Below are positions 1 through 51,434 of a stretch of DNA of 51,434 nucleotides, in pieces (the stretch's first letter is position 1; each line of letters begins with the position of its first letter). Made by a program: the position numbers and the translations under genes. Source of the stretch: an uncultured bacterium (GTDB taxonomy: Bacteria; Armatimonadota; Hebobacteria; CAIYQO01); the NCBI GenBank assembly GCA_964573385.1, contig CAZNLA010000001.1:1-51434 (forward strand), written 5' to 3'. A model generated the notes under the pieces. It was not told where the DNA came from, made no database searches, and was given only the letters and a program-made list of their open reading frames with translations.

Positions 1-50
1 GTTCGGTTACCAGAGCTATTGGTGCATCAATGGTATGGAATTCTCTACTC

Positions 51-130
51 GACTATTTGTAATAAAGCCTTAATTACTTATTTAAAATCAGTGAATTATG
101 GTAATATGATAATAGAGGTTCATATTAATT
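51..130 (+). repeat. CRISPR leader-like element, copy 1 (subtype A; only the distal ~80 nt, upstream flank unique)
   Basis: TATTTGTAATAAAGCCTTAATTACT...AAAATCAGTGAATTATGGTAATATGATAAT...ATATTAATTA recurs at 283-396 and 1719-1832. A diverged form recurs at 559-664 and 2216-2320. An extended -10-like TGGTAATAT lies at 99-107, about 25 nt upstream of the first repeat fragment. Confidence 0.75.
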
Positions 131-282
131 AAATGCCGAAGGCATTGAAACGAACTTTGCAACGAGTATCTATCATTGTATTACGTTCGAACGACTAGGA
201 GAATGCCGAAGGCATTGAAACATTTGAACGATCCCACAGGCACCAACACCAGAGTTCGAACGACTAGAAGAATGCCGAAGGC
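131..282 (+). CRISPR. CRISPR mini-array 1 (2 spacers)
   Basis: 3' repeat fragment 131-151 (AAATGCCGAAGGCATTGAAAC), full 37-nt repeat 185-221, and 5' 29-nt repeat fragment 254-282. Spacers are 152-184 and 222-253. The strand is called from the ATTGAAAC 3' end of the repeat (typical Cas6 8-nt handle), the upstream leaders and the downstream terminators. Confidence 0.9.
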
Positions 283-396
283 TTAAATAATTACAAATTG
301 ATAATTACAAATTACAAATTATTTAAAATAAAGTCTTAATTGCTAATTCAAAATCAGTGAATTATGGTAATATGATAATTAAGGTTGATATTAATT
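283..396 (+). repeat. Leader-like inter-array element, copy 2 (subtype A)
   Basis: It follows the truncated repeat ending ...GCCGAAGGC at 282. It has internal short tandem ATAATTACAAATT units and TGGTAATAT at 365-373. It ends ...ATATTAATTA directly before the 3' repeat fragment. Confidence 0.8.
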
Positions 397-558
397 AAAT
401 GCCGAAGGCATTGAAACAGGGTTGCACGGTTGCGACCGCTGCGTAAACGTACGGTAGTTCGAACGACTATAAGAATGCCGAAGGCATTGAAACGCGATGA
501 AATCAGGTCGGTTCGATCAGGTATCAGAGGTTGCAACGACTAGAAGAATGCCGAAGGC
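397..558 (+). CRISPR. CRISPR mini-array 2 (2 spacers)
   Basis: 3' repeat fragment 397-417, full repeat 457-493 (variant ...GACTATAAG...), and 5' fragment 530-558 (variant GTTGCAAC...). Spacers are 418-456 and 494-529. Confidence 0.9.
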
Positions 559-664
559 ATAAATAATTGCAAATTGATAATTGCAAATTGTAAATTATTT
601 GTAATAAAGCCTTAATTACTAATTCAAAATCAGTGGATTTTGGTATCATATAAATTATGTTTCA
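559..664 (+). repeat. Leader-like inter-array element, copy 3 (subtype B)
   Basis: ATAAATAATTGCAAATTGATAATTGCAAATTGTAAATTATTTGTAATAAAGCC...AATCAGTGGATTTTGGTATCATATAAATTATGTTTCA. It carries the TGGTATCAT extended -10-like box. Confidence 0.8.
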
Positions 665-1718
665 GGCTATAAGAATGCCGAAGGCATTGAAACTCCAAAT
701 CTTGCTTGTTTTCATTTTTTAAGGTTCCGTTCGAACGACTAGAAGAATGCCGAAGGCATTGAAACTTGCCACTGTTTATGTTTACAGTGAACTTAACGTG
801 TGAGTTCGAACGACTAGAAGAATGCCGAAGGCATTGAAACTAATTTAAACTTCAAACGTGTGCGTATGCGTCGACCGGTTCGAATGACTAGAAGAATGCC
901 GAAGGCATTGAAACCATCCAACTTCTGGCATTTCATTTTCTTCTGGAATTGCGGTTCGAACGACTAGAAGAATGCCGAAGGCATTGAAACTTACTCAAGT
1001 CGGTCAAAAGATCACGGTCAGTATCTGGTTCGAACGACTAGAAGAATGCCGAAGGCATTGAAACATAGCGCGTCGCGTTCCTCGACGGTCATGCGATGTT
1101 CGAACGACTAGAAGAATGCCGAAGGCATTGAAACGGATCCATGACATTCATAAGTGGGGCATCGGCGTTATGTTCGAACGACTAGAAGAATGCCGAAGGC
1201 ATTGAAACGATGTTGATAAGTTTCATTTGATTGCTCCTTTTAAGGTTCGAACGACTAGAAGAATGCCGAAGGCATTGAAACTATTTAGTCAAAAAATCGT
1301 TACCTTGCATTTGTTGACCGTTCGAACGACTAGAAGAATGCCGAAGGCATTGAAACGTAGTTGTAATTCCGTTGGTGCCATTAATGCCATGTTCGAACGA
1401 CTAGAAGAATGCCGAAGGCATTGAAACGATCTTTGGTGGATAATTATTCCACACATTGGCCGGGGTTGTTCGAACGACTAGAAGAATGCCGAAGGCATTG
1501 AAACGTGCATTGTCAACACACCAGTGTTTGCCACCCATGAAGTTCGAACGACTAGAAGAATGACGAAGGCATTGAAACGTGGCTGAAAATAGGTATACGA
1601 TCTGTCCAGCTAAGTTCGAACGACTAGAAGAATGCCGAAGGCATTGAAACTTCTTAAGCAAATTAATTATAACTTCAGTAATTGCCCATGTTCGAACGAC
1701 TAGAAGAATGCCGAAGGC
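665..1718 (+). CRISPR. CRISPR mini-array 3 (14 spacers)
   Basis: 3' repeat fragment 665-693 (GGCTATAAGAATGCCGAAGGCATTGAAAC). Thirteen full 37-nt repeats start at 729, 804, 878, 954, 1028, 1098, 1172, 1245, 1320, 1391, 1468, 1542 and 1614. The 5' 29-nt fragment is 1690-1718. Spacers are 33-40 nt and all different. Confidence 0.95.
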
Positions 1719-1832
1719 TTAAATAATTAAAAATTGATAATTACAAATTACAAATTATTTAAAATAAAGTCTAAATTACTAATTCAAAATCAGTGAATTA
1801 TGGTAATATAATAATTAAGGTTCATATTAATT
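1719..1832 (+). repeat. Leader-like inter-array element, copy 4 (subtype A)
   Basis: Near-identical to 283-396 (TTAAATAATTAAAAATTGATAATTACAAATTACAAATTATTTAAAATAAAGTC...GTGAATTATGGTAATATAATAATTAAGGTTCATATTAATTA). Confidence 0.8.
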
Positions 1833-2215
1833 AAATGCCGAAGGCATTGAAACAGAACTGCTCCTGCCACTTTGGTTTTAACAATGTGTTCGAACGACTA
1901 GAAGAATGCCGAAGGCATTGAAACGAAGCATTTTTGCTAACAACTGCTTTGACTGCAGTGATGTTCGAACGACTAGAAGAATGCCGAAGGCATTGAAACT
2001 CTGGGTCAAGAGTATTACCCTTGAGCATCAGTTCTTGTTCGAACGACTAGAAGAATGCCGAAGGCATTGAAACGCCAAAAATGTCGATCACCCCTACGAG
2101 CAGATATGCTGTTCGAACGACTAGAAGAATGCCGAAGGCATTGAAACGGGCGGACATCGATAACTTTTATTGTCCAAGCATCCTTGGTTCGAACGAATAG
2201 AAGAATGCCGAAGGC
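1833..2215 (+). CRISPR. CRISPR mini-array 4 (5 spacers)
   Basis: 3' repeat fragment 1833-1853, full repeats at 1888, 1963, 2037 and 2111, and 5' fragment 2187-2215. Spacers are 34-39 nt. Confidence 0.95.
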
Positions 2216-2320
2216 TTTAATAATTACAAATTAATAATTACAAATTACAAATTATTTTAAATAAAGTCTTAATTACTAATTCAAAATCAGTGGATTTTGG
2301 TATCATGTAAATTGTGGTTC
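2216..2320 (+). repeat. Leader-like inter-array element, copy 5 (subtype B)
   Basis: TTTAATAATTACAAATTAATAATTACAAATTACAAATTATTTTAAATAAAGTC...AATCAGTGGATTTTGGTATCATGTAAATTGTGGTTCA. Confidence 0.8.
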
Positions 2321-2568
2321 AGGCTATAAGAATGCCGAAGGCATTGAAACACGAGTCGGTATTGCATTCCTTCGAGCTCAAATGCCTTGTTGCAACGACT
2401 ATAAGAATGCCGTAGGCATTGAAACGCTCCTGGTTGAATCTGAAAACTACCACGAGTGGCTGAGTTGCAACGACTATAAGAATGCCGAAGGCATTGAAAC
2501 AAATTTTTCATGACTTGCTCCCTTTGAAAAGATGTTATCGTTGCAACGACTAGAAGAATGCCGAAGGC
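2321..2568 (+). CRISPR. CRISPR mini-array 5 (3 spacers; GTTGCAACGACTATAAG repeat variant)
   Basis: 3' repeat fragment 2321-2350, full repeats 2389-2425 and 2464-2500, and 5' fragment 2540-2568. It is followed by only the first ~18 nt of the inter-array element (2569-2586) and then unique sequence. Confidence 0.9.
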
Positions 2569-2622
2569 TTTAATAATTACAAATTGAAAAGGATTGTCCA
2601 AAACTTAATCAACCAGAAGTAT

Positions 2623-2646
2623 TCCGAGCATCCTCCTCGGATTTTT
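2623..2646 (+). terminator. Rho-independent terminator-like hairpin 1 downstream of the CRISPR locus
   Basis: TCCGAG (2623-2628) pairs with CTCGGA (2636-2641) around a 7-nt loop and is followed by TTTTT (2642-2646). Confidence 0.55.
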
Positions 2647-2672
2647 GCGAGCAAGATGCTCGCAATACTTTT
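2645..2672 (+). terminator. Rho-independent terminator-like hairpin 2
   Basis: Perfect 9-bp stem TTGCGAGCA (2645-2653) / TGCTCGCAA (2657-2665) with a 3-nt loop, followed by TACTTTT. Confidence 0.55.
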
Positions 2673-2702
2673 GGTTATTGCAATTGTCTTTAGTAATTAA
2701 AG

Positions 2703-2770
2703 AATCTGTGAATCCTTTAATCATGTGAATAGTGGTTCAGGCTATAAGAATGCCGTATGTTATGAAAGGC
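2703..2770 (+). repeat. Degenerate subtype-B leader plus decayed repeat remnant
   Basis: AATCTGTGAATCCTTTAATCATGTGAATAGTGGTTCAGGCTATAAGAATGCCGTATGTTATGAAAGGC aligns with AATCAGTGGATTTTGGTATCATGTAAATTGTGGTTCAGGCTATAAGAATGCCGAAGGCATTGAAAC (2283-2350). Confidence 0.7.
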
Positions 2771-2789
2771 TATATCTAAGGAGAATATA

Positions 2790-2948
2790 ATGAATAAATT
2801 ACCAGAAGATCACGCTAAAAAGGTTTGTAAGATGTTCCAGGGTGCAGAATCATGTGCTTTTCTTGTACATAATTTTGATGGAGATGAGTTCACCTTTGCT
2901 TGTGCTAAGGGTGACCCTCTTGAGTTTAATATTCTTAAAAAAAATTAG
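2790..2948 (+). CDS. Small hypothetical ORF (52 aa), probably the N-terminal part of a split Cys-rich protein
   Basis: ATG at 2790 is preceded by AAGGAG (2778-2783). It translates to MNKLPEDHAKKVCKMFQGAESCAFLVHNFDGDEFTFACAKGDPLEFNILKKN. The stop comes directly after an A8 tract (2937-2944). This ORF is below the 60-aa cutoff of the supplied track. Confidence 0.4.
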   Translation: MNKLPEDHAKKVCKMFQGAESCAFLVHNFDGDEFTFACAKGDPLEFNILKKN

Positions 2949-2958
2949 CGAAGGCACT

Positions 2959-3201
2959 ATGAAGTCGAAAGGCAATCATTGTAGTGGCTACGGTGCTGAT
3001 ACGGCTAAAGTTTGTACTACTATTTGTAAAAATTCTGGTTCTCTCTGTTCGTTTTGTAATAATTATGATGTTATGTCTTGTCGATATAACGTGAATTCAT
3101 CACTTAAGATTTCATGTATCCCGACATGTGAAAGACCGGGAGGGCCTTGTCCTGAAGGTGAAACATTTTATGAGAAGGCTGGAGCAAAGTTTGAAAAATA
3201 G
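2959..3201 (+). CDS. Cys-rich hypothetical protein (80 aa from ATG 2959; the frame is open from 2842)
   Basis: MKSKGNHCSGYGADTAKVCTTICKNSGSLCSFCNNYDVMSCRYNVNSSLKISCIPTCERPGGPCPEGETF... contains 11 Cys. The frame is +1 relative to ORF 2790-2948 and would fuse to it if the A8 tract lost one A. Confidence 0.35.
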   Translation: MKSKGNHCSGYGADTAKVCTTICKNSGSLCSFCNNYDVMSCRYNVNSSLKISCIPTCERPGGPCPEGETFYEKAGAKFEK

Positions 3202-3211
3202 ATGAATAAAG

Positions 3212-3241
3212 TTGACGGGATTTGAAAGGCAGTGCTACAAT
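3212..3241 (+). promoter_or_regulatory. Sigma70-like promoter candidate for the CARF operon
   Basis: TTGACG (3212-3217), an 18-nt spacer, then TACAAT (3236-3241), about 165 nt upstream of ATG 3406. Confidence 0.4.
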
Positions 3242-3405
3242 AATGACATGATTATAACCGTTTATATCGGTTAGAGAAGTTGGACTTCATTATGCCGCTG
3301 GAAGCCCGATAATATTAAGAAAATGAAATCTCACGACAAACAGTGGTATATAGGTTAAAGTTGTGTCCAAACAATCGGATGTGGCACAGATAAAAGGATA
3401 TATTT

Positions 3406-4701
3406 ATGAAATACTTATTGCTTACAGTGGGTGGATCCTATCAACCGTTAGTGAGAGCTATTACCACATTAGAACCAGATCATGTCGTGTTTTTATGTTC
3501 AAAAGACACAACCGAAGGCAAAGGATCATACACACAAGTTACGGGTGCAGGACTGGTGTGTGGTGGCAGACCCGGGCAACCTGCAGACCAACCATGCATA
3601 CCTGCTCAAACTGGTTTAGCTCCAGACCAATATAACTTATCAATCTATGATATTGACCCCGATGATTTGAGTGATTGTTATAGTAAATGTGCAAATGTTA
3701 TACAACAGATACGCGCAAATGATTCACAGGCAAATATATACGCAGATTATACCGGCAGTACTAAATCAATGTCAGCAGGTTTGGCGTGTGCGGCATTAGA
3801 TGATGGTAAGATAAATATTATGTTGGTGACCGGTTTTCGACCAAACCTGGTTGCAGTACAGGATGGTTGCGAATTTCTTACTCGTGCTAAGGTTGAATCA
3901 GTTATTTTATTACGGATAAAAAAAGAGATAAACAGGTTATTAAAATCTTATGATTACGCATCAGCAGAGAAAGTATTGCGTGTTTACCTGTCTGACACAA
4001 CTAATAACATGGTAAGTGAATGGTTGGCTATTTGTAAGGCTTTTGATGCCTGGGATAGGTTCGACCATAAATCTGCCATAAAATTCCTGAATTCAACTAA
4101 AAAGTATCCCAAACATATAGCATTTCTTGGTAAATTAGAGGATATTATAACTGCTGATGCTGGTAAAGTTGAAGATAAAGATGCGGTAGAACCTAACCCG
4201 AAGATTGGATTTATGCTGGTTACAGATATTTTAGCGAATGCTCGCAGAAGGGCCAGTCAGGGACGATATGATGATGCCATAGGCCGACATTACAGAGCAG
4301 TTGAATTAATAGCGCAAACATTGTTATTGGTTAAGTGTGGGATAAAAACAAGTGAATGTCCTGTTGCTGAAATACCTGCGGAATGGATGTGGAAGATAGA
4401 CGAAGGGCAAACTGAGATTAAATTAGGATTAATGAAATCATGGGAATTAACGGCTTATAAATGTCCAGAAATTGCTGAACAATATAAATTATTTAAATCA
4501 CAATTATTAAGTGCTATTGAACGAAGAAATATGAGCCTTTTTGCACATGGTACAGTTCCAATAAATAAACAAGATTATGAAGATGATGTTAAAAACGGAA
4601 TGGCCGCATTTGCAGATATGATATTAAAAATAATAGCGAAAGATAAGAAAATTACTCCTCCGGATATGTTTTCTCCGGATTTTGTAACAGAATTAGAATG
4701 A
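3406..4701 (+). CDS. CARF-HEPN protein, Cas02710 (TIGR02710)-like type III CRISPR accessory effector
   Basis: 431-aa ORF. The N-terminus has the CARF-type start MKYLLLTVGGSYQP and DYTGSTKSMSAG (DxTGGTK-like). The C-terminus has ANARRRASQGRYDDAIGRHYRAVE and ERRNMSLFAHG (Rx4-6H HEPN-type motif, nt 4522-4551). The family is recalled from memory, not searched. Confidence 0.7.
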   Translation: MKYLLLTVGGSYQPLVRAITTLEPDHVVFLCSKDTTEGKGSYTQVTGAGLVCGGRPGQPADQPCIPAQTGLAPDQYNLSIYDIDPDDLSDCYSKCANVIQQIRANDSQANIYADYTGSTKSMSAGLACAALDDGKINIMLVTGFRPNLVAVQDGCEFLTRAKVESVILLRIKKEINRLLKSYDYASAEKVLRVYLSDTTNNMVSEWLAICKAFDAWDRFDHKSAIKFLNSTKKYPKHIAFLGKLEDIITADAGKVEDKDAVEPNPKIGFMLVTDILANARRRASQGRYDDAIGRHYRAVELIAQTLLLVKCGIKTSECPVAEIPAEWMWKIDEGQTEIKLGLMKSWELTAYKCPEIAEQYKLFKSQLLSAIERRNMSLFAHGTVPINKQDYEDDVKNGMAAFADMILKIIAKDKKITPPDMFSPDFVTELE

Positions 4702-4711
4702 CGGTTTACTT

Positions 4712-6220
4712 ATGACTATTGATAAAAAAACAGCTTTAATATTGTTTGCGTCAGAACAGGTGTGGCCAAATCTGCTAAGTATAGAGTGGTATCACCAAAA
4801 CGCTAATTTAACCAATGTGTATATATACCACACAAATGATGAACAACGATCGGCAATGCCTGCACAGAGAATAAAAAAGTTTTGCGAACTTCAATATCCT
4901 GACCTGCAATGCGTAATGCCCATAGATGGTATGCCAATGACACCGGATAAAGTTGTTGAGCAGGTATCAGCATGGTATGACGGAAATCAAGAGATATCGA
5001 ATTGGGTTATAAATGCTACTGGTGGTACAAAATTAATATTTGCCGGTGCGGTTAATACATTAATAATGCAAAATAGATTAAGAAAATGGGATTTTATTTA
5101 CTGTGAGTTGGGTGGATGGTATGGTTTGTCCCTTGATTTGTTGGGGTTGATAATCGCTGATAAAATGGATGGAAAATTTATCCCCTTTGATACACTAAAT
5201 AATGTGCCACTGCTTAATCTTATTAAAACACAATTTCAAAGTAAAGATGATTTGATATGGTATGCAGGGACAAAAGAGATATTTACATCAATCAGCATGG
5301 ATAATATGAGAACTATGCTGAGTCTGGGTGAATCGGAGAATTGGAATTGGAAAAAGCTATTTCAACAAATTGATGTTAACCCGGAAAATACATCAAGTGG
5401 TTTATTATTTGAACAATTCATTGCGGCTTCAATAATGTTGATAGGATTAGATAAAAGTCAAATCGACATAAATGTTGTTTCTAAAAGTAAAGAACATGGG
5501 AATGTGCAGCAAGAAATTGATGTTATAGTAAATAATAACGGCCGATTGATTATCTTTGATTGTAAATTAAAAGATGTAGATTCGGAAAGTGATGCTTTTA
5601 TAACACATATAAAAGCATCACATGATACCACGCAAATGTTAGGAGGATTAAATGCTCAATGTGTAATGATTCGTCCTAACAGAATTGTAAATGATGAAGA
5701 AAAGTTGATTGCATCCGCTTGGCGAGTGAAAATACTGGGACTAAGTGAGTGTAAAAACTTATTTACGGAAATTGGCAAAATAATTCAGATAAATCCACCG
5801 GAAGATATGCTTGCTGTGGAGCAACTTTATTTAAATGACTATAGCATAAAACCCATATTGGTTCCTATTAAAGAATCGGAACGACTTATGGCAGATGACC
5901 AACATATTCTTAGGATTAATTCTATACAGACTTATTTTCAACGAGTAAATTGTTGGGAAAATATAGGATGGGTATCAATAGAGGTCGGGTCAAATATTTG
6001 GATAATCAGAGATGTTTTCTGTGGGATTAAAGATTTTAACAGAACTGATAAAAGGATAGCTTTGGTAAATATGCTTACACAGATATGTGATAATTATCAA
6101 ATAACAATTAGTAAGACAGGAATTTCATGGTATGCTATTATTTTTATTAATAATGATGATAAAAGAAAAGCATTCAATATCTGGATAGATGACAGTGCAA
6201 CAAATCATAATTTGTTATAA
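4712..6220 (+). CDS. Can2/Card1-like CARF + PD-(D/E)xK nuclease with an extra C-terminal region
   Basis: 502-aa ORF. ALILFASEQVWPNLL and INATGGTKLIFAG are DUF1887/Card1-type CARF motifs. The nuclease motif is QQEIDVIV-x8-LIIFDCKLKD (nt 5513-5575). About 150 C-terminal aa carry no motif I recognise. Confidence 0.7.
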   Translation: MTIDKKTALILFASEQVWPNLLSIEWYHQNANLTNVYIYHTNDEQRSAMPAQRIKKFCELQYPDLQCVMPIDGMPMTPDKVVEQVSAWYDGNQEISNWVINATGGTKLIFAGAVNTLIMQNRLRKWDFIYCELGGWYGLSLDLLGLIIADKMDGKFIPFDTLNNVPLLNLIKTQFQSKDDLIWYAGTKEIFTSISMDNMRTMLSLGESENWNWKKLFQQIDVNPENTSSGLLFEQFIAASIMLIGLDKSQIDINVVSKSKEHGNVQQEIDVIVNNNGRLIIFDCKLKDVDSESDAFITHIKASHDTTQMLGGLNAQCVMIRPNRIVNDEEKLIASAWRVKILGLSECKNLFTEIGKIIQINPPEDMLAVEQLYLNDYSIKPILVPIKESERLMADDQHILRINSIQTYFQRVNCWENIGWVSIEVGSNIWIIRDVFCGIKDFNRTDKRIALVNMLTQICDNYQITISKTGISWYAIIFINNDDKRKAFNIWIDDSATNHNLL

Positions 6221-6255
6221 TTTGTTAAGGAAATTCAAAATAGAAGGAGCAAATA

Positions 6256-6588
6256 ATGTCGGAACCAGTTATAAAAATAACAGATGTAAAAGTGACCGAA
6301 ACGATTATGCCGGTCAAGCAGATTTCTTTTGAGATACCTGGTGGGAACACCACACCACAGGAGTTTGCTACCGCAGTTTCAAAAATGCCTGAGGTAAGTG
6401 GTAGAAATATAATACTTATAGAAGGCAGAGGGCCTATTTGGGGGTATGGTATGATAATGCATAAAGCACATGCTACCACCGCTATTGGCTGTTTTGATCC
6501 GCGCCTTGAAGGCTATGTAGTTGTGCAGTCGCATAATGACAGTATTGTTGTTGGTCAAATGCTAACGCTGATTTTGAAGGGTGAATAA
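6256..6588 (+). CDS. csx3: Csx3 (Crn3) ring nuclease
   Basis: 110-aa ORF with SD AAGGAG. IILIEGRGPIWGYGMIMHKAH...AIGCFDPRLEGYVVVQSH matches the Csx3 core pattern (GRGPiW ... DPRL.gyvVv.SH). Confidence 0.8.
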   Translation: MSEPVIKITDVKVTETIMPVKQISFEIPGGNTTPQEFATAVSKMPEVSGRNIILIEGRGPIWGYGMIMHKAHATTAIGCFDPRLEGYVVVQSHNDSIVVGQMLTLILKGE

Positions 6589-6590
6589 AG

Positions 6591-7538
6591 ATGTTAGATG
6601 TAATAAAAAGTAAATTTGGAAATCTGAAAAGCTTAATGAAGAAAAATAGAGACGCTATTTGCATAGTGTTTCTCGTTTTGGGCAACCTTACAATTGCCGA
6701 TTTTGTAACAGAAGGTTTAAAAAAGATATTTTCATTCCTTTTTGCTGAACAAAAGCCTACAGTATATTTTACTGTAGAAAATTTCTGGTTATATTTTACA
6801 ACAATTGTTTCAATATTCATATTTGTATGGTTCTCTTTTATGATTTATAAACTTAAAGAGAGTTTTACCAGAGTTAGAACATTGGAATTATATGAAAGTA
6901 GAAAACCGCACAAAGGATTAATAATATTATTGTCAACACCCACCATGGGTATTAATGTAACATTTAATACCGGTATTCAGTTGTGGAGTATTAATAATAA
7001 AGGTACATCTGTTGATTTTAATGGTCAAAGTTTAGACGATGATGTTGAAGCACTGGCGTTATCACCAATAGGTTGTAATTGGGAGATGTTAATGCGAGGA
7101 ATAAATGCAAATTTACCTAAATTGGAAAAAGTAATTTTGATTTGCTCTGCTGTTGGGAAGAAACCAAATGGGGACCCATTACCAGGATCGGTATCAAATT
7201 ATGAAGATGCGAAGCAAATAATAGACCATTACACCATGCCCAATGATGAGGTTTCTATTGTCACAAAATTTCCTGATGATATGAACGGGGTTGATTTTGA
7301 GGATTTGGATGCATTGACCCATGTGTTGCAAGATGCTATTGACTATCTTCATCATAAATGTCAAATACCTCACCGGGAAATACTTATTGATGTTACCGGA
7401 GGACAGAAAGTTACCAGTATTGCCGGTGCTTTGATTACTTTAAAGAATGAAGTGAAGATTCAGTATGTTCCAACAGGGAACACAAACACAATTAAGTTGT
7501 ATAACACTGTCATGGAAGACGCACCTGACATGGGATGA
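6591..7538 (+). CDS. Membrane-anchored CARF protein (Cam1-like architecture: 2 TM helices + CARF)
   Basis: 315-aa ORF that starts 3 nt after the csx3 stop. The TM segments are AICIVFLVLGNLTIADFV and FWLYFTTIVSIFIFVWFSFMIY. The CARF-like elements are HKGLIILLSTP, VILICSAVG and LIDVTGGQKVTSIAGAL (nt ~7386-7420). Confidence 0.6.
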   Translation: MLDVIKSKFGNLKSLMKKNRDAICIVFLVLGNLTIADFVTEGLKKIFSFLFAEQKPTVYFTVENFWLYFTTIVSIFIFVWFSFMIYKLKESFTRVRTLELYESRKPHKGLIILLSTPTMGINVTFNTGIQLWSINNKGTSVDFNGQSLDDDVEALALSPIGCNWEMLMRGINANLPKLEKVILICSAVGKKPNGDPLPGSVSNYEDAKQIIDHYTMPNDEVSIVTKFPDDMNGVDFEDLDALTHVLQDAIDYLHHKCQIPHREILIDVTGGQKVTSIAGALITLKNEVKIQYVPTGNTNTIKLYNTVMEDAPDMG

Positions 7539-7697
7539 TAAATTATAAAAAAAGAATATAAATTAGTTCTGAATATTATATTTGGTGCATTATTAGTCGC
7601 ATTTTTCCCTGCGGTATGGGGTGCGTTTTGCTATTATTTAATTGCATTACCATCGCGTGTTTCCATTAGCATACTAATTGTCGGTATTATAATTGGC

Positions 7698-8279
7698 ATG
7701 ATTGCAGATGGCTTGTTGCGACGTTTTATGCCGAGTTTTGAAGTTTGGGAGCATGAGTTGACTCATGCGCTGGTAGGTTTGCTGTTTGGCATAATACCTG
7801 TAAAAATAGTTGTAAAAAAAGGAGAAGGCGGAATAGTAAGGCATAAAATCTACACACCGGATTGTCTTTATCCACTGGCTATAGATTTTGTATCGCTTGC
7901 ACCATATGTCTTACCAACGATAACTTTTCTAATGGTGGTATTTCGTCCAATTATTCATAGAGATACTATATCATGCTACGATTTTTTTATTGGACTATCT
8001 TTTGGATATCATATTCTTAGCACAATTCGGGAGTTTAAAAGTAGTTGGACATTAAAGAAATTCCCGAGTGCAGATACGGGTGAATTAATAAATTCAGATA
8101 TTGCTAAAACAGGAATTATATTCTCTACCATATATATTTGTACTGTAACGTTAGCCATCCATGGTGTTATGCTTGCAATAATGATAAAAGGTTATACAGG
8201 AATTAAAGGATGGGCAATACATGTATGGGAACCGACAATAAAGTTACTTGCGTCTATTGCCTCAACATTAGTGCGGTAA
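7698..8279 (+). CDS. Polytopic membrane protein with an HExxH zincin motif (putative membrane metalloprotease)
   Basis: WEHELTHALVG (HELTH at nt 7752-7766) plus several hydrophobic helices. The frame is open back to 7542 and encodes two more hydrophobic helices, but there is no ATG/GTG/TTG there, so the true start is probably upstream and non-canonical. Confidence 0.6.
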   Translation: MIADGLLRRFMPSFEVWEHELTHALVGLLFGIIPVKIVVKKGEGGIVRHKIYTPDCLYPLAIDFVSLAPYVLPTITFLMVVFRPIIHRDTISCYDFFIGLSFGYHILSTIREFKSSWTLKKFPSADTGELINSDIAKTGIIFSTIYICTVTLAIHGVMLAIMIKGYTGIKGWAIHVWEPTIKLLASIASTLVR

Positions 8280-8590
8280 TCTTAAATCGAATTTATGCTG
8301 ATAATATTAGCACAGAGGTTTCTCGCATAATGGTAATCTGTTGAACTTGTCGAAGCGAGAGTTCTGTAACTTAAAGTATCTCATAATTTTTGATAAAAAA
8401 TTAAATTATTGAAACTAAGAACTGTTTTGTAAAACATTTGAGATATTAAATATATATTTTTTTCTTTATATATTTAAAAAAATATTATGATTCTAAATTA
8501 GTAGACATTTACAGTATTTCTTATGTATAATTCAATAGCGCAAGGATAAGTGTTATTTATATAAACTTTTATATAATATGGGACAAAATA

Positions 8591-11500
8591 ATGTTAAATC
8601 GGCATTGGAGCTTTAATGGTATAATATTTACCATCGTAATATTTTTTACGATGGTGTCTCCTGTTGTTTATGGCGGTGATTTCAAACTTACTGACCCCAA
8701 TCACTATATAATTCTTGTTGATGCCAGTGGTAGCACTGTTCAAAACCAGGTAATTAGATCAGCATATTACAGTGCCGCATCAAAGTTAGTTAAAAATTTA
8801 TTCGAAGATGGGTTTAAACAGGAAGATACTAATATTCCCCGTTTTAAAACAGGCCGTGATTATCTGACGATTTATAATTTTGGTATCGGAAATGGTGGTA
8901 CCAGCAATGCTTATCAACAGATAAAATATTTTTACGATTACTCTTTACAGTATTTACATCCTATTTGCGAGGCAAATAAGAATGTGTCTCAGGATTGGGT
9001 TAAGTCAGTAATTTTCCCGAAGAAAACTTACAACTACTCAATTTATTCATGGGCAAAACCATTAGGACTGGAACATGCGGGTCAAGCAGCACAGAATCTG
9101 CGTATTGCCCATACATACCTTATTGTATTGACAGACGCAAAGCCAAATGGCATTTCTTTAAGTGATGAAGTAATTGAAATTGAACGATTTTCCAATAAAA
9201 AATCACGTGATCAGGAACGTTCAGTGCGTCGTGAAATAGCAAACGGATATTTTTGGGGATTACAATCTGGTGTTGAAGGGCTGGCATATGAGAAGCGAAT
9301 TACAAATAAATTGTCAGGTAGTGCCTGTGACATCTTTATCGAAGGATTTGAGGTTTTTTCCCGTGAACGTCAGCAATATCGATCTTCAGCAAAAGCTTTT
9401 GAACCGTTATCTGCTGCTAATATTCATTGGGTCGAGGACCGTGATGAAGACCCGGTAATAGTTGTTTCTTTGCCAATTTCACCGGAATTTAATAATTGGC
9501 ATGGTAACCTTTCGTCTTTGCAATATTGTCTGCATATCGGATCTGATAATTATGAATGGAACCAGCAAAATGTAAAAAATAACAAGGTTAAAATAACTTT
9601 GAATGGGAAAGCGCCTAAAGGCGGGAGCCTGTTCCTGGACCTATTCTCCAGACGTCTGGAGTCGGATAATATTCTTGGAGAAAGTGCCGTTAATTATCAT
9701 TGGCGTAGTAACATTATACTTCCAGACCGACCCAGTCAAACAATTTGGAATAAGACACAAAGAGCGCTAATAGTTATTGGGTTTATTTTACTCGCTGTTA
9801 TCATAGCATTATTAGTATATTTCGGTGTGTTTTTTCCACATGCATCATTCCTTGTTAATTCATGTGGCAAAGCATTTACTTTGGAATACGGTAATAAATA
9901 TCCAAATTTATCAATATTGGCTCCCAGGCATACCGATGAAATTGTTTTAAAGGTAAAATTAATTCACCCCATTTTACAATGGTTATTTGGGTGGTTACGC
10001 CAGGAGTCTATACAGATAAAATCTACAGATGGTAAAATAATATGGGCCATTCAGGATATGCCTGAAATACTAAAACTGCCATATAATTATAATACTGCAC
10101 ATGCCCAGTGGCAACAATTGCCATCAAAAGAAATTAAAATAGTCATCATCCATAAAGTTTATGGTAAGGAGATAACCCGTATGATTGATGTTACTCGAAA
10201 TGAAGCTATTAATGCGCCGGTAAACAATGGACTACTTGACCATATAATCTCGTTAGACCTTGGTTCAGAATCTATTGCTGCCGCGTATTTCAATACTCAA
10301 CTAGGCGGTGCTCAGGTTATTAATTTACAGGATGTAGCAACAGATTATTATACAGGTAATTTGGTTTATTATTTAAATAACAATTTAAAATCAAATAGGA
10401 TGAAGACCAAGATACAACTAATGGATAATGTAGTACCTGTTAATATCCCGCATTCACATGCAGATATTCTGTTACAGAATATAGCAAATGATTGTTTGTT
10501 TAAATATTTTCAACAGGCAGGATATGGTGGAACAATAAAAAAATGGATGCCAAATCCAAAAGTACTTTTCATGCGAGGTGCCGATAAGAATTTCTTGCCA
10601 TTTGTCAAATCAACGACTCCTGACAGTTATGTGAAAATGCCTCCAGAGACTTTGATTTCACATCTTATAGTACAAATAGTTAATAATTTTGTTATCCCAG
10701 CCCTTTATAATCAGATGTTCAATAATAACAACAATACAATAGCTAATACTGTTTGTTATAATTCAATTCCTAAAGAATCAATCCATCTGGTTATTACAGT
10801 TCCCAATGTTTATAGTTGTATGCATGTTAAAAAAATAATTGATTTTGTTAAAGGCAGATTAGGTTTTGGGGAAGTTACGTCATTATACGAATCTGAAGCA
10901 GTTTCACATTATATTTTGAACTCTAAAACACCAGAGAAAATAGGGACAGGTTTTGGTGACGCAAAAAACCCTTATATCCTTACAATTGATGTCGGTAAAG
11001 GTACGACAGATTTGTCTCTTGGACAACGCAAACTTGCTAGTGATAATAGGCAATATGCTGAATTAGCCAGAACTGGTATCTCTAGCGGTGGTAGCAGGCT
11101 TGATTATATTATTGTTAATCACTTAGAGGAAGTAATTAAATCTGTTTTTAAAAAATATGGTAAAGATTTAGTCGATACAGATACACCGCGGATTAGTTTG
11201 TTACGTGAGTCTGGTGGTACAGAGGTTACTGAAGTAATTACTGTTTTAACAGAAGGTATTCCAAGTAGTGATGGTGGTTTATTACTTGATTTAAAACGTT
11301 CAATGGATGAATATTTTTGTATCAACAGAGATATACTTTCTATAGAGAAACACCGTGAATATGCATTGGAAATTGCTAAAATATATTTAAAGAGTATGGG
11401 ACTCAATAAATTTTTTGGTAGAAATATTTCAGTTGATAAATTTAAAAAAGCATTAGTTTTTCGCGAAATCCTAACACGTTCATTATTATATTGTATAAAC

Positions 11501-12811
11501 GATAAGATTTTATCGTTTGGGAACTTAAAAGATAGGATTGATATATTTAATGAATTTTTACTAAATCTACTAAATAAATCACAGAATGTTAAATTAAATT
11601 ATGATATTAATGATATGAATGTATTCATGTCAAATAACGCAGACTTTGTGAAAGCATGTGAATATTTGAAAAAGAGAGTTAATTTGATTGACAGTTTAAT
11701 AGATTTAGATATAGACAATACAAAAACTCAGATAAATGATGCATATAAAGCAAGTACAGATGAGATAAAGCCTGTAGATGAAATACATATTCAAACTTTC
11801 ATAACATCACTTACAAAATTAAAACAAATTGCACAAAGTTTTTCATGGCAAACAAGCACATACGGTAAATTGATTGATGGAATGCAAAATAACTTTATTT
11901 TTGAAAATATTAATGAATATAAAAAAATGATTTCACAGATAGATGAATTAAATGATGATACTACTTATGCTGTTTTAATAAGAAGAATATTAGACAGTAA
12001 TAAAAAAGTTTTTGAAAATCTAATACCAATATTTAATATATTAATAGCAAAGGATCATCATGTCTATTTTACTAAAACTATCAAATCATTTGATGATATG
12101 ATAATTTTATATGAGAAATTAGCGAAAATGAAGTTTAATTGTGCATTTTCTCCTGAAAGACAGGTGAAAAACAACTTTAAAGACTCATTGAAAAATTATA
12201 TTAATTGTTCTATAAATGATCAGAAAGATAATCTATTTACAATGTTAGAATTATCAACAGGTGGAAAATTTAACAATATGAAAGATAACTTATATGTTGT
12301 AGTAGCTGGTCAGGCTTCTCAATTTAAACCTGTCAGAAAAGCGATTAAAGATATACATGGAGGGGCGTTTTTTCTGGAAGGAGATGAATCTAAAGATGCG
12401 TGTTGTTTAGGAGCAGTTTACCATATTGTTAATATGAACACTCGTCCTAATGCCAATTATCTATTTGGTGAATATGGAGTATATGATACCCAGATTGGTC
12501 CTGGTAGATATAAAAGGATATCTACATTAAGTTTAAACTCTCATCCGCATCAGGCTGAGGTTACCTTTGATAATAGTGCAGGTCGTTCTGTTATATTTTC
12601 AACACGAATTACTCAAGGTGATGAAGCACCTGATATCGAGGATAATATGACAGCAGTCATTATGCCAGTATCAGGGAAAAGTTATAATTTTGAGTATGAT
12701 CCTAAAAATCTAAATATTATTGTAAATGGCAAAGTTTTAGATCCATGTGCGGTAGGAAATGTAGATAAGAAAATTTATGAAAACTTATGGCCAGAGCAAT
12801 TACGCAAATGA
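8591..12811 (+). CDS. Giant vWA - TM - Hsp70/actin-fold ATPase fusion protein
   Basis: 1406 aa. The N-terminal signal/anchor is IIFTIVIFFTMVSPVVYG. The vWA MIDAS-like motif is YIILVDASGST (nt ~8720). The TM segment is ALIVIGFILLAVIIALLVYFGVFF. Hsp70-type motifs are ISLDLGSESIAAAY (phosphate 1, nt ~10254), LVITVPNVYS...YESEAVSHY, LTIDVGKGTTDLS (phosphate 2, nt ~10982), SSGGSRLDYIIVNHL and VVVAGQASQFKPVRKAI (nt ~12298). A long Asn/Lys-rich helical insert is present. Confidence 0.65.
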   Translation: MLNRHWSFNGIIFTIVIFFTMVSPVVYGGDFKLTDPNHYIILVDASGSTVQNQVIRSAYYSAASKLVKNLFEDGFKQEDTNIPRFKTGRDYLTIYNFGIGNGGTSNAYQQIKYFYDYSLQYLHPICEANKNVSQDWVKSVIFPKKTYNYSIYSWAKPLGLEHAGQAAQNLRIAHTYLIVLTDAKPNGISLSDEVIEIERFSNKKSRDQERSVRREIANGYFWGLQSGVEGLAYEKRITNKLSGSACDIFIEGFEVFSRERQQYRSSAKAFEPLSAANIHWVEDRDEDPVIVVSLPISPEFNNWHGNLSSLQYCLHIGSDNYEWNQQNVKNNKVKITLNGKAPKGGSLFLDLFSRRLESDNILGESAVNYHWRSNIILPDRPSQTIWNKTQRALIVIGFILLAVIIALLVYFGVFFPHASFLVNSCGKAFTLEYGNKYPNLSILAPRHTDEIVLKVKLIHPILQWLFGWLRQESIQIKSTDGKIIWAIQDMPEILKLPYNYNTAHAQWQQLPSKEIKIVIIHKVYGKEITRMIDVTRNEAINAPVNNGLLDHIISLDLGSESIAAAYFNTQLGGAQVINLQDVATDYYTGNLVYYLNNNLKSNRMKTKIQLMDNVVPVNIPHSHADILLQNIANDCLFKYFQQAGYGGTIKKWMPNPKVLFMRGADKNFLPFVKSTTPDSYVKMPPETLISHLIVQIVNNFVIPALYNQMFNNNNNTIANTVCYNSIPKESIHLVITVPNVYSCMHVKKIIDFVKGRLGFGEVTSLYESEAVSHYILNSKTPEKIGTGFGDAKNPYILTIDVGKGTTDLSLGQRKLASDNRQYAELARTGISSGGSRLDYIIVNHLEEVIKSVFKKYGKDLVDTDTPRISLLRESGGTEVTEVITVLTEGIPSSDGGLLLDLKRSMDEYFCINRDILSIEKHREYALEIAKIYLKSMGLNKFFGRNISVDKFKKALVFREILTRSLLYCINDKILSFGNLKDRIDIFNEFLLNLLNKSQNVKLNYDINDMNVFMSNNADFVKACEYLKKRVNLIDSLIDLDIDNTKTQINDAYKASTDEIKPVDEIHIQTFITSLTKLKQIAQSFSWQTSTYGKLIDGMQNNFIFENINEYKKMISQIDELNDDTTYAVLIRRILDSNKKVFENLIPIFNILIAKDHHVYFTKTIKSFDDMIILYEKLAKMKFNCAFSPERQVKNNFKDSLKNYINCSINDQKDNLFTMLELSTGGKFNNMKDNLYVVVAGQASQFKPVRKAIKDIHGGAFFLEGDESKDACCLGAVYHIVNMNTRPNANYLFGEYGVYDTQIGPGRYKRISTLSLNSHPHQAEVTFDNSAGRSVIFSTRITQGDEAPDIEDNMTAVIMPVSGKSYNFEYDPKNLNIIVNGKVLDPCAVGNVDKKIYENLWPEQLRK

Positions 12812-12822
12812 GGGATATATAA

Positions 12823-15066
12823 ATGCGAAAATTAATAATTAATTTATTTACTATGAAATATTTTATAATCTGCCTGATTATTCATTGTGTATCTGTAGTA
12901 CTATCAGTTGCAGCAACCCAACCCAGGTTGATATCTGTTGTACCTGGCGTAGGTTCAGATTCGATTCCATATACAATTAATATTTATATTGCTGTTAAGA
13001 AAAGCAATACAGATATTACCAAAAAAAGTAATGTCGAATTATGGTCAAAAAATGATGATAAGAAATTAGAACCTGATAAAAATAATGATAATGGGTATGT
13101 TTACGATTATGCCCCAGAAAAATCTAAGAGTTCAACATCTAAGTTTAAACTGATTATAAATATGTTAGAACCGAATTCCATTGCCGATGTTAATATTAAA
13201 ATAGAACAAAAAGGTGAGTTTACATTATATGTTGATGGCATTCTTATAGACGAGAAAACAAATATTTGGAATATAAAATTTAAACAAGACTATGCTAATA
13301 AAATTGAAAATGAAATCGTAACAAATAATATAGGAACTATAAATACTGATGAATCAACCAAGCTTGACACAATGCCGATTGGATATGCCGTTATTATTTT
13401 AATTATTACTATGATAGTTTTTTTTAGTATAATATTTATACAACAGCAGAAAAATGAAAACCAACATGCTTTTATCAAGAAGATTGGTGAGATGTTATAT
13501 GATGAGATATCTATTTTTGAAAAATATGAAAAGAAAAAAAATAATATTTCTGAAGCAAATTCTTTAACAACATTGAATCTTCGATGCAAATTTAGGCACA
13601 ATAATATATGCAGCAATAACAACGTTGATTTATCATTTCTTTCAAAGATAGTTTCATGCCTAATTAATCCTGTTTCTGATAGTGAAGAAGCAGATTCTAA
13701 TAAAGAAATAAAATTTAATATTTTTAATAGAATTTTAAAAATATTAAATGTAACCAAATGTGATGATACGGAGCAGTTATCGTCATTATTCTTCCAGAAG
13801 CAAGATTCAACTAATAATACCACTACAGATTTTCTTAAATATTTATTAGAAACTGTCAAAAACGAATCCAATCTTTTAGATGAAAGTAATGAAGCCATTA
13901 AGCCTATTACAAATAATGAAGATATTAATCCTATAACTAATAATGAAGTAAAGACTACTGGTACACTTTTTCATAATTTAGATTTTAATAAACAAATTGA
14001 TGAACTTTTAATCATTTTAACAGGGCATCAATTATATAGCAATAGTTCCAAGTTGATATCAATAGGTCATATTACTGAAATATTAAAAAAATTAAAGGAA
14101 TTAACACCTGATTCTCCAAATGATAGAGTTAAACATAAATATGATTATTACCTAGAGAAATTACTTAAAAATAATGATATGCATACTATGATGCATTTTT
14201 TTGTGTTAGATGTAACTAAAAAATATAATTTAAATATTTTTGATAAGGATGAGTTAATACAAAAGATAGAAAAATCAATTCAGATAGAAAATGATTGGAT
14301 ATCATGTAATATTCTAATAAATAAAAATGTAAATTATAAAGATGTCACATCTATCAAAGAATTTTATAAGAAGGTTACGGTTGAAATAAATACATTAACT
14401 GCAAATTCAAAAAGATTTGAAGAAGAAAATGACGAATATAGAAAATTAATTTCAGAAGAAAAGATAAAAATACAATCGTTACAGGATAAGATTAAAGAAA
14501 GTGAAAATAAAACTCAAACTAACGATCAAAGATATGCAAAATTATATCTTACATATGAACAAATTAATGAAATAAATAATGAAAATAAAAAAATAAGTCA
14601 ATTAATTCAACATGCTTTAAATTTTAGTAGTAATATTAATAGTTATTATAAAAATGAATCAGTATTTTTCGCAGTTTATTATTTAATGTTTTTTAACATT
14701 GTAAACTTAAGTAAAATCATAAATGATATTGATTGGCCAAATAACAAATATGCAATGAAAGCAATTCCTGTGTTTAAATTTAATATAATTAAATTGATTG
14801 ATAGAAACTATGATGATAATAATCTTGATGAAATTGTCAAATCTATTTTGAAAACTACCCAATCTATAGGTTCCAGTTATGGTGCTCATACATGGGCTGA
14901 GGATGAGTTACTAGTTCCTCCGGGAACGAACAAAATGCCATATCATGATGACATTTGTAATGCAATGGAAATCATCAACAGTGAGACACGAAGACATCAT
15001 CACCCGTTGTTTCTTAATTTTAATTTAGAAATAGTAGACAACGACATATATATAGCCAATGCTTAA
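12823..15066 (+). CDS. Asn/Lys-rich single-pass membrane protein with a predicted coiled-coil cytoplasmic region
   Basis: 747 aa. Signal-like N-terminus FIICLIIHCVSVVLSVAA and TM segment IGYAVIILIITMIVFFSIIFI. There are heptad-like stretches such as RFEEENDEYRKLISEEKIKIQSLQDKIKESENK. It starts 11 nt after the previous stop. I recognise no family. Confidence 0.5.
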   Translation: MRKLIINLFTMKYFIICLIIHCVSVVLSVAATQPRLISVVPGVGSDSIPYTINIYIAVKKSNTDITKKSNVELWSKNDDKKLEPDKNNDNGYVYDYAPEKSKSSTSKFKLIINMLEPNSIADVNIKIEQKGEFTLYVDGILIDEKTNIWNIKFKQDYANKIENEIVTNNIGTINTDESTKLDTMPIGYAVIILIITMIVFFSIIFIQQQKNENQHAFIKKIGEMLYDEISIFEKYEKKKNNISEANSLTTLNLRCKFRHNNICSNNNVDLSFLSKIVSCLINPVSDSEEADSNKEIKFNIFNRILKILNVTKCDDTEQLSSLFFQKQDSTNNTTTDFLKYLLETVKNESNLLDESNEAIKPITNNEDINPITNNEVKTTGTLFHNLDFNKQIDELLIILTGHQLYSNSSKLISIGHITEILKKLKELTPDSPNDRVKHKYDYYLEKLLKNNDMHTMMHFFVLDVTKKYNLNIFDKDELIQKIEKSIQIENDWISCNILINKNVNYKDVTSIKEFYKKVTVEINTLTANSKRFEEENDEYRKLISEEKIKIQSLQDKIKESENKTQTNDQRYAKLYLTYEQINEINNENKKISQLIQHALNFSSNINSYYKNESVFFAVYYLMFFNIVNLSKIINDIDWPNNKYAMKAIPVFKFNIIKLIDRNYDDNNLDEIVKSILKTTQSIGSSYGAHTWAEDELLVPPGTNKMPYHDDICNAMEIINSETRRHHHPLFLNFNLEIVDNDIYIANA

Positions 15067-15121
15067 GAATCGGGATTAAATACAATTAATACTGGTGATG
15101 AAATGTCACAAGAGGAGCATC

Positions 15122-18100
15122 ATGAATAATTTTCTTTACTTTGTTAAACAATATTACTTACTTATAGTAGTTGTTTTAATTGCAGGAATTTGTATCAAAT
15201 TATTAGTAAGTTCGACAACTTTAGAAATAGTGATTGTTTGCATATTATCAATGATGATGTTAATTTATCTTGTTAAAAACGAGTGTGCTATAGATGTGAA
15301 GATGTTATATGCGTATATATTCTTTGTATTTATAGTTGGGTCATTATTGCTATATAATCATTTAGGTGGCTTTTCTGCTAATTCTCCATTAATTAATGAC
15401 CGTATAGAACAAAGGTTATCATTTTTAGGTTTTTATGCTAAAGACAATACTTTTACGATATCTAATGGAGAATCATCTAAACAAGACGCATTTAATATTA
15501 GTGGTATGCAACAAAAAACATCTGGTTTGTCAGAAATATCGCTTACACCTGATGTTAAAAATGGTGAGACATCATCATGGGATATCAATGCCAAACCTAT
15601 AGATTATTGGAAATATCCGTTACGAATAAATAATAAATGTATAAATATAAATAAAAATAATATTTTAAAGGACAATTCGGTAATATCTTTTCGTTTACCT
15701 GGGCGTAATGATGTTGCAAGGTTAGTATATAAGTCAGATAAGTGGCATGAAGAATTAAAATATTTTGATAACGAGAAATATATTACAACAATTTCATTAA
15801 GAAATATTTTTACACGATTTAAATTAAAAGATGCGATGTCATTGGGTAATTTGTTAAGTAGAGCAGAAAAACAGATGTTTACTGGTACATGGAAGAAAGA
15901 TGGAAAAGTACCATTACTTACACAAGAAGAATATGCACCCATCCTAAAATCTTTAATAGTCAGGATAAATAAAGGTGATGCAAATAGTAATCTAACATTA
16001 TTTCCACCGGATATAAGTGAAACCAATAATGTTCCGGAAATATTTATAGACAAAAAAAGTTATGATATGACAAATAGTTTATCATCATTTTACACTAAAA
16101 ATATTCCGGTATTATCTTCTAATCAGAATATGAAGTTGATATATGGCATAGATCAAAATAAAAGTTTTAGTATGACATTACCGTCTAAACTAGTTCGCAA
16201 CCCACAATATCCTGGTCAAAAGTTTCTTTATTATTTATTTTCTACCCCTATAAAGTATCCTTTACCACCGGATATTATAAATTCCTTTTTCATTTCAAAT
16301 ACAGAAAAAGGATTTGCGGTAGATGGTATTTTACTACCTGCTGAAAATCTGGTTGTTCCTATTTATGCAAGAGGAGATTTTGATAAAGAAAATAACCTGA
16401 TTATTAAAGATGGTCAAACAACTGCCCAATACATATTAAATGATAAGGTACTATTAGGCAAACCAAATCTTGGTTTAGTATTGTCCGCCGGTCGCACTGA
16501 ATTGCCATCTTTTCTTGGCATTTCACCGGGAATCCTGGCTATTATATTATTCGCAATCTCTAGTTTCTTATTTTGTGTTGCTATTTCTTTCCGCAATAAA
16601 ACAACGGACACAAAAACTTTATCAATAATAGTTTTATTATGGGGATTAACAGCAATCATACTTATATTTAGATTGATAATTGGTTACAGGGCAGCATTGC
16701 TTCCTCCATTTGATGCCTATGCATCAGAGCTGGGTCATTTTGAAAAATCATACACTTTAAGTCTGTGGACACTACTTTTTATACCATCTTTATTAGCAAT
16801 AATTACAGTTGTCAAAACTAATTTTATAGAAAAAATCTTAATTTCAATATCCGGATTGAAATTATTTTTACATAAGATTGCTTTTATTGAAAAAATATTA
16901 AAATGTTTTAACAGTATATATAAAGGACAAAACCCAGTTTATTATATGAGAGTACTAATAATTATTATTAGTATTGCTTTCATAGGGATTGTCTCTAAAA
17001 TAAATAACAATGAGTTTCTCTTTCTAGGACAAGCATCATTAATTTTGTATATTGCTATTGTGCTCTCGTTATTCTGGGTGATGGAGTTTATGTTAAATTC
17101 ACCTACTAAAATGCAATGGTTGTGGTTTTTATTAATAATAGTCGAAGTATGTATTTTTTGGGGTATAGTTGACCCCGGTGCGTTAGTAATTTATTCTTTA
17201 TCAATTATACCAGTAATATTTTTTATTATTCTTGCTAATATCAAAATAACTGCGTCTCGAAAAAATCCATACACATCAACTCGTTGGGCAATTGTCGCGG
17301 TAATATTTTTGTTTATTTTATTCGTTTCTTTACCAAAACTAATTGCGAGTTCAAACAATGAAAAATGGTATGGTAATACTGCTGTTTATTACAGATGCTG
17401 GTTGTTAGGTGATAACGTAAATGATTTATTAACATCACCTAAATATCAAGATATGATTACTAAAGAGAAAAATTTTACCATTTTATCACGAAATCGTCAG
17501 CAAATGTGGCAGATGTTATGTTATGCGTCTGCTGGCAGACATTGCGATACCAAATATGGTTCTGCCCCATTAGCCCGTCAGGGAATGGATTATAAAACAA
17601 CACTGGTCGATTCTGTATATTCTACTTTTATATTAAGTGAACATGGAGTATTAATAGGTTGGTGTTTATCGTTTGTCTTTATAGTATTAGCGTCTATTTT
17701 GGTTTATTCTGCATATAAATTATCGTGTGCAAGGAATATTAACATCCGAGCCAGGGCACCAATTTTATTGATGATAGCTGGTTATTTTCTGTTTAATTCT
17801 TTGTATATGGCTAGTGCTAATTTGAATATGGTTGTATTCACAGGTCAAAATATTCCATTTTTAGGTGTACGGTCATTAGGAGATTTGTTTCAGGCAGGAT
17901 TTTTACTGTTGTTATCAGCATTCTTAATTACTTATAAAATGGATAAGATGTTAATAAATCAAAATCAAAATCAATCTTATTATAAAAAAGCATGGAGCGG
18001 GATAGGTATTTTTGGTGTGATAGCATTTTTATGGTATTTGGGTATAGGGGTAGTGTTAATGAAATTACCTGATAATTATACTCAACCAAATAATATTTTT

Positions 18101-26494: not shown

Positions 26495-27496
26495 ATGAGT
26501 TCTCCATTTTGGCCTTCCTGCAAAGTTGATATGCTTTGCGGGGAGGCAGATTTTGATAATATAATAATTCGCACTGATAGTATGACTGATCCTCGGAATG
26601 ATCGTGTTCTTCCGATCATGCAAGAGGAACAGATATTTATGTGTCGTGAAATGCTTTCGGTGTTACGTAAATTACCTGCCAATGCGTTAATTCTTGATGT
26701 TGGCACAGGTAGCGGTATTTTTGCTATTTATGCTGCTAAACAAGGGTTTAGAGTAATAGCTATTGATATTGCTTCCCGGGCTATTTCAATGGCTATAGAA
26801 AATGCAATCACTAATAATATTGTGATCGCTGATTCACCAGGTAATTTGAAACCTGGCTCTATTTGCTTTATTCAAATAAGTGTGGAAGATTTTGCTGATA
26901 TTCAGTCAAATCAACAGGCATTTGATCTCGTTATTCTTGCACCTCCATACAACCCTACAGCACCAGGTATATCTCCAGCTTTACATGCTTATGCTGCTGA
27001 AGATGGGCAACGTGCATTCCGCGAGCAAATACAGATAGCGCCTCATCTGTTGAAACCCGGAGGATATTGTATAGGAAATCAGATGAGTATCTCAGATGCT
27101 ATCGGTAAAGTAATAGCAATTGACGAAATCATTGAATCATTTAACAATCATTGCGAAATTGAATACTCACGTATTCTTCAAAAGTTTCCTAATCACTCCT
27201 GGAAGGAAAATGATTTAGGTGATATATCCATTCGTGATTTTTTAGAAGGTATGTACCAGAACTATTTAACTGGTAATTTACCTGCTAAAAATAATATAAA
27301 TTCTTTAAATATTAAAAAATATATAGATAAGATGAGTATAAATGATAATTACTTTGCTTTGATATATTATCAGATACGAAAAGTTGATTCAAAAATGCCA
27401 AGTGATACAAAATGTTATACATCGCTATTATCTCCTCCTATCAGTTGGGAGCACAGGATTTGGCTTCACCAGTGTATTGTTGATTTTTTTGAATAA
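26495..27496 (+). CDS. Class I SAM-dependent amino-methyltransferase (HemK/PrmC-like, PPY motif)
   Basis: 333 aa, starting 19 nt after the SBP stop. Motif I is ILDVGTGSGIFAIYAAKQG (nt ~26695). Motif IV is FDLVILAPPYNP (nt 26939-26956). The N-terminal DPRNDRVLPIMQEEQIF is paralogous to the next gene. Confidence 0.7.
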   Translation: MSSPFWPSCKVDMLCGEADFDNIIIRTDSMTDPRNDRVLPIMQEEQIFMCREMLSVLRKLPANALILDVGTGSGIFAIYAAKQGFRVIAIDIASRAISMAIENAITNNIVIADSPGNLKPGSICFIQISVEDFADIQSNQQAFDLVILAPPYNPTAPGISPALHAYAAEDGQRAFREQIQIAPHLLKPGGYCIGNQMSISDAIGKVIAIDEIIESFNNHCEIEYSRILQKFPNHSWKENDLGDISIRDFLEGMYQNYLTGNLPAKNNINSLNIKKYIDKMSINDNYFALIYYQIRKVDSKMPSDTKCYTSLLSPPISWEHRIWLHQCIVDFFE

Positions 27497-27622
27497 TTTT
27501 AAATTGTTATTCTTTTCATCCCCAATATTAAACATTTTGAGGATAATAAATAAAAAATATTATATAGTCAGGAGGATTTTTATTTTTCAAGAAGAAAAGT
27601 AATATAGTGTTGTAAGAATAAC

Positions 27623-30600
27623 GTGTCATCGTTGGGAGATAATACTGATATGGCATCAATTGAGAACTTTGAATGGATTCCCTGTTTAGCTGATCGGGAA
27701 CGTGGGATAGCGTTTTTTGACGGTATCACTATTGAGGCTGATCCTGTCACCGATCATAGATGGGATAGAGTTCTCCCTGTTTTAGAGGAAGAGCAAGTCT
27801 TTTCCTGCCGTATGATGTCTCAATATGGAAATTTGCAACCGGGTGAAATAGTACTCGATTTTGGTACAGGTAATGGAGTATATGCAATTTGGGCAGCTAA
27901 AAAAGGTTGTAAAGTTCTTGCAATAGATGTTTCTCCTCGTGCAATTCAATATGCAGCATATAATGCAGAAAAAAATGGTTTGGAGTCATTAATTGCTAAA
28001 AGCATTAATGAGGCCAAAAATAAATTAGCAAATGCCAAAAATGAATCCATTATATTTTGCGAACTTTTTCTTGAAGAAGTAACAGAACATCAAGATTGTT
28101 TGAATGGTGTATTTGATGTAATTATTCTTTCACCACCATATAATCCTACTAAGGAAGGCGTACTTCCTCCAGAACATGCTTTCAGAGCAGGAGCAGATGG
28201 TCAGGAAGCTTTTGAAAAACATATTGCTATAGCTTCAACCTTAATTAAAAAAGGCGGTCGAATCATTGGTAATCAGATGGCATTATCTGATGGGAATGAT
28301 AATATTAGCGCCTTGGAAATAATAGCAGATAAATTCAAGGATAAAGTATTTGCTGTTAACTATTGTAAAATTATTCCTGATGATCTCCCAATACGTGAAT
28401 TTTGTGAAAAGCAGTATAGCCACTTATTAGAGAATGAAAAAGAAAAAGAGAATGAAAAAGATAAAGATAAAGATAAAGATAAAGATAAAGATACAAAGAA
28501 GTTTAATGATTATATCGAATCTATTTTATTAAATAATAGGGATTTAGATAAGTTTTCCATGGTATGGTATATGATACATGTTGATACTAAAAGAAAAATT
28601 ACTAAATTATCTATTCCTATAAAATGGGCACAAAATAAAGAAGATGATATTTGGAATAAACGTATTGATTTACATAAAAATATTGTTATGCGAACATCGA
28701 CGTTAAACAGTATTCCAGCACCGACTTTGTTTGTCAAAAATGGTCTTCCTATGTATAAGGCGATCCTAGGACCATCTGTAATAAAAAGTAAGAACGAGCA
28801 ACTTAATAATATATTAGATGATTCAAGTTTATTAAAAGGGAAGCAAATAGATAAGTTTATTAAAGATTCTGGGATGCTTGATTTTTTTGATATTATTTTT
28901 GTTGATACAGCACCATGGTTTAAACAAGCAGTTAATTTTGAAGATATTTTTGAAGAAGCAAGAGTTTGGATAAATGCAGATATTGAAAATGATAATGAGA
29001 ACGTATTAAATGCTACCCGATTGCTTATTAATTGGCAAATAAATACCTGGGCATTGCAAAATTCAAAATGTGGTATTTATCAACACCCTCATTTTACTGG
29101 TGCAAATGCACCAGGTGAATGGCGTGGTATTAATTATTCAACGATATCATCAAACGAGAAAATAGAATCAATATTATCACGCATACGTACAGTTACTGGT
29201 GAACCAAAAGAGACTGAAGCGACAAAAAAACAGTTTTGTGATATGTTGAAAAAAGTAAAGATGAGTTTTAAAACTTATAATAGTATAGAAAAAGATATTT
29301 CAGCATTAAAACCTATTAATAAAGAATGGGATGATAATGACGTTTTCCAACTGGACCCATCAACAAAAAGAATAAAAAAAATAGATAAAAATATTGATGA
29401 AGATGTTGATAATGTAATTGTTTATCCAAAACGTTCGTTTTCTTGTACTTTATCACTTGAGGATTTAGTAGATGCAGAACAACAAAGTAAAAAAGATCCT
29501 TACGATGAATATAGGGAGGCATTAGATGAAAGAATAAATCAATTATTCGAAAATGTAAATAAAACAAAATATAATAAAGAAAATGCAATTGCTAAAGATT
29601 TAGATTTATGTCATCTTGTCATGCATAAAATGGTTGATGAAGAATTTAGTAAAATTGTAAATGGTGATATTAATAACCAGTTTAGAACATCTTCTTTAAT
29701 TAGTATCCCTCTTACGTTATCTGAGAATTCTGACAATAAAGATGATAGTAAAATTCCAGATACATATCGTGGCAGTGCATGGATTTATGCGAAATACAAA
29801 AAAGGCGATTCATGGACCCCAAAGCATGAAGAAAAATTACTGGAACTTGTACGTGCATTATGGATGATTCATGATAGTAAATATAATACAGAGTCGACAG
29901 AACGTTATGCTAAAGCCACAAAGGAAATGGCTCTAAGTTCTTATGCGCGTGGTGCTGCTCATGGATTTAAAAATGCAATGCTATTGCCTCCGTTATTTCT
30001 TGAAAATACCGGTCGTTCAATGAGAAAATATAACAATTTAGGTGGAAAGTTAAAAGTTACGATTGGCTTGTTAACTGATATTGCTGAAGTTGAAGATAAT
30101 ATTCATATTACTAATTGCCTGTTACAACTGCTTCAATCACAAGCGCAACTGTTTTTTTGGGTAATGGCGCCAGATCGTTTTGAAGATGAGAAAAAAGATA
30201 ATCGTCAAGTACAACGTTGGCCACTGATGTCATGTGGTATTCTTACGGTATACACTGCTTTGTTGGGTTTAGCTATAATTTTTACAACAACAGATGTATC
30301 AGATTCTCGCGAGAGAATGTTAGTAGATGATAGTGAAACAAATTGGAGAAAAGCAAAAGCAAAATCTGTATCACGTGACGCTATACAAATTAATATGGGT
30401 GGAACAGTATATGATGATAATATGATTAATTTATCTCTGGCAAATGTTAATCTTCCTAATTTCTCTATATCCGCCTCATTTACTCCATCTGCAAATCAAA
30501 CTAGCAAGGTAAGTGGTGTTTTCCGAGGTGCATTAGAAGGTATACTTATTGAATTATTTCAAAATGCAATACGTGCTGCACTTGATTGTCCTTGTGATGA

Positions 30601-30913
30601 ACAATCATTTGTTAAATTCAGTGTTAAATCTGATGAATTACTCACTATTATTACAATTATTAATACAGCGCGAGCAGAGAAAGCAAAGCGTTTATGGAAA
30701 CTACTGGATATAGAAAAATCTAAAGATGAAAGTTATAATCCAAGTGGTGGCATTCGAGGTCTTAGGCAAGTACAAACGTTAATTAGTGAGATAGGTGAAG
30801 GATTACCTTTTAAAGAAGTAATCTATCCTTCTCCTGATGATGATTACGATCCCGATACATTTCCTGATGAAAAAATTGTTGAAATCACTTGGATAATTAA
30901 GTTAAATATATAA
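27623..30913 (+). CDS. Methyltransferase paralog fused to a large region ending in a histidine-kinase/GHKL-like module (weak)
   Basis: 1096 aa. The MTase motifs are DHRWDRVLPVLEEEQVF, VLDFGTGNGVYAIWAAKKG and FDVIILSPPYNP. There is a (DK)n linker. A possible H-box is GAAHGFKNAMLL (nt ~29954), a possible N-box is LIELFQNAIRAA (nt ~30551), and a possible G2-like box is SGGIRGLRQV. No DxGxG box is present. Confidence 0.55.
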   Translation: MSSLGDNTDMASIENFEWIPCLADRERGIAFFDGITIEADPVTDHRWDRVLPVLEEEQVFSCRMMSQYGNLQPGEIVLDFGTGNGVYAIWAAKKGCKVLAIDVSPRAIQYAAYNAEKNGLESLIAKSINEAKNKLANAKNESIIFCELFLEEVTEHQDCLNGVFDVIILSPPYNPTKEGVLPPEHAFRAGADGQEAFEKHIAIASTLIKKGGRIIGNQMALSDGNDNISALEIIADKFKDKVFAVNYCKIIPDDLPIREFCEKQYSHLLENEKEKENEKDKDKDKDKDKDTKKFNDYIESILLNNRDLDKFSMVWYMIHVDTKRKITKLSIPIKWAQNKEDDIWNKRIDLHKNIVMRTSTLNSIPAPTLFVKNGLPMYKAILGPSVIKSKNEQLNNILDDSSLLKGKQIDKFIKDSGMLDFFDIIFVDTAPWFKQAVNFEDIFEEARVWINADIENDNENVLNATRLLINWQINTWALQNSKCGIYQHPHFTGANAPGEWRGINYSTISSNEKIESILSRIRTVTGEPKETEATKKQFCDMLKKVKMSFKTYNSIEKDISALKPINKEWDDNDVFQLDPSTKRIKKIDKNIDEDVDNVIVYPKRSFSCTLSLEDLVDAEQQSKKDPYDEYREALDERINQLFENVNKTKYNKENAIAKDLDLCHLVMHKMVDEEFSKIVNGDINNQFRTSSLISIPLTLSENSDNKDDSKIPDTYRGSAWIYAKYKKGDSWTPKHEEKLLELVRALWMIHDSKYNTESTERYAKATKEMALSSYARGAAHGFKNAMLLPPLFLENTGRSMRKYNNLGGKLKVTIGLLTDIAEVEDNIHITNCLLQLLQSQAQLFFWVMAPDRFEDEKKDNRQVQRWPLMSCGILTVYTALLGLAIIFTTTDVSDSRERMLVDDSETNWRKAKAKSVSRDAIQINMGGTVYDDNMINLSLANVNLPNFSISASFTPSANQTSKVSGVFRGALEGILIELFQNAIRAALDCPCDEQSFVKFSVKSDELLTIITIINTARAEKAKRLWKLLDIEKSKDESYNPSGGIRGLRQVQTLISEIGEGLPFKEVIYPSPDDDYDPDTFPDEKIVEITWIIKLNI
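28460..28495 (+). repeat. (GATAAA)5 + GATACA in-frame hexanucleotide microsatellite
   Basis: Five perfect GATAAA units (28460-28489) followed by GATACA. It encodes DKDKDKDKDKDT inside ORF 27623-30913. Confidence 0.95.
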
Positions 30914-30974
30914 TGTTAAGTTAATATAAATTAATTTGTAAATTAATAACGTTCTTACACTAAAAGGAGAAAAA

Positions 30975-32894
30975 ATGCGACAAAATAATAGTTTATATAC
31001 AGTTTGGATAGCAGATGACCAAATTGGAAAAAGCGTGAAAGACCAATTAAGAGAAATATATACTGATGATTGTTTAATTATAAAGGGCTTTGATACCGCT
31101 TTCTCAGTACAAGAAGAAATTAATAGAGCTAAAAAACATAATGATATTTCTATCCTGCCAGACATTGCGGTTTTTGATGTAAATTTTAATGAGAATTTAG
31201 AACCTGGTGATGTTAAAGGTAATAATAAAGAAGGTATTCGTATTGCAGGTAATTTGCAAAAATTAGCCACAGAACTAGGCGTTTATGATAATATGAAACT
31301 TAAAGTATATACTGCTGATCCCAATATAGAAGAATATATAGAAAATTTTATAAAGGATTGTGGTGAAGCTTTAAAGTTTGAAGTTAATATAAAGCAAAAT
31401 TCGACTAGATTGAACTCTATTATTTTAGATGTAGAGGATATGTTATGGAAAATATCAACGGAACGAATTTTAAGCAAAGGATTAATCATATCCCCAAATA
31501 TATATATGTCATTATCGTTGTTTTGTACACCAATTATTCAACGATATAAAGATATGTCTTTAATTGAAGTAATCAATAAAGCAAAACAATATGCCTTAGA
31601 ACTTGCAAAGCAATTATCACAAGCTACGTTACCATTAGGAATGAATTTCCCCATATTAATTTTTTCTAATCCTCGTTCCATAGAACAAATTAAAAATGTT
31701 ATTTTCAATACACAATTAGGGTATGCTGTTAGACAAAATTATTATGATATAAATAGATCTTTAGGTGAAGCATTTGATAAGCTTGTTACTACATTGAGAG
31801 AATTACATAAAATAGAAAAATCTTTAGGACCTACTGATGAGGAAGAAGAAAAATGGGATAGTATACAAATTACAAGATTATATCCAATACGTGATGTAGC
31901 CGGCGATTTCCCTAATGTTGCTCGTTGGTTAAACAAAGATATTAATTTTATCGATGAATTATATATTGATTTATTAAAAGCAATAGACATCATTTCTGAA
32001 TATGATAACCACCTATTATTAGCTAAATCATTAAAAACAATTAATGGAGAACAGTTAACCCCGTTAGCAAAAGCCTGTCATAATGTTGTATGTGAAGATG
32101 ACATTGAAAAATGGGTAAATGAATCTCATCTTAATATAAACGAAATTAATGGTAGAACTATTATTCAAAGAATAGAGGATGCAGGAAATACAATTAAATC
32201 TGTGTATGAAGATCACTGTAGAAAAAAATGTAAAGATTATCACCTACTACCAAATAGAACCATTCCATTCGGATTAGATAGATGTAGTATATGTAAATTA
32301 AATATTGCAGGACCATATACAGCTTTTGGGAAAGATTATGAAAAAGGACAAGGTAGCATTCATAAACCACCTGTAAGAGAAATGTTTGAAGATACATTTA
32401 GGAATAATGTTAATAAAATCATATCTGTAGATGACCAAGAGATATTAAAAGAAGTTGGTAAGTTGGAAATAGAGGGTAAATTAGATACAGTAGTTTTAAC
32501 TGACTGGTCATATTTTTTTGTAAATACTGATGGAGTCTTTAATAAACTTTGTCAAAATGGGCAAAGTAAGATAGATACTTGCGAGGTTACTAAAATAATA
32601 ATTAACGTGACATATAATTCTAATCTTGACACAGTGGATTTTTATTTATATTTTAAACGTAGCCGTCCAATTGACCACACTAATGAATTTCCTGGCGAAA
32701 CAGGTCAATTACTAAAGCAATTATGCGGTTGGGGAGTTTCATATTATCGATATTCTAACGATCGCAACGAAATTGTAAAAAAATCTATATGGCCAACAAG
32801 TAATAAAAGTGATCGTATTCCAAATAATAATAATGAATACTTTCTTGAAGTAGTATGGACTTTTACGAATTATGCTAAAAAAAGGATTATCTAA
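30975..32894 (+). CDS. Hypothetical protein with an N-terminal receiver-like domain
   Basis: 639 aa with SD AAAGGAG. The receiver-like pattern is YTVWIADDQ ... IAVFDVNF ... LKVYTADP. A Cys cluster CRKKCKDY...CSICK is present. The C-terminal part is unassigned. Confidence 0.5.
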   Translation: MRQNNSLYTVWIADDQIGKSVKDQLREIYTDDCLIIKGFDTAFSVQEEINRAKKHNDISILPDIAVFDVNFNENLEPGDVKGNNKEGIRIAGNLQKLATELGVYDNMKLKVYTADPNIEEYIENFIKDCGEALKFEVNIKQNSTRLNSIILDVEDMLWKISTERILSKGLIISPNIYMSLSLFCTPIIQRYKDMSLIEVINKAKQYALELAKQLSQATLPLGMNFPILIFSNPRSIEQIKNVIFNTQLGYAVRQNYYDINRSLGEAFDKLVTTLRELHKIEKSLGPTDEEEEKWDSIQITRLYPIRDVAGDFPNVARWLNKDINFIDELYIDLLKAIDIISEYDNHLLLAKSLKTINGEQLTPLAKACHNVVCEDDIEKWVNESHLNINEINGRTIIQRIEDAGNTIKSVYEDHCRKKCKDYHLLPNRTIPFGLDRCSICKLNIAGPYTAFGKDYEKGQGSIHKPPVREMFEDTFRNNVNKIISVDDQEILKEVGKLEIEGKLDTVVLTDWSYFFVNTDGVFNKLCQNGQSKIDTCEVTKIIINVTYNSNLDTVDFYLYFKRSRPIDHTNEFPGETGQLLKQLCGWGVSYYRYSNDRNEIVKKSIWPTSNKSDRIPNNNNEYFLEVVWTFTNYAKKRII

Positions 32895-33646
32895 TGTCTG
32901 ATATTTCAATTGATAATAATCAAATACCTTTATATGAAGATATTCATAAGAATCAAGATGATGTTTTTCTTTTTATAGATAGTGAATTAGAAAAACATAA
33001 ACTTGATTATATAGTGAAAGAACATTCCAAATATTGTAAAAAAGGTTTTGACATAGCATGTCTGGATTTGTTTATTACTGATCCAGTGGTGAAAGTTGTA
33101 TTATTACATGTAAAGGATGAAAACAATTATAGTAAAAGTTATGCGAAGATTGCGATTAATGCATACAAGCCATTAATTATATTCTCTGGTGAGAAGTCGT
33201 TAGCTTCTGAGATGACTTCTAATTTAAAAGAAGAATTTATTCATGCAAAAATAGATGGTTATAATTCTGATGAATGTTCACGTAGATTACATCGAGCCTT
33301 AAGAACAAAGCCACCGAGTATTGATCCTTTATTTGGACACGATGAATTAGAAATTGTTCTTGAAGTTTTAACTATAATTTGGGGATTATCATTAAAACTG
33401 GAAATGAATAATGAGTTTAACTTAATTGGAAGTTTTAAAGAAAATGAAATGCTTCGGGAAGGATTATTTAATATTTGCAGTTCATACATTTGTCCGGATA
33501 ACCCTTGGGGAGAAGGTCAGTTAACTATTAAAGGTATAGATGATGAAATAGACAAATGCGAAAATAATACTCAAATTTTTAATTCTGTAATAGTAAAACT
33601 ACGAGATAGTTTACTTGAGTGGGCAGATAAATGTGATAAGATTTAA
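32894..33646 (+). CDS. Hypothetical protein (possible degenerate receiver fold)
   Basis: 250 aa. Its start overlaps the previous stop (ATCTAATG). The pattern VFLFIDS ... IACLDLFI ... PLIIFSGE is weak. Confidence 0.45.
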   Translation: MSDISIDNNQIPLYEDIHKNQDDVFLFIDSELEKHKLDYIVKEHSKYCKKGFDIACLDLFITDPVVKVVLLHVKDENNYSKSYAKIAINAYKPLIIFSGEKSLASEMTSNLKEEFIHAKIDGYNSDECSRRLHRALRTKPPSIDPLFGHDELEIVLEVLTIIWGLSLKLEMNNEFNLIGSFKENEMLREGLFNICSSYICPDNPWGEGQLTIKGIDDEIDKCENNTQIFNSVIVKLRDSLLEWADKCDKI

Positions 33647-33702
33647 CTGATGTTATGTATGTTTGATATTGTCTAAATGCTTATATTGAAAAAAGGTAAC
33701 AG

Positions 33703-34644
33703 ATGAAGATACATTATGAACACACTGCAATTAAGGCAATATTTGAAGCATATAAATTACCTGATAATCTTAATTATTTACCAGTAGTATTAGCCTGGTC
33801 ATCTTACGAGTCATTATGTTTGTATCCTGAATATTCATTTTTACCAGTAGGTGTAGCTACGTATCTTCAACTACCACAATCTATATCTGAAATAAATAAT
33901 GTTATTTTTAAACACAAAGAACAAAAGATTTCAAATCGTTATATTGAATTGCAATACCCTATATATCAATTAGAACAGAGTTTAATATTTGTTGAAAATG
34001 ATTTAAAATCTAATGATTATATTCAAGCAAGAAATCGTATTAGTCATATTAAGCGATTCTGTAATAGATATTGGTCTTTTTTATTAGATCCTTATTTATG
34101 CTTATTGAATGATTCAACATATATTGATAGTAATGACTCATTATTTGCATGTCAGAAATTTTTCGATGTTTTACAATTTTTATCATGGATGTCATGCAAA
34201 AAGATATTTTACGCAAATGATAAAAATCAATGTTCCGTTATACAGGATGGTTTTGTTTCTCTGGAAACAATAGTTTTAAATGCGTCTCTTTTTCAGTCAT
34301 CTTTACCGCAAATGCTGCAAAACGCATTACAAAATATAGACGGCCAGCAATGGTGGATAATTCTGCAGGAAGAGATAATACTCGCGCGGACAGAGATAGA
34401 AAAATGGGGTGGACATTTGTTTTCCCCAGTAATATATCAACAAATATGTGAGATGGTAGACGTTACCAATCGGGTGTCTAATATATTAAATCATTGGACA
34501 AAATTGCATCTAACTGATGAGATGATAAAATCACAAATCTCTGAATTGCACCAGGGATTAATAGATATCCGTAATGGATTCGATGCAATTCAAACCGGAT
34601 ACGAGGAAATGACTGGCGCTTTATTAAAACTCGCAAAAGGGTAA
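33703..34644 (+). CDS. Hypothetical protein, paralog of ORF 37291-38205 (pseudo-receiver + helical module)
   Basis: 313 aa. MKIHYEHTAIKAIFEAY...LPVVLAWSSYESL...YLQLPQSISEINNVI...YQLEQSLIFVEND aligns with MTILYEHKSIQLIFQSF...DFFIGWSARNKL...YLHLPCSTEEIRKFI...WQLAESMRLLENN. Confidence 0.55.
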   Translation: MKIHYEHTAIKAIFEAYKLPDNLNYLPVVLAWSSYESLCLYPEYSFLPVGVATYLQLPQSISEINNVIFKHKEQKISNRYIELQYPIYQLEQSLIFVENDLKSNDYIQARNRISHIKRFCNRYWSFLLDPYLCLLNDSTYIDSNDSLFACQKFFDVLQFLSWMSCKKIFYANDKNQCSVIQDGFVSLETIVLNASLFQSSLPQMLQNALQNIDGQQWWIILQEEIILARTEIEKWGGHLFSPVIYQQICEMVDVTNRVSNILNHWTKLHLTDEMIKSQISELHQGLIDIRNGFDAIQTGYEEMTGALLKLAKG

Positions 34645-34652
34645 TAATTCGA

Positions 34653-37286
34653 TTGCAAAATAATTTGGAAAAACGCAATATAGCAATTATAGGGTTTCGT
34701 GACCCACTGCGCGAAGTAATTAATAATGCATTAAATCAGCATTTCATCATCGATACAGTTACGGATGACTTGTCATTGATAGCGTCTCTGGCACACGATA
34801 CTGTTCTTGTTTGCCATGCCGACTGGTTTAAATCTTTATCCATTGATTCTATAAGTGTCATACGAAAGCGATTCTTTATTTGGAATCCAATTATTGTTAT
34901 AGAACGTTCCCCCAATAACGTGGATGAAGATACCATGTGGAACGTTTGCCGACTTACTCCACCTTTAAATGTATCTCTGCTGGTAAAACATATTACGCAG
35001 GCAATATCATTTCCGGATAACCGTCAGGTTGAGGTTTTAACATCCGCATTGTATCAACTGCGTGAAGATTTGTTGTACCTGCATCAGTTAGAAAATGGCA
35101 ACACCCATATTGACGACAATAAAGTGCGCAAAGATGTGGCAGAAACATTAACATTGTTGAAAAACGTTGGTAAAGTTGCCAATAATAAGGAGTTTACCGA
35201 TTTAAGTGAAACAGCAAACGACCTGTTAGCGTTGCCAACATTGGATGAAGCAGCATTGCAGGTGATATTGCCGTTGGTTGTAAATGCCGATTCTAAAGCC
35301 CGGGAGATAGATTTGCCGGCGTTATTGCGCAGTAAAATGCACCAGTTAAGCAATACAGTTCGTTTGGCGTTATACCATGCTAACGATTCATCATCTACAA
35401 GAATTGGTGATTTGTACGACTTGCTGTCTGTATTGCCGATTCAGCAAATTGATACATTTTCACATGATTTGGTTGAACCGTTAATCAGTTTACGAAATAA
35501 GTTTTTTGAAATAGTACATGACAAAACCGATATTACAGAAAATTTTAATGCGACACAACTGGACGAGTTACCATTTCAATGCGCAACCTTGATAAGTAAG
35601 TTATTAATGCCATCAGTGCCATTATCGGCGTCAGTAATAAAGCGGATAGTGGTAATAGAAGATGACCCGGGTTGGCAAACTCAGATTTTATCTGTATTGG
35701 CTACCATTGGATTAACTATTCCAATTCAATCTGCCAGCACTATAGAGGAAGGCGAACGGTTATTAAAAGAAAGCGAAAATGGCACGCTGGCACTGGTTGA
35801 TCTGGGATTGCCGTTAAATGAAAAAGACGCGAAAAAAGGATTAACAGACCTTGATGGTGGCCTGAAATTATTGAAGATATGCGCAAAAAATCCGAATTTG
35901 GGAATACGCGCTATAGTATTGACCGCCGCAGAGAACTTTGCCGATGCGGTGCGCGACGCCCTGGCAAGTGGGGTAGACGCAGCCGATTATATCCAAAAAG
36001 ACCCGCGAAATTGGGAAGAACAATTGCGTTCGCGCGTACAACTTGCCGTGCAGTCACCCACACCGACCCACCTTCCCGTGGTGGATGTGCTGCAATGCAC
36101 CGCCAGGCTAATCCGGGTTGATGGGGTAGAAATTGCTTTGGAAAGAAGGCCATATATTTTATTTGAATATTTGGCAAAATATGCGCGTATCCCCAGAAAA
36201 ATAACATATATTCGCCAAGCTCTGACAACGCCAGGCGACCGTGACATAACACCAGCAATGTCTAAGGAACAGCAGAAATCATTGCTTGCTGGCGATGATA
36301 TAAGCCCGTATGATTTGCTGACCCCAAAACATCTGCAGGATTACCTGTATGACCTGCGCAAACAGATTGAAAACGGTTTGGATGGTTTGGGGATAACCCA
36401 TGATTATAGCAATCTAATCACTTATCATCCTGATTCAGAAGCGTATTGTTTAAATGCTGATATTCGCATGGTTGAGCAATTTGAACAGTTATCAAAAACT
36501 GCAGAATTGCGGAAGGTATTGATAATAGAGGACCACCCACAATGGTATGAAACCTTATCAAATCATCTGAAAAGTTTAGGTTTTGATGTTAAGGCAGTAA
36601 AAACACTGGATGACGCAAAACAGGCGATAGATGAATGGGCCCCGCATAATGTAACATTAGACCTGCAGATACCGCGAAATAATGATGAATTGCAGGCAGG
36701 TATACAACCACATGAAGAAAATGGAATAGCGGTGATGAGATATTTAAAAGAGCACCTTCCAGACACCGGTATTATAGTGATTTCTTCAATTGATTGGAAA
36801 GATTCAGTAATGCTGGAGATGTTGCGAGCAGGAATAGCGCCCCACGATTACATATCAAAACAATGGGATGATGCATTAAACCGGGTTGCGCAATCGATAT
36901 GGAGATTAACAATTCGGCGTGAAAACGGTTCTCAAATTAATCCGGGCATGTCACCAGGCACAATTGCGTATATTAATATTGATGAAGTAGCAGATACGAT
37001 AGAAATAGCCGGTTGCCAGGTTAAACTATATCCTGACGGGAAAAAGATATTAAAGATGCTGGCAAAAAGTCCGAATATGCCAGTGCAACGGGATACAATA
37101 GTTGATATGTTATGGCCAAACCCGGATTTGATTCCTGATGATTTTGATGGTTTAATAAACACCATCATATCAAGACTGCGTAAATCTATCAGTGACAGCA
37201 CACAAGGTAAAGTAGAAGGCAAGCAATTGATTCGTAATGCTGACGGTGTATATTGGTTGCAAGGAATTATCAGTTATAAAGAATGA
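34653..37286 (+). CDS. Giant response regulator: pseudo-receiver + helical region + (REC - OmpR/PhoB-type winged helix) x2
   Basis: 877 aa with a TTG start 8 nt after the previous stop. REC1 is IVVIEDDPGW...LALVDLGLP...AIVLTAAE...DYIQKD, followed by wHTH IRVDGVEIALERRPYILFEYLAKY. REC2 is VLIIEDHPQW...VTLDLQIP...IIVISSID...DYISKQ, followed by wHTH IEIAGCQVKLYPDGKKILKML...LINTIISRLRKSI. Confidence 0.7.
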   Translation: MQNNLEKRNIAIIGFRDPLREVINNALNQHFIIDTVTDDLSLIASLAHDTVLVCHADWFKSLSIDSISVIRKRFFIWNPIIVIERSPNNVDEDTMWNVCRLTPPLNVSLLVKHITQAISFPDNRQVEVLTSALYQLREDLLYLHQLENGNTHIDDNKVRKDVAETLTLLKNVGKVANNKEFTDLSETANDLLALPTLDEAALQVILPLVVNADSKAREIDLPALLRSKMHQLSNTVRLALYHANDSSSTRIGDLYDLLSVLPIQQIDTFSHDLVEPLISLRNKFFEIVHDKTDITENFNATQLDELPFQCATLISKLLMPSVPLSASVIKRIVVIEDDPGWQTQILSVLATIGLTIPIQSASTIEEGERLLKESENGTLALVDLGLPLNEKDAKKGLTDLDGGLKLLKICAKNPNLGIRAIVLTAAENFADAVRDALASGVDAADYIQKDPRNWEEQLRSRVQLAVQSPTPTHLPVVDVLQCTARLIRVDGVEIALERRPYILFEYLAKYARIPRKITYIRQALTTPGDRDITPAMSKEQQKSLLAGDDISPYDLLTPKHLQDYLYDLRKQIENGLDGLGITHDYSNLITYHPDSEAYCLNADIRMVEQFEQLSKTAELRKVLIIEDHPQWYETLSNHLKSLGFDVKAVKTLDDAKQAIDEWAPHNVTLDLQIPRNNDELQAGIQPHEENGIAVMRYLKEHLPDTGIIVISSIDWKDSVMLEMLRAGIAPHDYISKQWDDALNRVAQSIWRLTIRRENGSQINPGMSPGTIAYINIDEVADTIEIAGCQVKLYPDGKKILKMLAKSPNMPVQRDTIVDMLWPNPDLIPDDFDGLINTIISRLRKSISDSTQGKVEGKQLIRNADGVYWLQGIISYKE

Positions 37287-37290
37287 AGTT

Positions 37291-38205
37291 ATGACTATTT
37301 TATATGAACATAAATCAATACAGTTAATATTCCAATCTTTCTTTCCGGAGATAGATGAGAAAAATTGTGATTTTTTCATAGGGTGGTCAGCACGAAATAA
37401 ATTAGCTTTATCACCGCAGTTTTGTATATTAACGCAACCGGAAATACCTTATCTACATTTGCCGTGTTCAACTGAAGAAATTCGTAAATTTATTCGCAGA
37501 GTTCCAACAGAATTATCTGGTGATAAATTTATAAGTTCTTCTTTTCCATATTGGCAATTGGCCGAAAGTATGCGACTTCTTGAAAATAACCAGCAATCTT
37601 TTACCAGATTACAAATGCTTGATGCTTTTTGCAACCATGAATGGCCGGGATGGTATGACGATTTATTTACTAAATTATATAAAGTTATTAATAACAATAA
37701 AAAGGATATATCATTTATAACTCGAATAGTTATCAAAAATGATGGTAAGTTTGCAGCACAGGTAGATTTCGTCAGATCTTTTTCAACATTATTCCACAGT
37801 GCTAAAAACGATGCTGTTAATCGTTGGTTCGGGCCATTAAGAACCATGTTGTGTGGATATGCTCCGGATGAACCGGGAGGGTATCGTTTGTCAGATATAT
37901 TATTGTTGTTGGATAAAGGTGAGAAGTGGTGGGTAACATTGCCATCGATGCTGAATACAACCTGTGACTATCTGGTAAAACGCGGTATATCCGATAAATT
38001 ACCTTTTGAATATAAATTGGCAAAAATAATGGCAGCACAGGCAACAGATTTATCGAATACTATTGTTAGATGGCTTGCAGTTATGGATGAAAAAACTTTT
38101 CTTAAACAACATGTAAAGAGTTTAAAACAAATTGATAGAATGATAGATGGTATTCAACGAATAGAGCATAATGCCGCAAAATTACGAAAAAGGTTGGTGG
38201 ATTAG
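37291..38205 (+). CDS. Hypothetical protein, paralog of ORF 33703-34644
   Basis: The track ORF starts at 37237 but overlaps the previous gene. ATG 37291 (MTILYEH...) lies 4 nt after the previous stop and aligns with the start of the paralog. Confidence 0.55.
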   Translation: MTILYEHKSIQLIFQSFFPEIDEKNCDFFIGWSARNKLALSPQFCILTQPEIPYLHLPCSTEEIRKFIRRVPTELSGDKFISSSFPYWQLAESMRLLENNQQSFTRLQMLDAFCNHEWPGWYDDLFTKLYKVINNNKKDISFITRIVIKNDGKFAAQVDFVRSFSTLFHSAKNDAVNRWFGPLRTMLCGYAPDEPGGYRLSDILLLLDKGEKWWVTLPSMLNTTCDYLVKRGISDKLPFEYKLAKIMAAQATDLSNTIVRWLAVMDEKTFLKQHVKSLKQIDRMIDGIQRIEHNAAKLRKRLVD

Positions 38206-38206
38206 A

Positions 38207-41032
38207 ATGCGAAAAGTTTTATTGATTGATGACGATGGACAACATTGGGCAGAAGTACTAAATCGGCCATTTAATGCTGATAATTGGCATATTGTTGTAG
38301 CAAAAACTGCTGAGAGTGGTATTTACCGTTTGCAGCAACGAGATATTGGTGTGATTCTTCTTGACTTACAATTTGCTCATTCACAGATGCAAGGTACTGA
38401 CGCATTAACTGTTTTAAAAAGTAATTATCCGGATATCCCGGTAATTATTATTACCAGCTCCGGTAAAGCGACTGATATCCGGACTGCTATAGAATGTGTC
38501 AAAAATGGTGCATGGGATTATTTTACTAAATCTAAACTTGACGCGAATCGATTATTACAGGAATGTAATAAAGCAGTTGAATCGGCATTAACTCATGAAC
38601 GTTTAAATCGTCTGGTAGATTCTTTCCATCGAACAGTAAGTGATAGTCCATTTATCTTATCCACCACAGAAGATGACGGCAGTTCACTTGCTATTTTTGC
38701 AATTAAAATTATTTATGTAACACAATTTGATAAAGAGAATCAGGATATATTATCATATCAGAGATGGTTTGAAGATCAAATGCATTGGCATGAGAACTTA
38801 GTGTCTGGTTTGTTGAGTCGCTTACCGGGAAGAACTGTAGAATTGCGATATATTAATACAGTAACAGAAGATGGTGATGATAGTCTTGGAATTTTTGTAG
38901 TAGGAAGAATTAAAGCATCGAATTTAGATATTGCACGCCAGGGAGCACATGAATTATGGATTGATTTACAGTCATTACTTCATGTTAATGATAAGTTAAT
39001 CGGTTTTACTTCTGTATCTAATGAGAATGATTTGCGGATAATTTTAAAACCATTTCATGTTAAAGAAATCACGGAATTTCGTCGTGAAGGTGTATCTGTT
39101 CCTGTTGAGGATGATATTACACACATAGGATTTGGTGAAAAAACAGACATCGTTAAATCAAAGGATATTTTGATTCCAAGACCCTTGCCACAAACAGATT
39201 CACTGATGAAAGTTTTCTGCGAAACTTTATCACATAATAAATATCCTGTTTTAGTTTCTATTAAGTTAGATTGTGATAGTGTTGTTCTGCCTGATATAAA
39301 AAATGGTTTTATTCCGCAGGATCTATTGCTTTCTCAGGATCAATCAGGTGTTTTATGGAGAAAGTTTGAAAGTTTATATAATTGTGAAACAACAATATGT
39401 AATTTACGTATTTGTGTAGCTTCCGAAAAGAAGTTACCGTCATCATTGTTGAATATGATAGGAACAGAATTAATATCTACAGAACCATCACTTTGGAAAA
39501 CATATAATTTGTCGACAAAAAATGTTGAGAAAGCTGTTACTGATTATGCAATTAAACTTGATAATATTGAAGTTATGGAAACTTTAACGACAGTATATAC
39601 CATCAGTGAAGCCACACACGCATTTAGATTGCCTATTGTAATAGGTGCCGGGTACATTGGTCTTTCAACCAATAAACCACAATATACATATATTCCCAAA
39701 CGGTTACCTAAAAAAGGCGCTTTGCTTGGGGTAAAGCATACATCAAAAGGTGATATTAATATTCGCATACCGGATGAAGACCGTACAAAGCATGTATATG
39801 TCCTTGGCCAAACAGGAACAGGTAAATCAACATTAATGACCAGTATGATATTATCAGATATTGAAGCTGGTAAAGGTGTATGTGTCTTAGATCCACATGG
39901 TGATTTGATTGATTATTTATTACCACGAATACCGGAAAAACGTGCTGATGACTTAATTCATCTTGACCCGGGGTGCAATGTAGATACACCATTCGGGTTG
40001 AATCTATTTGAGGCAAGAACGGATTATGAAAAAGATTTCGTTGTTCAGGAATCAATTAATATTTTTTATAAATTATTCGATCCAAATAGAACAGGTATGG
40101 TAGGACCACAATTTGAACATTGGATGAGAAATGGTGCTCTGACATTGATGTCATCTCCTGAAGGGGGAACATTAATAGATATTTCAGTTTTATTTACTGA
40201 TTTATTTGAATTTCGTAAAAAAGGTGGTGAGGGAGGTGAGTTTATGAAAGCGAAACGTTCCTTTGTCACAAATCCGGCAGTGAAAGATTTTTGGCGACAA
40301 ATAGATGGTGCTACAGATTTTCACATTTCAGAGATGATGAATTATTTTATTAGTAAATTTAGCAGATTTTCCGGAAATAGAACTATACGAAATATAATGG
40401 GACAAACAAAAAGCACTATCAACTTACGGGATGCAATGGATACCAGTAAAATATTATTAATTAATTTATCTAAAGGTATGCTGGGTGATATGAATAGTAA
40501 TTTATTGGGATCAATATTTTTATCCAGAATATATATGGCTGCTATGAGCAGGCAGGAACTTGCTATTAACGATCGTCGTCCATTCTATATTTATCTTGAC
40601 GAGTTTCAGAACTTTGCGACTGAATCTATGGAGTCGATGTTAAGTGAAATTCGTAAATACGGTGTAGCTTTGGTTTTGGCACATCAAAATCAAGCGCAAT
40701 TACCGACTAGATTACTTGAGGCAGTATTGGGTAATGTGAATTCCACGATATTCTTTCGTCCGGGAGCACCTGATGCAAATCGGGTAAATTTATATTTACA
40801 AAATAGATTTACAGAAGCCGAATTAGTAAACTTTCCTAATTGGCACGTTATCGCACGTATACTCATTGATAATGTACCATCTATTCCATTTGTTTTTAAT
40901 ACCGTTATTAATGATTTACAACCTAATAATGAAATAGCAAGTTATTATCGTGAGATGAGCAAGAGAAAATACGGTAGACCTTCTGAAATAGTAGAACGTG
41001 AGATAAATAAAAGATTAATGATAGATAGGTGA
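38207..41032 (+). CDS. REC-domain protein fused to an FtsK/HerA/VirD4 (T4CP-like) P-loop ATPase
   Basis: The track ORF starts at 38171. ATG 38207 (MRKVLLIDDD) lies 1 nt after the previous stop. REC is VLLIDDDGQ...VILLDLQF...VIIITSS...DYFTKS. Walker A is VLGQTGTGKST (nt ~39806-39832), with VLDPHGDLIDYL, Walker B FYIYLDEFQNF, and LVLAHQNQAQL. Confidence 0.65.
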   Translation: MRKVLLIDDDGQHWAEVLNRPFNADNWHIVVAKTAESGIYRLQQRDIGVILLDLQFAHSQMQGTDALTVLKSNYPDIPVIIITSSGKATDIRTAIECVKNGAWDYFTKSKLDANRLLQECNKAVESALTHERLNRLVDSFHRTVSDSPFILSTTEDDGSSLAIFAIKIIYVTQFDKENQDILSYQRWFEDQMHWHENLVSGLLSRLPGRTVELRYINTVTEDGDDSLGIFVVGRIKASNLDIARQGAHELWIDLQSLLHVNDKLIGFTSVSNENDLRIILKPFHVKEITEFRREGVSVPVEDDITHIGFGEKTDIVKSKDILIPRPLPQTDSLMKVFCETLSHNKYPVLVSIKLDCDSVVLPDIKNGFIPQDLLLSQDQSGVLWRKFESLYNCETTICNLRICVASEKKLPSSLLNMIGTELISTEPSLWKTYNLSTKNVEKAVTDYAIKLDNIEVMETLTTVYTISEATHAFRLPIVIGAGYIGLSTNKPQYTYIPKRLPKKGALLGVKHTSKGDINIRIPDEDRTKHVYVLGQTGTGKSTLMTSMILSDIEAGKGVCVLDPHGDLIDYLLPRIPEKRADDLIHLDPGCNVDTPFGLNLFEARTDYEKDFVVQESINIFYKLFDPNRTGMVGPQFEHWMRNGALTLMSSPEGGTLIDISVLFTDLFEFRKKGGEGGEFMKAKRSFVTNPAVKDFWRQIDGATDFHISEMMNYFISKFSRFSGNRTIRNIMGQTKSTINLRDAMDTSKILLINLSKGMLGDMNSNLLGSIFLSRIYMAAMSRQELAINDRRPFYIYLDEFQNFATESMESMLSEIRKYGVALVLAHQNQAQLPTRLLEAVLGNVNSTIFFRPGAPDANRVNLYLQNRFTEAELVNFPNWHVIARILIDNVPSIPFVFNTVINDLQPNNEIASYYREMSKRKYGRPSEIVEREINKRLMIDR

Positions 41033-41096
41033 AATTTCTATTCATACCGTTTAATTTTATGATTTGTAAATCAGATATTGATAAATTGGAGAAAAA

Positions 41097-43145
41097 ATGC
41101 CGAAAAAAATAATATGCACCGTTGAACCTGCAATTGAGAAATTACTTGAAAGTTTTTTTGTTAAATGGGATGTTCAAGCAATAATGATTCCTTGTTCGAA
41201 CTCTATGGGAAACTTAAAACAATTATTACCAGAACAAGAGAAGTTTGTTGAGTGTTGGGCGAATGCTGTTATTGAACATATTGAAGATGATTCTGCGCTA
41301 TTAGTTCAGGTTGATTTAATCCCAGGTAAACGTGCAAAAGGATATGGTTTATTACTGGCAGAACGAATACGTGCTGAACGTATAATACCTACAATTATTA
41401 TGACTCTTGATACTAATATTGCAACGCGCAATTCGACACGTCGGGCCAGGTTAGCAAATGGAAAAACACGATTTCCTGTTGTGCCTATTATTACAGGAGA
41501 TGATATACAAAATAAATTTGCATCTCGTATACCTTTTGTTGTGTGGGACCCTCTGTCAGGTAAAAATAGTTTTAATAAATCATATAATGCGGCTCAAAAA
41601 ACTATTTTTGGAATAAGACCACAGCAGGAAATAGTGGTAAAAAGTGAATTAGTTGAGGCACTTCAGGACGAAGAAGCCGCAGCACTGCGTCATCGAATTA
41701 AAAATATGTTAGCGAGTTTAAGAATATTAGACGGTGCGTATAGGAATGGGTGGTTAACATATGATGAAGTAACAAAATCGTTAACAACTTTACAAATGCG
41801 TGCTGTCGATGAAAATCAGAAGAAAGCATTGGAAAGTTTGGCTAATACATTGTATAATATTCTTCAAAGTTCATTATTACAAGAAGCAAGTCCTCGCGAC
41901 ATGACACTGGTTGTATGTGATGACTTATGGGAGACAGCTGGATGGGATCAGGTTATTCCACCCATGGTAAGTCATCTTTTTGGTATGGACACCCATGGGG
42001 TTGTATCACTAAATGAACTTGCGCTATATTTAGAAAAAGCAAGTGAAGAATTAATTCCACCCCGCACATTGCTACTGGACGTTCATGTCGGAACAGAAAA
42101 TGTTGATGCTGATTATTTAGAATATTTACACAAAGATTTCCCGGATCTGGATATAATTTTATTTACTACAGATTTGAATGATGGTGTATTAGTCCGTAAA
42201 GTTTATGAATTGGGGTATCGAATATTTTTTAAAGAACTTGATGAATCGGCAAGAAATACTCGTCAATATGCTACTCACCTACGGCAAATGCTGGAACAAT
42301 CTATCAGGTCATATCCCATTATGCATTTATTACAATTTGCTGAAAAAGCAGATAGTTCTGTAATGGTGGCCGAACCGGCAGCAGTTATTAAAACGATGCA
42401 ATCAGTAATGAGATTGTGGAGAGACACAGGTGAAACGTCCAGTGTATTAGGATTGACCGCTTTGCATGAAAGGCTGACAAAGTGTGTTCACGCTATGGCA
42501 AACCATAGGGAATCTCGATTCCCTACCAAAGTAAATAGTAGTAGTGTTGATTGGGGTTTAGTATTGTCGAGAATCTGTAATTATTTAAATGTTAATGTCA
42601 ATGATTGTGGTTTACCATTTACACAATTATTTCAAAACACATTTTATTTAGCTAAATATTCACGTAACCAGATGGCGCATAATGCAGATATGATACTTGA
42701 AGCAGACACTAATATGCCTGCGTTAGGCATTGCACTAACGCAAATAATCGCAAGTATAACGTTATCGGGTGTAGCATATCCGATAGCTATACAAAATTCG
42801 AATGAAATATTAGATGATGAGTACCTTAGTCTTAGTTTGTTGGAGTTCGCAAAATCAATATATTATTCAACAGAATCTATGAAGCCTCGGACGCGTTCCC
42901 GTTTCAAATCTCTGGTGGAAGATGGGGCATTTTGTGAAGCACCAAAATTACTTCAATTATTAAATGATTTATCTCATCAGGCAGATCCTATTTTTATGGG
43001 TAAAACAGGGATGCCGGTTTATACACCGACAAAATTTTTACACAATGAGATTGTAAATCTTAACAATAATCTTGATAAAATACAGGAAATGAACTCCTAT
43101 CAGTGGGTACTTGTTTTGTATTGCATATTAGTGTTAGACCGGTAA
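41097..43145 (+). CDS. Pseudo-receiver + REC + C-terminal HEPN-like domain protein
   Basis: 682 aa. REC is LVVCDDLWE...LLLDVHVG...IILFTTD...IFFKE. The HEPN-type motif is YSRNQMAHN (R at nt 42663, H at 42678). Confidence 0.55.
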   Translation: MPKKIICTVEPAIEKLLESFFVKWDVQAIMIPCSNSMGNLKQLLPEQEKFVECWANAVIEHIEDDSALLVQVDLIPGKRAKGYGLLLAERIRAERIIPTIIMTLDTNIATRNSTRRARLANGKTRFPVVPIITGDDIQNKFASRIPFVVWDPLSGKNSFNKSYNAAQKTIFGIRPQQEIVVKSELVEALQDEEAAALRHRIKNMLASLRILDGAYRNGWLTYDEVTKSLTTLQMRAVDENQKKALESLANTLYNILQSSLLQEASPRDMTLVVCDDLWETAGWDQVIPPMVSHLFGMDTHGVVSLNELALYLEKASEELIPPRTLLLDVHVGTENVDADYLEYLHKDFPDLDIILFTTDLNDGVLVRKVYELGYRIFFKELDESARNTRQYATHLRQMLEQSIRSYPIMHLLQFAEKADSSVMVAEPAAVIKTMQSVMRLWRDTGETSSVLGLTALHERLTKCVHAMANHRESRFPTKVNSSSVDWGLVLSRICNYLNVNVNDCGLPFTQLFQNTFYLAKYSRNQMAHNADMILEADTNMPALGIALTQIIASITLSGVAYPIAIQNSNEILDDEYLSLSLLEFAKSIYYSTESMKPRTRSRFKSLVEDGAFCEAPKLLQLLNDLSHQADPIFMGKTGMPVYTPTKFLHNEIVNLNNNLDKIQEMNSYQWVLVLYCILVLDR

Positions 43146-43177
43146 TATTATGAAAATATATAATTTGAAGAAATAAA

Positions 43178-44047
43178 ATGTTAAAAAACATCTATCTAAT
43201 TGAAGAAAAAAATTATACTGTTCAGGAACTTGATTTATTGTTTCCGGGGCAAGCAATTGTTGCAGTAGACTTTGCTGTTTCTGGTATTGAAAGATCATTT
43301 ATTAAAAATGGTTTGCATACAGTTGGATTAGTTTCAAATTGTGACCATCACATACCAGTGTCTCAATTTGAAAAAGTAGTATCAAGCACAAATTTAGCTA
43401 TATGCTATGTTAACCAATATGGCAAATTACCCGAGAAAACTGTTGTTGTGATAAATCATGTAGATTGTGACAGTGTTTTAGCTAGTTTGATTCTGAAAGG
43501 ATTTTTACCTACTGATGATAAATTTGGAAATGCAGCTATTGCTGCCGACCATACAGGTGAAGAAAATGATATTGCTGATTTGTTAAATTCTTTACAAAAG
43601 TTTAAAAGTTTAAATTATTCAGTAAACAATTTAATGTTATTTTTAGGGGAAGATCAAATTCCTAAGAAGGTATTAGACCTGATTGAAATACGTCGGGATG
43701 ATCGAAAAAGAGCATGGGAATTAGTGGAAAATGCCGGATTAGAGTTTCTTGATGGTGTATATTATGGTACTTTGAATAGAAAAATTGATGGTGCATTTCT
43801 GCCGGCGCTTTTGCCAGATGCGAAGATTATATTAATATTTACTCCGCTTAATGGTGATGCTAGTCGTTTAGAGGTAAAAGTTCGTTTGGGCTTTAACGCA
43901 CCTGAAGGGAAACATTTAAATAATATTGGAATAAAAGAGTTTGACCCAGCATATGGTGGACGTTGGAATGCAGGGTCAAATAAACGCGGTGGTGGAACAA
44001 GCTTAAAGCCGTTAGATTATGTAAAAGAGATTCTAAAAAGAATTTAA
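43178..44047 (+). CDS. Hypothetical protein, possibly a DHH/DHHA1-like phosphoesterase (weak)
   Basis: 289 aa. VVVINHVDCDSVLASLIL resembles the H-x-x-D-x-D-x-x-x-S DHH motif. NCDHH and AADHTGEEN are also present. The C-terminal YGGRWNAGSNKRGGG resembles the DHHA1 GGGH..AAG motif. The motif order is not canonical. Confidence 0.3.
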   Translation: MLKNIYLIEEKNYTVQELDLLFPGQAIVAVDFAVSGIERSFIKNGLHTVGLVSNCDHHIPVSQFEKVVSSTNLAICYVNQYGKLPEKTVVVINHVDCDSVLASLILKGFLPTDDKFGNAAIAADHTGEENDIADLLNSLQKFKSLNYSVNNLMLFLGEDQIPKKVLDLIEIRRDDRKRAWELVENAGLEFLDGVYYGTLNRKIDGAFLPALLPDAKIILIFTPLNGDASRLEVKVRLGFNAPEGKHLNNIGIKEFDPAYGGRWNAGSNKRGGGTSLKPLDYVKEILKRI

Positions 44048-44127
44048 TAAATATGACACAGGTAAAAGTTTTAAATATCAGATATCAGAAATAAGAATAA
44101 TTTTCAAGTCTATAAGAGGTGAATATT

Positions 44128-46782
44128 ATGAGCGCAAAATTAATAAAGTTGGATGAAGAGAAAATTTTATTTGCAGACGTTGATATTGCAGCTGTATTTT
44201 TGGGTCAAGATATCACTAATATTGAATCTTTAAAATTTGAAAATGTTAAAACTTGTAAGCTGTTGTATGTTTATGCACATTCATATACTAAGTACTGTAA
44301 TAAAAGATCTGATTTTGCTGGATTGCAGAAATTAGAGCAAGCAATAATAGAATTAGATAACCATGATATTAAAATTATTGTATTTGGTTTTCTTACTAAA
44401 AATGAGTATGGTGTATTTTCGTATCTGACTAATAACCCTACAATAATTTATAAACAACTTCCATTATGTCATGATCAATTGTTTTCAGAAGATGATGCCT
44501 TAAGTACTGTAGATGTTAGAGAGCGACAATTACTAAGGCTTAAAGCATCAGAGCGGCAATTAGAACTTACATTTGCAACAGAACGTCATAAGTTTATAGG
44601 ATTAGCAGCAGCAGTTAGAATATATTTAGGAAAGGTAGCAATACATTATAAATGTTTTAAACAAGATTATGATGAAATTAAAGAAGAATTAAAAAATTTT
44701 ATAGAAAGAGCGAATAAGTATAAAATACCAATTGATATTGATATCGATAATTTGATAATAAAAATAAAAAAACATCATGAGATTCTAAAAAGAATTAATA
44801 TAGACCTACCGGTTAGTTATTCTATAAAAATTCCGAAATGTAAAGTATGGATGTTAGACGATAATGCTGAGAATCATATGTGGGATATAGTGTTAAAAGC
44901 TATATTTGGCGATACGAATGTGAAATATGTAAAATCATGGAATGAATTTAAAGAATGGGATGTGTTTAAGAGAAGTATTATAGATAATACTGTTGACAAT
45001 TTTCTTATTGTTGATTGTAATTTGGGAGAAAACAATGAAATTGGCATAGAACTTCTTCCTGCAATCAGATCTGTATTACCTGAAATTAACATTATAATGA
45101 TGAGTGCTTTTGATGATGCAGAGACGGCATTATTAGCATTAAGAGCTGGTGCAAACTCTTATTTTGTTAAAGAAATTGGCGATTACAATGATCGTTCTTC
45201 AATAAATTATTATTGTAGTTTTATAAAGAGATTTAAAATTGATTCGAAATATAGGAATATAATAAAATTATGGCATCAATATTTAAAATCGACCCATAAT
45301 TGTAGCGAACTTTACGTAACTCAAATACTTATTTCGTTTTATTTTATGTTTTATTTTTTTGACATGAAAAGATGGGGGTATTTAGGATTATCAATTCCAG
45401 AAGAAAGAAAAAATGCTTACCTAATATCAGTCGTTAATCTTTGTCAAATTGGGGAAGGAATGTTTTTTAAAGACGAACAAATAGCTATAAAGGTTAGGCA
45501 TGGTTACCCAATAACATATAAAGATGCATATGATTTCTTTGAAAAAATAATTAATGCCAATTTTCGTGATAATAAGAAACCTATTGAAATAAAATTACAT
45601 ACAATACAACCATATCTTCCTCGATATAGTCCGTATACTATAGATGACTTAAGAGCAGATGGTACATTTCCTGGTGTGCAACGTAAAGAGATGCGTATTA
45701 CGCACGATGATGCAACAATACGAGCAACGGATGAATTATTAAGGGGTATAAATTGTATTAACAAAGAAGATTTTAACGATGATACTTTATTGGCATGTAA
45801 TATAGAAATTAATGAAACATTTATAAAAAAAGACCATGATATACTACTAATGGATTATGAGATTAATAATTGGATTCTCACTTTGAAATCAATTTATCCA
45901 AACGCGGAATATTATAGTTTTCAAAAGGAAGGATTAAAAGGAATATCGATTAATCATCTGAAGAAATATTCAGTAATTATTATGGATTTAAAAATGCCTA
46001 CTATAAAAGATGGATTATGGTTATTACAACAACTACGAGATATAGATCCTTCAATACCCATAATTGTTATTTCTGCTTCAACTGACTATTTAGTTGCTGA
46101 ACGATGCCTTCAGTATGGTGCAATGGATTATATTTGTAAAGCATTACCATATTCTCGGGATTTTAAGCAAAGTCAGTTTTTTTTGAATCGTATACTAAAA
46201 AGTATCGATAAAGCATCTAAATACGGAAAGGGTAAGATTAGAAATTATAACAGTTTTATTGACAAACTTACATCTTTAAAATGTTTGCAAAATACAAGTC
46301 GTGAAGAATTTAGAATTATAAAAGGATGTACATTTAATAGTGATTATTTGCCTGAAGGTAATTGGGTTGATTATTTAAAGGCTGATTTATATTTATTACG
46401 TTTATTATTATATTATTATATAATTAATGTTGATGATGAAATACTATTACCAATTGATGTATGGAGAAAAGATATATATAAATTGAATAAAAGCGAAATG
46501 ATATTTAATTTGATTATATTAACAGCAGCAAGAATAATCGAAAATATAACCGAATGGGAATATAGCTTGAGAACTGAACCATCAAAAAGAATAAAAAGAA
46601 AGGATAATAAAGATTTGCCTTATTTAGCGAAAAATTATTGGAATAGAAATGCTGGTACAATTTTAAGTAAACGTAATGCATTGATACATGGTTTAAAAAA
46701 TAATGATAGTATTTGTATATTAGATGTTTTTGATACTATAATGACAATGATTAGAAAATTCTCTAAATTAACCAATATTTAA
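44128..46782 (+). CDS. Pseudo-receiver + two REC domains + C-terminal HEPN-like domain protein
   Basis: The track ORF starts at GTG 44119. ATG 44128 lies 8 nt after AAGAGG. REC1 is VWMLDDNAE...FLIVDCNLG...IIMMSAF...SYFVKE. REC2 is ILLMDYE...VIIMDLKMP...IIVISAS...DYICKALP. The HEPN-type motif is SKRNALIHG (nt 46672-46689). Confidence 0.6.
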   Translation: MSAKLIKLDEEKILFADVDIAAVFLGQDITNIESLKFENVKTCKLLYVYAHSYTKYCNKRSDFAGLQKLEQAIIELDNHDIKIIVFGFLTKNEYGVFSYLTNNPTIIYKQLPLCHDQLFSEDDALSTVDVRERQLLRLKASERQLELTFATERHKFIGLAAAVRIYLGKVAIHYKCFKQDYDEIKEELKNFIERANKYKIPIDIDIDNLIIKIKKHHEILKRINIDLPVSYSIKIPKCKVWMLDDNAENHMWDIVLKAIFGDTNVKYVKSWNEFKEWDVFKRSIIDNTVDNFLIVDCNLGENNEIGIELLPAIRSVLPEINIIMMSAFDDAETALLALRAGANSYFVKEIGDYNDRSSINYYCSFIKRFKIDSKYRNIIKLWHQYLKSTHNCSELYVTQILISFYFMFYFFDMKRWGYLGLSIPEERKNAYLISVVNLCQIGEGMFFKDEQIAIKVRHGYPITYKDAYDFFEKIINANFRDNKKPIEIKLHTIQPYLPRYSPYTIDDLRADGTFPGVQRKEMRITHDDATIRATDELLRGINCINKEDFNDDTLLACNIEINETFIKKDHDILLMDYEINNWILTLKSIYPNAEYYSFQKEGLKGISINHLKKYSVIIMDLKMPTIKDGLWLLQQLRDIDPSIPIIVISASTDYLVAERCLQYGAMDYICKALPYSRDFKQSQFFLNRILKSIDKASKYGKGKIRNYNSFIDKLTSLKCLQNTSREEFRIIKGCTFNSDYLPEGNWVDYLKADLYLLRLLLYYYIINVDDEILLPIDVWRKDIYKLNKSEMIFNLIILTAARIIENITEWEYSLRTEPSKRIKRKDNKDLPYLAKNYWNRNAGTILSKRNALIHGLKNNDSICILDVFDTIMTMIRKFSKLTNI

Positions 46783-46803
46783 TAATTTTAAAGGTGACCC
46801 ATT

Positions 46804-49800
46804 TTGTCAACACTACTTTATATCGATGGTTATGAATCGAGTATACCTAACTGTGATGCTGAAAATCAGGTATTTTATATAACTGATGATGTTGCAACTT
46901 TGTATGCGTCAGAAGCTAATCAGAATATTAAACAAATATCGACGATTGAAGAGATAAATGGTATTACAAATATTCTTATACATTTAAATTCTGGGAGTAC
47001 TGTGCGTTCTCAGCGGAAAGGTATTCAATGGTTAAAACGTTTTCGCGTTTCAATGTACCAAATTAATAGAGTTGATTTAGCATCTTTACCAGCCTTGTTA
47101 TATTCTTTTGAGGATGAGTATTTGTTACAGGATACTTTTCCGATTCTCACACAACCGGGTCATACATTCTGTCAGTTGCCGACTTCATTATTAGAACTAA
47201 AAGAGAAATTAGTGAATATTTCAAAAGTTCCTGATTCAATCCTATCAGATCTATTGTGTTTTCACTGTCTTGATGATGTATGGGGACGATTAGAACATGA
47301 TTTAACCAATACTTTGAGTGATCCTAAATATTTTAATGTTGCTAAAAAAATATTGAAAGAGTGGGGTAGATTAATTGTATCTATTTGTCCAAATATAACC
47401 AGTGTTTTTAAAGAACTAACAGATGCATTTAATGGTTTAGGACATACTTATAATTCAAATAAAGTACAACATGCATTTTTTATGATAGATAAAATATCTG
47501 GTATATTGCGCGGTGAGTCTGAAGATGAATTGTTGGTGGATGCACCTTATGAATACCCACCACTAGACTGGGAAAGAATTTTAGTGGCTGATGATCGTGG
47601 TTATGAGATTTCTACAATACAACGTTTAACAAGAAAAGGATATAGAATTGAAGTAAAAACTAATATTGATGATTCTGTTGAATATTTACGCAATAATAAA
47701 TGTGATGTAATCTTATGTGATTTACATTTCCCTACCCGCAGTGATGGGGAATTCATGATTAAAATTGCTAAAGAAAAGTGCAAGGTAGTTATTGTTATAT
47801 CACGTGCTCCATTACCAAGTGATTTAAGATTACCGGCTAATGTTCTTAATGCTTGTGGCTCATTACGTTTTCAGGACTCAGAAAGAATACATCAATTAAT
47901 TTGGTCATCAGCAAAATTAAAAGGTATAATATCACCTGCTTTTGTTAGTAATCGTTTAAAGCAAAATATGCTTTATGACTCGACTCTTTTACTTAAATAT
48001 GAAATATTTTCTCGTGTTAAACATTGGGAATCGTTGCCGAAAGCAATTGTCGACGCTGTAAGTTCTATGAGTGATTTAGTATCTTCTGGTGTATTATCAA
48101 CTGAAGATACTAAGATTGTTAATGGATTTATAGATGAAATGAAGAGAAATTATATTTGTACTGAATTAACCTTTGCGCATATAAATGGGTTAGTCAAATA
48201 CTTATCTAAAAGTAATATAAAAACTCAAAACCGGCAAATTAACGATATTTTACATAATACAATCAAACAGCATATTGGTATAGCTAATGCTGGCATCAAA
48301 GATTTGTATAATAGATTGACCTTATTAAAGTTGCAATTAAAAGACGTTATACTTAAAAAGAAATATGAAAAACTTGACGTCGCGATTAGAGCATGTAAAA
48401 ATACCCGGATAAGTTATAAGGGAATACATAACTTATATGAAATTATTAGTGAAATAATAGATTTTTTACCAGTTGAAATCAATGCATCTGAATTTATAAA
48501 CAATACCAGTAAAACCAGAAATTATGGAAAAAAGATAGTTATTGCTTCTATAGAAGATAATCTGTTGTGGCATGAACAAATTGCGAATGCTATAAATATA
48601 ATTGGGAAACGTATTGGTTTACCGTATTTAATAAGTTTAAAATTATATAAAGATGTTGAATCTGCTTTAAACGATGCCACTGGAATTCCTTCATTATTAA
48701 AAGATAACATATTTGTCATTTTTATTTTAGATATGAATATACCGTTATATCAGGGTCAGAAGATATCAGATATAAATAATGAAGCAGGATTTGGATTACT
48801 TAAATGGGCAAAAGATATAAAGCGCAATCTGCCGGTAATTGTATTATCACAGCCATCATATATAATAGATGACCAGATTCGTGCATTAAATTGTGGTATT
48901 GATTATTTTATTTATAAAGTTCCTGGCAATTTGTTTAATTTAGTCAAAGCGATTGAAAATATAATTTATCAATCTTCGTTTGGTAGAATATCCTTTTTAG
49001 CGAATAATAATAAAGAGATATTGGCAGATGATGTTTTAATTAAATTAACGAAAAAAGAATATGATGTAATATATACTTTGTGTTGGATTACAAATGAAAA
49101 ACGAACAGTAGAAGAATTGAGTGGTAATAGACCAAACAAGCCATTTAAGATTCATGCTACGGATTTTAATTTGATGCCATATTCTGATATTGATGTTAAC
49201 ATACAAAATATTAGAGTTAAGATATTTAATACTTTTAAGAAAATCGGTAAATCTGTTAATCCGGATGACTTTTTATTTAAAGAAAATAATTTATATATTG
49301 TAAAGGCTGAAAGTATATTCCCGGAAGATAGAGAGATTATTCCTGAAACATATTTAGATTCAAACAATAATCGCATGAAAAAGATATCATCTAAATATAA
49401 AATATTAGTTGTAGAAAATGATCCGGTTTATTTAGATTATATTGAAGAGTTATTGAAAAGATTGTATCTTGTTGTTTATACTGCAACAAACAAGTCTGAT
49501 GCTGTTACAATACTTGAAAATAATAAAATTGATATAATATCACTTGATTTGCATATTCCTGCTAATCAGAATGAATATTTGTCTAATCATTCTGCTGGAA
49601 ATATTCAAAATGGTATCGATGTCCTGAATATTGCACGTGGATTACATCCAACAATTCGTGCAATAATACCGACTACAGTGTCGGAAACTAAAATATTACA
49701 GGAAGAATCTATAAGGCTACATGTAAGGTTAGAGGATATTGTTCCTAAAGGATACACTCTAAATGCAATTCCCTGGATAGCTCATTATTTAAATACCATA

Positions 49801-50238
49801 TCGCGTTTTATGTGTGAATTACAGAATGGTATGATGTTATATGCTGATACACGGAAAAACAGTCTGCTAATAGAAGTATTGCAAGGAAGTGAAATTGGAT
49901 CAGGAAAATTATATTTATATGTTAATGATCGTGATTCGAAATGGCAAAGAAATAAGAAAAGTCAGATAATGTATTTACTTTTAAATAATGCAAAATATAA
50001 CCCGGGAGGGATTTTAACATTAGGTGTTGTTAAATTAAAAATATGGTCAGGTGGTGTAACAGATGGAGCAATTCAATCACAAATCAGTGATATTAGAAAA
50101 ACAATTGGATCAACCTGGAATCTTTCAGGTGTTTCTCCAGAAAATGTTGTTGAATCTATACATGATAATACCCCGAGTCGTAAACTATTAGGAATTAAAT
50201 TGAATGCCGTTATTCTAGATCCAGATAATCTCATATAA
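46804..50238 (+). CDS. Giant response regulator: pseudo-receiver + REC + (REC - winged helix) x2
   Basis: 1144 aa with a TTG start. REC a is ILVADDRGYE...VILCDLHFP...VIVISRA. REC b is IASIEDN...FILDMNIP...VIVLSQP...YFIYK, followed by LIKLTKKEYDVIYTLCW. REC c is ILVVENDP...IISLDLHIP...AIIPTTV, followed by a C-terminal wHTH-like region (...IMYLLLNN...QISDIRKTI). Confidence 0.65.
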   Translation: MSTLLYIDGYESSIPNCDAENQVFYITDDVATLYASEANQNIKQISTIEEINGITNILIHLNSGSTVRSQRKGIQWLKRFRVSMYQINRVDLASLPALLYSFEDEYLLQDTFPILTQPGHTFCQLPTSLLELKEKLVNISKVPDSILSDLLCFHCLDDVWGRLEHDLTNTLSDPKYFNVAKKILKEWGRLIVSICPNITSVFKELTDAFNGLGHTYNSNKVQHAFFMIDKISGILRGESEDELLVDAPYEYPPLDWERILVADDRGYEISTIQRLTRKGYRIEVKTNIDDSVEYLRNNKCDVILCDLHFPTRSDGEFMIKIAKEKCKVVIVISRAPLPSDLRLPANVLNACGSLRFQDSERIHQLIWSSAKLKGIISPAFVSNRLKQNMLYDSTLLLKYEIFSRVKHWESLPKAIVDAVSSMSDLVSSGVLSTEDTKIVNGFIDEMKRNYICTELTFAHINGLVKYLSKSNIKTQNRQINDILHNTIKQHIGIANAGIKDLYNRLTLLKLQLKDVILKKKYEKLDVAIRACKNTRISYKGIHNLYEIISEIIDFLPVEINASEFINNTSKTRNYGKKIVIASIEDNLLWHEQIANAINIIGKRIGLPYLISLKLYKDVESALNDATGIPSLLKDNIFVIFILDMNIPLYQGQKISDINNEAGFGLLKWAKDIKRNLPVIVLSQPSYIIDDQIRALNCGIDYFIYKVPGNLFNLVKAIENIIYQSSFGRISFLANNNKEILADDVLIKLTKKEYDVIYTLCWITNEKRTVEELSGNRPNKPFKIHATDFNLMPYSDIDVNIQNIRVKIFNTFKKIGKSVNPDDFLFKENNLYIVKAESIFPEDREIIPETYLDSNNNRMKKISSKYKILVVENDPVYLDYIEELLKRLYLVVYTATNKSDAVTILENNKIDIISLDLHIPANQNEYLSNHSAGNIQNGIDVLNIARGLHPTIRAIIPTTVSETKILQEESIRLHVRLEDIVPKGYTLNAIPWIAHYLNTISRFMCELQNGMMLYADTRKNSLLIEVLQGSEIGSGKLYLYVNDRDSKWQRNKKSQIMYLLLNNAKYNPGGILTLGVVKLKIWSGGVTDGAIQSQISDIRKTIGSTWNLSGVSPENVVESIHDNTPSRKLLGIKLNAVILDPDNLI

Positions 50239-50319
50239 TGAATATAATTATCGTTTAATTTTTTTAACAGATAGACATCTGGTAAAAAAAATATTTAACA
50301 CATAAAATATCTCATTTAA

Positions 50320-50350
50320 CTCTTCGCATTTAAAATGCGGAGAGTTTTTT
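50320..50350 (+). terminator. Strong rho-independent terminator closing the REC cluster
   Basis: CTCTTCGCAT (50320-50329) pairs with ATGCGGAGAG (50335-50344), giving a 10-bp stem with one G-U. The loop is TTAAA and TTTTTT follows (50345-50350). Confidence 0.75.
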
Positions 50351-50352
50351 AT

Positions 50353-50383
50353 TTGACAGAGCGCCTTTATCCCCATGTAGTAT
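50353..50383 (+). promoter_or_regulatory. Promoter-like box TTGACAGAGCG-N14-TAGTAT upstream of the DUF4258-like ORF
   Basis: TTGACA (50353-50358), a 19-nt spacer, then TAGTAT (50378-50383). About 70 percent identical boxes with the same 19-nt spacing head each tandem repeat unit (50807, 51049, 51310). Confidence 0.4.
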
Positions 50384-50422
50384 ATTATGTTTGTAAACGA
50401 AACATCTTGTTGGAGGATTATT

Positions 50423-50764
50423 ATGGTACATTTTTTACTTTGTTATCACATTAGCGATCACACTCTGGCCCGTTGTCAGCAACGCGGTATTGGGGAAGAC
50501 GACCTGTTCGCCGTATTCTATTTCGGTATGGTTGAACGCACCCATGGTTGCCTGCGTTATATATTAACCGACCGTTCTCTTGCCAATACGCCGTTAGCTA
50601 AAGATGCCCACCGCTTACGTGGTCTGACACTGGTCGTTAATCCTGTTAGTAATGAAGTGGTGACCGTTAAGCATCAATATGACATTGCCGGTCGTCCCGG
50701 CATATTAAGAAAGAGTCAATTGCTTGAACGTGCGAAGAAGCGAGACCGTGATGTAGCCGCATGA
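50423..50764 (+). CDS. Small DUF4258-like (toxin-like) protein
   Basis: The track ORF starts at 50387. ATG 50423 lies 6 nt after GGAGG (50412-50416). MVHFLLCYHISDHTLARCQQRGIGEDDLFAVFYFG resembles the DUF4258 pattern (..s.HA..RmqeRgI..edi..v). It is visibly GC-richer than the rest of the window. Confidence 0.4.
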   Translation: MVHFLLCYHISDHTLARCQQRGIGEDDLFAVFYFGMVERTHGCLRYILTDRSLANTPLAKDAHRLRGLTLVVNPVSNEVVTVKHQYDIAGRPGILRKSQLLERAKKRDRDVAA

Positions 50765-50798
50765 CTTAGTATTAAATTTTTCGATATGATAAAGGAGT

Positions 50799-51434
50799 AA
50801 CAATAGATGACAGAGCGTCTTTTCTACCACATAGTATTATATAAATGTCAGGAAGACCAGGCCATGGACGGCCTGCCAGGACGGTTAACAGTATTGTATC
50901 TGCCATGGATGGTATTCTTTTTATAGATTAGTTTTTGTTAATATTTCCATTGGATAGTTGATCCCCGGTGCCGGACCGGGTAACCAACCGGCGCTAACGT
51001 GTTTAAATTAATATTAATGATAAGATGTGAATACATATATAACAATAGATGACAGAGCGTCTTTTGCATCACATAGTATTATATATAAAGTCATGAAGAC
51101 CGGGCCATGGATGGCCTGTCAGGACGGTTTATTTACCAATGATGGTTGACTGTATAGATTCTGCCATAAACAGCAGAATATTAAAGAAGGAATCGACTGT
51201 GCAATGGATGGCAGGCTACCACCTCCCGGTGCCGGACCGGGTAACCAACCGGCACTAACATGTTTTAAATAATATTATTGATAAGATGTAAATACGTATA
51301 TAACAATAGATGACAGAGCGTCTTTTGCATCACATAGTATTATATAAATGTCAGGAAGACCGGGCCATGGACGGCCTGCCAGGACGGTTTATTTACCAAT
51401 GATGGTTGACTGTATAGATTCTGCCATAAACAGC
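50799..51434 (+). repeat. Tandem ~242/261-bp repeat units (2 complete, third cut by the window end)
   Basis: Units start with AACAATAGATGACAGAGCGTCTTTT at 50799, 51041 and 51302. Each has the promoter-like box, then GAAGACC(A/G)GGCCATGGA(C/T)GGCCTG(C/T)CAGGACGG, then a variable middle. The two complete units then have the hairpin GTGCCGG-N13-CCGGC(G/A)C (50968-50994, 51229-51255). Confidence 0.85.

Follow-up and report, generated by a model that had tools for sequence, protein, structure and literature searches.

HEPN RNases fused to a sensor take several forms, among them the CARF-HEPN proteins Csm6/Csx1, the kinase-KEN proteins RNase L and Ire1, and HEPN proteins of the Abi2/AbiD-F and Swt1 types; Csm6, RNase L and Ire1 are activated by dimerisation. 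Response regulators can likewise carry an enzymatic output, as in CheB, PleD, RpfG and the REC-PglZ protein PorX, and a third point of comparison is the methylation-associated defence system (MADS, mad1-8). The 2013 HEPN census reported no fusion of a receiver (REC) to a HEPN domain, and our literature search for "REC-HEPN" found no paper.

In the window (the whole 51,434-nucleotide stretch of DNA analysed), a sequence-only reading had taken ORF 41097 and ORF 44119 for two paralogous receiver-HEPN proteins that flank a small putative phosphoesterase. We tentatively favor a different account, to which we give a little less than an even chance: ORF 41097 would be a receiver-gated HEPN RNase, ORF 44119 a non-catalytic paralog and ORF 43178 a passenger, all within a multi-receiver cluster.

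A conserved multi-receiver cluster

ORF 41097 and ORF 44119 are parts of a rare, conserved, co-directional multi-receiver cluster (Table 1); the positions and lengths of the two genes, and the positions of their RNxxxH motifs, are those that had been reported for them. The neighbourhood is conserved across seven independent loci. The partners are two REC-wHTH DNA-binding proteins, ORF 34653 and ORF 46804 (the wHTH of the latter is only hinted at, by weak matches to OmpR/PhoB-family regulators), a REC-VirD4/HerA-like ATPase and small paralogs. Orthologs of ORF 46804 lie directly upstream of a 41097-like gene at loci L001 and L006, and directly upstream of a 44119-like gene at L002. The cluster encodes at least eight receivers and no histidine kinase, neither HisKA nor HATPase_c being found among the 27 ORFs scanned.

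Table 1. Features of the receiver cluster and their positions in the window
Feature	Position (nt)	Strand	Description and basis
Upstream partner genes	33703..41032	+	ORF 33703 and ORF 37237, pair of small paralogs; ORF 34653, REC-wHTH-REC-wHTH; ORF 38171, REC + VirD4/TraD/HerA-like, MAD8-like ATPase; Pfam, PADLOC, synteny in L008, L004, L005, L006, L023
ORF 41097	41097..43145	+	682 aa; ORF list, homologs P0009-P0015
His-helix module	41610..41900	+	aa ~172-268; R198-H199 at nt 41688-41693
Divergent REC	41898..42251	+	aa ~268-385; D275, D276, D328, T357, K379
HEPN-like helical core	42369..42785	+	aa ~425-563; alignment A10, AF2 secondary structure
E458-x3-K462	42468-42482	+	in the HEPN-like core
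R523-N524-x3-H528	42663-42680	+	RNQMAH, in the HEPN-like core
ORF 43178	43178..44047	+	289 aa; DHH-like, widespread uncharacterised family
ORF 44119	44119..46782	+	887 aa from GTG; 884 aa from ATG at 44128
His-helix 1	44506..44847	+	aa ~130-243; R156-H157 at nt 44584-44589
REC1	44845..45183	+	aa ~243-355; D247, D248, D299, K351; Pfam Response_reg
Middle helical domain	45184..45843	+	aa ~356-575; alignment A9
REC2	45844..46188	+	aa ~576-690; Pfam Response_reg, best stretch aa 604-676
C-terminal helical domain	46189..46782	+	aa ~691-887
W841-N-R843-N844	46639-46650	+	family-conserved
R852-N-A-L-I-H857	46672-46689	+	lineage-specific
ORF 46804	46804..50238	+	1144 aa, multi-REC, downstream partner; Pfam, NCBIfam

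The ATPase invites the reading that the cluster is a control module of a mobile element or of DNA transfer, in which receiver phosphorylation regulates a VirD4/TraD-type coupling ATPase and the helical domains of ORF 41097 and ORF 44119 serve in protein-protein interaction or regulation, with no nuclease role. ORF 38171 does match TrwB_AAD_bind, TraG-D_C and the TraD/VirD4 families, the 44119-like gene at L005 adjoins VirB8, TraG/VirD4 and VirB11-like genes, and the OmpR-type DNA-binding domains on two partner proteins (with the above reservation for ORF 46804) point the same way. However, the window and most of the related loci lack T4SS genes. The ATPase has further matches to HerA and to MAD8, a component of a defence system (E 1e-13), and the neighbouring methyltransferases match MAD2. 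The reading also leaves the invariant E...RNxxxH of ORF 41097 unexplained, and we consider it quite improbable.

Between the two receiver genes lies ORF 43178, which has 661 homologs and in which D56-H57-H58, H94xD96xD98, D124-H125 and RWNAG are invariant. The flanking arrangement described for this gene is correct, but its assignment as a phosphoesterase is less secure, as the Pfam DHH match is sub-threshold (E 0.007; 17 bits, where the cut-off is 28.1). Nor is it a conserved partner: at L008, the closest syntenic locus, it is missing between the two orthologs, which are separated by a gap of 13 nt; L004, L023 and the other loci likewise have no counterpart, and elsewhere its homologs adjoin unrelated genes, among them those for TrmB regulators and PolyA polymerase. 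ORF 43178 is probably an unrelated passenger inserted between ORF 41097 and ORF 44119.

It had further been suggested that receiver and cOA signalling converge on HEPN nucleases in the window. ORF 3406 is indeed a HEPN protein, of the Csm6 type (Pfam PF09670, E 1.4e-25), but the supposed convergence amounts to co-location, with the CARF genes >25 kb away from the receiver genes and no CRISPR link seen at homologous loci.

RNxxxH motifs and the helical output domains

RNxxxH occurs three times among the 15,167 encoded residues of the window, where 0.74 occurrences are expected by chance; conservation is therefore the real test of such a motif. The third occurrence, in ORF 33703, is not kept in its ortholog. 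As judged from alignments, ORF 41097 passes this test and ORF 44119 fails it.

ORF 41097 consists of an N-terminal domain (aa 1-170), the His-helix module, the divergent receiver, the HEPN-like helical core and a C-terminal helical extension, which places its motif ~155 residues ahead of the C-terminus and not, as proposed, in a domain with which the protein ends. Its family is rare, with matches in only five clusters when 1.84 billion representative proteins were searched and only ~9 sequences known; homologs P0009-P0015 are 28-60% identical to it. In alignment A10 (nine sequences, i.e., eight family members and the more distant 41097-type L004_13129, whose motif reads RLRNVLLHG), W, L, E458, A519, R523, N524, H528 and P541 are invariant. 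The four residues E458, R523, N524 and H528 are thus kept across relatives of 15-60% identity, and Ex3[KR] around E458 is present in 7/9 sequences.

The AF2 secondary structure of this region shows a helix hairpin (aa 427-471) that carries E458; after an insert containing one short helix comes a helix (aa 507-528) with RNxxxH at its end, and a loop then leads to a further helix (aa 540-560). Published HEPN domains carry the motif where helix-3 ends, have an insert separating helix-2 from helix-3, and bear an acidic Ex3[KR] in helix-2 (PMC3710099); the predicted helix order of the ORF 41097 core fits this description. The AF2 models are poor for both ORF 41097 (pLDDT 58, pTM 0.53) and ORF 44119 (pLDDT 47, pTM 0.33; C-terminal domain all-helical), and Foldseek with these low-confidence models gave a best E of 0.3 at a TM of about 0.2. 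Neither protein had a significant HEPN match in Pfam, NCBIfam, PADLOC, PHROGs or PDB sequence profiles. Two weak matches concern ORF 41097. One is to phrog_2158, annotated in PHROG as "abortive infection resistance protein", over the motif (E 0.14); the other, over the core, is to Pfam TMV_coat (E 0.08), whose four-helix fold has been likened to HEPN (PMC3710099). On its sequence, ORF 41097 is a plausible candidate for a receiver-gated HEPN RNase.

ORF 44119 is built of an N-terminal domain, His-helix 1, REC1, a middle helical domain (no Pfam match), a degenerate His-helix 2, REC2 and a C-terminal helical domain. Here the motif is not conserved: H857 and the whole second RN..H motif are absent in 7/7 relatives with a complete C-terminus (P0002-P0005, L022, L024 and L025; alignments A1 and A7 plus the last three), which keep only W-x-x-R-N, nine residues upstream of KRNALIHG. 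Because RN..H is missing in these relatives, the alignments do not support a catalytic HEPN domain in ORF 44119 at the family level.

These observations also bear on the view that both proteins are active receiver-gated HEPN RNases with a suicide or growth-arrest output, the DHH-like protein being a functional partner that processes, e.g., 2',3'-cyclic phosphate ends or signalling nucleotides. Both motifs do fit Rx4H with N after R, and AF2 puts each close to the end of a long helix, with another helix after it; KRNALIHG is similar to the motif of L004_13129, RLRNVLLHG; and the three genes run in one direction, separated by short gaps in which no + strand intrinsic terminator lies. Against this stand the absence of H857 and the second RN in the relatives, the lack of any detectable relation between the C-terminal domains of the two families (hhalign, 0.2%), and the absence of the DHH-like gene from the related loci and the unrelated contexts of its homologs, and we regard the view as highly doubtful.

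The shared His-helix and receiver module

The paralogy of ORF 41097 and ORF 44119 holds in part: BLASTP found nothing significant between them (E 1.3) and their C-terminal domains are not detectably related, but profile-profile comparison reveals a central module, the "RH…RI..G" helix plus receiver, common to both families (hhalign, 97.6%, E 2.7e-12). The two are deeply diverged members of one rare protein superfamily, whose unit runs from a His-bearing helix through a phosphorylatable receiver to a helical output that varies; ORF 41097 has one such unit and ORF 44119 two. Canonical receivers had been ascribed to both on the example of VIIMDLKMP, IIVISAS and DYICKALP, all three of which come from REC2 of ORF 44119. 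This protein does have two Pfam-significant receivers (85.7 bits), with the key residues of REC1 invariant in the family and D623 of REC2 invariant as well. The receiver of ORF 41097, however, is divergent and has no match in Pfam, NCBIfam or PADLOC; it aligns with the 44119-family REC1 and REC2 profiles at 96.0% and 90.9%, respectively (hhalign), and D275, D276, D328 and K379 are invariant in eight relatives, position 357 being T in 6/8 and S in 2/8.

The presence of a His-bearing helix ahead of each receiver, in a cluster with so many receivers and no histidine kinase, is also consistent with a kinase-less His-Asp phosphorelay hub. H199, H157, H461 and H528 would then be phosphotransfer or phosphatase residues, the helical domains would be bundles, HPt-like or novel, passing phosphoryl groups between the many receivers of the cluster, and the wHTH proteins and the ATPase, not an RNase, would form the true output. 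Across 13 sequences drawn from the two families, RHxhxxxxAxxRIxxG keeps its R, H, A, R, I and G without exception (in the 44119 family, RHxFxGLAAAVRIYLG is invariant), and H461 of the middle domain ([RK]-H-G context, nt 45499-45501) is family-invariant, its motif being found also in L022, L025 and L008. The helix resembles the HPt signature HxxKG (RcsD HRLKGVFAMLNL, P0015 HRLKGLMACLRI), shares the local pattern H-x-[LIF]-K-[GN]-x-x-A-[SA]-[LV] with the HPt modules of ArcB, BarA, EvgS, TorS, RcsD and CheA P1, and, as a predicted helix, adjoins a receiver. Hybrid kinases commonly have the order REC-HPt, which speaks for the relay, yet the order here is His-helix then REC, and an invariant Arg occupies H+10, where HPt has Gly. 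When the His-helix profile was compared with six E. coli HPt domains, the sole hhalign alignment fell on the phospho-histidine with a score of 18.2 (P 0.034), which 0/200 column-shuffled controls reached (maximum 14.9; a lenient control). Its probability, however, was only 1.5% over 13 columns, as opposed to scores of 35-71 and probabilities of 75-97% for true HPt domains in leave-one-out controls, so that no domain-level similarity is detectable, and Pfam and PDB profile searches gave no HPt or HisKA match. Moreover, RNxxxH with a polar residue after R and an upstream Ex3[KR] is a signature of HEPN, not of HPt (PMC3710099). We consider the phosphorelay hub somewhat unlikely.

In the account that we favor, ORF 41097 would have a metal-independent RNase of the HEPN type as its output domain. 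Its receiver may dimerise once D328 is phosphorylated, and the dimer would bring together two E458/R523/N524/H528 sites as one active composite RNase, leading to growth arrest or transcript degradation. Because its family does not share an equivalent of the catalytic histidine, ORF 44119 is more probably a regulatory or scaffold paralog than an RNase.

Comparison with known systems

The locus resembles MADS in its adjacent methyltransferases (26495 and 27623), which match mad2 (E about 1e-18), and in the mad8 match of the ATPase part of ORF 38171. It differs from MADS in having no matches to mad6 and mad7, which the MADS model makes mandatory together with mad8, or to mad1, mad3, mad4 and mad5, and in a receiver-rich gene set that has no MADS counterpart.

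In common with response regulators with enzymatic output, the proteins carry a phosphorylatable receiver (DD-D-T/S-K) followed by an effector domain, and several REC proteins are encoded together. Unlike those regulators, the cluster has no cognate histidine kinase, an extra His-helix precedes each receiver and an additional N-terminal domain is present, and the output domains of ORF 41097 and ORF 44119 match no known family.

Compared with the sensor-fused HEPN RNases, ORF 41097 differs in its sensor, which is a two-component receiver and not CARF, SAVED or a kinase, and in having no profile or fold match to HEPN families, its own family being absent from Pfam, NCBIfam and PADLOC. It nevertheless shares with them the conserved R-N-x3-H, in which R is followed by a polar residue, the invariant upstream Glu (Ex3[KR]) and an all-helical domain of ~135 residues with the motif predicted at a helix end, and, as in these enzymes, a dimerising N-terminal sensor could gate a composite active site.

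Shared module and receivers of the two proteins

The genes of the window form one co-directional array of low G+C content, and two of them, ORF 41097 and ORF 44119 (named, as all ORFs here, for their nucleotide starts), encode receiver proteins carrying an RNxxxH motif. The reading best supported by our analysis is that ORF 41097 is a putative receiver-gated HEPN-type RNase. Both ORFs and both motif positions, as claimed from the sequence alone, were borne out by the ORF list and a coordinate check.

The two proteins had also been taken for paralogs. By BLASTP they showed no relationship (E 1.3), yet their family alignments have a central module in common (hhalign 97.6%, E 2.7e-12), which spans aa 174-414 of ORF 41097 and aa 134-387 of ORF 44119 and consists, in order, of an RHxhxxxxAxxRIxxG helix (the His-helix), a linker and a receiver. 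The R, H, A, R, I and G of this helix were invariant in all 13 sequences compared (13/13, both families). In the 44119 family the whole unit is present twice, with a degenerate second His-helix, and the first and second receivers (REC1 and REC2) matched each other at 98.8% by hhalign. The same method found no relatedness between the N-terminal domains of the two proteins, nor any likeness of these domains to receivers, and no mutual relatedness was detectable between the post-receiver helical domains. Paralogy thus holds for the central module and was not detectable for the N-terminal and post-receiver domains. The middle domain of ORF 44119 was considered as kin of the ORF 41097 C-terminus or of its own C-terminus, and was rejected as such, hhalign finding no relationship. 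Of note, this middle helical domain holds a family-invariant histidine, H461, in an [RK]-H-G context; a histidine of this type was found also in three related loci (L022, L025 and L008).

Canonical receivers had been proposed for both proteins, a claim that stood for ORF 44119, where Pfam PF00072 (REC) matched two domains at 85.7 bits (cut-off 30.2). All three motifs that the sequence-only reading had cited as examples (VIIMDLKMP, IIVISAS and DYICKALP) come from REC2 of this protein. Invariant residues include D247, D248, D299 and K351 in REC1 and D623 in REC2. ORF 41097, by contrast, had no REC match in Pfam, NCBIfam or PADLOC, but its aa ~268-385 aligned with the 44119-family profiles of both REC1 (hhalign 96.0%) and REC2 (90.9%), and D275, D276, D328 and K379 were invariant among eight relatives, with T357 being either T or S. 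Judging by these residues, this region is apparently a divergent, phosphorylatable receiver rather than a canonical one.

The invariant Arg-His of the His-helices bears on the main rival to an RNase reading, namely that the conserved histidines are phosphotransfer residues. The helix resembles the HxxKG motif of HPt domains, e.g., that of RcsD (HRLKGVFAMLNL), and when it was compared with HPt domains (six, from E. coli), the only alignment that hhalign gave falls on the phospho-histidine, over 13 columns (P 0.034), with a score (18.2) higher than all 200 column shuffles (maximum 14.9). However, the hhalign probability of this alignment was 1.5%, compared to 75-97% for true HPt controls, which also scored far higher, and no HPt match was obtained in Pfam or PDB profile searches.

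Features of the window and of related loci (window coordinates unless a locus is named; a single number is a start)
Feature	Coordinates (nt)	Strand	Description
Type III CRISPR ancillary run	3406-7538		Csm6 (ORF 3406), Card1-like CARF nuclease, Csx3, further CARF protein
Three very large ORFs	8591-20545		1406, 747 and 1816 aa; no Pfam or PADLOC match
8xMP gene	20737-21135		octameric membrane protein; follows the three large ORFs
Liv-type genes	21982-26475		solute-binding/ABC-transporter genes
Methyltransferases 26495, 27623	26495-30913		match PADLOC mad2
ORF 33703	33703		small paralog (with ORF 37237) of unknown function; recurrent cluster gene
ORF 34653	34653		REC-wHTH protein; recurrent cluster gene
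ORF 37237	37237		small paralog (with ORF 33703) of unknown function; recurrent cluster gene
Overlap 34653/37237	37237-37286		50 nt
ORF 38171	38171-41032		REC fused to VirD4/TraD/HerA-like ATPase; recurrent cluster gene
Overlap 37237/38171	38171-38205		35 nt
ORF 41097	41097-43145	+	682 aa
His-helix Arg-His, ORF 41097	41688-41693
RNQMAH, ORF 41097	42663-42680	+	R523-H528
ORF 43178	43178-44047		DHH-like gene
ORF 44119	44119-46782	+	887 aa from GTG; 884 aa from ATG at 44128
His-helix Arg-His, ORF 44119	44584-44589
H461, ORF 44119	45499-45501		family-invariant His
RNALIH, ORF 44119	46672-46689	+	R852-H857
ORF 46804	46804		multi-REC protein; recurrent cluster gene
Region of uneven G+C	34653-50764
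DUF4258 gene	50387
NMT1	L004 1-160		solute-binding/ABC-transporter gene
Peripla_BP_6	L005 16223-17377		solute-binding/ABC-transporter gene
44119-like and conflict-type genes	L002 12917-22841		Armatimonadota MAG JBKBRF010000015.1
44119-like and 34653-like genes	L005 458-7125		beside VirB8, TraG/VirD4 and VirB11-like genes

The RNxxxH motif in the C-terminal domains

Across the 15,167 residues that the window encodes, we counted three RNxxxH patterns where 0.74 would be expected. Besides the two above there is one in ORF 33703 (ARNRISH), which was dropped as a HEPN motif, since the ortholog L008_1604 does not keep it. With three copies at this expectation, one of them unconserved, the motif by itself is weak evidence, and conservation is the test that counts.

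The 41097 family is very rare: searched against 1.84 billion representative proteins, a profile of its C-terminal 300 residues recovered five clusters, and no relative was found in 185,579 species-representative genomes. We compared eight members (28-60% identity) and the more distant L004_13129. Across these nine sequences, W441, L453, E458, A519, R523, N524, H528 and P541 of the core (aa 425-563) were invariant. In the 2013 HEPN census (PMC3710099), membership of the superfamily is defined by four features, among them an Rx4-6H motif with a polar residue (typically N, D or H) after the R, an insert separating helix 2 from helix 3 and, often, an Ex3[KR] motif in helix 2; the activity of the superfamily is that of a metal-independent endoRNase relying on the R and the H. 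In line with this, R523, N524 and H528 of ORF 41097 provide the Rx4-6H motif, and E458, which falls within predicted helix 2, provides the acidic residue; seven of the nine sequences have it as part of Ex3[KR]. AlphaFold2 placed helices at aa 427-444 and aa 448-471 (the latter containing E458); after an insert, itself with one short helix, came a helix with the RNxxxH motif at its end (aa 507-528) and, past a loop, another at aa 540-560. As modelled, this order reproduces the published HEPN order.

The model itself, built with all homologs at hand, was poor (pLDDT 58, pTM 0.53). When models of both proteins were searched with Foldseek against PDB and BFVD, no match was found (best E 0.3-0.7, TM about 0.2), and the low-confidence models drew noise such as rhodopsins, BAR domains and GPCRs. 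We regard this fold test of the two C-terminal regions as uninformative rather than negative. No HEPN match came from Pfam, NCBIfam, PADLOC or PHROGs, whether the scan took whole proteins, fragments or each member of the families, and PDB sequence-profile searches with three family alignments (A5, A8 and the core alignment A10) returned nothing relevant. As a HEPN reference, a constructed DUF86-like seed recovered one HepT only, and that partially. Two hints were sub-significant: PHROG 2158 ('abortive infection resistance protein') lay over the motif at E 0.14 in one of nine members, and Pfam TMV_coat, whose fold has been likened to HEPN (PMC3710099), matched ORF 41097 at E 0.08. Given invariant residues and a fitting helix order on one side, and a poor model and no significant library match on the other, HEPN is the best-fitting but unproven assignment for ORF 41097.

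The sequence-only reading had placed a HEPN domain in both proteins, and it is in ORF 41097 alone that the R and H proved conserved. Seven relatives of ORF 44119 have a complete C-terminal domain (P0002-P0005, L022, L024 and L025), and all seven keep a W-x-x-R-N motif, which in ORF 44119 is W841-N-R843-N844. A His 4-6 residues after the R of this motif is missing from every one of them, as is a second RN...H, and R852...H857 is found in the window protein alone; the helix-2 acidic residue (E/D) is only partly conserved. Because the second RN...H is missing from all seven, KRNALIHG is, by this comparison, particular to the window lineage. Its origin by tandem DNA duplication of the adjacent NRNAGTIL was dropped, the two being identical at 11 of 24 nt, which is chance level. 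The AlphaFold2 model of ORF 44119 was unusable (pLDDT 47), although the predicted helix order fits HEPN. Since the sequence-only reading itself took unconserved R/H residues in homologs as refuting, a catalytic HEPN is not supported for the 44119 family; the window protein might conceivably have regained an active site. In the scan of genome representatives this family had only one relative, in an Armatimonadota MAG.

On the receiver-gated RNase reading, ORF 41097 would dimerise once D328 is phosphorylated, the dimer would assemble a composite R/N/H/E site, and ORF 44119 would act as a regulatory paralog. Should the domain not be HEPN, the result would be more modest: two response-regulator output domains, both new and without a known function.

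The gene cluster and its surroundings

ORFs 33703, 37237, 34653, 38171, 41097, 44119 and 46804 co-occur in varying subsets in seven related loci (L001, L002, L004, L005, L006, L008 and L023), and no plus-strand terminators were found between the cluster genes. The overlaps among 34653, 37237 and 38171 suggest translational coupling, or start codons set too far upstream. Neighbouring genes of the cluster are markedly unequal in G+C content (0.41 in 34653, 0.36 in 41097, 0.27 in 44119 and 0.30 in 46804), and is 0.46 in the DUF4258 gene.

A small phosphoesterase had been placed between the two receiver proteins. ORF 43178 does lie there, and a phosphoesterase role, predicted from its motifs, is plausible, but it scored 17 bits against Pfam DHH (cut-off 28.1), over motif I only, and reached a DHH PAP phosphatase at E 2 in a PDB profile search. 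DHH membership was judged by a profile match, by DxD, D, DHH and D in canonical order, and by a DHHA1 domain; the metal-ligand-like invariant motifs of the ORF 43178 family (D56-H57-H58, H94xD96xD98 and D124-H125) stand in a non-canonical order. This family, for which Pfam has no model, comprises at least 661 proteins or clusters from CPR bacteria, Gemmatimonadota and other groups, and a NADAR domain (PF08719) is fused to some of its proteins. In L008, the closest syntenic locus (59% identity), 13 nt and no intervening gene separate the ORF 41097 and ORF 44119 orthologs, and elsewhere ORF 43178 homologs have unrelated genes as neighbours, such as those for TrmB regulators and a PolyA polymerase. 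We conclude that ORF 43178 is not part of the receiver system.

Solute-binding or ABC-transporter genes adjoin the multi-receiver cluster in three independent loci (the window, L004 and L005), which may reflect sensory input or coincidence. In L004, a methyltransferase also lies upstream of the multi-REC genes. In L002, the genes after the 44119-like one encode, in order, an inosine-uridine nucleoside hydrolase, a 384-aa protein homologous to the N-terminal domain of ORF 41097 only, and then HD-CE/TCAD9, vWA and Tubulin_2 proteins, domains typical of 'conflict systems' (PMC7159879). The neighbours of the 44119-like gene in L005 hint at a tie to type IV secretion or a mobile element.

Comparison with known systems

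The window cluster does not qualify as a two-component system in the sense of a kinase encoded with its regulator: HisKA and HATPase_c had no match in the 27 plus-strand window ORFs, and no histidine kinase is annotated in the related loci. A farther-reaching interpretation, which we hold to be improbable, is that the cluster is a self-contained, kinase-less signalling and effector system in which HPt-like His-helices, one fused upstream of every receiver, relay phosphoryl groups among at least eight receivers, its outputs being the ORF 41097 HEPN RNase and the VirD4/HerA-like ATPase, both receiver-gated, and two wHTH regulators; it would constitute a new phosphorylation-controlled class of conflict or defence system with the first REC-HEPN effector. 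A rare, uncharacterised, kinase-less receiver-rich cluster with an invariant His-helix could be a tractable model of a non-canonical phosphorelay.

ORF 3406 proved, as had been claimed, to be a HEPN protein, of the Csm6 type (motif RRNMSLFAHG); neither cas10 nor a CRISPR array was seen among the window ORFs. A receiver has been proposed as a cOA sensor in Cam2 (PMC11229360). We rejected such a link to type III CRISPR signalling, and with it the suggested convergence with a cOA-controlled HEPN, as the CARF genes are more than 25 kb away and no related locus has CRISPR genes.

The cluster is reminiscent of MADS in that the ATPase part of ORF 38171 matches PADLOC mad8 (E 1e-13) and the two methyltransferases match mad2 (E about 1e-18). 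However, mad6, mad7 and mad8 are mandatory in MADS (bioRxiv 10.1101/2023.03.30.534895), and because the window has neither mad6 nor mad7, these two matches being the only ones, the cluster was rejected as MADS.

We found no paper mentioning 'REC-HEPN', nor does the HEPN census list any fusion to a receiver (PMC3710099). If confirmed, the receiver-gated RNase would be an effector of known class under a new form of regulation, within an undescribed receiver-rich cluster. HEPN RNases are the executioners in many defence and toxin systems, among them Cas13, Csm6, RNase L and Abi systems, and each responds to its own trigger, be it guide RNA, cyclic oligoadenylate, 2-5A or the loss of an antitoxin. 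If control of a HEPN domain by a two-component receiver is real, aspartyl phosphorylation would join these switches, and classical bacterial signalling would be tied to growth arrest at the RNA level.
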